Part shown: positions 1 through 64,000 of the stretch, one piece after another
Numbering within the stretch: the first letter of the stretch is position 1
How the letters are laid out: every line of letters starts with the position of its first letter
Source of the DNA: Bacteroidales bacterium
Lineage (GTDB): Bacteria; Bacteroidota; Bacteroidia; Bacteroidales; UBA3824
Length of the DNA stretch: 64,000 nt
Assembly: GCA_017417315.1 (NCBI GenBank)
Contig: JAFPZK010000053.1
Coordinates: 31,798 to 95,797 of the forward strand
Direction: 5' to 3'
Program-made: the position numbers and the translations under genes
The notes under the pieces: generated by a model
Seen by the model: only the letters and a program-made list of their open reading frames with translations
Database searches by the model: none
Told to the model about the DNA's origin: nothing

Positions 1-1
1 A

Positions 2-2440
2 AACTTTACGGCAGGCGTAGCGTATTCGGAATATTATATGCACAATCCGACGATTAAAGCGCAGTTAGAGAGAATGTTGCAATCTTCCGTCGAATACAAT
101 TACACGTATAATCCGAAGAATTACCGTCCGCTGTCGAAAGTCGGATTCTTGAAAAACAAAAATTTGGAATTAATCCGTGATTTCAACTTTTATCTCTTGC
201 CGACAATGGTTTCTGTCAACGCTAACATAAACAGAAATTACTCGTCAGTGGAGTACAGAAACATTGACAATCAGGCGGTATTTTTAACGCCGTCTTATCG
301 GAAGGAGTTTATGTGGCAGCGTAATTACGAGGTGCGTTACAAGTTGACACAGAATTTAAAATTTTCGCTTTCGGCACATACCGAGGCGCAGGTTGACCCT
401 GACGGCAGGCTTGACAATACCGATTTAGAAGAAGTTAGCCGCAAACGCGACACGTTGTTTATGAAAATTTTTGACTGGGGCGAAAACACTTCATATACTC
501 AAAATATGAAATTCGACTGGCAGGTGCCGCTGTCAAAAATTCCGGGTTTGAGATGGACGTCCGCAAATGCCGTTTACAACGCCGATTACAAATGGGACAG
601 CGGCACAGACCCGCTTGAAGCCGAGACCGAAGACGGAGAAAAATACACGATTAACCGTGGTCATACGATAAACAATTTAGGCGTTTTGACCCTTAACGGC
701 AACCTTAATTTTGAACGTGTTTACAAAAATGTACCGTATTTTAAGACGGTTATGGGACGTTTCGGTAAGGACGGCAGGAAAAACGCTTCAAAAGAAAAAC
801 GCGAAGTGGTTTATCAGAAAGGCAATTTACGTTTTTTCAAAAACAAGGAGCGCAACATTGTTCACTCTCTCGGGACAACGGAGGTTGAGATTGAGGTTTT
901 GGATTCGGACGGTAAAAAAATTGACGGCGATATTCAGATTGTTGACAAAAATAAAGTGAAGTTTACAGCCTCGGACGATTATGCAAACTGCACCGTAAAA
1001 GTTGTCGGCAAAAAGCCCGTAAAAGATTCGCCGCTGTTGGTGGCTTCGGATTATGCTTTGATGTCTTTGTTTTCGATTCGTAACGCTTCGATTTCGTACA
1101 AAAATCAAAGGGCTAACACTACGACGGGATATTTGTCAGGCACGAAAATACTCGGAATGCAAAATTATGCGGGAGCGGTTGCGCCGGGTTTAGAGTACAT
1201 TATGGCTTTGAACGGCGATGAATTTCATTACCGCGCTTCTGAAAAATCGTGGCTTGTTAAGGACTCGACGTTAATGGACCCGATTTTGTATACAAGAGGC
1301 AACAACATAGGCGTAAGGTTGACGGTTGAGCCGATAAACACTTTCAGAATTGACGTTAATTTTGACCGCACGATGCTTTTCAATACGGAAGATTATTTTT
1401 ATTGGACGGGTGGTGAAACTTGGGAAACGACTTCAAAAGTAAAAACGGGAAATTACCGTACAACGTTCAATATGATAAAAACGGCGTTCAAGAAGGTTGG
1501 CGACGATTATTCTTTGGAAACTTACACCAAGTTTTTGGAATCGCGGCCGATAGTTGCAGACCGTCAGGCGGCTGAGCGTGCCTCGCGTACACCGCTTTAT
1601 ACTCCGGAAAAAAACGAAGACGGTATGCCGGACGGTTATTCTCTGACACATCAGGACGTTTTGTTACCGGCGTTTTTAGCGGCGTATTCGGGCATTAATC
1701 CCGAAAAGATTTCGCTGAATCCGTTCTTGAAAATGCCGCTTCCGAACTGGCGTGTTAATTACAAAGGTTTAGGCAATATTTCGTTTTTGAAAGATTACGT
1801 CAGGTCGGCATTATTGACACATTCATACATTTGTACGTATTCGGTTTCTAATTTTAAGAACAATGCGAACTATTCTTTTGAGCAGGAAGAAGAGTACGGA
1901 CAGAGTTTTGTCCGTTATGAGGTCAACGACTTGTTTATTCCACAGTACGAAATCGGTTCGGTAACCTTAGAAGAAAGGTTTGCACCGCTTTTCGGAATGG
2001 ACATTTCGTGGGTTAATATGTTGAGTACAAAATTTGAGTACCGCAGAACGAGGCTTATGACCTTATCGTTTGCAAATTCGCAGATAACGGAGGCTTACAA
2101 AAAAGAATGGGTGATAGGATTAGGATATAAATTTGCGCAGTTGCCGCTAAATATTCGCACGTCTTCGGGTTCAAAACGTTTGAAATCGGATTTGGATTTG
2201 CGGACGGATTTTGTCATCAACGACGACAAGACGATTTTGCGTGAAATAGAAGATATGTACAACGAGATTTCGGCTGGTCAGCGGAGTTATTCGATTAGGA
2301 CGACGGCAGATTATCAACTCTCGCAACGGCTGAAACTTCAACTCTACTATAATCACAATATTGCAAACCCGCTTATTTCAACGAGTTACAGGACTTCTAA
2401 CATAAAGTTCGGTTTCACGCTGACAATGGGGTTGGATTAA
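2..2440 (+). CDS. sprA: T9SS outer-membrane translocon SprA/Sov, C-terminal part (5' end outside window)
   Basis: Frame is open from base 2. Beta-barrel-like sequence with SprA-type motifs (QDVLLPAFLAAYSG, PLPNWRVNYKGL, FAPLFGMD). Adjacent to ruvA as in many Bacteroidota. Confidence 0.9.
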   Translation, partial: NFTAGVAYSEYYMHNPTIKAQLERMLQSSVEYNYTYNPKNYRPLSKVGFLKNKNLELIRDFNFYLLPTMVSVNANINRNYSSVEYRNIDNQAVFLTPSYRKEFMWQRNYEVRYKLTQNLKFSLSAHTEAQVDPDGRLDNTDLEEVSRKRDTLFMKIFDWGENTSYTQNMKFDWQVPLSKIPGLRWTSANAVYNADYKWDSGTDPLEAETEDGEKYTINRGHTINNLGVLTLNGNLNFERVYKNVPYFKTVMGRFGKDGRKNASKEKREVVYQKGNLRFFKNKERNIVHSLGTTEVEIEVLDSDGKKIDGDIQIVDKNKVKFTASDDYANCTVKVVGKKPVKDSPLLVASDYALMSLFSIRNASISYKNQRANTTTGYLSGTKILGMQNYAGAVAPGLEYIMALNGDEFHYRASEKSWLVKDSTLMDPILYTRGNNIGVRLTVEPINTFRIDVNFDRTMLFNTEDYFYWTGGETWETTSKVKTGNYRTTFNMIKTAFKKVGDDYSLETYTKFLESRPIVADRQAAERASRTPLYTPEKNEDGMPDGYSLTHQDVLLPAFLAAYSGINPEKISLNPFLKMPLPNWRVNYKGLGNISFLKDYVRSALLTHSYICTYSVSNFKNNANYSFEQEEEYGQSFVRYEVNDLFIPQYEIGSVTLEERFAPLFGMDISWVNMLSTKFEYRRTRLMTLSFANSQITEAYKKEWVIGLGYKFAQLPLNIRTSSGSKRLKSDLDLRTDFVINDDKTILREIEDMYNEISAGQRSYSIRTTADYQLSQRLKLQLYYNHNIANPLISTSYRTSNIKFGFTLTMGLD

Positions 2441-2445
2441 TATTT

Positions 2446-2483
2446 AATTTATAACCGAGGGTGTAAACCCTCGGTTATAAATT
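2446..2483. terminator. Hairpin terminator between convergent sprA and ruvA
   Basis: AATTTATAACCGAGGGT-GTAA-ACCCTCGGTTATAAATT perfect inverted repeat. Confidence 0.8.
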
Positions 2484-3081
2484 ATTTTACATTTCTCAGC
2501 GCGAATTTTATAATGTCTTCGGCTGACATTCCCGGATTTTGTTTTAACGCCATGTCTGCGCCTTTTTCGGCTTGTGTTTTCGGATAACCGAGCATAATGA
2601 GCGCTGAAACAGCTTCGTCTCTTTGTTCAGAATTTCCTATGGCTTGTATTCCTGATACTGAAATATCTGAAATGCCGATTTTTTGGATTTTGTCTTTTAA
2701 GTCTATGACAAGTCTTTGAGCGGTTTTTGCGCCGATACCTTTGACACGGGAAATCATTTTGGAGTCTTCTCTCGAAATCGCGCTTTGAAGTTCAGCAACC
2801 GACATCGACGAGAGTATGACACGTGCAGTATTAGGTCCTATTCCCGAAACGTCTAAAAGCATTTTGAAAACCTCTCTTTCGGTTTTGTCAAAAAAGCCGA
2901 AAAGCGTTTGAGAGTCTTCTCTTTGAATGTGGAATACAAAAAGTTTACATTCTTTTTTGCCTTCGATTTGCGAAAACGTCGAAAGCGATATGTTAATAAG
3001 CCAGCCGACACCGTCTTTTGTTTCGATAACGGCGTAAGACGGTGTCAAATCCGTCAAAAGTCCCGTAATGTATTCGTACAT
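2482..3081 (-). CDS. ruvA: Holliday junction branch migration protein RuvA
   Basis: MYEYITG start, REDSQTLFGF, HhH motifs VSGIGP and VKGIGAKTAQR, C-terminal ALIMLGY. Confidence 0.97.
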   Translation of the reverse strand: MYEYITGLLTDLTPSYAVIETKDGVGWLINISLSTFSQIEGKKECKLFVFHIQREDSQTLFGFFDKTEREVFKMLLDVSGIGPNTARVILSSMSVAELQSAISREDSKMISRVKGIGAKTAQRLVIDLKDKIQKIGISDISVSGIQAIGNSEQRDEAVSALIMLGYPKTQAEKGADMALKQNPGMSAEDIIKFALRNVK

Positions 3082-3130
3082 GATTTAAATTTTTATAATT
3101 CGTGTTACAAAAATATAAAAAGTACGACAT

Positions 3131-4190
3131 TTAAGCAAACAAATCGTCAAGTGTTATGAGGTTTTGAACCGAAAAGCGGTACATACCCTCACTTATCCCG
3201 TATGGCGTAACCATCACAAGATGAGGACTTTTGTTCTTTTTAGAAACGGAAACAAAAGTTGTACTTTTGTGCCGTAAATTTTCATCATCTTGTTTTGTGA
3301 TTTCGTATTTGCCGGCAGAAAACTTCATTTCGCAAAGATTTACAACGTTGTCTGCCCTTGCTTGAAATTCCTGGTTCTGAGACAAGTTCTTCGCGGGTCA
3401 TTCCGGCTTTTTTAGTTCCCAAAACCGAAACGATTTTCATGTACGGTTCTGAGTTTTTGAAAAGCGAATTATAAAGTTCATTGTATTCGTAACGGAGTTT
3501 GCCTTTTGGGTTAAAAAACAGATTGTCAATATTTTGCGCAACACTGTATTCCCTGTTTAAAAGCGACCAATAAAAAGGTATTCCGCCCATAACCATATAG
3601 CAGAGTAGTATTTCGTAACGGCTTATTGACAAGTGTCTGCTTTGAGAATAAAGTTCACATTCTCTGAGACTAAACGGAAGTAGGTGAATCCTGTAAGTTA
3701 CCCTGTTATGAAGTCCGCCGTGATTTTTGAAAACGTTGTTGATAATCCACGATGTTGCAGAGCCGCAGATAATCAGCAAAATATCTTTACGTGCCGAAGC
3801 ATATCCGTTCCAAAAATGTTCCAATGCGGACACAAAATTGGATTTCGGAGCGTCCATCCAAGGTAGTTCGTCAATAAAAACTACTTTTTTGCCTTCGCCT
3901 AAACCGTCTAAGAATTCAGACAGCAAGAAAAAAGCGTCAAACCAATCTTCCGGCACTCTGCATTTTTTTATTCCGCATTTCAGAAGTGAGTTTTTAAATT
4001 CCTGCAACTGGACTTTGGTTTTTTGGTTTGCGATGCCCGAATGTTGAAACGCAAATTTGTAAGCGAAAGTTTCCCTTATCAGAAATGTTTTTCCGATACG
4101 TCTTCTGCCTGTAACTGCCACAAATTCAGAATATTCGGATTTGTAAGCCTCTAACAGTTCCTTTTGTTCGTTTTTACGGCCTATTATCAT
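3131..4190 (-). pseudogene. AAA ATPase / PD-(D/E)XK-type 'ATP-binding protein' with internal deletion and frameshift
   Basis: Walker A GRRRIGKT and Walker B FIDE in 3285-4190. The C-terminal RADNVVNLCEMKF...ITLDDLF is in another frame (3131-~3360). Roughly 130 aa present in paralog 8482-9921 are missing at the junction. Confidence 0.85.
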
Positions 4191-4294
4191 ATTAAATTAT
4201 TTTATGCCGCAAATATAATAAAAAATCCGTTCAACGGTTTCCGTGAACAGTATTTTTTTTGTTTCTTGGAACGCTATAAACGGATTTTTCTTCT

Positions 4295-4915
4295 TTATAA
4301 TTGTCCGTTTTCTATTCTGACGATAATGTCTTCAATCATTTTATCTTCTTCGAGGGCGTCGTATTCGCTTTTTAAGTTGCTGCCGAAAAGCCGCGCAATT
4401 CCCTGAAAAATAAACGCACTGAAAGAGCCTTTCAATTCTTTCAAAACTTCATACGTCGTGCTGCCGGTTTCCCTGTCAACAAGTTTTATAAGGATTCGTC
4501 CCTGTGTTATTGAAAGTTTTACGAGTTGGTCTTCAAACTGTGCCCTTAAAAGTTTTTCCTGCGATTTAATGTATGCTTTTTGGTCTTCTTCGTTGTCGAT
4601 TTTTGAAAGCGAATCGGTAAGTTGTGCGTAAACACGTTTTATGATTTTTGCGTAGGGCCAAACTTTTTTGACGTTATATGCAAGTTTGTCGTATTTTTCG
4701 CGTTGTCGTTGCGTTAGGAAAACGTATGGCGGCATTATAACAACAGGGTTGTGTCTGACAATGAGAATCGTATCCGGCGGTTGCACGATTCCGGGTACAA
4801 TCTGCGCCCTTTTCAGCCTTGCAGTATCCTTCAATTCGTCGCCGTGAAGAATAATTTGGGCATTCAGGTTCAGTCCAGAAAAAAGGATTGATAATATCAG
4901 AAGTATTTGTTTCAT
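4295..4915 (-). CDS. DUF4294 family secreted protein
   Basis: Signal peptide; KKVWPYA, LSITQGRILIKLVDRETG and ARLFGSNLK motifs. Confidence 0.8.
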   Translation of the reverse strand: MKQILLILSILFSGLNLNAQIILHGDELKDTARLKRAQIVPGIVQPPDTILIVRHNPVVIMPPYVFLTQRQREKYDKLAYNVKKVWPYAKIIKRVYAQLTDSLSKIDNEEDQKAYIKSQEKLLRAQFEDQLVKLSITQGRILIKLVDRETGSTTYEVLKELKGSFSAFIFQGIARLFGSNLKSEYDALEEDKMIEDIIVRIENGQL

Positions 4916-5015
4916 AACAATAGCCTGCCTTTATAAAAATCGGCTACAAAATTAATAATTGAACGTGAAGTTTACAAATCTTTTTTTTAACTTTGCAGTC
5001 AAATCATTTTTTATT

Positions 5016-5936
5016 ATGAAAAAGATTATTCCTCAGGCTTTGAAACACGGCGACAAAATCGGTATCGTTGCACCTGCCGGTTATGTCAGCGCAGAGCAAA
5101 TAAAGTCTGCCGCAAAAAAAGTTGAAAAAGCGGGATTTGTGCCCGTTATAGCCGAAAATATTTTTTCTAAACACGGTTATCTGTCAGGAACTGATGAGGA
5201 AAGAGCCTTTCAGTTAAACTCTTTCTTTAAGCGTTCTGACATAAAAGCCGTCATAGCAGCAAGAGGCGGTTACGGCTGTTCAAGAATTTTGGATTTGATT
5301 GATTATGAAAGTATTATCCGAAATCCGAAAATCTTGGGCGGATATTCTGACATTACGGCTTTGGTTTTAGCGGTTTATAAAAAGACGGGACTTGTAACGT
5401 TTCATTCTTCGATGTTAATTCCCGAAGATACCGCTTACACGCGAAATTCCATGTGGGAAATTTTTCAAAACGGCAAAAAAGGCTTTTTGATTTGTCCGCA
5501 AAAAAATGATGAAACGGAAGTTTTACGTCACGGAAAAGCCTCAGGCATACTTTTAGGCGGAAATTTAACGCTTTTGGAAACCTTAATCGGTACAAAATAC
5601 GATTTTTCGCTTTATAACAAAATTCTTTTTATTGAGGAAATCAACGAGCCGCCGTACAAAGTAGACAGAATGTTAACACATTTGAAAAACGCTAAGGATT
5701 TTTCGGGGCTTAAAGGCTTGATTTTCGGAAAGATGAAAGGCTGTGAGGCTCAGGGCGAAAATTCTTTACCTTTGGATTATGTTGTAAATGATTTTTGTAA
5801 AAATCTGAAAATTCCCGTTATCAAGAATTTTTCTTTCGGACACGTTAACGACCGCTGTACTTTGCCAATCGGTGTTAAAGTCGAGATTGATACCGAGAAT
5901 TTTCAGATTAGACTTTTAGAAAACTGTGTGGAGTAG
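5016..5936 (+). CDS. LD-carboxypeptidase (peptidase S66)
   Basis: RGGYG, GYSDIT, GGNL, LFIEE and FGH motifs; TAACTTTG promoter element at ~4988. Confidence 0.92.
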   Translation: MKKIIPQALKHGDKIGIVAPAGYVSAEQIKSAAKKVEKAGFVPVIAENIFSKHGYLSGTDEERAFQLNSFFKRSDIKAVIAARGGYGCSRILDLIDYESIIRNPKILGGYSDITALVLAVYKKTGLVTFHSSMLIPEDTAYTRNSMWEIFQNGKKGFLICPQKNDETEVLRHGKASGILLGGNLTLLETLIGTKYDFSLYNKILFIEEINEPPYKVDRMLTHLKNAKDFSGLKGLIFGKMKGCEAQGENSLPLDYVVNDFCKNLKIPVIKNFSFGHVNDRCTLPIGVKVEIDTENFQIRLLENCVE

Positions 5937-5950
5937 GGGAGAAGGGGCAT

Positions 5951-7480
5951 TTATTTTGCCCATTCTGCGCCTTCCGCCGTCCTGCGCCATGCGAAATAAC
6001 TGTCAAGAACTTTCATTGCTTCGAGACTTGGCGTTTTTCCTTCAAAAGGTTTCGGACCGGTTAAATACATAACTTTTTGATTTTCTGTATTGAACTCTGG
6101 CCAAACGGGAAGGTCTTTGCCGTTAGGGTCGCCGGTTTTAGCAAAGTTTGTCCAATAATCGCCCATTGCTTTTGAAAGAGCAACGTCGCTATCGCCGGTG
6201 TGAACGTGTTGGAAAACAAAGTTTACGTCCTGACCGTGGTAAGAGCCTTCCGAATTTGCGGGCGGCTGGTCAAAATAGTAAAGATAAACCTTCGATTTGC
6301 CTTTTTGAGACTGTAACGAAGCCCAAGCCCATGTCTGCCAACCGAATGCAGCATCGCGCATCAAATCGCGGGCAGTTTTGTTGAGTTTGTTTTCGCCGCT
6401 TAACGGGTAGGCTTTAAGAAGCGTGTCGGCAAATTTTCCGTAACGTCTTTCAACGTTTGCGGGGTGAGTTTCGTAAGTGTCGCCCCAAGAAAAACTTGCG
6501 CCTTCGTCAGAATTGTAGCCGACAAGAATGTCAACGTCGTTGAAATCGCCTTTCTCGTAAAGCGTGTATTGATTGTCTTTTATCACGTAACCGTCAACGA
6601 TAGGCCATGCTCCGAATCCTGACATATCCCTGCCTGCAAATTGTTCGGCAGGCATTGCGCGGAGTTCTGCGAGGGTTTTTGCGCCGAGTTTTTCAGCGAT
6701 TTTTTCGCCGTCGCTTTCAGCCATTTTTAGGGTTTTCATGTTTTCGCCCGGATAAGTGGTTTCTCTGACCGGTCCGAATGAGCCGCCGCTCTGAGAAATC
6801 GCTCTTTTGAACAGACCTTTCGCAAGTGGTGAAGCACAAAGCATACTGACGGAAATTCCGCCGGCACTCTCGCCGAAAATCGTAACGTTGTCGGGGTCGC
6901 CGCCGAATTTTTCGATATTATTCTTCACCCACGTAAGACCGGTGATTTGGTCAAGAAGTCCGTAATTACCGCTGACGTGCTGAGGATTTTCTTTCGTTAA
7001 TTCTGGGTGCGACAAAAAGCCGAGATTGCCTACTCTGTACGCTATCGAAACCAATACAACGCCTTTTCTTGCTAACGGTTCGCCGTCATAACTTGCCTCT
7101 GCGGTTGAACCGAAAGAAAATCCGCCGCCGTAAATCCAAACCATTACGGGAAGTTTGTCATTCGGTGTCTTGGCCGTTGTCCAGACGTTAAGGTAAAGAC
7201 AATCTTCGCTGAAAGCCGCCGTGTTTTGACCACCTTGTATAGGTCCTTTGGCATATTCAAAAGTCTTTTTTACTCCCTCCCAAGGTGTGAGCGGTTGGGG
7301 TGCTTTCCATCTTAAATCTCCGACAGGCGGTGCGGCAAAGGGTATGCCTTTGAAAATTTTTAGGCTGTCTTTTTCAAGACCTTCTATTCTTCCGCCCTCT
7401 ACATCTACGACGTTGCTCACTTGTTTCTGACACGAAAAGCAAAGCAACGCCAAACAAAAAAGTAATACTGCTTTTTTCAT
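5951..7480 (-). CDS. Type B carboxylesterase lipoprotein
   Basis: Lipobox LCFSC; GIPFAAPPVGDLRW, SEDCLYLN, GESAG nucleophile. Confidence 0.93.
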   Translation of the reverse strand: MKKAVLLFCLALLCFSCQKQVSNVVDVEGGRIEGLEKDSLKIFKGIPFAAPPVGDLRWKAPQPLTPWEGVKKTFEYAKGPIQGGQNTAAFSEDCLYLNVWTTAKTPNDKLPVMVWIYGGGFSFGSTAEASYDGEPLARKGVVLVSIAYRVGNLGFLSHPELTKENPQHVSGNYGLLDQITGLTWVKNNIEKFGGDPDNVTIFGESAGGISVSMLCASPLAKGLFKRAISQSGGSFGPVRETTYPGENMKTLKMAESDGEKIAEKLGAKTLAELRAMPAEQFAGRDMSGFGAWPIVDGYVIKDNQYTLYEKGDFNDVDILVGYNSDEGASFSWGDTYETHPANVERRYGKFADTLLKAYPLSGENKLNKTARDLMRDAAFGWQTWAWASLQSQKGKSKVYLYYFDQPPANSEGSYHGQDVNFVFQHVHTGDSDVALSKAMGDYWTNFAKTGDPNGKDLPVWPEFNTENQKVMYLTGPKPFEGKTPSLEAMKVLDSYFAWRRTAEGAEWAK

Positions 7481-7586
7481 AAAATTTGGTGTTAGTAAAT
7501 ATGCGGTAAAGATATAAAATATTTTTTTTGGGCGGTTCATTTTTTTTTATTAAAATTGCACATCAAAATGTACGGAAAAAAGTAAG

Positions 7587-8414
7587 ATGAATATAAGTTT
7601 GTTTACACAGCATATTAAAGTTTTTGTTGCGGAGGTTTCGCCTGACATGAAGGAGGTCTGTGACAAATTGTGCGTAGTTTTGTTGAAGGCGGGAATTTCT
7701 GTCATAAGAGACAAAACTTTGATGAGCGAGGCTGATTGCAGCGTTCATATTTTGGGACAGGTTGATTTTTATAACGAAAATTCTCAAGGGTATTCTCTTG
7801 ATATGGGCGTTCAGTATAGAGAAGCAGCAAAATTAAGAAATTCGGGATTGAAAATGTTTATTTGGAATCCTGCTTCCCGGACAGAGGATTACGTCAACAA
7901 TATCCGTCGTGAAATTATCGAAAACACCGTTTATTCCACGAAACCTTCGCCGATAGTTTTTGTAGAGGAGTTGCGCGGCATTATGAGCGTTAAGACTTCC
8001 GCAAAGCAGGAAGTTTTAGAAAGGGACGTTTTCTTTATTTATAACGATTTGGACAAAGAGACGGCAAGCGGTATTTTAAATATGTTGCAGGACGTTCAGA
8101 CCGTGATTCCGCTCGGTATCGCCATGAACTCCGATACTGATTACACCGAATACATAAAAAATCAGTTACAAGGCTGTAAAATTGGAGTTGTTTATTTTGA
8201 CTATGCCGGTGATTGGGCTGTTTCTTTTGCGCGTCAGATTTGGAAGGATAACGGCGGACAGTCAGGCAAAACGCCGCTGTTTATTGTCGGAAATGCCGAC
8301 CATGCAAATGATGAGGTTTTAAGAGTTTTTGACGGTGTTATCGAAACCGCTATCCGTGAAATCAGCATTATTCCCCTCGATATAAAAGTATTTTTTGATA
8401 AACATGTGAAATAA
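7587..8414 (+). CDS. Hypothetical protein, possibly DUF4062/TIR-like flavodoxin-fold domains
   Basis: 275-aa ORF with alternating beta/alpha pattern (KVFVAE..., DVFFIYNDLD...). Family call is tentative. Confidence 0.55.
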   Translation: MNISLFTQHIKVFVAEVSPDMKEVCDKLCVVLLKAGISVIRDKTLMSEADCSVHILGQVDFYNENSQGYSLDMGVQYREAAKLRNSGLKMFIWNPASRTEDYVNNIRREIIENTVYSTKPSPIVFVEELRGIMSVKTSAKQEVLERDVFFIYNDLDKETASGILNMLQDVQTVIPLGIAMNSDTDYTEYIKNQLQGCKIGVVYFDYAGDWAVSFARQIWKDNGGQSGKTPLFIVGNADHANDEVLRVFDGVIETAIREISIIPLDIKVFFDKHVK

Positions 8415-8475
8415 AAAAATGCAAGAGTTCGGGCTATAAGTCGATTTTTTTTTGAGTTATAGCCCGAACTCTTGT
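8413..8475. repeat. 63-bp hairpin repeat, copy A
   Basis: 18-bp arms CAAGAGTTCGGGCTATAA / TTATAGCCCGAACTCTTG; 60/63 identical to 9972-10034. Confidence 0.92.
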
Positions 8476-8481
8476 ATTTTT

Positions 8482-9921
8482 TTAGTCCGAAAATAAGTCT
8501 TTAAGTGTTATAACATTTTGAAAAACCGAACTATATTGATTATTTTTTAATCCGTAGGTGGTAACAAGTACCGTATGAATCGTAAGACGGATAGAATTAA
8601 TCTTTTTGAAAACTTTTATCCGTCTTTCAATGTCCTCATAATCATTTTTGTCTGTCAAGTATTCATCGTCATAAAATTTCATTTCGCATATATTTATAAC
8701 CTTGTCTGCGCGGTCAATAATAAGGTCTATTTGAGCCTTTTCCGAAGCAGACGATGGCGAAATCCATGAATATAAGTTTGTTATAATTCCGGAAATACCC
8801 AAAGCCTTTTCTATTTGCGTTTGATGATTGAGGCATAATTGTTCAAACGCTAATCCTGCCCAAACACTATGTTTGTGTGTACCGTTTTGAAACTGCCAAA
8901 ACGACTTACCTTGCGGACTATTGTTTTTTAGAAATTTATAGTAAAAAAGTGTGAACGGGTCAGTAAGTTGATAAAGACTATTGCGTGTTTTGTTTCCGAA
9001 ACCGCGATAGCAACGGATAAAATCACAGTCTATAAGGTTTTGGAGAATTTCGCTGAAATGTCCGTTGTTTTCTAAACCTGAGGTTTTAAGAATTTCGTCG
9101 CGGGTAAGTCCTTTGTTTTTTGAGCTAAGGGCTTCAACGACTTTGATATAATTGGCGGAATTTTCAAATAGTGATGCGTATAGGGCATCAAATTCGCCGT
9201 CAAGACTACATTGCTGCTTGAAAAACATCTCGTCAATATTTTGGGCGAGACTTGCCCCTCGCCGCAAGTTTTTTAAGTAAAAAGGTATTCCGCCCATTAT
9301 CATATAACATTCGGCAATTTCTTTATCCTCCATTATGATACCACGGCTTTGAATATATTCCTTACATTCGGCAAGTGTGAACGGACGGATATATATTTTT
9401 TGCGTTACGCGGTTGTGAAGTCCGCCGTGGTTTTTAAGAATTTTGCGCGTTATCCATGATGTAGCCGAGCCACAGACAATCAGTACAATATCATTTTGTG
9501 TTACCGCCCAATCGTTCCAAAAGTGCTCTATGGCAGACACTAAATTGCTGTTAGTAGTGTCAATCCACGGTAATTCGTCTATAAAGATTATGCGTTTGCC
9601 GATAGTTTCAGTATTTTCGAGCAATGTGCGAAGTTTTTCAAACGCTTCATACCAAGTGCGCGGCTTCGTGTATCTTTGTTTGCCGCCATAGCGATTAAGA
9701 GATGCCGTAAAATTAGTAAGTTGCTCGGTTTTGCTTCTTTTTGCCAATCCAGTCAGTTTGAATGTAAAGTTGTCTCCGAAAAAAGAGTTTATAAGGAAAG
9801 TTTTTCCGACTCTTCGTCGTCCGTACACAACAACAAACTCGGCTTCATTGGATTCCATGATGCTTTTTAGGCGGTTGATTTCGTTTTTTCGTCCAACCAA
9901 AATATCCGTTTTCTCTTTCAT
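8482..9921 (-). CDS. AAA ATPase with C-terminal PD-(D/E)XK-like domain ('ATP-binding protein')
   Basis: GRRRVGKT, FIDELPW, CGSATSW, GGIPFYL; C-terminal QIDLIIDR...ICEMKF. Confidence 0.9.
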   Translation of the reverse strand: MKEKTDILVGRKNEINRLKSIMESNEAEFVVVYGRRRVGKTFLINSFFGDNFTFKLTGLAKRSKTEQLTNFTASLNRYGGKQRYTKPRTWYEAFEKLRTLLENTETIGKRIIFIDELPWIDTTNSNLVSAIEHFWNDWAVTQNDIVLIVCGSATSWITRKILKNHGGLHNRVTQKIYIRPFTLAECKEYIQSRGIIMEDKEIAECYMIMGGIPFYLKNLRRGASLAQNIDEMFFKQQCSLDGEFDALYASLFENSANYIKVVEALSSKNKGLTRDEILKTSGLENNGHFSEILQNLIDCDFIRCYRGFGNKTRNSLYQLTDPFTLFYYKFLKNNSPQGKSFWQFQNGTHKHSVWAGLAFEQLCLNHQTQIEKALGISGIITNLYSWISPSSASEKAQIDLIIDRADKVINICEMKFYDDEYLTDKNDYEDIERRIKVFKKINSIRLTIHTVLVTTYGLKNNQYSSVFQNVITLKDLFSD

Positions 9922-9971
9922 AGCGGTTAAGATTTAATTGGCAAAAATAATGTTTTTAACGATAAATTCCA

Positions 9972-10034
9972 AAAAAAATGCAAGAGTTCGGGCTATAAGT
10001 CGTTTTTTTTTGGAGTTATAGCCCTAACTCTTGT
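9972..10034. repeat. 63-bp hairpin repeat, copy B
   Basis: Direct repeat of 8413-8475 with 3 mismatches, upstream of the ATPase promoter. Confidence 0.92.
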
Positions 10035-10208
10035 TAATACCAATAAAAAAAACGCCGGCATAGAGAAAGGAATAATTGCCGGCGTTTCTTTCAATTTAAT
10101 TACTAATTAATTACTAAAACAATTTAACGTTAAGATCAAAAAAATTATACGGTTATTGAAAAATCTGTGCAAAGTAAGCAATTATTTTTCCCAATGTATA
10201 TTCTTTTT

Positions 10209-10294
10209 GTTTCAAATTCTTGTATTTTTGTTACAATAACACTTTTTTTACCAAAAAAACGCATTTTTGTTACCAAAATATAAGAATTTGAAAC
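10209..10294 (+). promoter_or_regulatory. Candidate regulator-binding sites upstream of the xylanase
   Basis: Inverted repeat GTTTCAAATTCTT/AAGAATTTGAAAC enclosing direct repeats ATTTTTGTTAC (10224, 10263). Confidence 0.45.
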
Positions 10295-10359
10295 TTTTTA
10301 ACCGCATTTTTTAGAATAAATCCTTTAATATTGCATTAGATTTTTAACTTAAATTTTAA

Positions 10360-12504
<2,145 letters not shown>

Positions 12505-12567
12505 AAACTTTTTGTAAAAAAATGCGCTAATTCATTTGCATATTTGATAACAAAACTCTATTTTTGC

Positions 12568-12601
12568 GGCTAAAAGGTGGTAGTACTACCACTTTTTAGC
12601 C
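12568..12601 (+). promoter_or_regulatory. 34-bp near-perfect palindrome directly downstream of the -7 promoter box of the Fic gene
   Basis: GGCTAAAAGGTGGTAGTACTACCACTTTTTAGCC following TATTTTTG at 12559-12566. Confidence 0.6.
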
Positions 12602-12632
12602 CATTTTTTTAAATAAAAAACATATAAAAAAT

Positions 12633-13706
12633 ATGAAATATGCTACATTAGAAAAAGCGTTGGCGGCATGGAACAAACTTTTGCCGCTTTCAGAAGATGA
12701 CAACAATAAGTTGAGCCGCCGGTTTACTATTGACTTCAATTACAACAGCAATAATATTGAAGGCAACACTTTAACATACGGTCAAACGGAACTTTTGCTT
12801 ATGTTCGGCAAAATAATCGGCGAGGCGCAAGTAAAGGATATTCAGGAAATGACTGCAAGCAATGTCGGATTAAAAATGATGAAAGAAGAGGCTGAAATGA
12901 AAGAAATGCCTCTGTCGCAACATTTTATCCGCACTTTACATAAAACTCTGTTCAGAGAAGATTATACCGTTTACAGAAATCTTCCGGGCGGGGTTACAAC
13001 GTCGTTTATTATTCATGCCGGACAATACAAAACACGTCCGAACAGCGTTATAACACGTTACGGCGACCGTTTTGAATACGCTTCGCCAGAAGAAACGCCC
13101 GCTTTGATGACTTCGCTCGTTGATTGGTACAATGAGGAAGAAAAACGCGGCAAACTTTCGCCCGTAGAATTAGCGGCTCTGTTTCATTACCGTTATATCA
13201 GGATACACCCGTTTGAAGACGGCAACGGCAGAATTGCGCGTTTGATGGTGAATTTTATTTTTGCGCGGCACAACTATCCGATGATTGTTGTCAGAAGCCG
13301 TAAAAAACAGGAATATCTTGAAGCCCTGCATCAAGCGGATTTGAAAGTCGGCTCTGTACCGTCTGAAGGTGCAAATGCGGATTTGAAGGACATACAACCG
13401 TTTATGAAATATTTTGTCGGTTTGGTAACAGAGGAGATTAACAACGATGTGCGTTTTGTCAGCGAACATGATGAAAACGTTTGGTGGTATGACGGCGAAA
13501 GAATTGTTTTTCGTTCGGAGAATTATTCAAAAATACTTAACGCTATGCTTTCGCTGCCGACTGTTACGTTGAACGACATTCAAAAAGAAATCGGGATTAA
13601 TATGTCGGCTGTTCAAAGGCTTGTTAATCAGTTGATTGAGAAAAAATACGTTGAGCGTATTGACAACAAAGGTTCTTGGCGGGTGTTTATAACTCCGTCG
13701 CTGTAA
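12633..13706 (+). CDS. Fic family protein with C-terminal HTH
   Basis: Canonical HPFEDGNGRIAR, autoinhibitory SNNIEGN motif, C-terminal wHTH-like segment. Confidence 0.93.
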   Translation: MKYATLEKALAAWNKLLPLSEDDNNKLSRRFTIDFNYNSNNIEGNTLTYGQTELLLMFGKIIGEAQVKDIQEMTASNVGLKMMKEEAEMKEMPLSQHFIRTLHKTLFREDYTVYRNLPGGVTTSFIIHAGQYKTRPNSVITRYGDRFEYASPEETPALMTSLVDWYNEEEKRGKLSPVELAALFHYRYIRIHPFEDGNGRIARLMVNFIFARHNYPMIVVRSRKKQEYLEALHQADLKVGSVPSEGANADLKDIQPFMKYFVGLVTEEINNDVRFVSEHDENVWWYDGERIVFRSENYSKILNAMLSLPTVTLNDIQKEIGINMSAVQRLVNQLIEKKYVERIDNKGSWRVFITPSL

Positions 13707-13750
13707 TAATTAAACGTGTTTTTCCGTTATTTATAAAAGTAAAGAAAAAA

Positions 13751-14581
13751 ATGTCAGTCAGAGTAGAGAATCTTACAAAACTTTATGGCGAAAACAAAGC
13801 CGTTGACAATATAAGTTTTAATATAAATTCGGGTGAGGTCGTAGGCTTTTTAGGTCCTAACGGTGCAGGCAAAAGCACCACGATGAAAATCATAACCGGC
13901 TGTATTGCAAGCGATTCGGGTGAAGTTTTTATCAACGGCGTTAACATAAAGGACGATATGACGGCTTTGAAAAAGTCAATCGGCTATCTTCCTGAAAATA
14001 ACCCGCTTTACTTAAATATGTACGTTAAGGAATATCTTGAATATTCCGCCGGAATGTATTTACAAAAAAATGAAATTAAAAACGCGGTGGAAAAAGCCGT
14101 TGAAGCGGTCGGTTTGGGAGAACATCAGTTCAAGAAAATCGGCGAACTTTCAAAAGGTTATAAGCAAAGGACGGGAATTGCAAGGGCTATGGTTCACAAT
14201 CCTTCAATTTTGATTCTTGACGAGCCTACAACAGGTCTTGACCCTAATCAAATCGTTGAAATCCGAAACCTCATAAAAGACCTCGGAAAAGAAAAAACGG
14301 TGATACTTTCAACGCATATTATGCAGGAGGCGGAGGCGGTTTGCGATAGAGCGATTATTATCAACAAAGGAAAAATAGTTGCTGACGACACGCTCAAAAA
14401 CCTTAAAGCACCGAAATCGTCAAATTCCATCACCGTAGAATTTGGTTTTGACGGTAGTTTTAACGGCAATTTTGAAGAAATTGTGAAAAAATTTGCCGAG
14501 GAAAAAGGTCTCTCAGTTCTGTCAATAACACAAAGCAAAGGAAATCTTGAAAATATTTTCAGGGAATTGACTTTGGAATAA
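13751..14581 (+). CDS. gldA: ABC transporter ATP-binding protein, GldA-like
   Basis: GPNGAGKST, GYLPENNPLY, LSKGYKQR, DEPTTGLDPNQ. Confidence 0.75.
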   Translation: MSVRVENLTKLYGENKAVDNISFNINSGEVVGFLGPNGAGKSTTMKIITGCIASDSGEVFINGVNIKDDMTALKKSIGYLPENNPLYLNMYVKEYLEYSAGMYLQKNEIKNAVEKAVEAVGLGEHQFKKIGELSKGYKQRTGIARAMVHNPSILILDEPTTGLDPNQIVEIRNLIKDLGKEKTVILSTHIMQEAEAVCDRAIIINKGKIVADDTLKNLKAPKSSNSITVEFGFDGSFNGNFEEIVKKFAEEKGLSVLSITQSKGNLENIFRELTLE

Positions 14582-14635
14582 GATTTATTTGTAAATTTGC
14601 GCATTGCTAAAATTAATAAAAAAACCATAATCAAA

Positions 14636-15682
14636 ATGGATAACAACACAAACGAATTAGCCCCGCTTGATTGGGCGAATATGGGTTTCGGTTACATAAA
14701 AACCGATTACAACGTAAGATGCTATTATCGCAACGGTAAATGGGGCGAAATAGAAGTTCATTCTGACGAAAACATTTCAATGCACATGGCAGCCACCTGT
14801 TTGCATTACGGTCAGGAGAGTTTTGAAGGCTTAAAAGCATATCGCGGTAAAGACGGTAAAGTAAGACTTTTCCGTCCCGAAGAAAACGCTATGCGTATGC
14901 AAAGTACTTCGCGCGGTATTTTAATGCCGGAAATGCCGACCGAAATGTTTATCGAAATGGTGGAAAAAGTCGTTAAACTTAACGCACGTTTTATTCCGCC
15001 TTACGGTCATGGTGCAACACTTTATATCCGTCCGCTGATGATTGGTGTTGGCGCAACGGTAGGCGTAAAACCCTCGCCTGAATATTTGTTTATGATTTTC
15101 GTAACGCCGGTAGGAGCGTATTTCAAAGGCGGTTTTGCAACCGGCAATTATATGATTGTCAGGGATTATGACCGCTCGGCTCCGCTCGGCACGGGTATTT
15201 ACAAAGTAGGCGGAAACTATGCGGCTTCGTTAAAAGCCAACAAACTGGCTCACGATATGGGTTATATGTCAGAGTTTTATCTCGATGCCAAAGAGAAAAA
15301 ATATATGGACGAGTGCGGTGCGGCAAACTTTTTCGGAATCAAAAACAATACGTATATCACTCCGAAATCTTCGTCGATTCTGCCCTCAATCACCAACAAG
15401 AGCCTTATGCAACTTGCCGAATGGATGGGAATGAAAGTAGAACGCCGTCCTATTCCAGAGGAAGAATTGGAAACTTTTGAAGAGGCTGGCGCATGTGGAA
15501 CGGCTGCCGTTATAGCACCGATTCACGAAATCGACGACCCGAAAACCGGTAAAAAATACGTTATTTCAAAAGACGGCAAACCCGGTGAAATGAGCAAAAA
15601 ACTTTACGAAAAATACACCGCAATTCAGTTCGGCGAATGTGAAGACCCGTTCGGTTGGACAAGAGTTGTTGAAGGAATATAA
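14636..15682 (+). CDS. ilvE: Branched-chain amino acid aminotransferase
   Basis: LHYGQESFEGLKAYR, YKVGGNYA, ILPSIT, GTAAVI. Confidence 0.96.
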   Translation: MDNNTNELAPLDWANMGFGYIKTDYNVRCYYRNGKWGEIEVHSDENISMHMAATCLHYGQESFEGLKAYRGKDGKVRLFRPEENAMRMQSTSRGILMPEMPTEMFIEMVEKVVKLNARFIPPYGHGATLYIRPLMIGVGATVGVKPSPEYLFMIFVTPVGAYFKGGFATGNYMIVRDYDRSAPLGTGIYKVGGNYAASLKANKLAHDMGYMSEFYLDAKEKKYMDECGAANFFGIKNNTYITPKSSSILPSITNKSLMQLAEWMGMKVERRPIPEEELETFEEAGACGTAAVIAPIHEIDDPKTGKKYVISKDGKPGEMSKKLYEKYTAIQFGECEDPFGWTRVVEGI

Positions 15683-15710
15683 AAAAAATCGGGCTAAAAA
15701 CCCGATTTTT

Positions 15711-16649
15711 TTATATACAATAATAACCGCCGCTGCGTAAAGGACCTCTAAATTCTACGAGTCCTTGTTTTCTTAACGTTCCTATTGTCCGTTGAAGTTT
15801 TATAAAACTTACTTGTTGTACAAATTCTTTTATTTGCATTATTTTGATGCCGGGATTCTCTTGTATTGCTTTAAGTACCGTTTCGCTGCAATCAATGTTT
15901 CTCAAATGACGTTTTTTGTGTGCGCTGTAAGTATCTTTTTCGCTTTTAAAAAGTATATTTTGACTTGATAAGGCGCATTTTGCAATAAAATTTGTAAAAT
16001 CTTCGGTCAATAAATTTTTGCTTTCTTTTATCAGTCGGTCATATTCAGACTGTGTTTCGGCAGGGATAATTATGGGTGTAAATTTTTGCCGCAAAATGCC
16101 CAAATTCATTATAAGCCGTGCCATTTTGCCATTGCCGCCTTTAAAAGGGTGTATGTAGATGTATTCGTGATATGCTTTTGCCGCAAATCTCAGAATATCT
16201 TCTTCGGTGGTTTCGCCGTTGAACCATTCCAAAAATTTCTTCATTTTTAAGGCTACGACTTTGTTTTTTTCTGACGGATATTTCCCCGCTATGAAATCCG
16301 GCGTGCGCGAATGTAAGGTTTTGTGAAGATTTTTGATATTATCTTCCGTTATTTCCTTTTTGTCTATAAGTTGAAATATTTTTTGATATGCGTCATATTG
16401 TTCCAAAATTTCGTTTCCTACGGCGGTTTCGGCATCGGACTCTGCAAAACCGTTGTCAATTACGTTTTTGACGGTTTGTTTCGTTATCGTCGTCCCGCTT
16501 AACAAAAGACTGCCGTAAACAAACGGAACGGCGTATTTCTCTTTAAGAGCATCGAAGAATTTTTTTTCGTCGCCGCATTTAAAAGAAAAACTGTCCCTAT
16601 TTTGAGTAAATTCTTTGGTTGCCGTTTCAATATTGATTGTCGTGTCCAT
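15711..16649 (-). CDS. Fic family protein with degenerate active-site motif and C-terminal HTH
   Basis: HPFKGGNGKMAR motif; C-terminal LRKQGLVEFRGPLRSGGY wHTH. Confidence 0.85.
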   Translation of the reverse strand: MDTTINIETATKEFTQNRDSFSFKCGDEKKFFDALKEKYAVPFVYGSLLLSGTTITKQTVKNVIDNGFAESDAETAVGNEILEQYDAYQKIFQLIDKKEITEDNIKNLHKTLHSRTPDFIAGKYPSEKNKVVALKMKKFLEWFNGETTEEDILRFAAKAYHEYIYIHPFKGGNGKMARLIMNLGILRQKFTPIIIPAETQSEYDRLIKESKNLLTEDFTNFIAKCALSSQNILFKSEKDTYSAHKKRHLRNIDCSETVLKAIQENPGIKIMQIKEFVQQVSFIKLQRTIGTLRKQGLVEFRGPLRSGGYYCI

Positions 16650-16789
16650 AATCCGAATACTTTTAAAATTTTGCTAAATTATATACAAAAAATCAATTTT
16701 CCAAATCTTTTTTCAAAAAATTTTTTACAAATGCGGCAAAAAAAACAGCAAGAAGACAATACTGCCTTCCTGCTTTTAAAAAAAGTTTT

Positions 16790-17899
16790 TTATACGAAAT
16801 CTTCTCCAAATTGTATTTTAACGTTGTTGACGAGTTGTCTTATGTTTTGCTCGTTTGATTTCGGGACAATTAACAGCAAATTGTCGCTTTGTGCGATGAT
16901 ATAGTCTTTAAGTCCTTCTACTACAACGAGTTTTGTGTCGGTGTTGATAATACAGCCCGTGGTGTTTTCGGCTATGACTTTTGTACCGGCAATGGCGTTG
17001 AGATTTTCATCTTTGACGGAGTTTTCGTACAGCGAACCCCATGTGCCGAGGTCAGACCATTGAAAAAGTGCCGGTATGACGTAAGTCTCCGAATAGTTTT
17101 CCATAATGCCGAAATCTATCGAAATGCTTCTGCACTGCGCATAAATCTTGTTGATAAACGATTTTTCTTCCGGAGTGTTATAGAACTTCTTGCCGGAGGA
17201 GAAAAGTTCCGCTATTTCGCTTAAATGTAATTCAAAGGCATCAATAATGGCTTTTACGTTCCAAAAGAAAATTCCGGCGTTCCAAAAAAACTCCATGCTT
17301 TCAACAAACATTTTTGCCATTTCGTAAACGGGTTTTTCAGTAAAGAGTTTTACTTTTGTAACTTCGTTTACGGCGAGCGGGTTTTCACCGATTTTGGAGT
17401 CTATTTGTATATAACCGTAACCCGTTTCAGGTCTTGTCGGGATAATACCGATTGTAAGAAGTGCTTCCGGATTAAATTTTACGAACTGTAAGCCTCTGTT
17501 TATCGTTTCTTCAAAACCTCTGTCGTCGCCGATAAAATGGTCGGCGGGCGAAACTACGATGTTTGCCTCGGGATTTTTTGCTAAAATTTTGTACGATGCG
17601 TATGCTATACAGGGCGCAGTGTTGCGGCGCAAAGGCTCCGTCAAAATGTTTTCTTTCGGCAATTCAGGCAGTTGGTTTTCTACCATTTCTGCATAGTTTT
17701 CGCCCGTTACGATAAGAATGTTTTCTATAAGGCAAATGCGACGGAATCTGTCGAAAGTCTGTTGAAGCAGTGTTCGTCCCGAACCTAAAATATCTAAAAA
17801 CTGTTTCGGACATTGAGTTCTGCTTTTAGGCCAAAAACGGCTTCCTATGCCGCCCGCCATGATAACGCAATAATTGTTGTTGTCTAACGGTCTCATCAT
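16790..17899 (-). CDS. manC: Mannose-1-phosphate guanylyltransferase
   Basis: MAGGIGSRFWP, PKQF, RNTAPCI, PETGYGYI, WSDLGTW. Confidence 0.94.
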   Translation of the reverse strand: MMRPLDNNNYCVIMAGGIGSRFWPKSRTQCPKQFLDILGSGRTLLQQTFDRFRRICLIENILIVTGENYAEMVENQLPELPKENILTEPLRRNTAPCIAYASYKILAKNPEANIVVSPADHFIGDDRGFEETINRGLQFVKFNPEALLTIGIIPTRPETGYGYIQIDSKIGENPLAVNEVTKVKLFTEKPVYEMAKMFVESMEFFWNAGIFFWNVKAIIDAFELHLSEIAELFSSGKKFYNTPEEKSFINKIYAQCRSISIDFGIMENYSETYVIPALFQWSDLGTWGSLYENSVKDENLNAIAGTKVIAENTTGCIINTDTKLVVVEGLKDYIIAQSDNLLLIVPKSNEQNIRQLVNNVKIQFGEDFV

Positions 17900-18039
17900 A
17901 AAAAATTATATTTTTTGCAAAGGTAAGTATATTTTTTTTAAAAGGCGGAGAAAAATCGTAAAAAAAAAATCGGGACGGTCTAATTTTTTGAAGTCCGTCC
18001 CGAGGATAATAAAAAAACAAAAATTATGGTTTGCAGTTA

Positions 18040-18660
18040 TTACTTAAAATCTGTAACTTCCTCCATAGGTTTGTCGATAACGTAGACCGTAAAACAGCCT
18101 TTTACGACTTCCGGTCCGCCGCCTTCTCTTTCAACGGGAACCTGTTTTTCTACGTAGTTGCCTTCCGCATCCCAATCTCCTTGCGTTACCATAACTACGT
18201 TGGAGTGTTCTTTGATTTCAATAATAATCTTCAACGAAGTCGGCTGTGCGGGAGCAAAGTCGAAATACGGGTGTGTCATTGTAGTTGAAGTTTCTTTTTC
18301 GCGGTAATCTTGAAGACAAGTCTGACCTTTCTTGGCTTCGGGACTGCCCTCCGGTAATGCTCCGGGCAAATCTATTACAACTTGATTCGAGTTTAAATCA
18401 ACAATTTTTACCTGAACCTCGTTGTTGAAAACGGGCGAAGCAAAAAACTGTATTCTGTACTCGTTGCCTTTTGCCAAGGGGAGAACAAATTCGTATTTTT
18501 TACCTGAAAGACATGTCGCACTTTTTGAGGCGGTGTTATATCTCCAAGGCTTTTCCGCTTTCCTGAAATTAAGGAAATCTGCGCAGTTTTGAGCCTGAAC
18601 CGCCGCCGGCAATATCGCTGACATTGCCAGACCGAGTATTATATTTCTTAAAGTTTTCAT
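18040..18660 (-). CDS. Hypothetical secreted protein
   Basis: Signal peptide ending AVQA; long ORF with host-like codon usage. Confidence 0.75.
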   Translation of the reverse strand: MKTLRNIILGLAMSAILPAAVQAQNCADFLNFRKAEKPWRYNTASKSATCLSGKKYEFVLPLAKGNEYRIQFFASPVFNNEVQVKIVDLNSNQVVIDLPGALPEGSPEAKKGQTCLQDYREKETSTTMTHPYFDFAPAQPTSLKIIIEIKEHSNVVMVTQGDWDAEGNYVEKQVPVEREGGGPEVVKGCFTVYVIDKPMEEVTDFK

Positions 18661-18735
18661 ATTAAATAACATTTTATTTATAAAACGCTGATGAGGCTTT
18701 AATTATTTTCCTACTGCGTATTTTTTTAAGTTTTT

Positions 18736-19647
18736 TTATTTATTGCTTGTTAAAGCCTGCCTGATGTCGGTGATAGTCTTTTTCAGCGTGTTGAAATTTT
18801 CTTCGCTGATTTCGATTTTCTTGTTACCGCCGATAATCATTGCGCCGTTTTCAGTAGTTTGGTTGCCAGCGTTTTCAACAACTACTACCGAGAGTTGATT
18901 GTAAGCCGTGCCTAACGGTTTTAGTTGTTCGATAGTCTCTTCGATTCCGGGTTTTGACTTAAATTGTTCGAGATATGCCATAAGGCTTTCAAAAACGTTT
19001 TTCTCGTCAGCAATTTGCTGAATGTTGATGTCAGTGTTGGAGAAACTGTCTATTGAATTGATAATGATGTACATACATTCAATCCAGCCGCCTGCCGAAA
19101 TCTGTGCAATTGTGGAGTTTTTGCCTTGAACTTCCAATGCTTTTTTAATGTCTAAGTAAGTTTCGTTAGCAATAACTTTCAAAGAATCTTTGTTTTGGAT
19201 TTGTTCGTCGATTCTGGCGTTGAGTTTTGTGCTGAAAACCGATTCAAGACCCAGTTTTGAGGAAAGTTCCCTTAATACTGCGAGGTATTTTACTGCGTCC
19301 TGATTTTGACCGTTGACAGCGCAGTAAGCCATGTCAGCGCAATAAACACCGAAATTTGTCTCTTTACTCTTACTGTCTTCGTAAGTGTTTGCACGGTCGG
19401 TCGGGTTAAGAAGTGCCGAAGAAAATTTAAGTTTTTCGCTCGAAAAAGCAAAAATGTCTTCCGGAGAGGGCAATAAATAGTACGTTGTTAACTCGTCATT
19501 ACTTTCAGCAAAACCGTCGCTTTCGGTTTCCTGTTTATTGCCGGAGTTTCCTTGATTGTTGTTGCCGCCGTTGCAGGCTTGTAAACCGAGCAGAGCCGTT
19601 GCGCTTACCATTGCGCTCAGCCCTAATGTCTTATAGTTCAATTTCAT
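18736..19647 (-). CDS. Hypothetical alpha-helical lipoprotein
   Basis: Lipobox LQAC followed by a G/N-rich linker; NFGVYCADMAY motif. Confidence 0.8.
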   Translation of the reverse strand: MKLNYKTLGLSAMVSATALLGLQACNGGNNNQGNSGNKQETESDGFAESNDELTTYYLLPSPEDIFAFSSEKLKFSSALLNPTDRANTYEDSKSKETNFGVYCADMAYCAVNGQNQDAVKYLAVLRELSSKLGLESVFSTKLNARIDEQIQNKDSLKVIANETYLDIKKALEVQGKNSTIAQISAGGWIECMYIIINSIDSFSNTDINIQQIADEKNVFESLMAYLEQFKSKPGIEETIEQLKPLGTAYNQLSVVVVENAGNQTTENGAMIIGGNKKIEISEENFNTLKKTITDIRQALTSNK

Positions 19648-19671
19648 AATTTTTTTTAATATTTAAATTTT

Positions 19672-20112
19672 TTACATCTTGTTAATTCTGTTCCATGTAA
19701 GTTTTTTACCGAGACCGAACCGGTTGTCGGTAAGTTTGTAAAAGTTTGGTTCAAGGGTCAGATATTCGCCTTTTACCGCTAATGCGTAAGGATATTTTTT
19801 CAGATAAACGCCTTTTACGTAATCCAATTCTTTTGCCGTATAGTAGACGGCCTTCCCCGTTATTTGCAGACCTTGAATTTTTCCTACTTCATCGGTCTCC
19901 AAAAAAATGGAGGCGGCTATCGACGAATTTTGACTTATTTCTCTGCCGTGTCGTGTGTTTTCGTTTATTTTTACGACAAAAATATTTTCCGTTTCATCAT
20001 AAACGTAATAACAATTACAGCAATACGGCTTGTTGCCGGCTGAGGTGGCAAGAGTCAAAACGTGGTGTTCGTTTATAAAGTTTATAATTTTTTCGTTAAT
20101 GTTATTATCCAT
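19672..20112 (-). CDS. Pyridoxamine 5'-phosphate oxidase-like FMN-binding protein (YhbP-like)
   Basis: HHVLTLAT, PYCCNCYY, IQGLQITG, KLTDNRFGLGKK. Confidence 0.85.
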   Translation of the reverse strand: MDNNINEKIINFINEHHVLTLATSAGNKPYCCNCYYVYDETENIFVVKINENTRHGREISQNSSIAASIFLETDEVGKIQGLQITGKAVYYTAKELDYVKGVYLKKYPYALAVKGEYLTLEPNFYKLTDNRFGLGKKLTWNRINKM

Positions 20113-20203
20113 ACGGTTTTTCCTTGTTTTTCCAAATTACAAACGTAAATCTAATTGTTAAATTATCCTTTAAAATATCTTTAATTTTAAATTAACGATA
20201 TGT

Positions 20204-22198
20204 TTATTCTCCGCCGAAAGGAATACCGTTTTCCTTGTAATCCGTTCTTAACACTACAAATTCCGTGCGGCGGTTAAGTTGGTGACAGATTTCTTTTTCC
20301 TGATTGTTTTCAAGGCGGTTGATGAAAGCCTCTGTCAAAACGTCGCCTTCTTTTAAGAACGGATATTTTCCGGCGGTTTTTTTGCTGACTTTAATCGGGT
20401 TGCTTTCGCCCATACCTTTTGATTGAAGTCTGTCGGCGGGAATATCTTTTGAAATAAGATAATCCACAACTGCCTGCGCTCTTGCCTGCGAGAGTTCTAA
20501 GTTAGCCTCGTCAGAGCCTCGGAAGTCCGTGTTAGCGCGGAGTTCTATCGTAATCGTGTTGTTGACGTTAAGAATGTCAACAAGCAAATCGAGCGAAACT
20601 TTTGACTCTTCTCGCAATGTTGCTTTGTTGAAGTCGTATTCGATGTTTTCGAGTTCGATAACGTTGAGCAGCGGGGTCATAAGAATTTCGATGTGGAGTG
20701 TCGTGTTGTCGGTGAGTCCGCGAGTAGTCTCCTTGCCGATACCTTTTAGATAACCTGCTTTTTCGGTTATGAACATATAATCGTTATTTTCTGCGAGTTG
20801 AAACGTAAATTTACCCGCTCCGTTACTCTTAGTATCAAGTTGTGTGCCGTCAGTTGAAGTCAAGGAAACTTTTGCCCCGTCAATAGCAATCATGTTTTCC
20901 TCGTTTTTAACGATGCCCTCTATGCTGACCTGAATCGGCGGCAAATAAAAGCCCCAAATATCGTCGCTTCTCGACCCCTCTCTGTTAGAGGAAAAAAATC
21001 CGCGTTTGTAGGTTTTGAAAAAATGAATACCGTAATCGTCAGCAGCAGAGTTAATCGGGTATTTCATATTTTCGAGGTTTGTTTTGCCGTCTTTGGTGTA
21101 GAGACGGAAAATGTCAAGACCGCCCATACCGCCGCGACCGTCAGAGGAGAAATAAAAACTTCCGTCAGAGGCTGCAAACGGAAAAACTTCGTTGCCTTTG
21201 GAGTTTACCTGACCGCCCATATTAACGGGAGAACTCCAAGAGTTTTTACCTTCGAGGGTTGACTTCCAAATGTCCTTACCGCCTTGTCCGCCCGGTGCGT
21301 CGGAAGCAAAATAAAGCGTTTTGCCGTCAGGTGACAGGCACGGGTGTCCTACCGAAATACTGCTGTCGCGGAAAAGAACTACTTCTTCTGGATTGCCCCA
21401 TTTGCCGTCTTCGAGGTTAGTTACAAAAATTCTGCAACCCAAAGACTGTCCTTTGAAGTTTTTACAAGAAGTAAAATACATCGTATTTCCGTCTTCGGTT
21501 ACAAAAGGCGAACCTTCGTCAAACGGAGTGTTTATTGCGCCTTCTACGGGTACGGGAACCGACCATTTGCCTTTTTTGTCTTTTGACGAAAAGAAAATAT
21601 CGGTGTAGTTGGTCCCTGAATTTGCATTTTTAGTACTTCCGATAGAGGCCTCGCGTGCCGAAGTGTAATAAAGGTCGGTACTATCAACGCCGAAACAAGG
21701 CGCGTAGTCTGATTCTTTATCGTTTAACCAACGCGCATTCCAAACCACGTAACGGGTCGGCGAGGCAATCCATTTGAGAGCCGTCTCGCAATCCTTTACG
21801 CCCTGAGCACCACGCGGGTCGTCAGGGACAAGGTCTTGATAGTTGCTGTACTGAACCGATGCATCTTCGTAATTGCCTTTCATTTTAAGGGCGTCTGCCA
21901 GATATAAAGTTGCAAGCGGATTAGAATATTTCGCTTGAACCGCTTTTCTGAACCATTTTTCCGCATTGCGGGCATCGCTCATATTACGGCTACATTCACC
22001 GAGATAAAATGCAGCCTGACCTTTGGTCGGCTTATCTTTTATTTTCGGAAAATATTTGACCAAAAGTTCCTGACATTTCGTATATTCTCCGCTGTTATAA
22101 TAAGTTAGAGCCTTGTCTACTTTTTTATTTTGTGCCGATAAAGGCAGTGCTGCTATCGTCGCTGCGGAGAGTGCGACCGCTAAAATTATTGAACGCAT
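20204..22198 (-). CDS. TPR-PD40-OmpA peptidoglycan-binding protein (PorE-like)
   Basis: N-terminal TPRs, PD40 repeats (SPDGKTLYFASD, GGLDIF), OmpA domain (NLELSQARA, NRRTEF). Confidence 0.9.
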   Translation of the reverse strand: MRSIILAVALSAATIAALPLSAQNKKVDKALTYYNSGEYTKCQELLVKYFPKIKDKPTKGQAAFYLGECSRNMSDARNAEKWFRKAVQAKYSNPLATLYLADALKMKGNYEDASVQYSNYQDLVPDDPRGAQGVKDCETALKWIASPTRYVVWNARWLNDKESDYAPCFGVDSTDLYYTSAREASIGSTKNANSGTNYTDIFFSSKDKKGKWSVPVPVEGAINTPFDEGSPFVTEDGNTMYFTSCKNFKGQSLGCRIFVTNLEDGKWGNPEEVVLFRDSSISVGHPCLSPDGKTLYFASDAPGGQGGKDIWKSTLEGKNSWSSPVNMGGQVNSKGNEVFPFAASDGSFYFSSDGRGGMGGLDIFRLYTKDGKTNLENMKYPINSAADDYGIHFFKTYKRGFFSSNREGSRSDDIWGFYLPPIQVSIEGIVKNEENMIAIDGAKVSLTSTDGTQLDTKSNGAGKFTFQLAENNDYMFITEKAGYLKGIGKETTRGLTDNTTLHIEILMTPLLNVIELENIEYDFNKATLREESKVSLDLLVDILNVNNTITIELRANTDFRGSDEANLELSQARAQAVVDYLISKDIPADRLQSKGMGESNPIKVSKKTAGKYPFLKEGDVLTEAFINRLENNQEKEICHQLNRRTEFVVLRTDYKENGIPFGGE

Positions 22199-22357
22199 TT
22201 CATAAACTTTTTTTGTAAACGTTGTCTAAGATTTCAATTAGCAAATATTGTGTTTTTTTTTGTCTTTTGAAAATATTTTTAACTTTTTTTTGCGTAAAAA
22301 AAACTTTTGACAAAAAAAATGCTTATTTTCGCACCGTAACATATATTTTTTTCGATT

Positions 22358-24280
22358 ATGCTGAGACGGATTTTTTTGCTTTTAACGGTTATTGTTGTTA
22401 ATACGTGTTATGTTTTCCCGCAAATAGAAATCGATTATTCCGATTTTGCGAATGTGGGCGACGGATATGTTTACGCCGTTAAAACTTTTAAGGAAGGACA
22501 AATGACTATTTCTAAACTCGATTCTCTGAAATGGGATATATCTTCTTTTAAACCAGATACTTACGATACAGTGAGATTTTATCCCAAACATCGCAGCCGT
22601 TATGGAAACTTGTTTCCTAATGCCGAGGTTTTGAAATTTCAGACAAAAAAGAATATGGAGTTTTTGACAATCGACTCCTCAAAAGTAAAAATGCACGGAA
22701 TTATCAACGATTATTTAGGACTGAAAGCCGCCGTCGTTTTGGTTTTTCCGACCGAGTTGGCGGTTTATAAATTTCCGCTAAAAAAAGGTAAAGTCTTGAA
22801 TGACAGTATTTCAAAGAATTTTGTTTCGAGTTACGGTTTAAAACAATTTGCCGATTCTATCCGCATAGACCTGGATATGAGCAATTATTCTGTTTTTGAC
22901 ACTTCGGGTTTTGTTAAAACACCGACCGACGGTTACGAAACGTTGAGGGAAAAAAATACGGTTTACAAAAAAATGATTGCTTATAAAAATTCTCATCTTA
23001 CCGGCTGGGTTCCTGCGCGGGAATTTTCGAGTACGACAAAAACAGTTTATTACCGTTGGTTTGCCAAGAAAAACGGTATTGCGGTCATGGAAGCCGAAGG
23101 CGACGAAAAAGGCAACATCACGGCAATCCGTTATCAGCACCGTCAGCCTATGCAGGTATCAATCGAAAAAACGGACGTTAATTGCAAAGGAAAAAATACG
23201 GGTTCGCTTTTTGTAAACGTCAGCGGCGGCACTCCTGACTATAAATTTGTTTGGTCTCATGGCAAAAAAGGCAGAAAACTCGATTCTCTGAAAGCCGGTG
23301 TTTACACAGTTGAAGTAACCGATTGTAAAGGCGAAAGACGAACCCAAAGCGTCGAAATAAAAGAACCCGATGAGGAATTGATTTTGAAAATAAACTTCAA
23401 AGACATAACTTGTTACGGTGCTAACGATGCCGTCTTGAAAGCGGACGTCAAAGGCGGAACAAAGCCTTATTATATAGTGTGGTCTGACGATACGGAGGCT
23501 GACGAAATCACTAAAAAAGGTTCAGGAATTTACGGCTGTATTGTCAGAGATGCTCGGAGGTGTTTTTCTTGGGATTCGGTTGAAATTACTCAGCCGGAGA
23601 CTTCGCTTACTTTTTCACCGAGGGTAGAACATTCTCAATGCAGTGGTCAGGCAAAAGGGAAAATATTTTTTGAAGTCTCGGGCGGCGAAAAGCCTTATAA
23701 ATATTTCTTGAACGATGAGGAAACCACAGATACGGTAGGAGAGTTGTTTGCCGGCGTTTATCAGACAAAGGTTGTTGACAAACGCGGTTGCGAACTTGTA
23801 CGTAAGGCGGAAGTCCGTCAGCCTGACAAACCTTTGGAAGCCGACGGTGATGTAAAAAACGTAACTTGTTCGGGCGGTAGCAACGGCAGCATTTCTTTGA
23901 AAGTTTCGGGCGGAACTTCCGGGTATAAGTATTTTTGGAGCAACGATGCTCAGAGCCGTGATGTCAGCAATCTTTCGCCCGGAGTTTACAAAGTAAAAAT
24001 AACGGATTCAAAGGATTGTTCGATAGAAAAAAGTTTTATCGTCAACGCGCCGTCATCGGTTCTGAAAATTGAATGTACGGTAAGCGACGTAACGGTTAAA
24101 GGCGGCAGCGACGGTTCAATAAAAGTAAAAGGCTTGGGCGGCGTAGGACCTTATACGGTAACCTGCAACAACAAAAACGATTTCAAAAACCTCAAAGCCG
24201 GAAACTACGACATCAGGCTTTCTGACAAAAACAACTGTACCGTTATCGAAACCGTAATCGTCAGCGAGCCGGAAGAATAA
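22358..24280 (+). CDS. Secreted protein with SprB repeats
   Basis: Repeated C..G.i...vsGGt.pY...W....l.aG.Y.v.v.D...C units. Confidence 0.85.
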   Translation: MLRRIFLLLTVIVVNTCYVFPQIEIDYSDFANVGDGYVYAVKTFKEGQMTISKLDSLKWDISSFKPDTYDTVRFYPKHRSRYGNLFPNAEVLKFQTKKNMEFLTIDSSKVKMHGIINDYLGLKAAVVLVFPTELAVYKFPLKKGKVLNDSISKNFVSSYGLKQFADSIRIDLDMSNYSVFDTSGFVKTPTDGYETLREKNTVYKKMIAYKNSHLTGWVPAREFSSTTKTVYYRWFAKKNGIAVMEAEGDEKGNITAIRYQHRQPMQVSIEKTDVNCKGKNTGSLFVNVSGGTPDYKFVWSHGKKGRKLDSLKAGVYTVEVTDCKGERRTQSVEIKEPDEELILKINFKDITCYGANDAVLKADVKGGTKPYYIVWSDDTEADEITKKGSGIYGCIVRDARRCFSWDSVEITQPETSLTFSPRVEHSQCSGQAKGKIFFEVSGGEKPYKYFLNDEETTDTVGELFAGVYQTKVVDKRGCELVRKAEVRQPDKPLEADGDVKNVTCSGGSNGSISLKVSGGTSGYKYFWSNDAQSRDVSNLSPGVYKVKITDSKDCSIEKSFIVNAPSSVLKIECTVSDVTVKGGSDGSIKVKGLGGVGPYTVTCNNKNDFKNLKAGNYDIRLSDKNNCTVIETVIVSEPEE

Positions 24281-24300
24281 AAAAAAACGGTAATTAAAAA

Positions 24301-25110
24301 TTACCGTTTTTCAAAAGATTCGCATTTACAATCGTAATTTATAAAGTATGTTCCGTTAGGATGTTTTGAAACATCAATGACGGTTGCAAAACCGTTTTCT
24401 ATGCGGTTGCCTGAAAAGTCGAAAATTTCGTAATTCGTAGCCCGCGAAAACGTAATCTTGCCGGAAGTCTGTCCGTTGTTGCCCGGAGTAAACGTTACTT
24501 CGGGAGCAAGATTCGTGAAAGTCATCTCGGTAGAATAACGCGGCTTTTTCGTACAGTCCACTTGTTTTACTCTAAACTTGTTGATTCCGCTGTGAAGCGG
24601 AACTTTCACCGTGTACGAATTTACCCCGGAAGTGCCTTTGCCTTCTATTTGAGCCACTCTTACCCATTTTTTCCATTTGAACTGCTCTACTGAAAATGTC
24701 AGACTGCCCGCCTCGCCTTCGGTTGTGAAGGTGAATGTTCCCGTTTTGTCGAATTTTGAGGAAGTAAGCGTGAAAGTGCTTTTGGGTTTTAACGCATCAC
24801 TGTTCAAGACCTTAGGCGTGCAGCCGTCTTTATGCGTTATGATTATCGTAATTTGGTCGCCTTTTACAAGGTGGTACGCCGAAAGGTTGAGTTCTATTGA
24901 AGAACGGTTTGTGTCGTCTAATGCCGCTTTGCCGTTGACGGTAATTTTGGTAATGCAAAAACCTACCCCGCTTGTAGAAAACGGGTTCATTATATAAAGG
25001 TTGATGCCTTGAAACACACCGTCTATTCTCATTTCCTTTTCAGCAAACGAGTTTGAGCAGGTCAGCACCATTATCAAAAGCAAAAAAAGCGAATGTTTAA
25101 ACTTTTTCAT
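24301..25110 (-). CDS. Hypothetical secreted beta-rich protein with T9SS CTD-like tail
   Basis: Signal peptide; C-terminal YEIFDFSG...IDVSKHPNGTYFI. Confidence 0.65.
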   Translation of the reverse strand: MKKFKHSLFLLLIMVLTCSNSFAEKEMRIDGVFQGINLYIMNPFSTSGVGFCITKITVNGKAALDDTNRSSIELNLSAYHLVKGDQITIIITHKDGCTPKVLNSDALKPKSTFTLTSSKFDKTGTFTFTTEGEAGSLTFSVEQFKWKKWVRVAQIEGKGTSGVNSYTVKVPLHSGINKFRVKQVDCTKKPRYSTEMTFTNLAPEVTFTPGNNGQTSGKITFSRATNYEIFDFSGNRIENGFATVIDVSKHPNGTYFINYDCKCESFEKR

Positions 25111-25176
25111 ATTTCCTCAAAATTTATATCGGGCTATTTAGTTTTACGCCGATAAAATTATGCCAAATTTATTAAT

Positions 25177-26823
25177 TTAATGTAAACTATCTATTAATTT
25201 TAATAATTCACCTACGGCTTCTTCTTCGGGAATTGATTTTTTTATGATTTTGCCGTCTTTGTAGAGCGAAATTTTATTTTTGCCGTCGCCGACATAACCG
25301 TAATCTGCGTCTGCCATTTCGCCCGGACCGTTAACAATACAACCCATAACGGCAATTTTCAAATTCTTGTAATTCTTTGTCGCCTCCTTGATTTTCTTTA
25401 CCGTAGACTGCAAATCGTAAAGCGTTCTGCCACAGCCCGGACAAGACACATATTCGTTGCCGGTTATGCGAAGACGGCTTATTTGAAGAATTTTGAATGC
25501 TAATCGCACCGTTTTTGTAAAATTTCCGTTACTTTCAAGACAAATTCCGTCACCGAAACCGTCTATGAAAACGCCTGCGCAGTCAGAGGCAATCTTAAAG
25601 TCTTCTTTACTTTGAGGACACAAAAGTACGGGATTTTTCATTCCGTTTTTCTCTAATTGATAAAAAATGTAACGGAAGGCTCCGACTTGATTTTTGTTTT
25701 TCGGTTTTGCGACGAGTGTCTTTGTTTTGTTAATTTTTGAAAAATCCGTATCCTCGTCAACAAAAACAAAGTCATTTTTTTTGTCGTCGTCAATCACAAA
25801 ATCGGGTTTTAAATCAAGATTTTCCTGTTCTGCTTCCTTTTTGTCGCTGACAATTACTGCGACGGCAGCAATTCCGTTGTTGAACGGTAGTACTTCGCGC
25901 TTTTTATAATTGTACGGGTCGTAAAAAAACGGAATTTCAGGAAGTTTTTCTGCACCTTTTATATAGTCGGCGTATGAAACAATTTCCTCAGCCGGAAGTA
26001 TTTCGTTTTCGGGATTTTCGGTAAGAGAAACACGGATTGTGTCGCCGATACCGTCGTTTAAGAGCGGACAAATGCCGGCGGCGGATTTTAGTCTGCCGTC
26101 TTCGCCTTCGCCCGCCTCCGTAACGCCGAGATGAAGCGGAAAATTCATATTCTCGTCTTTCATCTTTTTTACCATAAGACGAGCCGCACGGATTGCAACC
26201 GTCGGGTTAGAAGATTTCAGCGAAATTACGATGTCAGAAAAATTTTCTCTGACGGCAACCCGCAAAAACTCCATAACGCTTTCAACCATTCCCTCAGGTG
26301 TGTCGCCGAAGCGGTTAAGAATGCGCGAAGACAAGGAGCCGTGATTAGTCCCGATTCTGACTGCGGTCTTATGCTGTTTGCATACCGCTAAAAAGTCCGA
26401 AAACGTTTTGTCCAAAAGTCTGCCTTCTTCTTCAAACTCCTCCTGACTAAGACACGGCAAAGAGTGATGACCAAAATTGCCCGGATTAACCCTCACTTTT
26501 TCAACGACTTTGGCACATTCAAAAGCGATTGCCGCGTTGAAATGAACGTCAGCAACCAAAGTACAAAGTCCGTCAATACGGGAATGAATTTCTTTCAAGG
26601 CTTCAACGTCTTTTAACGACGGAACGGTTACGCGGACTATTTTACAACCGGTTTTGTTAACTATCCTAACTATTTGTGCGACAGTTTTTTCGATGTCGTT
26701 AGTTGAAGTGTTACACATAGTCTGAACGACTATCGGGTTTTCGCTTCCGATTTTTATACCGCCAGCATTGACCTCACAAGTGAAGTTTCTGTTATAATTA
26801 GTCAGTGATTTTGTGTATTCCAT
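25177..26823 (-). CDS. ispG: 4-hydroxy-3-methylbut-2-en-1-yl diphosphate synthase
   Basis: VRVNPGN, RIGTNHGSLS, PLHLGVTEAG, SCPGCGRT, MGCIVNGPGE. Confidence 0.96.
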   Translation of the reverse strand: MEYTKSLTNYNRNFTCEVNAGGIKIGSENPIVVQTMCNTSTNDIEKTVAQIVRIVNKTGCKIVRVTVPSLKDVEALKEIHSRIDGLCTLVADVHFNAAIAFECAKVVEKVRVNPGNFGHHSLPCLSQEEFEEEGRLLDKTFSDFLAVCKQHKTAVRIGTNHGSLSSRILNRFGDTPEGMVESVMEFLRVAVRENFSDIVISLKSSNPTVAIRAARLMVKKMKDENMNFPLHLGVTEAGEGEDGRLKSAAGICPLLNDGIGDTIRVSLTENPENEILPAEEIVSYADYIKGAEKLPEIPFFYDPYNYKKREVLPFNNGIAAVAVIVSDKKEAEQENLDLKPDFVIDDDKKNDFVFVDEDTDFSKINKTKTLVAKPKNKNQVGAFRYIFYQLEKNGMKNPVLLCPQSKEDFKIASDCAGVFIDGFGDGICLESNGNFTKTVRLAFKILQISRLRITGNEYVSCPGCGRTLYDLQSTVKKIKEATKNYKNLKIAVMGCIVNGPGEMADADYGYVGDGKNKISLYKDGKIIKKSIPEEEAVGELLKLIDSLH

Positions 26824-26832
26824 TTTCTTTTT

Positions 26833-28029
26833 TTATTCTACGTAAAGAACCAAACCTTTAAGATATTCACCCTCAGGGTGATACATAGAAACAGGGTGAT
26901 CGTCGGGCTGGGTTAACTGACGGAGAATTTTCACCTTTCTGCCGGCTTGCAGCGAAGCCTCCATGACTGCCATTCTGAATGTCTGTTTGTCGATAGCCTG
27001 AGAACAAGAAAACGTAAAGAGCAGCGACCCCGGAGCAATTTTTTCCATTGCAGCGCGGTTGATTCTCTGATAACCTTTTACCGCCTGATTAGTAACGTTT
27101 GCGTGTTTTGCAAATGCCGGCGGGTCAAGAATTATTAAATCATATTTGTCTTTTTCCATTTTGTCAAGAAAGTCGAAACCATCGGTTGCAATAGCCTCGT
27201 GGTTGTCTTTGAAACCGTTTATTTCGCCGTTCTTAACGGTAAGATTAATAGCAGTTTGTGAAGCGTCAACGGAAGTAACGCTTTTAGCACCGCCTTTCAA
27301 CGCCGCAACCGAAAAACCTCCCGTATAACAAAACATATTCAAGACCGTTTTGCCTTTTGAATATTGTCTTAACAAATTGCGGTTTTCTCTTTGGTCGATA
27401 AAATAGCCGGTTTTTTGACCTTCTATCACGTTGACAAGAAATTTCATGCCGTATTCGCTGACGGTTTTTTCGCTCAAAGAGCCGTAAAGAAATTTGTTTT
27501 CAACCGTTACTCCGTCGCTTTTGGGCAGAGTTTTGTCGGATTTGTCATAAATGGCAGTGATTTTTTCAGAAAAATGCTCCAAGAAAATCTCTTTGAACAT
27601 TTCTTCTAATTTCCACATACCGAGACTGTGAGCCTGAAAAACCAAAATTCCGTCATAATAATCACAGATAAAGCCCGGAAAACCGTCGCCTTCGCCGTGA
27701 ATTACTCTGAAAACATTAGTTTCAGGGTTGTTGGTGTAACCTAAAACGCCGCGCATTTTTACGGCGTTCAAAATTTTTTTCGTCCAAAATTCTTTGTCGG
27801 GATTTTCTTCTTCAAAGGTAAAAATCCTGACACTTATACTGCCGTTTTTTTGGTAATGACCAAAACCTAAGAACTTTTCGTTGTTGTCGTAGACTGCAAC
27901 ATTTTCGCCGTCGATGGCGTTACCGATTGTTTTTTTTACCGCGCCGGAAAAAATCCACGGGTGAAGCCTCAGGACAGACCTATCTTTGCCCGATTTTAAT
28001 ATTATTTTCGGAAAATTGTATTTATTCAT
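26833..28029 (-). CDS. rlmI: 23S rRNA m5C1962 methyltransferase RlmI-like
   Basis: HPWIFSGA, GQKTGYFIDQRENR, FCYTGGF, LDPPAF, EGEYLK. Confidence 0.88.
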   Translation of the reverse strand: MNKYNFPKIILKSGKDRSVLRLHPWIFSGAVKKTIGNAIDGENVAVYDNNEKFLGFGHYQKNGSISVRIFTFEEENPDKEFWTKKILNAVKMRGVLGYTNNPETNVFRVIHGEGDGFPGFICDYYDGILVFQAHSLGMWKLEEMFKEIFLEHFSEKITAIYDKSDKTLPKSDGVTVENKFLYGSLSEKTVSEYGMKFLVNVIEGQKTGYFIDQRENRNLLRQYSKGKTVLNMFCYTGGFSVAALKGGAKSVTSVDASQTAINLTVKNGEINGFKDNHEAIATDGFDFLDKMEKDKYDLIILDPPAFAKHANVTNQAVKGYQRINRAAMEKIAPGSLLFTFSCSQAIDKQTFRMAVMEASLQAGRKVKILRQLTQPDDHPVSMYHPEGEYLKGLVLYVE

Positions 28030-28106
28030 CGTTTCATATTTTTTAACGCCCAAAATTACTGATTTTTTTTCATTTTTTTATACCTTTGCGGCAAAAATTA
28101 TTTAAA

Positions 28107-29009
28107 ATGGAAAAAGAAAATTCAAATTCAAAATCACCGGTTAATAAAATTTTGTTGGCATTGGTTCTTGTTATGACCGTTGCCGTTATTTGGTTGCTCA
28201 TCGACCGCAGCGCACAAAAGCAACAAGCAGAAGACTTAGTTGCAAAAATCGAAATCGGAAATCTTCAAAAAGATTCTTTGAACCGCGAAATGACTATGAT
28301 TATGGACAGTTATAATCAACTGCAAACCACTAACGATACCATTAACGCGCAACTCGAAGAACAGAAAGCAAAAGTTGCCGAACTTATGACGGCTCTCAAA
28401 CGCACAAAAGCCTCAAACCTTGATTCGTTGAAAAAGTACCGCGCCGAGGTTGAAACTTTGCGTTCTATTATGCGTAGTTTTGTTGTTCAGATTGACAGTC
28501 TCAACACCAAAAACATTATGCTGACCGAAGAAAACAACCGTCTTACCGGTCAACTTTCTAACGCAAGACACGAAAACCGTCAACTCTCAAACGTAAAGGA
28601 TTCTTTGCAGGGACGGGTTAAAGAGGCTGAGGCTCTCAAAGCGCAAAGCATGAGGCTTGTTGCTTTAAACGACCGCGACAACGAAACAACGAGAATCCTT
28701 AAAGCGAAAAAATTCCGTGTAACCTTTACCCTCAACGAAAACGACATGACCAAAAAGGGCGAAAAAGATTTGATGGTAAGGCTCGTAAAACCTGACGGAA
28801 GTATTTTGATGAACGAGAGTTCAGGCTTTTTTAATTTCCAGGGCAAAGAAATCGCTTATTCGTCAAAGAAAAATATTAACTATGACGGAAAGGCTCAAAA
28901 CGCTGTTGTTTATATAATTTCGCGCGAAGTGCTTTCAGCAGGTAATTATCAGGCTGACGTTTTCTGCGAAGGAAGAAATATCGGCTCGGTTGCAATCAAC
29001 GTTAATTAA
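28107..29009 (+). CDS. Membrane-anchored coiled-coil hypothetical protein
   Basis: N-terminal TM helix, long heptad region, C-terminal beta domain; TACCTTTG promoter box at 28081. Confidence 0.75.
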   Translation: MEKENSNSKSPVNKILLALVLVMTVAVIWLLIDRSAQKQQAEDLVAKIEIGNLQKDSLNREMTMIMDSYNQLQTTNDTINAQLEEQKAKVAELMTALKRTKASNLDSLKKYRAEVETLRSIMRSFVVQIDSLNTKNIMLTEENNRLTGQLSNARHENRQLSNVKDSLQGRVKEAEALKAQSMRLVALNDRDNETTRILKAKKFRVTFTLNENDMTKKGEKDLMVRLVKPDGSILMNESSGFFNFQGKEIAYSSKKNINYDGKAQNAVVYIISREVLSAGNYQADVFCEGRNIGSVAINVN

Positions 29010-29017
29010 TAAAAGAT

Positions 29018-31351
29018 ATGTGGAACAAAATTGCAAATTTTATCCTCAATCACAAAAAAATCATACTTATTATAATAGGTGTGATTACCGTTTTTATGGG
29101 GTATAATATGAAGAATCTCCGTATGAAGTACACTACGGCTCTTATGATGAACGAAAGTGATACGGCATATCAAAGATTCTTGGATTTTAGAAAAACTTTC
29201 GGCGAAGACGCAAGCCTTATCGTCTGCGCTTTCGAGGACAAAGATTTTTTAACTCTGGACAAGTATAAAAACTTGTTAAAACTTCATGACAGCCTAAAAA
29301 CCGTTGTCGGCGTAACGAATATTCTTTCGTACACTAACGCGATTGACCTTTCAAAGGACACAACAGAGAAAAAATTTAAGGCTAACAAAATCTTTGACCC
29401 GCAACCAGTTACGCAAAGTCAATTAGATTCATGCTTTGAGTTGGTAAAGAAGTTTAAGTTTTATGACAAAATGCTTTATACCGACAATAACTGCTACGTT
29501 TTGGCGATAACCTGCGATCCGGAGGTTATTTATTGTAAAAAGCGCGACGTTATGGTTTCGGAAATAGAAAGATTGGTCGGACAATTTTCGGTAGAGAATA
29601 ATTCGCCGTATCATATTTCGGGTTTGCCGTACACGAGGTCAAGGCTGATGATTATGGTAAGAGACGAGTTGGTTATCTTCGCAATTATCTCATTGATAGT
29701 AGTTTCGCTAATCTTTATGATATTTTTTAGAAGCGTTAAGACTACGGCTCTTGCGGTTTTGATTGTCTTTACGGGCGTTATCTGGACGATGGCTCTAATG
29801 GCGATTTTTGAGTACGAGATGACGATGATGAGCGGAATGTTAGCACCGCTGCTTATTGTTATCGGTATTCCGAACACCATTTATCTTCTTAACAAATATC
29901 ATCACGTTTACAGAGAAATCCGCGATAGAGAAAAGTCTCTGTTTGAGACAATTACGCAAGTCGGTAAGGCAACGTTTTTAACGAATCTCACTACGGCGGC
30001 AGGTTTTGCAACGTTCCTTATCACGGGCAACGAAATGTTGATGGAGTTCGGTTTGATTGCAACGTTAGGCATTGTTACGATGTTTTTCCTTTCGGTTTTG
30101 ATGGTGCCGTCGCTTTTCAGCCTCGTTAATCCGCCGACTGATAAAGAATTAAAACATCTTGATACGCAATTTGTTAACAAAATCGTTGAAAAATTCGTCT
30201 ATTTGGTTGAAAACCACAGAAAAGCGATTTATATCGGTACGGTTGTTTTGGTTGCGGTTTCTATTTTCGGTATGACACTTTTGAGAAACGAGAGTTTTCA
30301 GGTGGACGACCTTCCCGAACACAATCAGACGTACATCGATTTGAAATATTTTGAAAAAGAGATGAACGGTATCTTGCCGCTCGAAATCTCTATCGACACG
30401 AAAAAGAAAAAAGGACTTCTTAACATCAACACGATTAAAAAAATTGAAGCAATAGAAGATTCTTTAAAATATTTCAACTGTTTGTCGAGCGGAACGTCGA
30501 TTGCCGACGGTCTTAAAATTATCCGCAGAGCATATTATAACGGAAATCCTGACTATTATTCGCTGCCGATGCAGTCGGAATTGCCTTTCATTATGCCTTA
30601 TCTGAAAGGTAATCAGGAGGCGGCTCAAAGCAATCCGATGGCGGGCAATTTGTTGAAGTCAATGGTTGATTCCACGTATGCGCGTGCAAGGATTCAGATG
30701 AGGGTTGCCGACATCGGAACGGTGAGAATGGTTGCCGTTACGGATAGTATTCAAAAAATTATCGACCATTATTTCCCGCCGGAGAAAAACACCTGCGACA
30801 TAACGGGTACGTCAGTGATTTTTGCTTTCGGCTCTTTGAAATTGATTGACAATTTGGTTCAATCGTTGGTTTTGGCGATAATTTTGATTTCGCTTTGTAT
30901 GGTGGGATTGTTTTCGTCGTGGAGAATGGTGTTTATTTCGGTGATTCCGAACTTTATTCCGCTGATTGTTACGGCGGCAATAATGGGATTCTGCGGTATA
31001 AGGCTGAAATCGTCAACGATTCTTGTCTTTAATATTGCGTTCGGTATTTCCGTTGACAACGCTATTCACTTGTTTACGAAATTTCGCCATGAACTTGATT
31101 CAACGAACTACGACACGCCGAAATCCGTAATCGGGGCGTTAAGGGAAACGGGCGTAAGTATCATTTATTCAGCGATAATATTGCTGACGGGCTTTATGAT
31201 TTTCTGTTTCTCGCAGTTCGGCGGAACGATAGCGTTAGGACTTTTAATTGACATAACGCTGTTTGTAGCAATGTTCACTAACCTGCTTTTCTTGCCGTCA
31301 ATGTTGATGAGTTTCAATATTAATTTCAAGAAAAAAGCAAAAAAGGAATAA
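29018..31351 (+). CDS. MMPL/RND family transporter
   Basis: Two repeats of TM clusters plus periplasmic loops; TTAAGF and GISVDNAIH. Confidence 0.9.
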   Translation: MWNKIANFILNHKKIILIIIGVITVFMGYNMKNLRMKYTTALMMNESDTAYQRFLDFRKTFGEDASLIVCAFEDKDFLTLDKYKNLLKLHDSLKTVVGVTNILSYTNAIDLSKDTTEKKFKANKIFDPQPVTQSQLDSCFELVKKFKFYDKMLYTDNNCYVLAITCDPEVIYCKKRDVMVSEIERLVGQFSVENNSPYHISGLPYTRSRLMIMVRDELVIFAIISLIVVSLIFMIFFRSVKTTALAVLIVFTGVIWTMALMAIFEYEMTMMSGMLAPLLIVIGIPNTIYLLNKYHHVYREIRDREKSLFETITQVGKATFLTNLTTAAGFATFLITGNEMLMEFGLIATLGIVTMFFLSVLMVPSLFSLVNPPTDKELKHLDTQFVNKIVEKFVYLVENHRKAIYIGTVVLVAVSIFGMTLLRNESFQVDDLPEHNQTYIDLKYFEKEMNGILPLEISIDTKKKKGLLNINTIKKIEAIEDSLKYFNCLSSGTSIADGLKIIRRAYYNGNPDYYSLPMQSELPFIMPYLKGNQEAAQSNPMAGNLLKSMVDSTYARARIQMRVADIGTVRMVAVTDSIQKIIDHYFPPEKNTCDITGTSVIFAFGSLKLIDNLVQSLVLAIILISLCMVGLFSSWRMVFISVIPNFIPLIVTAAIMGFCGIRLKSSTILVFNIAFGISVDNAIHLFTKFRHELDSTNYDTPKSVIGALRETGVSIIYSAIILLTGFMIFCFSQFGGTIALGLLIDITLFVAMFTNLLFLPSMLMSFNINFKKKAKKE

Positions 31352-31362
31352 AAGACTTTTAT

Positions 31363-31407
31363 AAAAAAAACGGGCAGATTTAATTTCAAAATCTGCCCGT
31401 TTTTTTT
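31363..31407. terminator. Bidirectional rho-independent terminator
   Basis: A-tract ACGGGCAGATTT...AAATCTGCCCGT T-tract between convergent genes. Confidence 0.8.
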
Positions 31408-32056
31408 ATTTTTTTCTTTTGAAAACTACTTTGAAAAGTTCTCCTTCGATGTCGTTAAACATCTGCATTTCAGGTTCTTCTTCTAATGCGCGGCGGATTC
31501 CGCTACCAAGTCCGCTGTATGGCATTAGTTTACTCGAAAAATAAACCATTTGATTATTCCTGATAACAGGATTGCCATATTTTATATCTTCAACGGTTAG
31601 AGAATTTGGTAGTTTTCCGGGGCTAATAATTTCGACCCTGTTACTGAAAATCATTATTCTCACCGGTGAATTTTTGTAATAATCCCTGTGAATCAATGCG
31701 TTAAGAATTATCTCGGTTAATGCAACTTCTGAAATTTCGAGTTTACCGATAGAATTAAATCCTTGTCCGTTTTGAAGACTGAAAAGATGCGATTTTACCC
31801 ATGTTAAACTTTGGTCTAAAAGCATGGGAACTGTACCTTTTAAATCTCGCGGCTTGCTCATATATTGGTTAGAAGATATTTCTGTGCCGTAAATTCTGCT
31901 TTGTTGAAACAACCGCATTATCTCGCTATTGTCGGTCAGAAGCCTCTTGTTAGCACCTTGTTTTAAATATATTTCGCCTTTTGAGGTTTTGTACGGGCGG
32001 TTGATTCCCTCAGGAACGTGAATTAACAAAACTTCATTTGTTTGTGTCATATTCAT
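31406..32056 (-). pseudogene. Remnant of an AlbA_2(Schlafen)/HATPase_c_4 ('RecG C-terminal') regulator
   Basis: EIILNALIHRDY, RVEIISPG, GLGSGIRR motifs. The N-terminal AlbA_2 start is missing and there is an abrupt join at FQQSR|IYGTEI. The ORF start overlaps the pyrG stop. Confidence 0.65.
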
Positions 32057-33651
32057 AATCCGGCCTTAATAAATTCCACAAACAACGGGTGCGCCTTGGT
32101 GGGACGGCTTTTGAACTCGGGGTGAAACTGACATGCTACAAAGAACTTGCACTTGGGATTCTCTACCATTTCTGCAAGATCTAACTTGCCGTTGATGCCC
32201 GAAAATACCATTCCTAAGTCGGAAATCTGTTGACGGTAACTATTGTTGAACTCGTAGCGATGACGATGACGTTCTACAATATGCTCCGAACCGTATGCCT
32301 TGAACGCCAATGTGCCGGGAGTGATGTCGCAATCGTAGTTGCCGAGGCGAAGCGTTCCGCCCATATTTGTAACGTTTTTCTGTTCTTCCATAAGGCAGAT
32401 GACGGGATTGGGTGTCTTGGGGTCAAACTCGGTGGAAGTGGCATTTTTCAGACCTGCCACGTGGCGTGCAAACTCGATGACGGCAATCTGCATTCCGAGG
32501 CAGAGACCAAGATAGGGAACGTTGTTTTCACGGGCGTAACGGCAGGCGCGAATCATTCCCTCGATACCACGCTCACCGAATCCTCCGGGAACAACTATTC
32601 CGTCAAAAGGTTTTAACAATTCATCTACTTGCTCATCGTTGAGGGTCTCGATTTGCTCCGAATCCACATAGTCTACGTGAACACGTGTTCCAAATTTGTA
32701 GCCTGCGTGTTTAAGTGCCTCTGTAACACTGATATAAGCGTCTTGAAGATGAGTATATTTGCCCACCAAAGCCACGTGCATATCCTTTTTGAGAGTCTCG
32801 ACGGTATGCACCATATCTGTCCAAAACTTGATGTCGTATTTGCTGCGTTTCAATTGCAACTTCTTGATAATGATAGAGTCAGCCTTTTGCTTATGGTAGA
32901 GTAGGGGAATCTTGTAGATATTGTCCACGTCGGCACTTGAAATTACGCAATCGGCTGAAACTGAACAGAATAGACCAATTTTGCCACGAACATCGTCATC
33001 AAGCATTACGGGAGTGCGGCAGACGATGATGTCGGGTTGTATGCCCTTGCCGCGAAGTTCTATCACAGAGTGCTGTGTGGGCTTGGTTTTCAGTTCGTTA
33101 GACCCGAAAAGAGCCGGCACGAGGGTGGTATGAATAAACAGAGTGTCCTCGGGAGGATTGTCGAGTTTTACCTGACGGAGTGCTTCGAGAAACGCCTCAG
33201 ACTCAATGTCGCCGATAGTTCCGCCAATTTCGGTAATTACCACGTCGGCACCCGAAGTACGGGCGGCCTCGTAAATCTTGTTTTTGATTTCGTCGGTAAC
33301 GTGAGGCACTATCTGCACCGTTCCGCCGAGAAAATCGCCTCTGCGCTCCTTGTCGATAACGGTCTTAAAAACCTTGCCCATCGTGATATTGGAGGTGTAG
33401 TTCATCTCCTCGTCGATAAAACGCTCGTAATGACCGAGGTCGAGGTCGGTTTCGGTTCCGTCGGCAGTAACGAACACTTCGCCGTGCTGATAGGGACTCA
33501 TTGTACCCGGGTCTACATTGATATAGGGGTCGAATTTCTGCATAAACACCTTGTGACCGTGAGCCTTCAACAAAAGGGCGATGCTTGACGCCGTAATACC
33601 TTTTCCCAAACCGGAAACCACACCTCCGGTAACAAATATATATTTTGCCAT
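32053..33651 (-). CDS. pyrG: CTP synthase
   Basis: TGGVVSGLGKG, DPGTMSPYQHGE, GLCLGMQ, ERHRHRYE, QFHPEF. Confidence 0.98.
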   Translation of the reverse strand: MAKYIFVTGGVVSGLGKGITASSIALLLKAHGHKVFMQKFDPYINVDPGTMSPYQHGEVFVTADGTETDLDLGHYERFIDEEMNYTSNITMGKVFKTVIDKERRGDFLGGTVQIVPHVTDEIKNKIYEAARTSGADVVITEIGGTIGDIESEAFLEALRQVKLDNPPEDTLFIHTTLVPALFGSNELKTKPTQHSVIELRGKGIQPDIIVCRTPVMLDDDVRGKIGLFCSVSADCVISSADVDNIYKIPLLYHKQKADSIIIKKLQLKRSKYDIKFWTDMVHTVETLKKDMHVALVGKYTHLQDAYISVTEALKHAGYKFGTRVHVDYVDSEQIETLNDEQVDELLKPFDGIVVPGGFGERGIEGMIRACRYARENNVPYLGLCLGMQIAVIEFARHVAGLKNATSTEFDPKTPNPVICLMEEQKNVTNMGGTLRLGNYDCDITPGTLAFKAYGSEHIVERHRHRYEFNNSYRQQISDLGMVFSGINGKLDLAEMVENPKCKFFVACQFHPEFKSRPTKAHPLFVEFIKAGL

Positions 33652-33696
33652 TTTTTTATTACTAATTACTTATTATGAATTTTCAACTGTCAATTG

Positions 33697-35070
33697 TCAA
33701 TTATACAACTCCGTCGGATACTCACCCGTAAAGCACGCAGCGCACATATCGTTACGGTTGCCGGCTTTATAGAGGGCATCTTTGGAGAGAAAATGAAGCG
33801 AATCAGCACCGATAAATTCGCACATCTGTTCCTCGGTGTTGTGCGCTCCGAGAAGTTGCTCGTAAGTGCCGGTGTCAACGCCGTAAAAACACGGGTGCGC
33901 ATACTTAGGACTTGCAATGCAGAGATGAACCTCCTTTGCGCCCGCATCTCTGAGCATCTGAACAATCTGTTTTGAGGTTGTTCCGCGCACTATCGAATCA
34001 TCAATCAGCACAAGCCTTTTGCCGCTGACAACGCTACGCACGGGCGAAAGTTTCATTTTGACACCTCGGCTGCGGAGTTCCTGTGTGGGCTGAATAAATG
34101 TGCGGGCAACATATTTGCTCTTTACCAATCCCATTTCGTAAGGTATTCCGCTTGCCTCGGCGTAACCTATTGCCGCACTGAGGCTTGAATCAGGAACGCC
34201 TACCACGATGTCGCCGTCCACTTTACATTCCTCGTACAACAACCGACCCGAATTGCGGCGGAAAGTATGCACGTTGCACCCCTCGATGTCGCTGTCGGGA
34301 CGGGCAAAATAGATGTATTCCATCACGCACATTTTGTGGCGTTTAAAGGTGGAATAATGGTTGGAACGCAGTCCGTGATGGTCGATTGTAACAATTTCGC
34401 CGGGTTCGATGTCGCGTATAAATTCTGCACCGACGGCATCAAAAGCGCAGGTTTCGCTCGCTACCATATAGCCGCTGCCGAGCCGTGCCACCGACAACGG
34501 GTGAAAACCGTATTTGTCGCGGCAGACATAAAGACGGTTGGCGGTCATAACTATCATTGAGAAAGCACCTTCCAACACGTTGAGAGCCTCGGCGATGTTG
34601 TGGATTCGGTGTTCGTCGGTGTGGTCTTTTTTGATGAGGTGGGCAAAAAGTTCGCTATCGGAAGTGGTTTGAAAAAGGCTTCCGCGACTTTCTAAATGTC
34701 GTCGCAACTCTTTGGAATTGACGATATTACCATTATGAACAAGGGCGAAGTCGCCTGTATGATGTCGAAATGTCAGCGGTTGAATATTTTCGATTCCGCC
34801 AACATCGGTGGTAGGATAGCGCACGTGTCCTATTGCCATTGTGCCTTCGAGAGCGGCGATGTTATTTTTTGAAAACACCTCGCTGACAAGTCCCGCGCCC
34901 TTGTGCGTGAACATCTTACCATTAAAAAAAGTAGAAATTCCGCAACCTTGTTGACCTCTATGTTGCAGACTGTGAAGGGCATAGTAAGCAAGGTTGGCGG
35001 CATTGTCAACACCGTAAAAACCCGTTACGCCACATTCGTGATGAATCTCTTTTAAATCAAATTTTTCCAT
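33697..35070 (-). CDS. purF: Amidophosphoribosyltransferase
   Basis: ECG N-terminal nucleophile, LQHRGQ, EYIYFARPDS, DDSIVRGTT. Confidence 0.97.
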   Translation of the reverse strand: MEKFDLKEIHHECGVTGFYGVDNAANLAYYALHSLQHRGQQGCGISTFFNGKMFTHKGAGLVSEVFSKNNIAALEGTMAIGHVRYPTTDVGGIENIQPLTFRHHTGDFALVHNGNIVNSKELRRHLESRGSLFQTTSDSELFAHLIKKDHTDEHRIHNIAEALNVLEGAFSMIVMTANRLYVCRDKYGFHPLSVARLGSGYMVASETCAFDAVGAEFIRDIEPGEIVTIDHHGLRSNHYSTFKRHKMCVMEYIYFARPDSDIEGCNVHTFRRNSGRLLYEECKVDGDIVVGVPDSSLSAAIGYAEASGIPYEMGLVKSKYVARTFIQPTQELRSRGVKMKLSPVRSVVSGKRLVLIDDSIVRGTTSKQIVQMLRDAGAKEVHLCIASPKYAHPCFYGVDTGTYEQLLGAHNTEEQMCEFIGADSLHFLSKDALYKAGNRNDMCAACFTGEYPTELYN

Positions 35071-35765
35071 TGTTTTAACCGAATTAATACCGTGTTGTAA
35101 GCCTCAATAATATCGCCCATATCGTGGCGGAAACGGTCTTTGTCTAAGTGCCGTCCCGTTTTAATGTCAACAAGCCGGCAAGTGTCGGGACTTATCTCGT
35201 CGGCAATAATCAACTCACCGCCGGGCAGCCGTCCGAACTCTAACTTAAAGTCAATCAATCTGATGTCGCAACTTTCAAACACTTGCGAAAGTGCGGTGTT
35301 GGCTTTATGTGCGATGTCGCTGATAGTTGTCATTTCGTTGTAAGTTACAAAGCCGAGAGCCACGGCGATATGCTCGTTCATAAAAGGATTGTCCAAATCC
35401 TCGCTCTTGTAAGTCATCTCGTAAATAGGTTCAACGAGCGGCGTTTCCTCCTTGATTCCGAACCGCGAGGAGAGCGATCCTGCGGCAAAATTTCTAACAA
35501 TCACCCTCAGCGGCAGAACGTCGGTTTTAAGGCACTCCATACTTTGGTCGTCAGCCAATTTTATGAAATGGTTTCTGATTCCGGCATCGGTGAGATATTG
35601 AAACAGAATAGCGGATATTTGATTGACATACAGACCTTTACCAACGATTTTCGCGCGTTTGATATTATGAAAAGCCGTTGCCGTATCTTTGAAATAGACC
35701 AAGATTTTATCAGGGCTTTCCTTTGCGTAAATTATCTTTGAATGTCCTTCGGTGATTATTTCCAT
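35052..35765 (-). CDS. purC: SAICAR synthetase
   Basis: FKDTATAF, VIVRNFAAGS, DFKLEFG, ADEISPDTCR, DKDRFR. Confidence 0.93.
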   Translation of the reverse strand: MEIITEGHSKIIYAKESPDKILVYFKDTATAFHNIKRAKIVGKGLYVNQISAILFQYLTDAGIRNHFIKLADDQSMECLKTDVLPLRVIVRNFAAGSLSSRFGIKEETPLVEPIYEMTYKSEDLDNPFMNEHIAVALGFVTYNEMTTISDIAHKANTALSQVFESCDIRLIDFKLEFGRLPGGELIIADEISPDTCRLVDIKTGRHLDKDRFRHDMGDIIEAYNTVLIRLKQWKNLI

Positions 35766-35951
35766 AATTCGTTGATATATTTTTTTGACGGGACAAAAAT
35801 AAAAACTATGCGAGGTAAAGTCAATACGAGGGAAACTGATTTTAAGGACAAAGGAATACGTAAAACACTAAAATATTTTCATTGCGTAAGTTGTAAAAAC
35901 AATCCAATGCCCTGAAAGTGAAGTCGCTCTGTGTGCAACAAGCTTTCGTGT

Positions 35952-35993
35952 AATTTTTCAGATGTCTGAAAAATGTCAGATGTCTGAAAAATT
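35952..35993. repeat. 42-bp tandem-palindrome repeat, intergenic copy
   Basis: AATTTTTCAGATGTCTGAAAAATGTCAGATGTCTGAAAAATT; 40/42 identical to 36749-36790. Confidence 0.9.
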
Positions 35994-36057
35994 CATTTCA
36001 AAACTTTACGCTGTTTTTTCGTGGGCGTAATTCTGAAAAATTGAAGTTTTGCTGTGT

Positions 36058-37101
36058 TTACTTCAATATGTCAGCAACTAATTTTCTAAGTTCGTCTTTG
36101 TCAGGCAAATAGAGTTCATATTTTGACACAAAGAGATTGGAGTCCATTCCGTATGTTGCGTATTCCACAAGCAATTCGTCGCGATAGTGGCTCATAATGA
36201 TTCCTATCGGCGGATTGTCGCCTTCCACATTTTCCTCTTTTGCGAAATAGCCCATATACATATTCATCTGTCCAATATCCTTGTGCGTTACAGCACCGCG
36301 TTTGAGGTCGATAAGCACAAAACATTTCAAAATCCTATGATAAAAAACTAAGTCAATATGATAATGTACATTGTTGATAGTCAGCGGATATTGACGCCTG
36401 ACAAAGGCAAAGCCCTTACCCAATTCAAGAAGGAAAGTCTGCATATTGTCTATCAGTTTTTGCTCCAACTCGCTTTCCTTGTATCGTTTTTTAGCATCTA
36501 TGCCAAGGAACTCCAATGTGTAAGTGTCCTTCACTACATCCTCCACTTTTTGAAGATTTTGACCTTGGTGCGCCAATTGCAACACGCCCTCTTTGTCTTT
36601 GCTCTGCGCCAAGCGCATAAACAATCCACTTTCTTTCTGTCTGTGAAGTTCGTTAACTGTCCAACTCTCGGCGATGCATTCTTTCTCGTAAAATTCACGC
36701 TCCAAATCGTTGTCAATGGTGATTAGTTCGCAGATGTGCGACCAAGTCAATTTTTCAGATGTCTGAAATATTTCAGATGTCTGAAAAATTGGGTACAGCA
36801 AATAAAACTTGCGCATATTGTTGAGATTCGGGTGGCTGTAACCACGACCAATCCTCGCCACAAGTATTTTGGCAAGGCTTGTAAGAAGTCTTGTGCCGTA
36901 TTTTGCCCGGGCATTACCATTTTGCTCAAACTCTACAATATGTCTGCCGACATTCCAATATGTACGCTTAATTGTCTGATTGATGCTAACCGCTAATTGC
37001 TTACGCTCGGATTCAATTTCAGCAACAATTGTATCTGCAAGTTGCATTAAGTCAGCGTCATATATTGGAATAAGAGTCGCTTCCGTTTTTTTCTTTCCCA
37101 T
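36058..37101 (-). CDS. YhcG/DUF1016 PD-(D/E)XK nuclease-domain protein
   Basis: YWNVGRHIVE, LTWSH, KDTYTLEFL, FLLELGKGFAF, IDLVFYHRILKCFVLIDLK, GQMNMY. Confidence 0.93.
   Translation of the reverse strand: MGKKKTEATLIPIYDADLMQLADTIVAEIESERKQLAVSINQTIKRTYWNVGRHIVEFEQNGNARAKYGTRLLTSLAKILVARIGRGYSHPNLNNMRKFYLLYPIFQTSEIFQTSEKLTWSHICELITIDNDLEREFYEKECIAESWTVNELHRQKESGLFMRLAQSKDKEGVLQLAHQGQNLQKVEDVVKDTYTLEFLGIDAKKRYKESELEQKLIDNMQTFLLELGKGFAFVRRQYPLTINNVHYHIDLVFYHRILKCFVLIDLKRGAVTHKDIGQMNMYMGYFAKEENVEGDNPPIGIIMSHYRDELLVEYATYGMDSNLFVSKYELYLPDKDELRKLVADILK
36749..36790. repeat. 42-bp tandem-palindrome repeat, in-gene copy (encodes IFQTSEIFQTSEK)
   Basis: AATTTTTCAGATGTCTGAAATATTTCAGATGTCTGAAAAATT. 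Confidence 0.9.
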
Positions 37102-37234
37102 TGTTATCAATGTTTTAAATTCCGCAAATTTACGGATTGTTTTTGAAATTTCAAGGGGGAAGGGAAGATTTTTTTGCAATGAAAAAAACGGCTGCGACCT
37201 ATGGGGGGCGCAGCCGAAAAAAGTATGTCGAAAG

Positions 37235-38883
37235 TTAAACGTCAAAGTAACTATCCATTGTATCCCGCACTTCGGCAATTAGACGTTTCTTTTCGTCTTT
37301 GAGAACGAATGCTTGTTTCATGTCGCCAAAACACGACCTTTTTGTAACAAAAACTTCCTGATATAACCAAGCAAATTGTTACCAAATATTCCGTCAGGCA
37401 ACACAATCGCCATTCTTCCACCGAATTTCAACAACTGATAGCAACGCTCAATGAACAAGATTTGCGGTGCTTCCTTGTCGGCAAGTTTCATTTTCTCCCA
37501 ATCATTAGTGCCTTTCTTGTTTTTCCATTTGTGGGCGAGGTCGAATTGTTTTAGTTTGTCTTCTCCCGTAACAGGAATTTTGGAACCAAAAGGCGGATTG
37601 GTCAACACTACGCTGAACTCGCCGAAATGGATTTTTTGACGTGTCCTTTCTCCCCAATTTTCGGGACGTTCCAAACTATCCTCGCAAAACACGCCGCCTT
37701 TGCCGTCGCCCATTATCGCCATATACGATTTAGCAATTTTTGAGAGAAAATAATCCTTATCTATGCCCCGGATACATTTGTTTGCGACATCGATTTTTTC
37801 CTCCAAAATGGCAGTATCAGACCAACCCATTTCACGGTATCGGGTTATAATCTTGTTCCAAATGTAACGAAGCGATTCTATGATAAAACCGCCGCTGCCA
37901 CACGCAGGGTCAATTACCATATCGTTGTCGTCAGGATCAAGTATTTCAACCATCATCTTCACAACATTGCGCGGTGTAAAGAATTGACCCTGACCGCCCT
38001 TTAATGCGTGGTCGATAAATGTTTCGAAAGCATCGGCAAGCACATCGCGCTCGGCATCAATGAGACAATAATTTTGCATTTCACCTACAATGTAGGCGAT
38101 GGAATTGTCGTCAAGATTGATTACATCTTCTTTGGTAAAAACTTCGTGATATTTTGCTTTTACATCCGAAAAAAGTTTCTCGATGCGGCCGCGCACATCG
38201 GCGTTGCTTTCGTTTAAGCCGACACGGAAACGGACGATTGATTCGGGCGCAGTGAAACGCTCGTCAAATATTTTGCAGAAAATCAGATTGATGAGTTGCT
38301 GTGCCAAAACTTCGTCGCGTGTCGCCCCAATAGCATTGGCAGCCAAATAGTTGCGTATCGCTTTGAATGTTGATTTCAGGTTGTGAGTTACAATCAGTTC
38401 CTTTCGTTTGATTGCTCCAATATCTTCCAACCTTTCGCCATATTTCGGAATATTTGGAATGTCTTTGAAAAGTACACGTCCGTCATCTGTATTCTGTTTC
38501 AACAGATAAAAACGCTCCTCACCATTGAACCACACTCCGAGATTGGCTTTTGATAATGTGAGATAGTTTTCAAGTTGGGTACGACCGTCTTTTCTGTTTT
38601 TCTTTTTGCACTCGACAATCAAAAAAACTGTGTCGTCCGTTTTTTCAGTGTCGCTAAAAACTGCAATATCAACAGGATACTCCTTTTTAGTATCACTTGG
38701 ACGCACCTTTACGTGAAACTGAGGGCGTGTTTGTATTTGTGTCTTCGGATAGCCATAGTCCTCCACCAAAATTTTGGAAAAGACCTGCGTGGCTTCCACT
38801 TCTTCGGGCGACGCTTTTACTTGCTGCCCCGAAATAAAGTCTATGATATAGCCATCCTTTGGCTGAGTTTGTTCTTCTGCCAT
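37235..38883 (-). pseudogene. HsdR_N-like + N6-adenine DNA methyltransferase fusion (Type IIG-like), internally deleted
   Basis: VDIAVF..VECK nuclease motif, GQFFTP, DPACGSGG, NPPF. Frame stops mid-MTase at 37318. A helical tail DMKQAFVLKDEKKRLIAEV...FDV* follows in another frame, then a terminator at ~37186-37222. Confidence 0.8.
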
Positions 38884-38944
38884 TGCACTATGCATTTTTA
38901 GGGCGATTGCTTATCTGTTTTCGGTTTGACGTGCAATTCTGACA

Positions 38945-39130
38945 GGGCATAAAAAAGTGGACTTAACATTATCCACAATCTGAGGCCCTGAGAATTGCCC
39001 GCCTTCACAGATAAGCCAAGCCCACGCAAGCGCGTAGGCATTTACTTGACTTATTCGTGCGAAGACATTTCTAAAATTTCTCAGGTTTCAGATTATATCA
39101 CCGAATAAATAGCAAACGCTAATGTTAATT
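38945..39130 (-). ncRNA. Putative structured 5' leader RNA upstream of the N6-MTase gene
   Basis: Nested stems with G-U pairs on the minus strand, central hairpin GCCUACGC/GCGUGGGC, 3' hairpin GUGGA..UCCAC followed by U6. Confidence 0.6.
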
Positions 39131-39267
39131 AATAATATGTTAAAATTTTATTTCGCCAACGGTTTAACGTGGCTTTTAAAGTCATTTTCTTACAATTTTG
39201 TTAAACGCCGTAAATATAACGGATTTCTTTTTAACCATAAAAATTTTATTGCACTTTTTTATAAAAA

Positions 39268-39318
39268 AAAGTACAGTAACATAATTATCAACAAGTTGAA
39301 TTTATGTTACTGTACTTT
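39268..39318. terminator. 17-bp-arm inverted repeat downstream of dapL
   Basis: AAAGTACAGTAACATAA ... TTATGTTACTGTACTTT. Confidence 0.6.
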
Positions 39319-39345
39319 GCGTATGTGAAACGATAAAATATCCCT

Positions 39346-40542
39346 TTATCCTATCTTTTCAATCCTCTCCATCGCCTCGATGCAATTCTCTCTCGAACCA
39401 AACGCCGTAATCCTGATATAGCCTTCTCCTGATGTGCCGAAACCTGCGCCGGGAGTGGTAACAACTTGGGCGGAGTGGAGAAGCCGGTCAAAAAATTTCC
39501 ATGAATCTTCGCCTTTGGGAGTTTTGAGCCAAATGTAGGGTGCGTTTTCACCGCCAAATGCCGTGAAACCCGATTTTTGAAGGCTGTCGCGGATTATCTT
39601 GGCGTTGGTGAGATAATAATTGATTACCTCCTTGGTCTGCCGCTGTCCTTCGGCGCTGAACACCGCCTCCGCACCGCGCTGCGAAATGTACGATGCACCG
39701 TTGAATTTTGAGCATTGACGGCGGTTCCAAATCGGATTCAAGGCAACGAGCGAACCGTCGGAAGATTTGATTTTCAACTCCTTGGGTATCACCGTGTAGC
39801 CGCAACGCACACCCGTGAATCCGGCAGTCTTTGAAAAACTGCGAAACTCTATCGCACACTCTTTTGCGCCGTTGATTTCGTAAATCGAATGTGGAATTTC
39901 AGGGTCGGTGATGAATGCCTCGTATGCCGAATCATACATTATCAACGTGTTGTGGCTCAGCGCGTAATCCACCCAACGCCTCAACCCTTCGCGAGTGATT
40001 ACTGCCCCCGTGGGATTGTTGGGGAAACAGAGGTACATCACGTCGAGATTTTCGGCGGGGATGTCGCCCGTGAAGCCGTTTTGCTCGGTGCAGGGAATGT
40101 AGCGGATTTGCCGTCCCGCCATACTGTTGGTGTCAACATAAACGGGATACACCGGGTCGGTAACGCCGATTACGTTGTTGGCGGAAAGAATGTCGCCGAT
40201 GTTGCCGAGGTCGCTCTTAGCACCGTCTGAGATGAAAACTTCATCGCTGTCGAGGTGGATGCCGCGCGGAGTGTAGTCGTGTGCTATAATCTTATCTATC
40301 AAGAAGTTGTAACCTTGCTCAGGACCGTAGCCGTGAAAAGTTTCTGCCTTGGCGCAGTCGTCAACGGCGCGGTGCATTGCCTCAATTACGGCAGGTACGA
40401 GGGGTTGGGTAACGTCGCCGATTCCGAGACGAATTATCTGAGCGTCAGGATTTTGCTCCTTGTATGCCGCCACACGTTTTGCAACCTCAGCAAAGAGGTA
40501 ACGGTGGTGGATTTTGGTGAAATTATCGTTGATGTATGCCAT
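39346..40542 (-). CDS. dapL: LL-diaminopimelate aminotransferase
   Basis: [41 protein letters not shown]. Confidence 0.96.
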
Positions 40543-40728
40543 TTTTTGTTATAATTTTATATGGCAAAATTACTCAGATAATTTCAATTGAGAATCTTGA
40601 AACGGTGATTTTACGTGAATTAGGTATTGTATGACGTGAGAATGATTAAAAAATGTTAATAATTACTTTTAAAGATAATTATTATTTCGACTATTTATTA
40701 TATTTGCACAACAAAAATAAAAAGAAAA

Positions 40729-40797
40729 ATGGCAAAGGCTACAATACAATCAGTAAAACAGACAGAAACTGCGGGATTGTTCACCATTGAAATATGA
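40729..40797 (+). pseudogene. 22-codon remnant of the upstream (probable toxin) gene of a TA pair
   Basis: MAKATIQSVKQTETAGLFTIEI* follows a TATATTTG promoter box (40699). Its stop overlaps the HTH gene start (ATGA). Confidence 0.5.
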
Positions 40798-41066
40798 AAC
40801 ATTCAAACGCCACAGAATTGCTCTTTAATCAGGTAATTGATGAAACGCCGCCTGAAATAAAACAGGAGGTGGAATGGTCATACAGCATTGCTGACAAAAT
40901 TTACGAAGCACTGCGTCGTAAAGGGTTGTCGCAAAAGGAGTTCGCACGCCTTGTCGGAACGTCCGAAGCCGCCGTTTCCAAGTGGATTGGCGGCGGTCAT
41001 AATTTCACGCTTTCGACATTGGCTAAGATTTCGATGGTGTTGGGCGTGGATATGATTAAAGTGTAG
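40794..41066 (+). CDS. XRE/HTH_3 transcriptional regulator (HigA-like antitoxin)
   Basis: GLSQKEFARLVGTSEAAVSKWIGGGHNFTLSTL. Confidence 0.88.
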   Translation: MKHSNATELLFNQVIDETPPEIKQEVEWSYSIADKIYEALRRKGLSQKEFARLVGTSEAAVSKWIGGGHNFTLSTLAKISMVLGVDMIKV

Positions 41067-41098
41067 TTCTTCTATCTGAATTTTCGTCAAAGATTTAA

Positions 41099-42184
41099 TC
41101 ACTTCCCCGACTTCTCCCGGTTGCACTTGCGGCAGAGCATTTGGCAGTTTTCCTTGACGGTGTGTCCGCCCTGACACCACGGCGTGATGTGGTCGGCTTC
41201 CATCTGTTCAATTTCGAAATGTTCGCCGCAAATTTTGCAGATACCGTTCTGATTTTCATAGACTTCGCGCTTGGTGTTGTCGTCGAAGGCGCGGATGCCG
41301 AGATGCTTTTCGTCGCCGTCGAGGACGTAGGGATAAATGCCGGATTTTTTCTGAACGTCGGAGTCTTTCATTAATTCTGACACTCGGGATTCAAGTTGCT
41401 GAACGTTAAGGTTTTGGTTGTGAAACTTATCGTAAAGCAAACCCCAATCCACGCCTTTCATTTCTTTGCGATATTTTGGGAAAATTGCTTTCACCCAAGA
41501 GATTACGCTTTGAAAATAATTCCAAAGTTCGATGGCATTGTTGTCGTGCTGATGCTTGCCCATATAAATCTCGATGCCAATGTTGCGGGCAATCCAACTG
41601 AGCGCAGTTTCGAGATAGTCCTGACGTATGGGCGAACCGTTGAGATACTTGCTCGCCAAGCCGTATGCCGCGCAATTGTTTTTGGAGAAATAACGCTTGG
41701 CGTCGCTCACCCAACTGCCTGAATATACGGCGTTTCGGAGTTCTTGTTCGGTGAGTTTTTCACCGGCAATGTTGATAGTGCGAAACCATTTGAGTTTTTC
41801 ACTATCGGAACCGCTGCAAATGTAAATTTGCAGTTCGTAATCCAGAATTTTGTCCGCCTCGTCTTGCTTCAAGTTGTAGAAATATTTGAAGAAAAACGCA
41901 AAATCACCGTTTACATACTGACAAATTGAAATTGTACGTTGCTGACCGTCAATGATTTCGTAAGTGCCATCGTCGCGGGTAGCCCAATACATCACGTTTA
42001 ACGGGAAACCGTTTGTAACAGTGTCGATAACAGCGTCGCGCTGTTTGTCATTGTAGACAAATTCGCGCTGATACGGCGGACGCACATCGAGTTTGCCGCC
42101 AAAAGCCTTTACACCACTTTCGGCGTTGTCTTCGTAACCGTTTGTCAGGTCACGAATTGTGATTTTGTGCAATTCAATTTCCAT
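41099..42184 (-). CDS. DUF262 (ParB-like/GmrS) + HNH endonuclease
   Basis: RPPYQREFVY, IDGQQR, INIAGEKL; C-terminal CKIC...EADHITPW..GG.T..NCQMLCRKCNR. Confidence 0.92.
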   Translation of the reverse strand: MEIELHKITIRDLTNGYEDNAESGVKAFGGKLDVRPPYQREFVYNDKQRDAVIDTVTNGFPLNVMYWATRDDGTYEIIDGQQRTISICQYVNGDFAFFFKYFYNLKQDEADKILDYELQIYICSGSDSEKLKWFRTINIAGEKLTEQELRNAVYSGSWVSDAKRYFSKNNCAAYGLASKYLNGSPIRQDYLETALSWIARNIGIEIYMGKHQHDNNAIELWNYFQSVISWVKAIFPKYRKEMKGVDWGLLYDKFHNQNLNVQQLESRVSELMKDSDVQKKSGIYPYVLDGDEKHLGIRAFDDNTKREVYENQNGICKICGEHFEIEQMEADHITPWCQGGHTVKENCQMLCRKCNREKSGK

Positions 42185-42197
42185 AAGTCGTTGTTAT

Positions 42198-43343
42198 TTA
42201 ATGGTTAAACGGAGTTGTGGGTTCGGCGGCAAGGGCAAGTTTGGATTGCTGTTTGCGGCGGATAAGGATGCGGGCGTAAATACTTTGATACAATTCACCT
42301 GTTTGTCTATCTTTGAACGCTGCCACCTTCTTATCCACTAACGGATTATGTTTTCGATACAATGTTCCTTTGGCATTGAAAGTATACTTTCCTGTTGGAT
42401 TACCTTCTTTATCCAAAATTTCCATTTCTCTATTATTAAGAAAATCACAACTGCCAACAATGCCGAGTGCCTCTATTTCAAATTGGTCTGGATTGTATTT
42501 ATCCAAAAACGTAATTGGAACACCAATAGTCTGATAATAATCAGATGGTATTTCATTTGTAATATCAACATTTATAGCATCATAGTTTTCGTACTTCGGA
42601 TATTCTTTTGCATTAAACATTTTGTAGAGTATTAAATCCTCGTGACGTTCTTTGTAATCAAGATTTGTAAACCATCTAACACCCTTGACACGAATGTACT
42701 TGTTGCCATTTTCGTCTTGACGACATCCTGCCGCATTCAGTGGATAATCAGTAGGAACACCAAACTCCCTATCGCCACTATGAATACTTGCCCCAAGCCA
42801 AAGTTTATTATTCTTTATCAATTGAAATATTTCCTTATACGAAATTGCATTTACATTTCCTATTATGATAAACTTTTTGTTATATTCAATTAATTGCGCC
42901 ACATACTCGCGAAACAGAGAAAACGGCGGATTAGTTACTACTATGTCGGCTTGTTTCAAAAGTTCAATACATTCGGGGCTACGGAAATCACCGTCCCCTT
43001 TTAGATAATTAATTCCAATTTCCTCTGGGTCTGGTATTCTGTTGCCATTTTTGTCTCCATTATATTCGAGCCAAATAGCGCGTTCTGAATCACTTTTTGA
43101 AAACAGATCACGACTTTGGTTTTTGTAGCAAGTGGTTATAAGTTTCTTCAAGCCCAAGTGCTCAAAACTATAACTAAAATAATGAAAGAAGTTGCTGATA
43201 CGTGGGTCATCGCAATTACAAAGAACGGTCTTTCCTTTAAAGTGGTCTTTGTAATGTTTTAGTTCCAACTCAATATCAACAAGTTGAGTATAAAACTCAT
43301 CTTTTTTGGCTTTTTTTGCGTTCTTCAAATCGTTGTTTGCCAT
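42198..43343 (-). CDS. EcoRI-family adenine-specific DNA methyltransferase
   Basis: KKDEFYT, CNCDDP, GDGDFRS, VVTNPPFSLFREY, GVPITFLDKYNPDQF. Confidence 0.93.
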   Translation of the reverse strand: MANNDLKNAKKAKKDEFYTQLVDIELELKHYKDHFKGKTVLCNCDDPRISNFFHYFSYSFEHLGLKKLITTCYKNQSRDLFSKSDSERAIWLEYNGDKNGNRIPDPEEIGINYLKGDGDFRSPECIELLKQADIVVTNPPFSLFREYVAQLIEYNKKFIIIGNVNAISYKEIFQLIKNNKLWLGASIHSGDREFGVPTDYPLNAAGCRQDENGNKYIRVKGVRWFTNLDYKERHEDLILYKMFNAKEYPKYENYDAINVDITNEIPSDYYQTIGVPITFLDKYNPDQFEIEALGIVGSCDFLNNREMEILDKEGNPTGKYTFNAKGTLYRKHNPLVDKKVAAFKDRQTGELYQSIYARILIRRKQQSKLALAAEPTTPFNH

Positions 43344-43384
43344 TTTGATTGATAGTTTATCGCATTCGCTATCAATCACTTATC

Positions 43385-43606
43385 GGCATAAAATAAGGCG
43401 TGAGCCTTTCTATCACATTCACGAGGAGCGTCGCGAGAACCCCGTTGTACCCATAGAATTTGCCCACACCTTACGCGGTGCGAGCATTAACAAACTGGGT
43501 ACAACGGAAGAGTCTAAGACACTCTGCGAGTGAATTTTATTACTTCCGATTCAAAATCAAGAGTTTGCGACGCTTTTGTTTTGAATGTGAATAATAGTCA
43601 ATGCTT
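43385..43606 (-). ncRNA. Putative structured 5' leader RNA upstream of the EcoRI-family MTase gene
   Basis: Nested stems UCACAUUCA/UGAAUGUGA, AGCGUCGC/GCGACGCU, CCGUUGUACCCA/UGGGUACAACGG and hairpin GCUCGCACC/GGUGUGGGC; TAAATTTG promoter box at ~43689-43696. Confidence 0.6.
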
Positions 43607-43761
43607 TATATGTTAATAAATTCTGTCTGTTTTTATCTCATAAATAATTATGATTGGTTAAACAATTTGCTTTAATTAAGCAACGTTGCAAATTTAGCAA
43701 AACTTTTCGATACTTTGTTTATGTTCTCAAAAAAAAAAATTAAAACAGAGGTTGAAAGACA

Positions 43762-43804
43762 AAGGAAATGAATCGGTGACAAATTGTCACCAAATCATTT
43801 CCTT
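43762..43804. terminator. Inverted repeat downstream of dapF
   Basis: AAGGAAATGA..GGTGACAA-A-TTGTCACC..TCATTTCCTT. Confidence 0.55.
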
Positions 43805-43830
43805 CGAGAAATAACATCGTTGAATCACTT

Positions 43831-44667
43831 TCAATTCTCAACCACCACCTCTCCCTCAAACACCGTATTCGCCGTTCCTGACATCAACACTTGCTGTGTA
43901 GCGGGATTCCACGTGATATGTAGGCTTCCGCCGTCCATTTGGACGAGGCAGTTGTCGGGGGCGGTGAGGTTGGCCATTGCGCAGGCTACGGACGAGGCGC
44001 AAGCACCTGTGCCGCAGGCTTGTGTGATGCCGCTGCCACGTTCCCAAACTCGCATACGGATATGGTTGCGGTTGATTATTTGGACAAACTCTACATTGAT
44101 GCGGTCGGGAAATTTAGGGTCGGTTTCGAGACGTGCGCCGATGTTGGCAACGTCCACTGTTTCGGCGTTGTTGACAAAAAGAACAAGATGCGGATTGCCC
44201 ATATCTATCGCCGTGGCGGTGAATTTTTGACCGAGAACTTCTATTTCTTCGCCGTTGATTATGCCCGACGGAAGTGCCAACAATTTGCCTTCGCCCATCG
44301 ACACCGTTACTGTTTCTACCTCGCCCGACGGAGAGAGGTTTAGTTTCAGGGTTTTGATGCCGGAGAGGGTTTCGAGGCGGATGATGGTCTTGTCGGTCAA
44401 GCCTTTGTCGTATAGGTATTTGCCTATGCAGCGCGAGGCATTACCGCACATTTTGGCTTCTGAACCGTCGGCGTTAAAAATGCGCATACTGAAATCGCCG
44501 GCAGAAGATTTTCCGATGAGGACTATGCCGTCGCCGCCGATACCTTTGTGACGGTCGCTGAGCGTTACCGACAAAGCATTTGGATTGGGCAATGGGTGGT
44601 CTATTACATTGAAATAGATGTAATCGTTGCCCAAACCGTGCATCTTTGTAAAATGTAATTTTTGCAT
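43831..44667 (-). CDS. dapF: Diaminopimelate epimerase
   Basis: FTKMHGLGNDY, MCGNASRC, MGNPH, ERGSGITQACGTGA. Confidence 0.97.
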   Translation of the reverse strand: MQKLHFTKMHGLGNDYIYFNVIDHPLPNPNALSVTLSDRHKGIGGDGIVLIGKSSAGDFSMRIFNADGSEAKMCGNASRCIGKYLYDKGLTDKTIIRLETLSGIKTLKLNLSPSGEVETVTVSMGEGKLLALPSGIINGEEIEVLGQKFTATAIDMGNPHLVLFVNNAETVDVANIGARLETDPKFPDRINVEFVQIINRNHIRMRVWERGSGITQACGTGACASSVACAMANLTAPDNCLVQMDGGSLHITWNPATQQVLMSGTANTVFEGEVVVEN

Positions 44668-44742
44668 ACTTTTTATTTTAAACTACGAAAAACGCGAAAA
44701 GCACGAAAAATTTTAGCGTTTTTCGTGTTTTTCGTAGTTAGA

Positions 44743-46083
44743 TTATTTCAAAAATTTATCCACTGCTTCGGCGGTTTTGCGGCCAGAGGCGATGGCGCGG
44801 ACCACGAGAGATGCGCCCGATTGAGCGTCGCCAGCAAGGAAAACGTTGTCGGCAAACTGCGGATGTTCGGGTTTGAGAAATCCCATTGCAAGAAGCACCA
44901 TCTCACATTCGATAACTTCTTTTTTGCCAGTGGGTTTCATTGTGGGGCGACCTCCGTCTTGTGCGGGAATCCATTCAACTTCCTCTACTTCAACGCCTTT
45001 GAGGTTGCCATCGTTGTCGCCGATAAACTTGTTGGATGTGAGGCACCAACGGCGGGTGCAGCCTTCTTCGTGGCTTGTGGTGGTTTTGAGGATGACAGGC
45101 CAATTGGGCCAAGGTGTGGCAGGGTTGTGTCCCTCGGGCGGTTTGGGCATAATCTCAATCTGGGTAACGCTCTTTGCGCCCTGACGGTGACAAGTGCCTA
45201 TACAGTCGCTGCCGGTGTCGCCGCCGCCGATTACAAGCACGCGCTTGCCTTTGGCGTTTACAAGTTCCTCTTTCTTAAAGGTTTTGCCTGCGAGAATCTC
45301 GTTTTGCTGAGTGAGCATCTGCAATGCGAAATATATGCCTTTGAGTTCACGTCCCTCGATTTTGAGGTCGCGGGCGGTGGGAGTGCCTGTTGCAATTACG
45401 TATGCGTCAAAACCTTGCGGAAGTTTTTGCGGGTCGATGGTTTCGCCAAATTTAAATTCAATACCTTCTTCTCGCATAAGGTTGGTGCGGCGTGTTACCA
45501 CGTATTTGTCTAATTTAAAGTTTGGTATGCCGTAGCGAACAAGTCCGCCTGCATCTTCCATTTTGTCGAAAATAGTTACCTTGTAGCCGCGTTTGTTGAG
45601 TTGCACAGCGGTGGACAAACCTGCCGGACCTGCGCCAATAACAGCCACTTTTTTGCCGTTTCTTTTATATGTTTTGGGCTGAATAAAGCCTTCGGCAAAA
45701 GCCTTTTCGATGATGGAACATTCGTTTTCGCGTATGGTTACGGGAGCGTCGATGCAGTGGTTGAGAACGCAACTTTTTTCGCAGAGGGCGGGACAGATAC
45801 GACCTGTAAACTCCGGAAAATCATTGGTTTCGGAGAGAATTTTGTATGCCAATTCCCATTTACCTTTGTAAACGGCATCTTGCCATTCGGGTTGCCTATT
45901 GCCGAGCGGACAAGCCCAATGACAGAAAGGCACGCCGCAGTCCATACATCTCGAAGTCTGCAAAATTCTACCTCCCTCGTTGAGAGTTTGTTCCACCTCG
46001 CTGAAATCTTTGATTCGCTCGTGAACGGGGCGGTGTCCCGATTCTTGTCGGGGTATTGTGATGAATGCTTTTGGATTTCCCAT
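44743..46083 (-). CDS. gltD: Glutamate synthase small subunit
   Basis: RCMDCGVPFC, FTGRICPA, GAGPAGL, GGGDTGSDC. Confidence 0.97.
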   Translation of the reverse strand: MGNPKAFITIPRQESGHRPVHERIKDFSEVEQTLNEGGRILQTSRCMDCGVPFCHWACPLGNRQPEWQDAVYKGKWELAYKILSETNDFPEFTGRICPALCEKSCVLNHCIDAPVTIRENECSIIEKAFAEGFIQPKTYKRNGKKVAVIGAGPAGLSTAVQLNKRGYKVTIFDKMEDAGGLVRYGIPNFKLDKYVVTRRTNLMREEGIEFKFGETIDPQKLPQGFDAYVIATGTPTARDLKIEGRELKGIYFALQMLTQQNEILAGKTFKKEELVNAKGKRVLVIGGGDTGSDCIGTCHRQGAKSVTQIEIMPKPPEGHNPATPWPNWPVILKTTTSHEEGCTRRWCLTSNKFIGDNDGNLKGVEVEEVEWIPAQDGGRPTMKPTGKKEVIECEMVLLAMGFLKPEHPQFADNVFLAGDAQSGASLVVRAIASGRKTAEAVDKFLK

Positions 46084-46102
46084 TTCTTAATCCTCCCTCT
46101 TT

Positions 46103-49100
46103 TTACTCTTGTTGAACGTTTTTCATTTTTTTCTCAATTTCGCGCAGAGCCTCTTCGTGGAGCACGCGCTTGTATTCGATAGGCGTTACCTGAATGAACT
46201 CCTCGATGTATTTGTCCCAATCGTCGAGCATACGTTTTGCCAAGGGCGAATTTGTGTGCTTGTAGTGGTTTTCGATGAGGGCGCGAAGTTCGTTGCGACG
46301 GGCTTTTTCTTCAATAAGGCTGAGTTCAATCATATCCATATTGCAGTAGTAGTCGAAGTTGTGGTTTTTGTCCCACACGTAAGCCAAACCGCCCGACATA
46401 CCGGCTGCAAAGTTTCGTCCCGTAGTGCCGAGCACCACCACGCGACCGCCTGTCATATATTCGCAGCAATGATCGCCCGTGCCCTCTACCACGGCTGTGG
46501 CACCTGAGTTGCGCACTGCAAAACGTTCGCCTACACGTCCGTTGATGTAAATTTCGCCTGATGTTGCGCCGTAAAGTATTGTGTTGCCGGCAATTATATT
46601 TTCTTCAGGGGCAAATATAGCGTTGTGAGCCGGGTAAATGCTTATTGAGCCGCCCGAAAGACCTTTGCCCACATAGTCGTTGGCCTCGCCTTCGAGTTTG
46701 AAGTTGACACCTTTGGCAAGGAACGCTCCGAAACTCTGTCCTGCCGAACCACGGAATTGGATGTTGATAGTGCCGTCGGGAAGTCCGTTGCAACCATATT
46801 TCTTGGCTATTGTGCCAGAGAGCATTGCGCCCACTGCACGGTCGGTGTTGATGATGTTGTAATATAGACTTACGGGACGTTTGGTGTCCATTGCCTCGGC
46901 TGTGCCTGTGATAATCTTGTTGTCGAGCACCTCGGGCAGAGTGTGGCAGTTGTCCTGAGTTTTGAAAACATCTGCGCCGTTGTTGATGCGTGTGAGCATC
47001 TTGGCAAAGTCGAGAGTGCGGGTCTTGTCGGTAAACTTGGTCTGATCAATTTCGATGAGGTCGGTGCGGCTGATGATGTCGCTGAACTTGCGGAATCCCA
47101 TCTGAGCCAAATACTCTCTAACCTCTTGGGCAAGAAACATATAGTAGTTTACGAGATATTCGCTGCGGCCGAGGAAACGCTCGCGGAGTTTGGGGTCTTG
47201 TGTAGCCACGCCCACGGGACAAGCATTGGTATGACATTTACGCATTAATACACAGCCAAGCACTATCAACTGAGCCGTTCCGAAGCCGAACTCGCCTGCG
47301 CCGAGAAGTGCCATTGCGATGACGTCGCGACCTGTTTTTAACTGTCCGTCTACCTGAACCTCCACCTGCGAACGAAGGTTGTTTAAAACCAAAGTCTGCT
47401 GAGTTTCGGCAAGTCCTATTTCGGGCGAAATTCCCGCGTAACGTATTGACGATGCGGGAGATGCACCCGTGCCGCCTTCTGCGCCGGAGATGACAATCAG
47501 GTCGGCTTTGGCTTTTGCAACGCCTGCCGCAATTGTTCCCACGCCGGTTTCGGCAACGAGTTTTACGCTTATTTTGGCTTTGGGGTTAACGTTGCGGAGG
47601 TCGTAAATCAACTGTGCAAGGTCTTCGATAGAGTAAATATCGTGGTGAGGCGGGGGCGAAATGAGCGAGATTCCCGGAATAGAGTTACGAGTTTTGGCAA
47701 TCACCTCGTTAACCTTAAATCCGGGCAACTGACCACCCTCGCCGGGTTTTGCGCCCTGAGCCACTTTAATTTGAATTTCAGAGGCGTTTACAAGGTATTC
47801 TGCCGTTACACCAAAACGTCCGCTTGCCACCTGCTTGATGGCACTGCTGAGCGAAACTCCGTCTTTCTTTTCGTAGAAACGGGCATTGTCTTCGCCGCCT
47901 TCGCCAGTGTTGCTGCGGCTCTGTAATTTATTGAGTGCAAGAGCGATAGCCTCGTGAGCCTCTTTGCTTATTGCTCCGAACGACATTGCCGCACCGATAA
48001 AGCGTTTAACAATGTTTTCGGCGGGTTCTACCTCGTCGATAGAAATTGGATTAGTCTTGAATTTGAAATAATCGCGCAAGAAAATGGGTTCGGGCTTGTT
48101 GTCGATGATTGAGGTAAACTCTTTGAATTTCTGATAGTTGCCGGTGCGCGTAGAAATTTGCAGTGCGGCGATTGCCTCGGGAGTCCAGGCGTGGCGTATG
48201 CCGTCCTTGCGGAAGGAAAACTGTCCGATGTAGGGCAGGAGTTTTTCGTCGTCAACCTCTGTGTCAAAGCCTTGCGCGTGCATGCGGATTGCGTCTTTGG
48301 CGATGTAGTCGAGACCGACGCCGCCAACGCTGCATTTCCTTGTGCCGAAGTATTTGGTGAGGAACTCGCCGCCGAGTCCGATGGATTCAAAGATTTTTGC
48401 GCCACGGAACGAGCGTATGGTGCTGATGCCCATCTTGCTCATTATTTTGAGCAGGCCCTTGTCGATGGCCTTGATGTAGTTCTTTTCGGCGGTGGCGTAG
48501 TCGAGTTGGAGTTCGTCGTTCTTTACGAGGTCGTCGATGACTGCAAAAGCCATGTAGGGGTTGATTGCGCTTGCGCCAAAACCGAGCAGCAACGCCGCGT
48601 GCATTACCTCGCGGATTTCGCCCGATTCTACAATCAGGGCTGTCTGAACACGTTTTTTGATGCTTACAAGGTAATGGTGAATGGCACTTACAGCCAAGAG
48701 CGACGGAATTGCGGCGTGGTCTTTGTCGATGCCACGGTCGCTGAGGATTATGTAGTTAATTCCTTTGTCAACAGAGAGTTCCGCCTCTTTGCAAAGCCGT
48801 TCGATTGCCTCTTCAAGACCTTGCGCACCTTTTGACTTTTCGAAAAGAATCGGCAGTTTTTCGGTGTTGAAACCCTTGTAACGGATATTGCAGAGGGTGT
48901 CGAGTTCGGTGTTGGTGAGCACGGGCTGCGGCAGACGAACCATCTTGCAGTTGCTCGGGTCGGGGTTGAGGATGCTCATACTTACCGCGCCGATATATTC
49001 GGTGAGCGACATCACAAGTTCCTCGCGGATGGGGTCGATAGGCGGGTTGGTAACCTGCGCAAACTGTTGGCGGAAATAGTTGAACAACAATTGCGGACGA

Positions 49101-50572
49101 TCGGACAGCACAGCCAACTGAGTGTCGTTGCCCATAGAAGCGAGCGGCTCTTGCGCATTGGCACACATAGGAGTAATGGTGCGTTCGATATCCTCGCGGG
49201 TAAAGTCAAAACAGCGGAGTTTTTGTTTAAAATTGTCTACCGTGTTGGCAGCGTGACGGCCTGAGTGCAGTTTGGCAAGTTCGATACGGTTTTCTTGCAG
49301 CCATCCCGAATAATCGCACTCGTCGGCAAGTTGCTGTTTGATTTCGTCGTTGGAATGAATGATGCCTGTTTCGGTGTCGATAAGCACCATTTTGCCGGGT
49401 TTGAGGCGACCGTTAACCTTGATTTTGTCGGCGTCGATATGCAGACAGCCAACCTCAGACGAAAGGATAAGTTTTCCGTCGGTGGTGATTGCGTAACGGG
49501 CAGGACGAAGACCATTTCTGTCGAGCATTCCACCTGCATAGCGACCGTCGGTAAAGATGAGGGCTGCAGGACCGTCCCAAGGCTCCATCAATATGGAGTG
49601 ATATTCGTAGAACGCCTTGATTTTGGCGCTTATAGGATTCTTTTCGTTAAACGATTCGGGCACCATCATAGCCATAGCGTGGGGCAGGCTCATTCCTGAG
49701 CGAACAAAGAATTCGAGCACATTGTCGAACGCTGCGCTGTCGCTCATATCTGCCTGAATAATAGGCGAGAAGTTTTCTAATCCGCCCAAAGCCTCGGAGC
49801 GGAGAACGCTTTCGCGAGCCTCCATCCATTTGCGGTTGCCACGGATGGTGTTGATTTCGCCGTTGTGGGCAAGCATACGGAAAGGCTGTGCCAATGGCCA
49901 AGTGGGGAATGTGTTGGTGCTGAAACGTGAGTGCACAAGGGCAAGACCGCTTGTGAAGTTCGGGTTTGAAAGGTCGTTGTAATACTGTCTTAATTGCATC
50001 GACGACAGCATACCTTTGTATATGATTGTTCTATTTGAAAGCGAGACAACGTAGAAATCATTGTCTTGGATTTTTGCCTCGATACGTTTGCGTAGGAGGT
50101 AAAGTTGGGTTTCGAAACGTGCAACATCGTCGGCGCCTGTGATAAAGATTTGGACGATACGTGGTTCGGCAGCGTGAGCCTCCTCGCCGAGAATGTCGGA
50201 ATTAACGGGCACTTCGCGCACTTTTAAAAGTTCGAGACCTGCGTTTTCGGTTTCTTCAATAATGGCGGCTAAATATTTGTCGCCGAGTGCTTTATCTTTG
50301 GGCAGGAACACCATTCCCGCGCCATATTTAAGTTTTTCGGGCACGGGAATGCCCTGCAATAGGATAAATTCGTGCGGAATTTGCACGAGAATACCGGCAC
50401 CGTCGCCGGTTTTGTTGTCGGCAGCCTCAGCACCGCGGTGTTTGAGGTTTTCGAGCACAGTAAGTGCGTCTGCCACAAGTTGGTGAGTCTTGTTACCCTT
50501 CAAATCAACGAGCAAACCGATACCGCAAGCATCGTGTTCGTTTTCTTGGGAGTATAATCCTATGTCTGTCAT
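46103..50572 (-). CDS. gltB: Glutamate synthase large subunit
   Basis: EHDACG, HSRFSTNT, AQGAKPGEGGQL, SPPPHHDIYSIEDL, GERFAVRNSG. Confidence 0.98.
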   Translation of the reverse strand: MTDIGLYSQENEHDACGIGLLVDLKGNKTHQLVADALTVLENLKHRGAEAADNKTGDGAGILVQIPHEFILLQGIPVPEKLKYGAGMVFLPKDKALGDKYLAAIIEETENAGLELLKVREVPVNSDILGEEAHAAEPRIVQIFITGADDVARFETQLYLLRKRIEAKIQDNDFYVVSLSNRTIIYKGMLSSMQLRQYYNDLSNPNFTSGLALVHSRFSTNTFPTWPLAQPFRMLAHNGEINTIRGNRKWMEARESVLRSEALGGLENFSPIIQADMSDSAAFDNVLEFFVRSGMSLPHAMAMMVPESFNEKNPISAKIKAFYEYHSILMEPWDGPAALIFTDGRYAGGMLDRNGLRPARYAITTDGKLILSSEVGCLHIDADKIKVNGRLKPGKMVLIDTETGIIHSNDEIKQQLADECDYSGWLQENRIELAKLHSGRHAANTVDNFKQKLRCFDFTREDIERTITPMCANAQEPLASMGNDTQLAVLSDRPQLLFNYFRQQFAQVTNPPIDPIREELVMSLTEYIGAVSMSILNPDPSNCKMVRLPQPVLTNTELDTLCNIRYKGFNTEKLPILFEKSKGAQGLEEAIERLCKEAELSVDKGINYIILSDRGIDKDHAAIPSLLAVSAIHHYLVSIKKRVQTALIVESGEIREVMHAALLLGFGASAINPYMAFAVIDDLVKNDELQLDYATAEKNYIKAIDKGLLKIMSKMGISTIRSFRGAKIFESIGLGGEFLTKYFGTRKCSVGGVGLDYIAKDAIRMHAQGFDTEVDDEKLLPYIGQFSFRKDGIRHAWTPEAIAALQISTRTGNYQKFKEFTSIIDNKPEPIFLRDYFKFKTNPISIDEVEPAENIVKRFIGAAMSFGAISKEAHEAIALALNKLQSRSNTGEGGEDNARFYEKKDGVSLSSAIKQVASGRFGVTAEYLVNASEIQIKVAQGAKPGEGGQLPGFKVNEVIAKTRNSIPGISLISPPPHHDIYSIEDLAQLIYDLRNVNPKAKISVKLVAETGVGTIAAGVAKAKADLIVISGAEGGTGASPASSIRYAGISPEIGLAETQQTLVLNNLRSQVEVQVDGQLKTGRDVIAMALLGAGEFGFGTAQLIVLGCVLMRKCHTNACPVGVATQDPKLRERFLGRSEYLVNYYMFLAQEVREYLAQMGFRKFSDIISRTDLIEIDQTKFTDKTRTLDFAKMLTRINNGADVFKTQDNCHTLPEVLDNKIITGTAEAMDTKRPVSLYYNIINTDRAVGAMLSGTIAKKYGCNGLPDGTINIQFRGSAGQSFGAFLAKGVNFKLEGEANDYVGKGLSGGSISIYPAHNAIFAPEENIIAGNTILYGATSGEIYINGRVGERFAVRNSGATAVVEGTGDHCCEYMTGGRVVVLGTTGRNFAAGMSGGLAYVWDKNHNFDYYCNMDMIELSLIEEKARRNELRALIENHYKHTNSPLAKRMLDDWDKYIEEFIQVTPIEYKRVLHEEALREIEKKMKNVQQE

Positions 50573-50599
50573 TTGCGTTTTGTTTTGATTTTTACACAA

Positions 50600-50730
50600 C
50601 GCAAAGTTACGGCGGCAACGTTTTTTGTGCAATACCGATTGTTCGTAATGGGTTATAAAATTTTATACGTATTTTTACGAAGGGCAGATACGAGAATTGC
50701 GGATGGCAGGGTACGGGAAATACGGAAGGG
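50600..50730 (-). promoter_or_regulatory. gltB promoter with repeated TACG boxes; homologous to the glnA upstream region
   Basis: -7 box TAACTTTG at 50602-50609 (minus strand); 28-bp block TGTGCAATACCGATTGTTCGTAATGGGT identical to 61893-61920. Confidence 0.75.
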
Positions 50731-50817
50731 GGGAGAGATTTATATTTAATGAAGAAAAATTTTTCCTTTTACGCAAATTATGCTAATTTTGCAAGTGTTG
50801 TAAACACGCAAAATATT

Positions 50818-53784
50818 ATGCTCGAAAAAGACATTGAAAATAACCTAATTAACATCCTTTCGTCTAATCTGAAATTCACTTACAGAGAGGACATAAAGGA
50901 TCGCAAGGCATTGGAGGAGAATTTCAGACAGAAGTTCAACAGACATAACTATGTCAATCTTACTGACTTGGAATTTGCCCGACTTTTGGACGAAATTGTT
51001 ACTTCCGACGTATTTGAAGCCTCAAAAAAACTGAGGACTATCAATACTTTTATGCGTCAGGACGAAACGCCTCTGCAATATTCGCTTATCAACACCAAAG
51101 ACGTGTGCAAAAACGATTTTGAGTTTGTAACACAACTCAAAATCAACACGCGCAACAGTTTTCAGCGTTACGACGTGGTGTTGCTTATCAACGGATTGCC
51201 CGTTATGCAGATAGAACTCAAAACCGTAGACGTAAGTCCGCGCCGAGCAATGCAGCAGATTATCGACTACAAAAACGACTCAGGCAACGGCTATCAAAAT
51301 ACACTGTTGTGTTTCATTCAGATTTTTGCAGTTAGCAATTTTACCAACACATATTATTTTGCCAACAACAATAACAAATACTTCAACTTCAATGCCGAAG
51401 AACAGTATTTGCCTGTATATCAATGGGCTAATCGTCAAAACGAAAGAGTAAGCCGCCTTGACAATTTTGCCGAAAGTTTCCTCAAAAAAGAAAAACTCGG
51501 CGTAATGATAAGCCGTTATATGGTTTTGTTGGAGACCGAAAGGCGTATTCTTATAATGCGTCCATACCAAATCTATGCCGTAAAGGCGATAATGAAATGT
51601 ATCGAAGAAAACCGTGGCAACGGATACATCTGGCACACCACAGGCAGCGGAAAGACCCTCACCTCTTTCAAGGCAGCCACTTTGATGAAAGACAATCCTA
51701 ACATCGACAAGTGCCTTTTTGTAGTAGACCGCAAAGACTTAGACAAGCAGACTCGCGACGAGTTCAACCGTTTTCAAGAAAAATGTGTGGAGGAAAACAC
51801 CAATACGGGTGAACTTGTAAGACGTATGCTCAGCACCAACTATGCCGATAAAATAATAGTTTGCACAATCCAAAAACTCGGCATCGCCCTTGATTCGCAT
51901 TATCGGGAGCAACTCAAAGCGATTAAAAATCAACGTCTTGTCTTTATTTTCGATGAGTGCCACCGTTCTCAGTTTGGCGAAAACAACAAGGCGATAAAAG
52001 AGTTTTTCCCTAATGCAAGGCTTTTTGGTTTTACAGGAACTCCCATTTTTGATAAAAACGCAAAAACGATTACCGCCACAGGCGAGGAGGCTCGTTATAT
52101 GACTACGCAAGACGTTTTTCAAAACCTCCTTCACTCTTACACCATTACCGATGCCATCAGAGACAAAAACGTGCTGCGATTCCACGTGGATTATTTTGTA
52201 CCCGCCGACACAGACTTCGACGGCAACGGCACAATCAAAAAACAGGCTGTGGTGCGTTCTGTAATACAAAAGCACGATGCTGCCACCAGTCAAAGAAAGT
52301 TTAACGCCATTTTTGCAACTTCATCAATCAACGACGCCATAGAATATTACAATGTTTTTGAGCAGGAACAGCAAAAAAATGTAGATGAAAACCCTGATTA
52401 CAAGCCGCTTAATATCACTTGTCTATTCTCTCCGCCTGCATACGACAACAAAGACATTCAGCAGATTCAGGAAGATTTGCCAAACGAATATCGCGACAAT
52501 CATCAAGAACCCGAAAAAAAGAAATTGGCTCTCGAAAAGATTATCGACGATTACAATCGGCGTTATTCCACCAATCACTCTATCAACGAGTTTGATTCGT
52601 ATTATCAGGACGTTCAGACAAGAATAAAGGCGCAGAAATATCCTGAAAAAGATTATCCGCATCAAAACAAAACCGACATCACTATTGTTGTGGATATGCT
52701 TTTGACGGGTTTCGACTCCAAATACCTCAACACCTTGTATGTGGACAAAAAACTGAAATACCACGGACTTGTTCAGGCTTTTTCGCGTACCAACAGAATA
52801 CTCAACGATTCAAAACCTTACGGCAACATCTTGGATTTCAGAAACCAACAACAAGAAACCGACGAGGCCATCCAACTATTTTCGGAAGGCGATAAGGAGA
52901 CAATACGCGAAGTGTGGCTCGTAGAACCTGCCAAAAATATTTTGCAGAAATACGAAGAAAAGGTGCAAGACCTCAAAAAACTTATGTCGTGGAACGAGGA
53001 AATCAACACCGACGATATAGCCAACCTCAACACCGACGGCGAAAAAGTTGCATTTATACAGGCTTTCAAAGAGGTTCAACGCCTAAAAACGCAACTCAGC
53101 CAATACACCGACTTAACGGAAGATGACAAGGAAAAAATTGAAAGTCTCATTGACGACAACGACCTTTGCCTACTACGCGGCGCATATCTCGACACCGCCC
53201 GCGACCTCAAACGCAGCAGCGACACCGCACACAAAGAAGGCAAACAGTCTGAATTAGACGATATTGATTTTGAGTTTATCTTGTTTGCCTCCGTTGTGGT
53301 AGACTACGATTATATAATGCAACTGATTTCGCAGTACACGGGCTATCACACCAAAGAAAAACTCACTAAGGATCAGTTGATTGCACGTGTACGCGCCGCC
53401 GCCAACCTTTTCGACGAACGAGACGACATCGAGGAGTACATCAACACGCTCGAAGTTGGCGATGGCATCAACGGCAAAACCGTACAGGAAATCAAAGACG
53501 GTTACATCGCATTCAAAGAGCGTAAAAACAACGCCGCCGTAGCCCAAATTGCCGAAACACACGGTTTGGCGATAGAAGCGTTAAAAACATTCATCAAACA
53601 AATCCTCGACCGAATGATTTTTGACTCTGACAAACTCGACGACCTTTTAGCACCGCTCAACCTCGGTTGGCGCGAAAAAGCCAAAAAAGAAAACCAACTT
53701 ATGGCAGACCTCGCCCCACTACTAAAAACCTTGGCAAACGGCAAAGAAATTTCAGGACTATCGGCGTATGAAAATATAAAATAA
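50818..53784 (+). CDS. hsdR: Type I restriction endonuclease subunit R
   Basis: DVVLLINGLPVMQIELK, WHTTGSGKT, DECHRSQ, GFTGTP, LTGFD, QAFSRTNR. Confidence 0.96.
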   Translation: MLEKDIENNLINILSSNLKFTYREDIKDRKALEENFRQKFNRHNYVNLTDLEFARLLDEIVTSDVFEASKKLRTINTFMRQDETPLQYSLINTKDVCKNDFEFVTQLKINTRNSFQRYDVVLLINGLPVMQIELKTVDVSPRRAMQQIIDYKNDSGNGYQNTLLCFIQIFAVSNFTNTYYFANNNNKYFNFNAEEQYLPVYQWANRQNERVSRLDNFAESFLKKEKLGVMISRYMVLLETERRILIMRPYQIYAVKAIMKCIEENRGNGYIWHTTGSGKTLTSFKAATLMKDNPNIDKCLFVVDRKDLDKQTRDEFNRFQEKCVEENTNTGELVRRMLSTNYADKIIVCTIQKLGIALDSHYREQLKAIKNQRLVFIFDECHRSQFGENNKAIKEFFPNARLFGFTGTPIFDKNAKTITATGEEARYMTTQDVFQNLLHSYTITDAIRDKNVLRFHVDYFVPADTDFDGNGTIKKQAVVRSVIQKHDAATSQRKFNAIFATSSINDAIEYYNVFEQEQQKNVDENPDYKPLNITCLFSPPAYDNKDIQQIQEDLPNEYRDNHQEPEKKKLALEKIIDDYNRRYSTNHSINEFDSYYQDVQTRIKAQKYPEKDYPHQNKTDITIVVDMLLTGFDSKYLNTLYVDKKLKYHGLVQAFSRTNRILNDSKPYGNILDFRNQQQETDEAIQLFSEGDKETIREVWLVEPAKNILQKYEEKVQDLKKLMSWNEEINTDDIANLNTDGEKVAFIQAFKEVQRLKTQLSQYTDLTEDDKEKIESLIDDNDLCLLRGAYLDTARDLKRSSDTAHKEGKQSELDDIDFEFILFASVVVDYDYIMQLISQYTGYHTKEKLTKDQLIARVRAAANLFDERDDIEEYINTLEVGDGINGKTVQEIKDGYIAFKERKNNAAVAQIAETHGLAIEALKTFIKQILDRMIFDSDKLDDLLAPLNLGWREKAKKENQLMADLAPLLKTLANGKEISGLSAYENIK

Positions 53785-53834
53785 ATCATTATCTTTGCGC
53801 ATACTTTTGTGTTACACTAAAAGAGCATAGCACT

Positions 53835-55712
53835 ATGAAAGTTAATACCAAACAGGCAGTTAAATTGTTCTTTCAAAATCCTTCCTTGGAGCAGGTTTTC
53901 AAGGAAGCGATTGCCAATTCTCTCGACGCTAATGCAACGAAAATTAATGTGAACATTCAAATTGATTCCTTCGAAAAACAGGAAACGTTGCAAGTGGAGA
54001 TAACAGACAACGGTGACGGCTTTACTGATATTCATTACGACAAGTTTTGTGAATTACTGAAAGTTGATGAGGAAACACACAAAGGCGTAGGTCGTTTGGT
54101 ATATCTCAGTTATTTTAACAAGATAGAAGTTTCGAGTTATTTCGATGGCAAGCACAGAACTTTTACTTTCAATGACGAATTTGATAAGGAAAAAACTGAT
54201 ATGGTTTTGACTAACAGTAATGAAACCAAACAAGAAACTACGCTTACATTCAAAGATTGCTCAATGCAGAGATTGAGCAGTTATACTGTTATAACACCCG
54301 ACAATCTCCATAAGCAGATATTACAGGAGTTTTATCCAAGGTTTTATATGCTAAAAAATGCAGGCAAAGACTTCAAAATTGCTTTTCGAATTAATGTCCC
54401 TCATAAAAACAAGAAACATTCTGTTGGCTCTTATGAAAGAACTATCACAAAATCAGACATTCCTGATATGCAAAATGTAACGATAGACAGTAGCAATATC
54501 AGAATGTTTGATAACTCTTTCATCGATTATGCGATAGAAAAGACAGATTCTCAATTAGAAACTTTCCTTATGACCGCCCTTTGCGTTGATGACAGGACAC
54601 AAATATTAGACGACATCATCGCATTGGAAAATCTGCCGCCGTTTGGTTACAGAATAGTGTTCATTTTACATTCTACATTGTTCAACGGCAAAGTAGATGC
54701 AGCACGGCAAGTGCTTACCATAAAAGAAGTTGAATTAAGGGAAATAAAACTATTGTTCAGGCAAAAGGTTTCCGAAATTGTTGAACAGGAAATCCCTACA
54801 ATCAAAGAACAGAACTTACGCACAAGAGAATCATTAGGCAAAACATATCCGCACCTTCTCGGCTATTTTGACAATAACGAAGTTGGAATTATTGAACGTT
54901 CCAAATCCATAGAAGAGGCGCAAAGACGCTTTTTGCGCGATCAAAAGGATATTTTGGAGGCTCAGTCTTTGGACGACGACAAATACAACAAGGCTTTGGA
55001 CGTATCGTCAAGGACACTTGCCCAATACATTTTGTATAGGGAAAAAATCATTTCAAAAGTAGAGCAATTGACAGACAAGAACTCGGAAGCCGACCTTCAT
55101 AATATCATTTTGCCACAACGCTCGGTATTGCACGAGGGTGCATTCGACAGTATGTACAGCAACAACCTTTGGTTGTTGGACAACAAGTATATGACATACA
55201 CCACAGCAATGAGCGAACGCACTATGAAAGAAGTGCTTGACGAAATTACACAATCGTCCACAGAAAAAAACAACGACCGCCCCGACATCGTAGTTATGTT
55301 TTCAAACGACCCTTCCAATACAGAGAATAGGTCGGTGGATGTGGTAATTATCGAACTAAAAAAACGCGGTATAAAGTTGGCAAAAGCAGAAGAGGCAATC
55401 AGCCAACTAAAACAACGTGCCATAAAGTTGTTGAAATACTATCCGAACAAGATTCAGAGAATGTGGTTTTACGCCATCGTGGAATTTAACGACGATTTCA
55501 AACTGTCGTTAATTAACGACGAATACACACCCTTGTTCTCAAAAGATAGTTTGTATTACAAAGAAGTTTCGCTGCAACTAACACTCGATGACCCGACAAA
55601 ATATTTAGTTGGAACGTATGTGTTGTCTATTGATGCATTCATCAAAGACGCAAAGGCCAACAACGAAATCTTTTTAACCATACTTAAAAACGGCTTCAAA
55701 GATGCAAGATAA
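53835..55712 (+). CDS. GHKL (HATPase_c) ATPase fused to a C-terminal PD-(D/E)XK-like nuclease
   Basis: EAIANSLDA, DNGDGF, KGVGRL; C-terminal RPDIV...IIELKK. Own TATCTTTG box at 53790. Stop overlaps the hsdS start. Confidence 0.82.
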   Translation: MKVNTKQAVKLFFQNPSLEQVFKEAIANSLDANATKINVNIQIDSFEKQETLQVEITDNGDGFTDIHYDKFCELLKVDEETHKGVGRLVYLSYFNKIEVSSYFDGKHRTFTFNDEFDKEKTDMVLTNSNETKQETTLTFKDCSMQRLSSYTVITPDNLHKQILQEFYPRFYMLKNAGKDFKIAFRINVPHKNKKHSVGSYERTITKSDIPDMQNVTIDSSNIRMFDNSFIDYAIEKTDSQLETFLMTALCVDDRTQILDDIIALENLPPFGYRIVFILHSTLFNGKVDAARQVLTIKEVELREIKLLFRQKVSEIVEQEIPTIKEQNLRTRESLGKTYPHLLGYFDNNEVGIIERSKSIEEAQRRFLRDQKDILEAQSLDDDKYNKALDVSSRTLAQYILYREKIISKVEQLTDKNSEADLHNIILPQRSVLHEGAFDSMYSNNLWLLDNKYMTYTTAMSERTMKEVLDEITQSSTEKNNDRPDIVVMFSNDPSNTENRSVDVVIIELKKRGIKLAKAEEAISQLKQRAIKLLKYYPNKIQRMWFYAIVEFNDDFKLSLINDEYTPLFSKDSLYYKEVSLQLTLDDPTKYLVGTYVLSIDAFIKDAKANNEIFLTILKNGFKDAR

Positions 55713-57009
55713 TAAACAATATACACCCGAATTGCGTTTCCCAGAATTTCACGACGATTGGCAGGTATATACGATGGAGACTATATTCGTAATGAAAAAT
55801 GGATATACGCCATCCAAATCTAATCCTAAATTTTGGGAAAATGGAACGATTCCGTGGTTTAGAATGGAAGATATTAGACAGAATGGAACTATTTTGTCAG
55901 ATTCGATACAACATATAACGCCCGATGCAGTCAAAAATAGTGGTTTATTTCCTGCGTATTCAATTATTTTGGCAACGACAGCGACTATTGGAGAACACGC
56001 ATTAATAATTGTTGATTCGCTTGCGAATCAACAATTTACGTTTTTAACAAAACGTAAATCGTTCGATAATTTAATTGATATGATGTATTTTTATCATTAT
56101 ATGTTTATTATTGACGAATGGTGCAAATCAAATACAAATGCAGGTGGATTGTTATCTGTTAATATGCCCGCATTAAAAAAATTGCAAATACCAATTTCCC
56201 CCATCCTCCCCGAACAGCGCAAAATAGCCTTATGTCTGTCATCGTTAGACGATTTGATAAAATCCGTTGGCGACAAAATCGAATTGTTGAAACAACATAA
56301 AAAAGGATTGATGCAGAAATTGTTTCCGAAAACACACGGTACGACATACGGACGCGGTAACGGACACGGTAGAGACGCAAAATTTTGCGTCTCTACAAAC
56401 CCAACCATTGTACCCGAATTGCGGTTTCCTGAATTTTCAGGGGATTGGCAGGTGAAAACGTTAGGGGATATTGCGGAAATAAATCCTAAATCACTTGAAC
56501 CTATTCCTACGGAATTTTATTATATTGATTTAGAAAGTGTATGTTCAGGCAGATTACAAAAACGACAAATTGTACAGTTGCTTAATGCACCAAGTAGAGC
56601 GCAAAGACAGTTCCATAGGGATGATATTCTTTTTCAGACAGTTAGGCCTTATCAAAAAAACAATCTTTATGTAGATTTCAATTGTTCTAATTATATTGCT
56701 TCTACGGGTTATGCTGTTATACGTTGCACAAAGGAAATATCTGATTCTAAATTTATTTACTTTGTTCTTCATAAAGATGATTTTGTAAAAAGTGTTTTGG
56801 ATAAATGTACAGGAACAAGTTATCCAGCGATAAATCCAAGCGTGTTGGGTTCCTTGTCCGTTTGTTTCCCCACCCTCGCCGAACAGCGCAAAATAGCGGC
56901 GTGTTTATCGTCCATCGATACGGCAATAGAAGAAACAGAAAAGAAACTGCAAATGTTGCAGCAGCACAAAAAAGGATTGATGCAGCGGATGTTTGTGCGG
57001 CGGGTGTAG
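55702..57009 (+). CDS. hsdS: Type I R-M specificity subunit with an in-frame REP in the central linker
   Basis: Two PELRFPEF-TRD-EQRKIA..KKGLMQ modules; linker contains GRDAKFCVST; stop TAG lies inside the REP at 57006. Confidence 0.95.
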   Translation: MQDNKQYTPELRFPEFHDDWQVYTMETIFVMKNGYTPSKSNPKFWENGTIPWFRMEDIRQNGTILSDSIQHITPDAVKNSGLFPAYSIILATTATIGEHALIIVDSLANQQFTFLTKRKSFDNLIDMMYFYHYMFIIDEWCKSNTNAGGLLSVNMPALKKLQIPISPILPEQRKIALCLSSLDDLIKSVGDKIELLKQHKKGLMQKLFPKTHGTTYGRGNGHGRDAKFCVSTNPTIVPELRFPEFSGDWQVKTLGDIAEINPKSLEPIPTEFYYIDLESVCSGRLQKRQIVQLLNAPSRAQRQFHRDDILFQTVRPYQKNNLYVDFNCSNYIASTGYAVIRCTKEISDSKFIYFVLHKDDFVKSVLDKCTGTSYPAINPSVLGSLSVCFPTLAEQRKIAACLSSIDTAIEETEKKLQMLQQHKKGLMQRMFVRRV

Positions 57010-57169
57010 AGACGCAAAATTTTGCGTCTCTACGGCAGGTTGGCGGCGTGGTGTATCAAACGGCAGGTTGGCGGCGCGGCGAATCAAATGCGGACGATGG
57101 CGTGACGATTGTAGAGACGCAAAATTTTGCGTCTCTACGAACAACCATCAAACAATAAACAATATAACA

Positions 57170-57769
57170 ATGACAGAAGAAAAATTTAGAAATAAATACA
57201 GAATACCATCGGCACGGGCAGCGTGGCACAATTACAGCGGCGGAATGTATTTCGTTACGATATGCACCCAAAAACGTGAACATTTTTTCGGCGAAATTGT
57301 TTATGACGAAAACAAAGAAGCCAAAATGAACTACACAGAATTAGGTAACATTGCGATGGAATGTTGGAAATCAATTCCTTTGCATTTTCCGCACGCAGAG
57401 GCACCATTATGGGTTGTAATGCCTAATCATATACACGGGATTATAATTATTCACAAATTGGAAAATGCCACCACCGTTGCCGTAGAGACGCAAAATTTTG
57501 CGTCTCTACCAGAAAATGGCGGTAATTATTTTGGTCCGCAATCCAAAAATTTGGCATCTATTGTGCGCGGTTTTAAAATAGGTGTTACAAAACACGCTCG
57601 TGAAAAGGGAATATTTTTTGCGTGGCAACCACGGTATCACGACCACATTGTCCGCGATTTTGACGAGATGAACCGCATTGCTGATTACATAGAAACGAAC
57701 CCGGCACGGTGGGCACAGGATAAATTAAACGATTCGGTGTTTGCGGAAATGCCAGAAATGATGAAATAA
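57170..57769 (+). mobile_element. REP-associated tyrosine transposase (RAYT, HUH/Y1 family)
   Basis: YFVTICT, HUH motif MPNHIH, WQPRYHDHIVR, catalytic YIETNP; flanked by and containing GTAG REPs. Confidence 0.92.
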
Positions 57770-57963
57770 TACAACCGTAGAGGCGCAAAATTTTTATGCC
57801 TGCCTGCCGTAGAGACGCAAAATTTTCACGTCTGCCTGACGTAGAGACGCAAAATTTTCACGTCTGCCTGACGTAAAGACGCAAAATTTTGCGTCTCTAC
57901 AAAAAAACGGCAATCATTATCTGCCGATTTAAAACAATTAATGAAAAACGACGAAAACTAATA

Positions 57964-59544
57964 ATGGCACAAAATAACCAACAAGAACTCGGCAAGACGC
58001 TTTGGAGCATTGCCGACAGATTAAGAGGAGCAATGATGGCGGACGATTTCCGCGATTATATGCTTTCGTTTCTGTTTTTGAAACACCTTTCAGACAGTTA
58101 CGAAAAGTCGGCTCAAAAAGAATTGGGCGAGGAATATCACGGTTCGTTACAGCAATGGTACAAAGACAATCCCGATGATGTTGAATTGTTTGAAAACCAA
58201 ATGCGTAAGCGCAATCATTATGTTATTCAGCCAGACTATTTGTGGAGCAATATCGCCAACCTTGCCGACAAACAAGACGAGGAACTTTTGCGGACATTGG
58301 AAAAGGGTTTCAAATTTATCGAAGAAGATTCGTTTGAAAGTTCGTTCAAAGGGTTGTTTTCTGAAATCAACCTCAATTCCGAAAAACTCGGCAAGGATTA
58401 CACCAGCCGCAACAAACTACTCTGCAAGGTGATTTCCACATTGGAAGATGGCTTGAAAAATTTTGCCTCCGACGACGACTACCTTGGCGATGCCTACGAA
58501 TATCTTATCGGACAGTTTGCGGCGGGTTCGGGACAGAAAGCAGGCGAATTTTATACACCTCAAAACATTTCGTCCATCTTGTCGCAAATAGTGATATTGG
58601 ATTGTCATAATCCACAATCAGGGCCCAAAAAGTCGCTTAGCAAGGTTTTGGACTTTGCCTGCGGTTCTGGGTCGTTGCTATTGAATGTGCGCCGTCAGAT
58701 GGGCAAAAACGTCATTGGCAAAATCTACGGTCAGGAAAAGAACATCACCACCTACAACCTCGCCCGTATGAATATGCTCCTTCACGGCGTTAAAGACAGC
58801 GAGTTTGAAATCCACCACGGCGACACCCTTGCCAACGATTGGGACATTCTGCGCGAGGCAAATCCGGCGCACAAAATCGAATTTGACGCAATAGTAGCCA
58901 ATCCGCCCTTTTCGCTCAGATGGGATCCTACCGAGGAAACTGCAAAAGATTTCAGGTTTGCACGTTACGGAGTTGCACCAAAATCTGCGGCAGATTTTGC
59001 ATTTTTGCTTCACGGCTTTCATTTCCTCAGCGATGGCGGTGTTATGGCGATAATACTTCCTCACGGAGTTTTGTTCCGTGGCGGCAAGGAAGAAACAATC
59101 CGCAAAAAACTCATCGAAGACGACAATATTGATGCCGTAATTGGACTACCTTCAAACCTCTTTTATTCTACGGGCATACCTGTCTGCATTTTGGTGTTGA
59201 AAAAATGCAGAAATTCAGAAGATGTATTGTTTATAAATGCCTCTGAATATTACGAAAAGGGCAAACGTCAGAATTATTTACGCGAAGAAGACATAGAACG
59301 TATTGTCTCGGCATATAAAAACCGCTCCGACATACCGCGTTTTTCGCGCAATGTGTCTTTGACCGAAATCCGCGACAACGATTTCAACCTCAACATCACC
59401 CGATATGTAAATCTTTCGGTAGAGGAAGAACCCATTGACTTACTTGATGTTAACCGTCAACTAAAAGAAACAGATGCCAAAATCGAAGAGGCTCGTAAAA
59501 AACATAATGAATTTTTGAAGGAATTGGGCTTGCCGGAGATTTAG
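57964..59544 (+). CDS. hsdM: Type I R-M methyltransferase subunit M
   Basis: LWSIADRLRG, GEFYTP, DFACGSGSLL, ANPPF, PHGVLFRG. Confidence 0.97.
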   Translation: MAQNNQQELGKTLWSIADRLRGAMMADDFRDYMLSFLFLKHLSDSYEKSAQKELGEEYHGSLQQWYKDNPDDVELFENQMRKRNHYVIQPDYLWSNIANLADKQDEELLRTLEKGFKFIEEDSFESSFKGLFSEINLNSEKLGKDYTSRNKLLCKVISTLEDGLKNFASDDDYLGDAYEYLIGQFAAGSGQKAGEFYTPQNISSILSQIVILDCHNPQSGPKKSLSKVLDFACGSGSLLLNVRRQMGKNVIGKIYGQEKNITTYNLARMNMLLHGVKDSEFEIHHGDTLANDWDILREANPAHKIEFDAIVANPPFSLRWDPTEETAKDFRFARYGVAPKSAADFAFLLHGFHFLSDGGVMAIILPHGVLFRGGKEETIRKKLIEDDNIDAVIGLPSNLFYSTGIPVCILVLKKCRNSEDVLFINASEYYEKGKRQNYLREEDIERIVSAYKNRSDIPRFSRNVSLTEIRDNDFNLNITRYVNLSVEEEPIDLLDVNRQLKETDAKIEEARKKHNEFLKELGLPEI

Positions 59545-59644
59545 GTTGTTTTTTTGATAGATTTCGACAGTTGACGCCACCGCAAAAAACGTAGAGACGC
59601 AAAATTTTGCGTCTCTACCGAATATGATGTTAAAATCCTGCCAA

Positions 59645-61831
59645 TTAGTTGATAAACAGCAACTCCCTGTACTTGGGCAGCGGCCACATATCGTTGTCTA
59701 CCACCTCTTCGAGTTTGTCAATGGGTTTGCGGATGGCAAAGAGAGATTCGGCGATGTCGTGGTATGCCTTTGCCTTGGAGTACTCGTCGGTGATGACATT
59801 GGCGGCTTTGCGGGCGTCAACCATCGAGTTCACCTTGTTGCGGATTTCGGTGATTTTGGCGGCGATGTCCTTCACAAGGTCAATTTCTACGGCTGCCATC
59901 TCGCGGTAGTTGTCGGGGAAGATGTCCTTGATTTTCTGGATGTTGTCCAAGAGTTTCGTCTGATAAGCCAACGCCGCAGGGATGATGTGGTTGATAGCCA
60001 TACGACCCATCACACGCGCCTCTATCTGAACCTTCTTGGTGTACATTTCCCAACGGACTTCGTTGCGGGCTTCGAGTTCCTTCTCGCTGTAAACGCCCAT
60101 CCGTGTGAACATTTCGATGTTCTCCTTCTTGGTGAACGCCTTGAACATTTCGGGAACGGAGGTCTCAACGTCCAAGCCGCGTTTCTTAGCCTCTTTCTGC
60201 CATTCGTCGGAATAGCCGTTGCCGTCAAAACAGATTACGTTAATTATCTGTTTGATAATCGGTTTCAGAGTGTCCATAATGGCGATGTTCATTGCCTTGC
60301 CCTCAGCCATCTCCTTGTCAACAGCCTTCTTGAACTCGGTGAGTTGGTCGGCGACGGCGGCGTTGAGGGTGGTCATAGCGTTGGCGCAGTTGGCTGACGA
60401 ACCTACGGCGCGGAACTCAAACCTGTTGCCCGTGAATGCAAACGGCGAGGTGCGGTTGCGGTCGGTGTTGTCGATGAAAATTTCGGGAATCTCAACCAAG
60501 CCAACCGACTTGCCCTTCTTGCCCGCAATCTCTATCGGGGTGTCGGACGGTACTTCGAGGAGTTTGTGCAGTACGTCGGTCATAGTCTTGCCCAAGAAAG
60601 CCGAAACAATCGCCGGAGGTGCCTCGTTGGCGCCAAGACGGTGGGCGTTGGTGGCAGAAGCAATGGAGGCTTTGAGCAATCCGTTGTATTTCTGAACGGC
60701 AGCCAGAACGTTAACAAAGAACGTTACAAATTGGAGGTTTCCTTTTGCGTCCTTGCCGGGAGCGAGCAGGAGAGTGCCGGTGTCGGTGCCGAGCGACCAG
60801 TTGTTGTGCTTGCCCGAACCGTTGATGCCGTCGAAAGGCTTTTCGTGCATCAGCACTACAAAACCGTGTTTGCGGGCGACGGCGTTCATAGTGTTCATTA
60901 TCAGTTGGTTCTGGTCGTTGCTGAGGTTTACTTCACCAAAAATCGGCGCAAGTTCAAATTGGTTGGGGGCAACCTCGTTGTGGCGTGTTTTGAGCGGGAT
61001 TCCGAGTTTGTAGCCTGCTATTTCGATGTCGCGCATAAACGCCGCCACACGTGAAGGAATTGCGCCGAAATAATGATCGTCCAACTGTTGGTTTTTTGAC
61101 GAGGCGTGTCCCATCAAAGTCCTGCCCGTGAGCATTAGGTCGGGACGTGCCGCGTAGAGGTCTTCGTCAACGAGGAAATACTCCTGCTCCCAACCCAAAT
61201 ATGCAAACACCTTCTTTACTTTCGGGTCAAACATCTTGCAGATGGGCAAGGCGGCGTCGTTGACGGCTTTGAGAGCCTTTTTGAGAGGCGTTTTGTAGTC
61301 AAGAGCCTCGCCGGTGTAAGCGATGAACACCGTTGGGATGCAGAGTGTGTCGTCCTGAATGAAAACGGGCGACGTGGGGTCCCAAGCCGTGTAGCCGCGA
61401 GCCTCAAAAGTGGCGCGGATTCCGCCGTTGGGGAACGACGAGGCGTCGGGCTCTTGCTGAACAAGCGATTTGCCGTCGAAATTCTCAATCATTCCGCCCT
61501 TGTTGTCGTATTCCATAAAGGAATCGTGCTTTTCGGCAGTGCCTTCGGTGAGGGGTTGAAACCAATGGGTGATGTGCGTTACGCCGTGTTCAATCGCCCA
61601 AGTCTTCATACCTGCGGCAACACGGTCGGCAGTGTCACGGTCGAGAGGCTTTCCGTTGTCGATGCAGTCAACAAGCGAATTGAATGTCTTGACATCGAGA
61701 TACTTGTACATCTTGTCGCGGTTGAAGACCAGTTCGCCGAAATATTCCGACGGACGGGTTTCCGGAGTCTCTACTGCAACGGCTTTCTTCTTGAAAGCGT
61801 CCTGCACTACGTCAAATCTAAGTTTGCTCAT
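59645..61831 (-). CDS. glnA: Glutamine synthetase type III
   Basis: THWFQPLT, EPDASSFP, HNEVAPNQFE, NGSGKHNNWS, DRNRTSPFAFTGNRFEFR; 728 aa. Confidence 0.96.
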   Translation of the reverse strand: MSKLRFDVVQDAFKKKAVAVETPETRPSEYFGELVFNRDKMYKYLDVKTFNSLVDCIDNGKPLDRDTADRVAAGMKTWAIEHGVTHITHWFQPLTEGTAEKHDSFMEYDNKGGMIENFDGKSLVQQEPDASSFPNGGIRATFEARGYTAWDPTSPVFIQDDTLCIPTVFIAYTGEALDYKTPLKKALKAVNDAALPICKMFDPKVKKVFAYLGWEQEYFLVDEDLYAARPDLMLTGRTLMGHASSKNQQLDDHYFGAIPSRVAAFMRDIEIAGYKLGIPLKTRHNEVAPNQFELAPIFGEVNLSNDQNQLIMNTMNAVARKHGFVVLMHEKPFDGINGSGKHNNWSLGTDTGTLLLAPGKDAKGNLQFVTFFVNVLAAVQKYNGLLKASIASATNAHRLGANEAPPAIVSAFLGKTMTDVLHKLLEVPSDTPIEIAGKKGKSVGLVEIPEIFIDNTDRNRTSPFAFTGNRFEFRAVGSSANCANAMTTLNAAVADQLTEFKKAVDKEMAEGKAMNIAIMDTLKPIIKQIINVICFDGNGYSDEWQKEAKKRGLDVETSVPEMFKAFTKKENIEMFTRMGVYSEKELEARNEVRWEMYTKKVQIEARVMGRMAINHIIPAALAYQTKLLDNIQKIKDIFPDNYREMAAVEIDLVKDIAAKITEIRNKVNSMVDARKAANVITDEYSKAKAYHDIAESLFAIRKPIDKLEEVVDNDMWPLPKYRELLFIN

Positions 61832-61864
61832 AATAATTACGATTTAAATTTGTTTATTTTTTAC

Positions 61865-62000
61865 AATGCAAATTTACGTCGGTGGCGTTTTATGTGCAAT
61901 ACCGATTGTTCGTAATGGGTGATATTTTTTTATACGTAATTATACGCGATTAAGGTACGAGAAATGCGGATAGGTGGTACGGGAAATACGGAGAGGGAGA
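61865..62000 (-). promoter_or_regulatory. glnA promoter, homologous to the gltB promoter
   Basis: -7 box TAAATTTG at 61869-61876 (minus strand); shared 28-bp block, TACG boxes and GTACGGGAAATACGGA. Confidence 0.75.
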
Positions 62001-62293
62001 TAGTTTGTGGTCTGCGGCATAAGCGTTATAATTTTGGGCAAATGTACGAAAAAATATTGAAATAGATGATTAGAAAATATTTTAAAAAAAAGTTGCAAAA
62101 TTATTTTGCCGAGGCTGCCTAAAAATAAAACTTTCCTTTTCAGACAGCCTTTCTTGTCCCTCTCCGCATTTTTCGACAAGGCATTCCGCACCGAAATTTG
62201 TGCATTTCACGCAAATCATCAATATTCAGATGCTGAATAAAATCTTTTTGAAAAACAAAAAAATGTGTAAATTTGCGAAAACAAATTTTCATT

Positions 62294-62716
62294 ATGGAAA
62301 ACTATCTCGACGACAATTATACCACGGCGGTTGAAACCATCAAGACCGCTATTCTTCAAGGTCAGTACGAGGCCGCAAAAGGCATAAACCGTATTCAATT
62401 GGCGGTGTATTTTGGCATTGGCAAATACATCTCGCTCAACACCCGCAAAAAGCATTGGGGCAAGGGCGCGTTGAAGATTATCAGCGAGAGGTTGCAACGC
62501 GAATTGCCCGGACTGAGAGGTTATGCCGAAACACAATTACGTGAAATGCGGCTTTTTTATGAAGAATGGATAATGCTTGATGCTAATTCATCGGTTGCGA
62601 CCGATGAATTACAAATTGTTGAAAATAAGATAGATATATTCAATTTCATAAAAATACCTTCCCGAAAATCTGCGAAAAGCCCTTCCCGACATCGAGCAAC
62701 TGAAAAAAACTATTGA
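62294..62716 (+). pseudogene. YhcG/DUF1016 protein with the nuclease domain deleted
   Basis: N-domain (YFGIGKYIS..WG..LREMRLFY) joined out of frame to the family-type tail PENLRKALPDIEQLKK. Confidence 0.8.
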
Positions 62717-62747
62717 ATGTCGGGGAGGACTAATCTGCAAATCATTA

Positions 62748-64000
62748 TTAATACGCATTCTCGTGCACTCCCTTCACTGCCCTGCCGCTTGGGTCGTTGA
62801 GGTTTTGGAACGAGGCGTCCCACGCCAACGCTTCAGCCGACGAACACGCAACGCTCGGTACGCTCGGCACGCTCATCGCCGCCGAATTGCTCGGGAATAG
62901 TTCTGAGAAAATTGAGCGGTAATAGTATTCCTCCTTGTTCATCGGGGTGTTGATGGGGAAACGGATTGCGGCGTTCTCCATCTGTTGGTCGCTCACGGCG
63001 GCGGCGGTCATTGCTTTGAGGCTGTCGATCCAACTGTATCCTACGCCGTCGGAGAACTGTTCTTTCTGACGCCAGGCGATGCTTTCGGGAAGCATATCGG
63101 TAAACGCCTCGCGCACAACACGTTTTTCAATCTCCTTGCCGGGACACATCTTGTCCTTGGGGTTGAGGCGCATTGCCACGTCGAGAAACTCCTTGTCCAA
63201 AAACGGCACGCGACCCTCCACGCCCCACGCAGCCAGCGACTTATTGGCCCTCAGGCAGTCGTAGAGATAGAGTTTGCCAAGTTTTCGGACGGTCTCCTCG
63301 TGGAAAGCCTTGGCGTCGGGTGCCTTGTGAAAATAGAGGTAGCCGCCAAAAATCTCGTCGGCACCCTCGCCGCTAAGCACCATCTTGATGCCCATCGATT
63401 TTATCACCCTTGCCAAAAGATACATCGGCGTACTTGCACGGACGGTGGTAACGTCGTAAGTTTCAATATGATAGATGACGTCACGAATTGCATCCAAACC
63501 CTCCTGCACCGTGTAGTTGACCTCGTGGTGAACAGTGCCGAGATGGTCTGCCATCACACGTGCCTTGGCGAGGTCGGGCGAACCCTTGATGCCCACCGCA
63601 AAAGAGTGCAGACGTGGCCACCAAGCCTGAGCCGTGTCGCCGGTTTCGATGCGCTTGTGGGCGTACATATTGGCAATGGCGGAAATCACCGAACTGTCCA
63701 GACCGCCCGAAAGCAACACACCGTATGGCACGTCGCTCATTAGTTGGCGTTTGACGGCTGCTTTGAGGGCGTCGCCGAGTTCCTTGACATCGGTTTTATT
63801 GTCGGCAACTGCTTGATAGTCAAACCAATCACGCTTCCACCAACGTTGCATTTTGCCGTCCTTGCTGTAATAGTAATGTCCGGGCAGGAACGGCTCGTAT
63901 TTTTCGCAATGCCCTTCCAAGGCTTTGAGTTCGCTCGCCACATATACAGTGCCGTCGTAGTCGTAGCCTATATAAAGAGGAATGATTCCGATATGGTCGC
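62748..64000 (-). CDS. asnB: Asparagine synthetase B (5' end outside window)
   Basis: Frame open to the window end (RDHIGIIPLY); LLSGGLDSS, SGEGADEIFGGY, RVPFLD, RQKEQFSDGVG. Confidence 0.97.
   Translation of the reverse strand, partial: DHIGIIPLYIGYDYDGTVYVASELKALEGHCEKYEPFLPGHYYYSKDGKMQRWWKRDWFDYQAVADNKTDVKELGDALKAAVKRQLMSDVPYGVLLSGGLDSSVISAIANMYAHKRIETGDTAQAWWPRLHSFAVGIKGSPDLAKARVMADHLGTVHHEVNYTVQEGLDAIRDVIYHIETYDVTTVRASTPMYLLARVIKSMGIKMVLSGEGADEIFGGYLYFHKAPDAKAFHEETVRKLGKLYLYDCLRANKSLAAWGVEGRVPFLDKEFLDVAMRLNPKDKMCPGKEIEKRVVREAFTDMLPESIAWRQKEQFSDGVGYSWIDSLKAMTAAAVSDQQMENAAIRFPINTPMNKEEYYYRSIFSELFPSNSAAMSVPSVPSVACSSAEALAWDASFQNLNDPSGRAVKGVHENAY

Follow-up and report, generated by a model that had tools for sequence, protein, structure and literature searches.

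The window analysed here, a 64,000-nucleotide stretch of the genome of a Bacteroidales bacterium, holds two inserted islets of R-M or defence genes, A and B, each headed by a leader RNA and set between co-directional core genes. Islet A lies between an aminotransferase gene and purC. In one relative purC directly follows dapF, and in five relatives dapF is followed by the aminotransferase gene across a gap of about 28-249 nt. The features are as follows.

35766-39345, minus strand: islet A, with leader A, an N6 DNA methyltransferase (37318-38895) and a YhcG/PDDEXK protein (36058-37278); Pfam, PADLOC
38896-38950, minus strand: post-terminator leader of A; minimum-free-energy folds, genus alignment
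38945-39124, minus strand: element A core, a rod-shaped leader RNA; covariance models, fold, family covariation
38951-38976, minus strand: terminator-like hairpin of A, GUGGAU/GUCCAC then U6; fold, simple terminator scanner (38976-38957 plus T6)
39020-39039, minus strand: cap hairpin of A, GCCUACGC-GCUU-GCGUGGGC; sequence, minimum-free-energy fold
39125-39218, minus strand: upstream leader of A; conserved in the genus alignment and in this genome's other copies
40551-43830, minus strand: islet B, with leader B, an EcoRI-family methyltransferase and a GmrSD_N/HNH type II REase-like protein (41099-42184); Pfam, PADLOC
43344-43387, minus strand: post-terminator leader of B; fold, B-type alignment (conserved up to ATGGCA)
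43386-43609, minus strand: element B core, divergent within the family and carrying an additional branched insert at its apex; R2 model, fold, B-type alignment
43388-43408, minus strand: terminator-like hairpin of B, AAGGC/GCCUU then AUUUUAU; fold, scanner (43408-43395 plus ATTTTAT)
43462-43485, minus strand: cap hairpin of B, GCUCGCACC-GCGUAA-GGUGUGGGC; sequence, fold, B-type alignment
43667-43696, minus strand: promoter-like -7 box of B, TAAATTTG (43689-43696), and the 5' hairpin after it; sequence, TAnnTTTG match

The gene labels given in an earlier note on this DNA hold. An HSDR_N_2 + N6_Mtase protein follows leader A, with MTase_II as the best PADLOC model (8e-90), weaker type IIG matches and a second PADLOC match in the islet to PDC-S02 (8e-128). 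Leader B precedes the EcoRI-family methylase and the GmrSD_N(DUF262)/HNH protein (MTase_II, 4.9e-118; REase_II, 8.8e-141, for the latter); the likely start codon behind this leader is the ATG at 43341-43343, and the islet also carries a 90-aa ORF in the opposite orientation (40794-41066, plus strand).

The core of element A runs from a 5' tail, AGCGUUUGCU, through helices P1-P4, the cap hairpin and a 3' hairpin to the U-tract and AUGCCC. All the motifs listed in the earlier note are where it had placed them, namely the 5' motifs AGCGTTTGCTATTTATTC (39120-39103) in A and AGCATTGACTATTATTC in B, the cap arms GCCTACGC/GCGTGGGC (39039-39020) and GCTCGCACC/GGTGTGGGC (43485-43462), and the 3' ends AAGTCCAC-T6-ATGCC and AGGCTCACGCCTT-ATTTTATGCC. 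The long nested stems it described are the minimum-free-energy folds within its limits, at -72.4 kcal/mol for A (shuffles -46.8 +/- 4.1; z -6.2) and -82.8 kcal/mol for B (shuffles -53.7 +/- 4.2; z -7.0), with 0/200 shuffles as good in either case. It had located both elements correctly but drawn them too short, since the conserved units reach upstream to a promoter-like -7 box and a 5' hairpin, and past the U-tract over about 60 nt of conserved leader. In A, the upstream leader comprises the -7-box-like TATATTTA (39211-39218), the hairpin GCCACG..CGUUGGC (39155-39173) and the TAACATAT motif; speculatively, it may also hold an 18-codon upstream ORF (39129-39185). The box of B matches TAnnTTTG, a motif of Bacteroidota promoters.

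A and B are two members, A canonical and B divergent, of one large RNA family, and the earlier claim that they are divergent copies of one structured architecture is borne out by covariation and by covariance-model matches. Models R1 and R2 matched A over its full length with 179.4 and 142.8 bits, respectively. R2 also matched B over its full length, exactly where the earlier note had set it, with 28.0 bits and E 0.004, although E-values for B are only roughly calibrated and B fell below threshold in the whole-genome search at E 0.05. Full-length B-type loci were matched at the expected place in 18 of 18 cases (17-30 bits), and a plain MAFFT alignment of the 18 B-type sequences showed compensatory changes in 14 of 44 predicted pairs. 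Across 48 distinct copies of the family, 95.9% of cells are paired and compensatory changes appear in 26 of 37 pairs. The covariation score is 0.487, whereas shuffles give 0.183 (0/500 reaching it) and slid partners 0.03-0.07; alignments A4 and A6 had been fitted to the model, a procedure that works in favour of the model's own structure. Independently of any alignment, the variable stems pair far better with their own partner than with one swapped between copies (-7.9 versus -2.5 kcal/mol for P2; -13.0 versus -5.3 kcal/mol for P3). The preference for the sense strand noticed earlier is confirmed as well: G-U and U-G pairs, which on the complementary strand would turn into A-C mismatches, make up 177 of 1649 cells (about 11%, summed from the pair-type table). 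The sense strand is therefore the one that bears the structure, and element A folded as DNA gives z -5.1 for that strand and -3.1 for the opposite one.

These rod-shaped leader RNAs of about 180 bases, found across Bacteroidota before accessory genes, form a family so far uncatalogued, no family of Rfam 15 matching at gathering scores. Of 151 genomes sampled across the order 37 have a match, as do 23 of 151 across the phylum. The present genome has 17 matched copies in addition to B, and each of the 80 loci that a pattern scan yielded (80/80) carries a full-length copy.

Among 129 matches, which include some loci fetched twice and represent 116 distinct element sequences, the next downstream ORF of at least 100 aa is co-directional in 116, opposite in 2 and absent within 600 nt in 11. 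With a median element-to-ORF gap of 58 nt, this supports the leader position proposed earlier and is what a leader acting in cis would show, as opposed to a free sRNA gene, a MITE or a DNA site. On the upstream side the ORFs vary (67 on the same strand, 34 on the opposite one, 28 lacking). Of 109 copies, 75 have a TAnnTTTG box no more than 220 nt upstream, most commonly at 50-69 nt. The family has no common leader peptide, the ATGACATAA mini-ORF being present in just 23 of 115 copies. It is unlikely, in our judgement, that the unit is a stand-alone small RNA gene, in which promoter, rod and U-tract would yield a trans-acting or protein-binding RNA of about 200-270 nt with the gene merely a neighbour or reached by leaky read-through. 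Such a gene would explain the promoter-like box, the hairpin plus U-tract that ends the unit in every fold tried and the strong conservation of sequence motifs in unpaired regions; the rod shape with its large internal loop also resembles 6S-type RNAs. However, the strict relation to the downstream ORF speaks against it, most element-gene gaps have neither space nor a motif for a second promoter, Rfam 6S, Bacteroidales-1 and Flavo-1 were unmatched even at E up to 10, and the conservation past the U-tract, with its covariation with the rod, would have no role if the RNA ended there.

The earlier note had proposed control of R-M and defence genes. In this genome and its genus the downstream genes are indeed mostly methyltransferases and defence genes, but across the order and phylum they also encode T9SS cargo, Fib_succ_major proteins, TonB-dependent receptors, FG-GAP/Ig proteins and lipoprotein-like ORFs in addition to methylases, and in one genus a single copy per genome precedes a TonB-dependent receptor gene in 7 of 7 genomes. 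The methyltransferase link is a lineage-specific use, and nothing points to SAM or SAH, named earlier for probing, as a ligand. A role during establishment in a new host, raised in the earlier note, is speculative; plasmid and phage records and viral contigs gave no match. Here and in the genus, the leader would travel with small R-M or defence islets inserted between core genes and provide them with promoter and leader, whereas in other parts of the phylum the family heads outer-membrane and secreted-protein genes.

Several mutually exclusive complementarities accompany the rod. The 3' segment's alternative partner, the cap 3' arm, noticed earlier in A and B, is general in the family: by direct reading it comprises 8 bp in A (tail AAGUCCAC) and 11 bp in B (the cap's AAGGUGUGGGC with tail GCUCACGCCUU), and over 112 copies the cap3':tail duplex averages -12.2 kcal/mol versus -12.3 for cap5':cap3' (controls -2.2 and -5.0), and pairing of the 5' tail to the junction/cap5' region reaches -7.0 kcal/mol. 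The full rod can close via AGCGU:ACGCU directly beside the U-tract. Cognate and swapped cap3':tail duplexes differ little (-12.17 versus -11.95). Conserved sequence provides most of the support for the cap3':tail and 5'-tail pairings. Past the U-tract of A, GCCCUGUCAGAAUUGC pairs with the rod's GGGCAAUUCUCAGGGC, and CAGAUAAGC with the next bases is complementary to the 5' tail; in the genus this leader:rod pairing is 93% paired, with compensatory changes in 5 of 11 pairs and 0/500 shuffles as good, which points to selection acting on read-through transcripts. In B, GUGAUUGAUAG is complementary, by direct sequence reading, to the 5' motif CUAUUAUUCAC and also to the start-proximal CUAUCAAUC (hairpin 43347-43377). 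That the tail can pair with the cap 3' arm as strongly as does the cap 5' arm, together with the post-terminator covariation, argues for a switch of the terminator/antiterminator type. With some reserve we favour the reading that A and B belong to one family of 5' leader RNAs that act in cis and work in this way.

Such a leader would probably decide whether transcription continues into the gene. The unit would run from a Bacteroidota-type promoter through a short 5' region, a rod of about 180 nt (helices P1 to P4, conserved internal loops and cap hairpin), a short conserved tail, the U-tract and about 60 nt of leader to the gene, and the rod would set the number of polymerases reaching it. Three competing pairings could be ordered like the classical attenuator segments 1:2, 2:3 and 3:4: the 5' tail (AGCGUU) with the junction plus the beginning of the cap 5' arm, the cap 5' arm with the cap 3' arm (GCGUGGGC), and the cap 3' arm with the tail abutting the U-tract (CCCACGC; AAGUCCAC in A, GCUCACGCCUU in B). 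In read-through transcripts, the post-terminator leader may re-pair with the 3' half of the rod and the 5' tail to give a second fold, which in B would include the hairpin just before the start codon. We infer termination at the U-tract, the assignment of one fold to the ON state and a trans factor or ribosome setting the choice.

A hairpin lies beside the U-tract in both folds (P0 of the full rod or a local hairpin; cap3':tail), so the element could instead be a constitutive terminator; barring the tail from pairing costs 0-7 kcal/mol. The simple scanner flags the 3' hairpins of both elements, including the terminator-like end that the earlier note had recognised in A, whose pairs covary in the family (helices 7-10); scanner calls alone are weak, since the region has 9 such sites versus 8.7 in shuffles. 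We give rather little weight to a constitutive element with no switch, whether a 5' structure that stabilises the mRNA, a site for processing by RNase III or a terminator insulating islets in core operons. The long, near-continuous double-stranded rod and the placement of islets between co-directional core genes would suit it. So would the thermodynamic dominance of the full rod until the downstream leader is made. Against it stand the family-wide conservation of exclusive complementarities, the covarying post-terminator pairing and highly conserved internal loops unneeded in a simple protective hairpin, and the upstream core genes already carry terminator-like hairpins of their own.

A selfish transcribed repeat (MITE, ERIC or REP-like) spread through intergenic regions is improbable. 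The imperfect palindrome, the copy numbers (17 here, up to 14 matches in one 2.0-Mb genome) and the many copies close to contig ends would be expected of one; yet those 14 copies are only 55-83% identical (median 66%), with copy-specific stems and conserved loops, and what the copies have in common, promoter region and post-terminator leader included, exceeds the palindrome. The copies keep a strict orientation to the downstream ORF, the islet edges showed neither terminal repeats nor target duplications, no plasmid or phage record matched in BLAST, and the family pattern is absent from 2.9 million viral contigs. Least probable of all is an element that works as single-stranded DNA (a recombination site of the attC kind, or an ssDNA promoter on incoming DNA that marks mobile defence cassettes), which would fit the strand-specific hairpin, the variable stems, the position of both window copies at islet edges and the exchangeable cargo (loci L009 and L011 have the leader in common and differ in gene, homology ending about 39 nt past the element), but not the share of G-U pairs, better suited to RNA, the gene-bound orientation, the promoter-like box, the occurrence before ordinary chromosomal genes such as those for TonB-dependent receptors, the lack of arrays beyond a few tandem pairs among the pattern-scan loci, or the fact that no integrase was noticed among Pfam-annotated genes beside islets A and B.

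As a switch, the family resembles terminator/antiterminator attenuators and riboswitch expression platforms (e.g. the trp leader) in its leader position, its hairpin plus U-tract end and its series of pairings that exclude one another, the U-tract-side strand competing for the partner of an upstream hairpin. Unlike classical attenuators, its putative sensing domain is a rod of about 180 nt with conserved loops of its own and no family-wide leader peptide; it has no link to any known ligand or protein, and regulated termination is our proposal. The c-di-GMP-I (GEMM-I) and similar riboswitches stand in many copies per genome before diverse accessory, surface and secreted-protein genes, an analogous distribution, but the architecture differs, Rfam yields no match either at gathering scores or with E raised to 10, and no ligand is indicated. 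ERIC/IRU and REP-type palindromes are likewise dispersed intergenic hairpins of the transcribed strand, whereas the present copies are old and have diverged: their covarying stems are specific to each copy, orientation and distance to the gene are fixed, and a promoter and a conserved downstream leader accompany them. The FopS/GibS sRNAs of Bacteroides are another multicopy Bacteroidota RNA family tied to outer-membrane protein genes; FopS RNAs are about 65-70 nt, with a single-stranded seed and a terminator, and act in trans on susC mRNAs (PMC11697453), in contrast to the present rod-shaped element of about 180 nt in cis. In C-protein (controller) circuits, too, R-M operons are headed by an element dedicated to their control, and islet B has in addition a small divergent ORF that appears HTH-like by eye; but C-proteins are DNA-binding transcription factors, and the present element is an RNA structure not limited to R-M genes.

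On the minus strand, both leaders open with the 5′ motif pointed out in the earlier note, reading AGCGTTTGCTATTTATTC in element A and AGCATTGACTATTATTC in element B, and continue into a long nested stem topped by a cap hairpin (arms GCCTACGC/GCGTGGGC in A and GCTCGCACC/GGTGTGGGC in B) and a 3′ end made of a short hairpin and then TTTTATGCC, all as first described. The minimum-free-energy fold inside the span originally assigned to each element is a long rod plus the 3′ hairpin. The fold of A reaches −72.4 kcal/mol (z −6.2) and that of B −82.8 kcal/mol (z −7.0), and in neither case was any of 200 dinucleotide shuffles equally good; when A was folded as DNA, z was −5.1 for the sense strand versus −3.1 for the opposite strand. 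A G+C-containing hairpin lies directly before the U-tract in A (GTGGAT..GTCCAC + T6) and in B (AAGGC..GCCTT + ATTTTAT), the U-tract is conserved family-wide in the alignment, and both 3′ ends are predicted to be intrinsic-terminator-like.

The claim that these are structured RNAs, favoured by the fold scores, is borne out by covariation. In the alignment of 48 distinct copies, which was fitted to the model, 95.9% of cells hold standard pairs and 26 of the 37 pairs changed on both sides, with a covariation score of 0.487 versus 0.183 for shuffles (0/500 as high) and 0.03–0.07 when partners were slid by 1–3 columns. G-U pairs occupy 177 of its 1649 cells, fitting RNA of the sense strand, as had been proposed. 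Two tests are independent of the model-fitted alignment: the hypervariable stems P2 and P3 have pairing energies of −7.9 and −13.0 kcal/mol with their cognate strands versus −2.5 and −5.3 kcal/mol when partners were swapped between copies, and plain MAFFT alignment of 18 B-type copies gave 44 predicted pairs, 14 of them compensatory. The stems covary by all of these measures, on which the rod structure is judged to be under selection, on the sense strand.

The covariance search against Rfam 15 proposed as a check (riboswitches, 6S, Bacteroidales-1, Flavo-1, attenuators and others) matched no characterised family anywhere in the window at gathering scores, and around A and B, with E up to 10 allowed, it returned noise only (E 0.25–10, all far under gathering scores). 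BLAST of 100 relatives placed A-like copies in 18 and B-like copies in 17 of the 24 genomes of the genus, several per genome. The A-type alignment is conserved from a TAnnTTTG-like box and a sequence-variable 5′ hairpin, through the rod, to about 60 nt past the U-tract, up to the start codon. R1, a covariance model of the 180-nt core with A as part of its seed, found full-length copies in 37/151 evenly sampled genomes of the order (36/148 genera), the richest being a 2.0-Mb genome with up to 14 matches. A pattern scan of named species genomes returned at least 120 stretches; labels among the matches listed, from isolates as well as MAGs, included Prevotella, Alistipes, Paludibacteraceae, Paludibacter, Dysgonomonas, Parabacteroides, Rikenellaceae, Prolixibacteraceae, Sunxiuqinia indica and Lentimicrobiaceae, and all 80 pattern-scan loci listed hold a full-length copy (83 matches, two copies at 3 loci). 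R2, a second covariance model built from pattern-scan copies of other genomes, detected the family in 23/151 genomes sampled over the phylum, some belonging to other orders of the class and five to other classes; in the genome that contains the window it gave 17 matches with E no higher than 0.05.

Family membership was defined as a full-length model match with 5′ tail, P2b, P4, cap and tail in order. A has such a match at 179.4 bits with R1, of whose seed it is part, and at 142.8 bits with R2, made from copies of other genomes. The full-length R2 match of B is marginal (28.0 bits, E 0.004 by a rough calibration) and B fell below threshold in the whole-genome R2 search at E 0.05; its main difference from other members is a branched apical insert. 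Since that match nonetheless lies at exactly the coordinates first assigned to B, and R2 matches all 18 full-length B-type loci at the expected place (17–30 bits), we accept B, on its marginal score, as a divergent member of the rod-leader family alongside A. Three weak model matches in the window, at 9918–10041 (E 0.45), 35937–36016 (E 0.24) and 5373–5488 (E 0.34), were set down as noise, and two extra hits of a two-motif regular expression in the same genome (C13, C17) looked by eye like chance matches, protein-coding-looking and without the motifs.

The position of the copies relative to genes is regular. Behind 116 of 129 matches the next gene is an ORF (100 aa or longer) running in the same direction as the element, whereas 2 have an opposite one and 11 none within 600 nt; these matches include loci fetched twice and comprise 116 distinct element sequences. 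The median gap from element to downstream ORF is 58 nt. Upstream ORFs, counted on either strand, are in the same orientation for 67 copies, opposite for 34 and missing for 28. A TAnnTTTG box occurs within 220 nt upstream in 75/109 copies, most commonly 50–69 nt before the element. From this arrangement we conclude that the rod element is the leader of the downstream gene.

Which genes it leads differs with taxonomic distance. Within the genus (37 loci), 13 downstream genes encode EcoRI-type methylases, so classed because they cluster in BLAST with the protein from the window, and 7 fall in the HSDR_N_2/N6_Mtase/HsdM cluster (5 of these Pfam-scanned); the others include one N6_N4 methylase, one Eco57I/N6 methylase, three ResIII or DEAD helicases, one DarT-domain protein, one dynamin-like GTPase, LRAT, two Acyl_transf_3, one HTH protein and six proteins without a Pfam match. 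In the window's own genome the copies precede methylases of the D12, N6/Eco57I, type III, N6_N4 and C5 kinds, an Eleos-like dynamin, several 68–79-aa proteins (one HTH_26), lipoprotein-like ORFs and unknowns. The commonest among 29 proteins of the order sample were D12 methylases (2) and Por_Secre_tail (2), with BspA LRR, Fib_succ_major, CsgG and VWA also present, and among the matches listed for the pattern sample (71 proteins) N6_Mtase, ResIII, Eco57I and Por_Secre_tail were found 5 times each, Fib_succ_major 4 and Laminin_G_3 3 times. In other orders and classes the copies precede TonB-dependent receptors (one genus with a copy in 7/7 genomes), FG-GAP/Ig proteins and signal-peptide ORFs. 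Because surface- and secreted-protein genes stand beside methylases outside the genus, the family is not specific to restriction-modification (R-M). The proposed cis-regulatory RNA family controlling R-M genes is thus upheld as a switch-like leader family but not as one dedicated to R-M, given the TonB and T9SS-type genes elsewhere, and a link of the family to SAM is not supported.

In the window the two leaders lie within a series of minus-strand core genes (gltB, gltD, dapF, aminotransferase, purC, purF and pyrG). Behind B lie an EcoRI-family methylase (PADLOC MTase_II, 4.9e-118) and then a GmrSD_N/HNH protein (REase_II, 8.8e-141); behind A lie an HSDR_N_2 + N6_Mtase protein (PADLOC MTase_II, 8e-90) and then a YhcG PDDEXK protein (PDC-S02, 8e-128). 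The spacing from dapF to the aminotransferase gene is only about 28–249 nt in five relatives of the genus, and in a sixth (L214, G014:C18) purC directly follows dapF with no aminotransferase gene between. Since the gaps at these junctions are short or absent in relatives, B heads an inserted islet of about 3.3 kb and A, by the same comparison, very probably one of about 3.6 kb. Each islet carries its own promoter-like box and leader, and terminator-like hairpins stand at the ends of the core genes upstream of the islets. Two features at the islet edges are:

39262–39305, minus strand: long perfect hairpin GTACAGTAACATAA..TTATGTTACTGTAC followed by T8, directly after the aminotransferase gene
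40794–41066, plus strand: 90-aa ORF at the 3′ edge of islet B, on the opposite strand, with an XRE/Cro-type HTH look by eye

The hairpin, which a simple terminator scanner missed because of its loop size, is probably the terminator of the aminotransferase gene, and the 90-aa ORF is a possible C-protein-like controller, if the HTH reading by eye holds. A type I R-M locus also lies at 50749–57009 on the plus strand, with HsdR (1011 aa), HsdS (435 aa) and a 625-aa HATPase_c_3 protein between them; together with the two islets it makes a small defence neighbourhood amid core genes.

The tail adjoining the U-tract, whose sequence is CCCACGC in most copies and AAGUCCAC and GCUCACGCCUU in A and B, respectively, can pair with the nearly invariant cap 3′ arm (GCGUGGGC), matching the cap's own 5′ arm in strength (means of 112 copies, −12.2 versus −12.3 kcal/mol; controls, −2.2 and −5.0 kcal/mol), and the pairing for which a pseudoknot or switch had been suggested in A and B is therefore general across these copies. 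The 5′ tail AGCGUU has two complementary targets, one formed by the junction plus the first bases of the cap 5′ arm (−7.0 kcal/mol) and the other being the ACGCU of the tail, by which the complete rod can close right beside the U-tract. Within the genus, the stretches GCCCGNN and ATGCCC beyond the U-tract pair with the rod at its internal loop and 3′ strand (93% of cells paired, 5/11 pairs compensatory, 0/500 shuffles as good), and a far-downstream CCGAAAACAGAUAAGCCAAACGC is complementary to the 5′ tail. In computed folds full-length leaders adopt this second arrangement, a hairpin stands beside the U-tract in either state, and forbidding the tail pairing costs 0–7 kcal/mol. Direct reading of B revealed four related segments, CUAUUAUUCAC, GUGAAUGUGAUAG, GUGAUUGAUAG and CUAUCAAUC, the last just before the AUG. 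B may alternate between a closed rod with a start-proximal hairpin and an arrangement in which the 5′ tail would pair with a downstream segment, freeing the start region. Since pairings possible only in read-through transcripts are under selection, the read-through RNA appears to matter. The predicted pairings include mutually exclusive terminator and antiterminator pairings, as in an attenuator, and the tail/cap, 5′ tail, post-U-tract and B-segment pairings argue for a switch-like leader in these models. Two other pairings were discarded: that of an upstream ACATA with the post-U-tract ATG(C/T)C was inconsistent on inspection by eye, and an extended pairing between the far-downstream leader and the 5′ strand of P2 was seen, among 14 rows inspected, only in L009/L011 and L013.

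Upstream of the rod, ATG peaks 31–40 nt before AGCGTT (42/115 copies versus about 5–23 in other bins), driven by ATGACATAA (Met-Thr-stop), present in 23/115 copies about 35 nt upstream. The lengths and frames of upstream ORFs vary, many copies have none, and we treat the recurrent ATGACATAA mini-ORF as a lead rather than a finding. Upstream ORFs of 11–18 codons in the genus end at or near a TAACATAT motif, the window's case lying at 39129–39185 (minus strand).

Other identities were weighed against a leader RNA. A mobile repeat of the MITE, ERIC or REP type would account for many copies per genome, but copies within a genome are 55–83% identical and 116/129 are co-directional with a nearby ORF; a recent MITE burst is a poor fit because the 14 copies of one genome, within that identity range, are divergent and have copy-specific stems with promoter and downstream leader in common. 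Element A had no blastn match among plasmid or phage records, and a scan of viral contigs for the family pattern was likewise negative. L205 and L206 (G002:C356 and G006:C298), from two species, have about 850 bp in common at 97% identity, comprising a 108-aa ORF, promoter and leader; homology ends about 39 nt past the element, unrelated genes follow, and one locus has a 437-bp upstream insert, suggesting that cargo is exchanged at the leader's 3′ edge. An attC or other single-stranded-DNA recombination site agrees poorly with single copies at the heads of the window's islets and two copies at only 3 of 80 listed loci, and the general ORF scan found no integrase family among the window ORFs scanned. 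G-U pairing, fixed orientation and the upstream box led us to set aside a single-stranded-DNA promoter or attC, and FopS/GibS differ from the rod leader in size and architecture. The element is undescribed in Rfam 15 and the literature searched, the consulted parts of PMC8040213 and PMC5737381 contain no description of it, and it may be listed without a name in catalogue supplements.

Little has been mapped of RNA-level gene control in Bacteroidota. A leader of about 180 nt that is missing from Rfam and occurs, with many copies per genome, in roughly one in four of the Bacteroidales genera sampled and also in other classes of the phylum would rank among the larger uncharacterised cis-regulatory RNA classes of gut and rumen bacteria. 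The family already delimits a regulon, with defence islets here and outer-membrane and secreted proteins elsewhere, and bears on how newly acquired R-M systems get expressed in such hosts, which have non-standard promoters and lack Shine-Dalgarno pairing, and on which signal co-ordinates surface and defence genes. A bolder reading, which we put forward tentatively and consider somewhat improbable, is that the rod leader forms a phylum-wide riboregulator class with up to 17 or more copies per genome, answering one global signal and co-ordinating surface, secreted and defence genes, and that this rumen/gut lineage uses it as a portable expression cassette of incoming R-M/defence islets. The signal might then be a metabolite, a second messenger, a protein or translation status via the upstream mini-ORF, and the cassette would tie defence expression to the signal that governs surface and secreted genes. 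The original observation is confirmed and extended and its interpretation partly supported; the family can now be searched for with these alignments and models, and its competing helices point to clear mutants for testing.

For a few of the pattern matches listed, the contig label names Chlorobiota, Chloroherpeton, Candidatus Falkowbacteria or Rickettsiales MAGs; such cases could reflect wrong binning of Bacteroidota contigs or genuine occurrence beyond the phylum. Two-copy loci are laid out in tandem, with one gene between, or back-to-back driving divergent genes: L125 (1058–1244 and 1468–1654, tandem copies 224 nt apart), L120 (429–594 and 2347–2517), L072 (1411–1577 and 3262–3439) and L058 (766–935, minus, and 1501–1674, plus). 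The window's genome also contains a leader sub-type (loci L225–L231) with 5′ ATTGGGCTTTACGCTCTTATTCTC and 3′ AAACGGCTACACGCTTTTTTT, at these positions on G000 contigs:

C16:10301, sub-type locus
C77:58371, sub-type locus
C67:23712, sub-type locus
C4:14473, sub-type locus
C67:156219, sub-type locus

The sub-type mostly precedes 68–79-aa proteins sharing an N-terminal motif, none of the three scanned matching Pfam, and downstream of L232 (C67:163910), a copy of different appearance, a 75-aa protein scores HTH_26.

Follow-up and report, generated by a model that had tools for sequence, protein, structure and literature searches.

A REP/RAYT cassette within a Type I restriction-modification operon of a Bacteroidales bacterium and the recurrence of RAYT genes in hsd loci

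In the 64,000-nucleotide stretch of Bacteroidales DNA analyzed here (hereafter the window), a RAYT (TnpA-REP) gene that is both flanked and interrupted by short palindromic REPs separates hsdS from hsdM in an intact Type I restriction-modification (R-M) operon. RAYT loci in or against Type I hsd genes are found across the phylum, accounting for 21 of the 89 loci sampled (20 of 88 distinct ones). Noting that two of the REPs bracket the second target-recognition domain (TRD2) of HsdS, the initial annotation proposed that the RAYT drives exchange or mobilization of Type I specificity. The architecture, its recurrence, the REP positions shared with relatives and the gain or loss of a REP-to-REP unit stand up to comparison with related genomes, but the exchange does not: from the alleles compared, RAYT-driven exchange of the REP-bracketed TRD2 is not supported. 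The explanation to which we give slightly better than even chances is that the cassette travels as a passenger with a preference for settling in Type I operons, with hsdS varying by ordinary recombination.

The operon and its REP copies

Coordinates and Pfam matches confirm the annotated gene order hsdR–GHKL–hsdS–RAYT–hsdM, with all genes on the plus strand (Table 1) and with HsdR, HsdM and a two-TRD HsdS intact and co-oriented, as in a Type I R-M system. The label 'GHKL/nuclease' has to be shortened, given that Pfam detects only HATPase_c_3 in this protein and no nuclease domain; no PADLOC family matched it either. The GHKL-type ATPase is 92.6% identical to its homolog in the related genome G003, compared with 55% for the adjoining hsdR.

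Table 1 Features of the operon and its flanks (window coordinates)
Feature	Coordinates	Strand	Evidence or remark
Glutamate synthase large subunit, left flank	46103–50632	-	domain search
hsdR, Type I restriction subunit, 1011 aa	50749–53784	+	Pfam HSDR_N, ResIII, SWI2_SNF2, T1R_D3-like, EcoR124_C; PADLOC REase_I
GHKL-type ATPase, 625 aa, guest gene between hsdR and hsdS	53835–55712	+	Pfam HATPase_c_3 at residues 17–134
hsdS, 435 aa, intact: TRD1, conserved helix 1, linker, TRD2, conserved helix 2	55702–57009	+	Pfam Methylase_S, two stretches
Linker stretch, 12-nt x 2 repeat (56348–56371) then REP	56333–56409	+	77 bp vs 11 bp in G005
REP copy 1, in-frame in hsdS linker (GRDAKFCVST, HsdS residues 223–232)	56369–56396	.	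sequence search, translation
REP copy 2, gives TAG stop of hsdS	57006–57033	.	sequence search, translation
28-nt x 2 direct repeat, REP 2 to REP 3 interval	57032–57088	+	tandem repeat
REP copy 3, 31 nt 5' of RAYT start codon	57111–57138	.	sequence search
RAYT / TnpA-REP gene, 199 aa, subclass 2.4-like	57170–57769	+	NHIH at 86, WQ at 152, YIETNP at 173
REP copy 4, in-frame within RAYT (VETQNFASL), between HUH and Tyr motifs	57482–57509	.	sequence search, translation
Degenerate REP array, 32 nt x 3.6 at 57776–57890, ends in REP copy 5 (57873–57900, 1 mismatch)	57776–57900	+	tandem repeat, sequence search
hsdM, 526 aa	57964–59544	+	Pfam N6_Mtase, HsdM_N; PADLOC MTase_I
REP copy 6, after hsdM	59591–59618	.	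sequence search
Type III glutamine synthetase, right flank	59645–61831	-	domain search

The REP is a 28-bp perfect palindrome, GTAGAGACGCAAAATTTTGCGTCTCTAC, that starts with GTAG, falls within the 20–40 bp range of GTAG-tagged REPs and is repeated in the genome; its single strand forms a hairpin that has a stem of 12 bp and a loop of 4 nt (-12.1 kcal/mol, z -7.4). Five copies are exact and the copy at 57873 has one mismatch; at up to three mismatches, the window contains 6 copies, compared with 0 in 100 shuffles. As annotated, the hsdS translation runs in-frame through the linker copy at 56369 and ends at the TAG supplied by the copy at 57006; the two are 637 bp apart, and both indeed come shortly after the KKGLMQxxF helices, the linker REP peptide beginning 15 residues past the end of KKGLMQKLF and the stop REP lying 3 codons past KKGLMQRMF. 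The 28-mer search also recovered the annotated REPs on both sides of the RAYT and after hsdM, and added to them the copy inside the RAYT gene; the degenerate array, likewise absent from the initial annotation, was detected as a tandem repeat. Because a T-run follows it on the minus strand, REP copy 6 appears terminator-like for the convergent glutamine synthetase gene (glnA-III).

The AlphaFold2 model of HsdS is confident (mean pLDDT 89.4), with helices at residues 169–207 and 392–430, and the sole internal low-confidence segment (pLDDT below 50) comprises residues 213–232. Compared with the REP-free G005 allele, the linker stretch is longer by a net ~66 bp, and the protein alignment indicates that the insertion is absent from both the G005 and the G021 alleles. 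The confinement of the only low-confidence internal segment to this place and the lack of the insertion in these two alleles suggest that it is tolerated. The TRDs were annotated as more AT-rich than the conserved blocks, in agreement with the GC content of 0.24–0.37 in the former and 0.40–0.48 in the latter.

Genome-wide abundance of the REP, named in the initial annotation as speaking against its model, is not what we observe: the genome that contains the window has 8 copies at up to two mismatches, 6 of them in this operon and every one of the 8 either in an R-M-type gene or next to one. Outside this genome, the REP is very common, one identical 28-mer being present across many phyla. Among 126 copies from many phyla, 51 are located in open reading frames (ORFs) of at least 200 aa, 33 of these well inside, and the genes that carry them are unrelated (tRNA synthetases, AcrB and peptidases); in-frame REPs are a general trait of this element. 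No target motif was found around 125 REP copies beyond a weak T/C preference at -1, nor was any target-site duplication, 91 of these 125 copies having no flanking direct repeat.

Eight copies in a genome are few for a REP family. A preference of the REP itself for R-M genes was considered and rejected, given that 50 long REP-spanning ORFs from many phyla yielded no R-M family among the 25 listed, and 44 REP-adjoining ORFs in relatives from the same genus included just one MmeI-like gene.

RAYT genes in Type I operons

The usual description of RAYTs is that of domesticated enzymes, present in single copy and of unknown benefit. The protein encoded in the window matches the NCBIfam family REP_Tyr_transpos with an E-value of 6.6e-14 and 52 bits, which is under the 80-bit cut-off, and does not match Pfam Y1_Tnp at E ≤ 0.001, although its homolog at locus L212 does, at 26 bits. 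It aligns to TnpA-REP from E. coli (PDB structure 4ER8; E 0.031) over the WQPRF and DYIYINP motifs. The HUH motif conforms to NH[IFV]H (residues 86–89), the WQ motif reads WQPRY, and the catalytic-Tyr motif has T in place of N of the YIxNNP consensus. The cognate REPs both flank the gene and lie within it, and the homologs likewise have flanking and internal REPs, each with its own loop variant. In its motifs, length and REP placement, this RAYT resembles subclass 2.4 TnpA-REP, for which the published text gives NH[IFV]H, WQ and YIxxNP motifs, a length of about 194 aa, and REPs that flank the gene and insert within it (Quentin et al. 2018, PMC6006769). This subclass corresponds to Group 4 in the classification by Bertels et al. 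2017 (PMC5581495) and is reported from Bacteroidetes, Cyanobacteria and scattered phyla at low copy number (PMC6006769, PMC5581495). An assignment to IS200/IS605, for which a genome would be expected to contain several nearly identical transposase units, does not fit, the genome containing one copy of this RAYT and one 24.5%-identical relative, on contig C13.

The difference from the published subclass lies in the link to Type I R-M. We found no paper linking RAYT or TnpA-REP with Type I R-M, and in the article texts proper, leaving aside supplements that might hold neighborhood tables, the word 'restriction' does not occur in PMC6006769 (nor do 'hsd' and 'methyl'), PMC3733652, PMC2817692 or PMC8266576. 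It occurs once in the text of PMC5581495. As far as these searches reach, both the recurrence of RAYTs in Type I hsd loci and the REP-to-REP allele pair with and without a RAYT that is described below are unreported, whereas REPs inside subclass 2.4 RAYT genes, like in-frame REPs in genes of other kinds, have been published before.

The RAYT loci were picked by likeness to the window RAYT, itself hsd-embedded, and those abutting hsd genes make up 14 of 40, 3 of 20 and 4 of 29 in the three samples; the hsd labels were checked by Pfam for 39 ORFs (18 Methylase_S, 13 N6_Mtase, 10 ResIII). Against a base rate of about 1.3% for hsd genes in the genome containing the window, the binomial probability of this recurrence is ~1e-19. 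That the co-location is due to chance, or to sampling near relatives of one R-M-borne RAYT, is highly improbable: the way in which the loci were chosen invites such an explanation, and the embedded share does drop from 12 of 38 among the closest homologs to 3 of 20 at lower ranks and, beyond the order, to 3 of 28, but the last of these shares still exceeds the base rate (p 0.005), and the gene orders and hsdM families differ among the loci. On the RAYT tree, the 21 embedded rows need 17 changes, of which no fewer than 10 are forced and independent, and clustering of the embedded copies is no greater than with shuffled labels. The association of RAYTs with Type I hsd genes arose many times on this tree. 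No other neighbor is recurrent, the 43 other loci having housekeeping neighbors and no family exceeding 5 of 83. Only 3 plasmid records match the RAYT, and neither of the 2 inspected has hsd genes nearby.

In 20 of the 21 loci, the RAYT has the same orientation as the hsd genes (p 1e-5), the open frames abut or overlap in many of them (for example, L265, L268, L224 and L217), hsdS is the neighbor in most, and the catalytic motifs are retained in 20 of 23 embedded copies. These features would also fit a selected role of the RAYT in the operon. A working Type I accessory, that is, a back-up effector or regulator that acts on hairpin DNA or RNA, located in the slot occupied by PrrC/RloC-like and nuclease genes in sister operons, would be compatible with the orientation, abutting frames and intact motifs, with a single operon (L197) in which three RAYT genes are interspersed among M, S and R, and with the defense-type genes that fill the slot in relatives. 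We nevertheless regard such a function as quite unlikely, because the embedded RAYTs are scattered on the tree among copies in housekeeping contexts where stable clades would be expected of a dedicated accessory, the RAYT matches no PADLOC family, and the REPs flanking the cassette are those normal for a REP/RAYT unit.

Exchange at the hsdS–hsdM junction and within hsdS

The initial annotation had also named homologous loci devoid of REPs at the hsdS positions as evidence against its model; on the contrary, the linker and stop-codon positions recur in several relatives. G015 and G003 each have a REP at the nucleotide position of the linker REP, that of G003 having another loop, and the hsdS stop junction in G015 and G008 is the same as in the window, with the loop variant GATTAATC. 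At these two orthologous sites, the stems are kept, the 8-nt loop is another palindrome, and the flanks are ~88% identical; such loop replacement points to active REP turnover rather than to inert passengers. At the hsdS–hsdM junction, G015 has a single REP, whereas G008 has REP–RAYT–REP between identical flanks, including a half-REP array ahead of the right-hand REP that is comparable to the array in the window. Judging from this allele pair, the RAYT cassette is gained or lost from REP to REP at this junction. The guest slot contains an AAA_13 gene in G005 and G021 and a YhcG/DUF1016 nuclease (PDDEXK) in G003 and G015, and despite differing slot contents, hsdM of G005 and G008 is 96.5% identical.

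Breakpoints of TRD2 variation were expected at the REPs but are found elsewhere. Similarity breaks at 56468 and 56857 against relatives and at 56480 and 56865 against metagenome contigs, that is, at the borders between the TRD and the conserved regions, 72–84 bp and ~150 bp inside the REPs; because all alleles share the conserved 72 bp between the linker REP and TRD2, an exchange located precisely at the REP is beyond the resolution of such comparison. TRD1, which has no upstream REP, is replaced as often as TRD2 (breaks 55765/56200), and one TRD is in position 1 in G015 and in position 2 in the REP-free G005. No RAYT was found at E ≤ 1e-10 in G015, which has REPs in hsdS and whose genome is 93% complete. 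Given that TRD1 and REP-free alleles vary, and that G015 yielded no RAYT, TRD exchange appears not to require the REPs or the RAYT.

The model put forward initially, in which the RAYT would cut single-stranded DNA at the REP hairpins and shift the hsdS segments that these bound (a TRD with its helix) from one allele or position to another, providing an HUH route to new Type I specificities, is in our view unlikely. Several observations are in its favor. One homologous protein (P0003) has REPs at every module border, namely, the N-terminal leader, the linker and the stop; all 11 REP sites that precede PELRF (in 10 of 11 REP-bearing proteins) end 5 residues ahead of it, in the linker or N-terminal leader; and the differences of two proteins (P0004 and P0005) from the window HsdS are confined to TRD2 and a small number of linker residues. 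The REP-to-REP gain or loss of the cassette in this operon family, the mostly hsdS-adjacent location of the RAYT, the retention of its catalytic motifs and the replacement of REP loops in place are compatible with it as well. Besides the positions of the similarity breaks, the shuffling of the same TRDs in TRD1 and in REP-free alleles, and the case of G015, this model has against it that most of the other hsd-embedded RAYT loci have no REP in hsdS (searched with a pattern of one stem sequence only) and that one RAYT-bearing operon (L224) has an ordinary inverted hsdS copy with a Phage_integrase recombinase. The scan of public runs, made on Logan contigs, from which nothing can be inferred on rare forms, yielded no contig that cleanly joins both hsdS REPs, the contigs breaking at REPs. 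The listed joints between REPs, which have 4–36 foreign letters, were considered as deletions and rejected, being read as other two-REP loci.

A comparable proposal, diversifying recombination, was made for TnpA-REP genes that are non-randomly linked to hypervariable prochlorosin genes in marine picocyanobacteria (bioRxiv 10.1101/2020.03.09.984088); the authors later wrote that causality was unresolved. The two cases share the physical linkage of a TnpA-REP gene to a variable gene family but differ in the RAYT subgroup and the target gene family, and no REPs are involved in the prochlorosin case. We consider it as unlikely as the initial model that subclass 2.4 RAYTs are adapted to Type I operons, such that the REP hairpins at the hsdS borders would be docking and exchange sites at which the HUH enzyme swaps RAYT cassettes and, less often, modules of hsdS. 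If true, this would imply an invertase-independent route to new specificities or to the transfer of R-M operons between genomes.

A probable passenger cassette and known systems

We favor the passenger explanation, under which a subclass 2.4 REP/RAYT cassette, consisting of the left REP, the RAYT with its internal REP, the degenerate REP array and the right REP, would have lodged in operon orientation in a variable hsdS–hsdM guest slot of an intact operon. The REPs would occupy insertion-tolerant places (the disordered, translated HsdS linker, the hsdS stop, intergenic spacers and a RAYT loop) and travel as passengers with the conserved hsdS blocks, whereas changes in specificity would come from ordinary recombination within the conserved sequences that flank either TRD. 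The allele pair with and without the cassette shows that it is gained or lost by exchange between two REPs, the candidate agents being the RAYT, host recombination and slippage. Type I operons would be the preferred places for subclass 2.4 RAYTs to settle or persist, probably because these operons are often transferred between genomes, their slot is permissive and their deletion is costly; such a preference would also explain the presence of one identical 28-mer in many phyla. The repeated, co-oriented lodging of RAYTs in Type I operons, together with the allele pair, suggests a possible vehicle for the spread of REPs to distant phyla, and this locus is a small, defined site for testing REP-to-REP exchange. 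Should the RAYT also act on hsdS, it would represent a new way of changing restriction specificity; should it not, annotators would be well advised that HsdS, MmeI-like and other proteins of these bacteria carry translated repeat peptides.

In the 'domain movement' of Helicobacter pylori, a TRD shifts between two hsdS positions via recombination of flanking repeats. The TRD that is in different positions in G015 and G005 and the breaks in the conserved flanks are similar, and ordinary domain movement accounts for the TRD variation seen here. Phase-variable Type I systems combine inverted hsdS copies with a tyrosine recombinase and exchange TRD modules at conserved repeats, which gives new specificities; the L224 operon is an example. 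In contrast, the window operon has neither a second hsdS nearby nor an integrase, and its enzyme belongs to the HUH/Y1 proteins; this genome's remaining hsdS-like genes are on contigs C17, C71 and C51 and, ~130 kb away, on C24.

Guest genes occur in Type I operons, for example, the anticodon nuclease PrrC in EcoprrI. The operon described here similarly has an unrelated, co-oriented gene between hsd genes, as do the sister loci with AAA_13 and nuclease genes, but unlike PrrC, the guest is a REP-associated HUH transposase homolog with its own repeats. As in-frame palindromes, the REPs in the window are also similar to Rickettsia palindromic elements and to the intragenic GTAG-tagged REPs described by Di Nocera et al. 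2013 (PMC3733652), whose text stresses replication and repair genes and reports short GTAG-starting palindromes in genes that are apparently still functional, often at protein ends or between domains. What differs from those REPs is that here one identical 28-mer is common to many phyla.

The Type I operon, its RAYT and its REP copies

The Type I operon in the window, which lies on contig C24 of a 3.94-Mb genome assembled in 85 contigs (G000), is intact, consists of co-oriented genes and is bordered by genes for glutamate synthase and type III glutamine synthetase. The initial annotation had the operon layout, the REP in the hsdS linker, the REP-supplied TAG stop and the AT-rich TRDs right, as judged by the positions and translations of the 28-mer and by base composition, the conserved blocks of hsdS being less AT-rich than the TRDs. 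The REP copies it listed are real, with one more, inside the RAYT gene, overlooked; the 'nuclease' label on the GHKL gene is unsupported, Pfam giving no nuclease domain.

Features of the operon in the window and of other loci discussed in the text
Feature	Position	Remarks
hsdR	50749-53784	
GHKL-type ATPase	53835-55712	
hsdS	55702-57009	
REP in hsdS linker	56369	exact; translated as RDAKFCVST
REP at hsdS end	57006	exact; gives TAG stop
REP	57111	exact
RAYT	57170-57769	199 aa
REP inside RAYT	57482	exact; translated as VETQNFASL
Degenerate REP array		32-nt x 3.6; before the right-hand REP of RAYT
REP	57873	one mismatch
hsdM	57964-59544	
REP 3' of hsdM	59591	exact; terminator-like for glnA-III on the minus strand
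MmeI-like enzyme, 956 aa	G000:C24:132311-135181 (L277:312-3182)	beyond the window; carries an exact in-frame REP, translated as VETQNFASL, near residue 639
808-aa ORF	G000:C82:1435-3861 (L278)	exact REP in-frame near the C-terminus; NPPY and CAGTGN motifs
Embedded locus L197	G053:C1:3887400-3898000	hsdM, RAYT, hsdS, RAYT, hsdR, RAYT fragment; one strand; three RAYT-like frames in one operon
Embedded locus L224	L224:5681-9139	hsdR, hsdM, RAYT, hsdS, inverted hsdS copy with 66-68-nt inverted repeats, Phage_integrase gene

The REP is a perfect 28-bp palindrome, GTAGAGACGCAAAATTTTGCGTCTCTAC, for which the chance expectation in the window is none; the single-stranded DNA folds back on itself with a 12-bp stem, and all three of its reading frames are used within this one locus. 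The RAYT contains the motifs NHIH, WQ and YIETNP, aligns weakly to TnpA-REP of E. coli (PDB 4ER8), scores under the NCBIfam cut-off and yielded no match in a Pfam search. In motifs, taxon range and the presence of a REP within the gene, it agrees with subclass 2.4 as characterized by Quentin et al. (PMC6006769). The RAYT homologues of the genus are accompanied by REPs whose stems are the same but whose palindromic loop is particular to each homologue, and a copy usually lies within the gene.

Several smaller features of the window were noted. The 36 nt ahead of the linker REP (56333-56368) consist of short repeats like the REP left arm (ACGGACACGGTA x 2) and resemble the arrays of half-REPs found ahead of the right-hand REP in RAYT cassettes (compare locus L134:1390-1436); similar repeated H/G/T-rich peptides precede the REP in the N-terminal leaders of two HsdS relatives, P0003 and P0006. 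The RAYT frame is open upstream across the REPs at 57006 and 57111 (258 aa from a TTG, 56993-57769), so that a deletion running from the 56369 REP to the 57006 REP would be predicted to join RAYT in-frame to half of hsdS. The GHKL ATPase is 92.6% identical in protein to its counterpart in the related genome G003 (L133:11882-13759), with the adjacent hsdR at ~55%; this guest gene was apparently exchanged independently of the rest of the operon. On the minus strand, an ORF at ~37321-38910 (G000:C24:69118-70707) with a weak HsdM match (E 6.6e-07) may encode another N6-methyltransferase.

TRD replacement and REP-site exchange in related alleles

Among the 25 genomes of the genus (G000 included), five others encode the Type I family of the window, with hsdM proteins ~67% identical. 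REPs at homologous hsdS positions are present in G015 (exact REP in the linker, GATTAATC variant at the stop), G003 (GATTAATC variant in the linker, none at the stop) and G008 (variant REP at the stop, the linker lying at a contig edge), and are missing from both positions in G005 and G021. The hsdS-hsdM gap, or slot, holds no RAYT in G015, a YhcG nuclease in G003, a 51%-identical RAYT between two variant REPs in G008, and an AAA_13 gene in G005 and G021.

At the DNA level, the conserved blocks of hsdS and the REPs are 90-91% identical between the window and G015, and hsdM 68-70%; both TRDs are unrelated, the similarity breaking at 55766/56199 and 56468/56857. Metagenome contigs from other studies agree with this pattern, with TRD1 replaced in X10 (breaks at 55765/56200) and TRD2 in X7 (56480/56865). 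The proteins P0004 and P0005 match the window HsdS except for TRD2 and a few residues of the linker. The TRD1 of G015 is the TRD2 of the REP-free G005, and a search of G015 for RAYT at E ≤ 1e-10 returned none. The proposal that the RAYT exchanges a REP-bracketed TRD2 is not borne out by these alleles: the TRD2 breaks fall at places other than the REPs, TRD1 is replaced as well, G005 shares a TRD without a REP, and G015 lacks a RAYT match. TRD shuffling at conserved flanks is a known process and, as far as these alignments indicate, TRD exchange here is of this ordinary pattern for TRD1 and TRD2 alike, whether REPs and RAYT are present or not. All alleles conserve the 72 bp that follow the linker REP, so that an exchange placed exactly at this REP could go unseen in sequence comparison.

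The REPs occupy insertion-tolerant places. In the best 120 of 842 HsdS relatives (E ≤ 1e-10), REP peptides were found in 11, query included, and at all 11 REP sites preceding PELRF (10 proteins), the peptide stops 5 residues short of that motif, within either the linker or an N-terminal leader. The AlphaFold2 model of HsdS is confident (pLDDT 89.4) and includes two 39-residue helices; its sole poor internal segment, 213-232, is the inserted peptide, the linker insert being 22 residues long.

At the REPs themselves, the alleles differ in another way. In G015, the end of hsdS is followed by a single REP, a 27-nt spacer and hsdM; in G008, the same hsdS end is followed by a REP, RAYT, a half-REP array, a REP, the same spacer and hsdM; and in the window, the same hsdS end is combined with REPs and RAYT of the AAAATTTT type. 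The linker REPs of G015 and G003 lie at the same nucleotide and have identical stems, with 6 of the 8 loop bases different and flanks ~88% identical. The G015/G008 alleles and the loop differences in place mark the REP sites as places of cassette gain, loss and replacement, and show that exchange from REP to REP takes place in this operon family, the candidate agents being RAYT, slippage or homologous recombination.

RAYTs next to Type I genes across the phylum

In the order, 134 of 301 genomes encode RAYT homologues; for the phylum, the figure is 67 of 301 at E ≤ 1e-25. Loci in which the RAYT abuts or lies inside Type I genes (embedded loci) account for 14 of 40 in a first sample (±5 kb around two loci of the genus and around the 38 rows with the best scores outside it), 3 of 20 in a second (lower-ranked rows chosen blind to context) and 4 of 29 phylum loci in a third (±1.5 kb; one duplicates an earlier locus), that is, 21 of 89 overall and 20 of 88 distinct. 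Against a base rate of ~1.3%, the share of G000, one genome only, that lies ≤1.5 kb from an hsd ORF, 20 of 88 gives p ~1e-19. Pfam confirmed the labels of 39 hsd-labelled ORFs (18 Methylase_S, 13 N6_Mtase, 10 ResIII/SWI2_SNF2). The other 43 loci have housekeeping neighbours, with no family in more than 5 of 83. The linkage is qualified by the exact-REP route: at the 9 RAYT-holding loci among the 120 exact-REP loci listed, a tblastn search for hsd genes found no match.

On a RAYT tree of 75 rows (frames <150 aa and 18 of 30 genus loci, being duplicates, split matches or weak matches, were left out), the 21 embedded rows imply 17 changes, of which well-supported branches force at least 10, and cluster no more than shuffled labels (99 of 500 shuffles as low), indicating that the link arose many times. 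It appears that the subclass genuinely prefers to settle or persist in Type I operons, which could stem from operon mobility, a permissive slot or the cost of partial operon deletion.

We somewhat favor the reading that the guest slot of a Type I operon has taken in a REP/RAYT cassette, with the REPs as translated or intergenic passengers. The RAYT and hsd genes are co-oriented in 20 of the 21 embedded loci, and both catalytic motifs are retained in 20 of the 23 embedded RAYT copies; co-orientation, tight spacing, intact motifs and loop replacement in place would fit a role of the RAYT in hsdS or operon rearrangement, which, set beside TRD replacement with or without RAYT, we consider unlikely. 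The same features would suit a RAYT that is an accessory of the R-M system, which strikes us as quite unlikely. Gene orders at the embedded loci vary (M-RAYT-S, S-RAYT-M, S-RAYT-R, R-RAYT-M/S fusion). The wider linkage is further qualified by the embedded locus L224, where the ordinary shuffling machinery, a Phage_integrase gene and an inverted copy of hsdS, is present; it resembles a phase-variable Type I locus into which a RAYT has been added.

A literature search outside supplements retrieved no report of recurrent RAYT-Type I linkage, of REPs at hsdS borders or of a REP-bounded allele pair with versus without the cassette. The closest parallel is a suggested connection of TnpA-REP with prochlorosin genes (bioRxiv 10.1101/2020.03.09.984088), for which the authors now regard causality as open. 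On the Fulvitalea axinellae plasmid pFA2 (NZ_AP025316.1; L247), a RAYT homologue, labelled 'transposase' in the annotation, sits immediately upstream of a type I-B CRISPR-Cas operon.

REP abundance and in-frame insertion

G000 contains 8 REP copies at ≤2 mismatches, six of them in this operon, and the remaining two are in-frame too. One sits where a linker joins the MmeI_Mtase domain to the MmeI_TRD domain of an MmeI-like enzyme, whose G005 orthologue (L177) has the exact REP at the same place; the other is in an 808-aa ORF for which a Pfam search gave no family. The GATTAATC-loop variant occupies four intergenic sites in G000. In 40 relatives, the exact REP is absent or scarce (0-12 copies each), being present in 18 of 41 genomes with G000 included. 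A scan of one genome per species gave at least 120 stretches with the REP, the matches listed coming from Bacteroidales, candidate phyla radiation, Chloroflexota, cyanobacteria, Acidobacteriota, Proteobacteria and others; in ruminant-gut runs, summed contig depth was 108-3730 in REP bins versus ~10 alongside.

In-frame insertion is a general habit of the REP, given that 51 of the 126 copies in the 120 loci listed lie in ORFs of ≥200 aa (33 of these well inside) and that the host genes are unrelated to one another. Across 125 copies, neither flank conservation nor target duplication was found near the REP. In-frame insertion of GTAG REPs in other genes has already been published (PMC3733652), as have REPs within RAYT genes (PMC6006769).

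The 808-aa ORF is surrounded by genes for DUF1848, a caspase-like protein and an AAA-ATPase/PDDEXK protein, in what looks like a defence island. The identical 28-mer (loci L005-L124) recurs in genomes from very distant phyla, Nostoc and Thiothrix among them, with one or two copies per contig.
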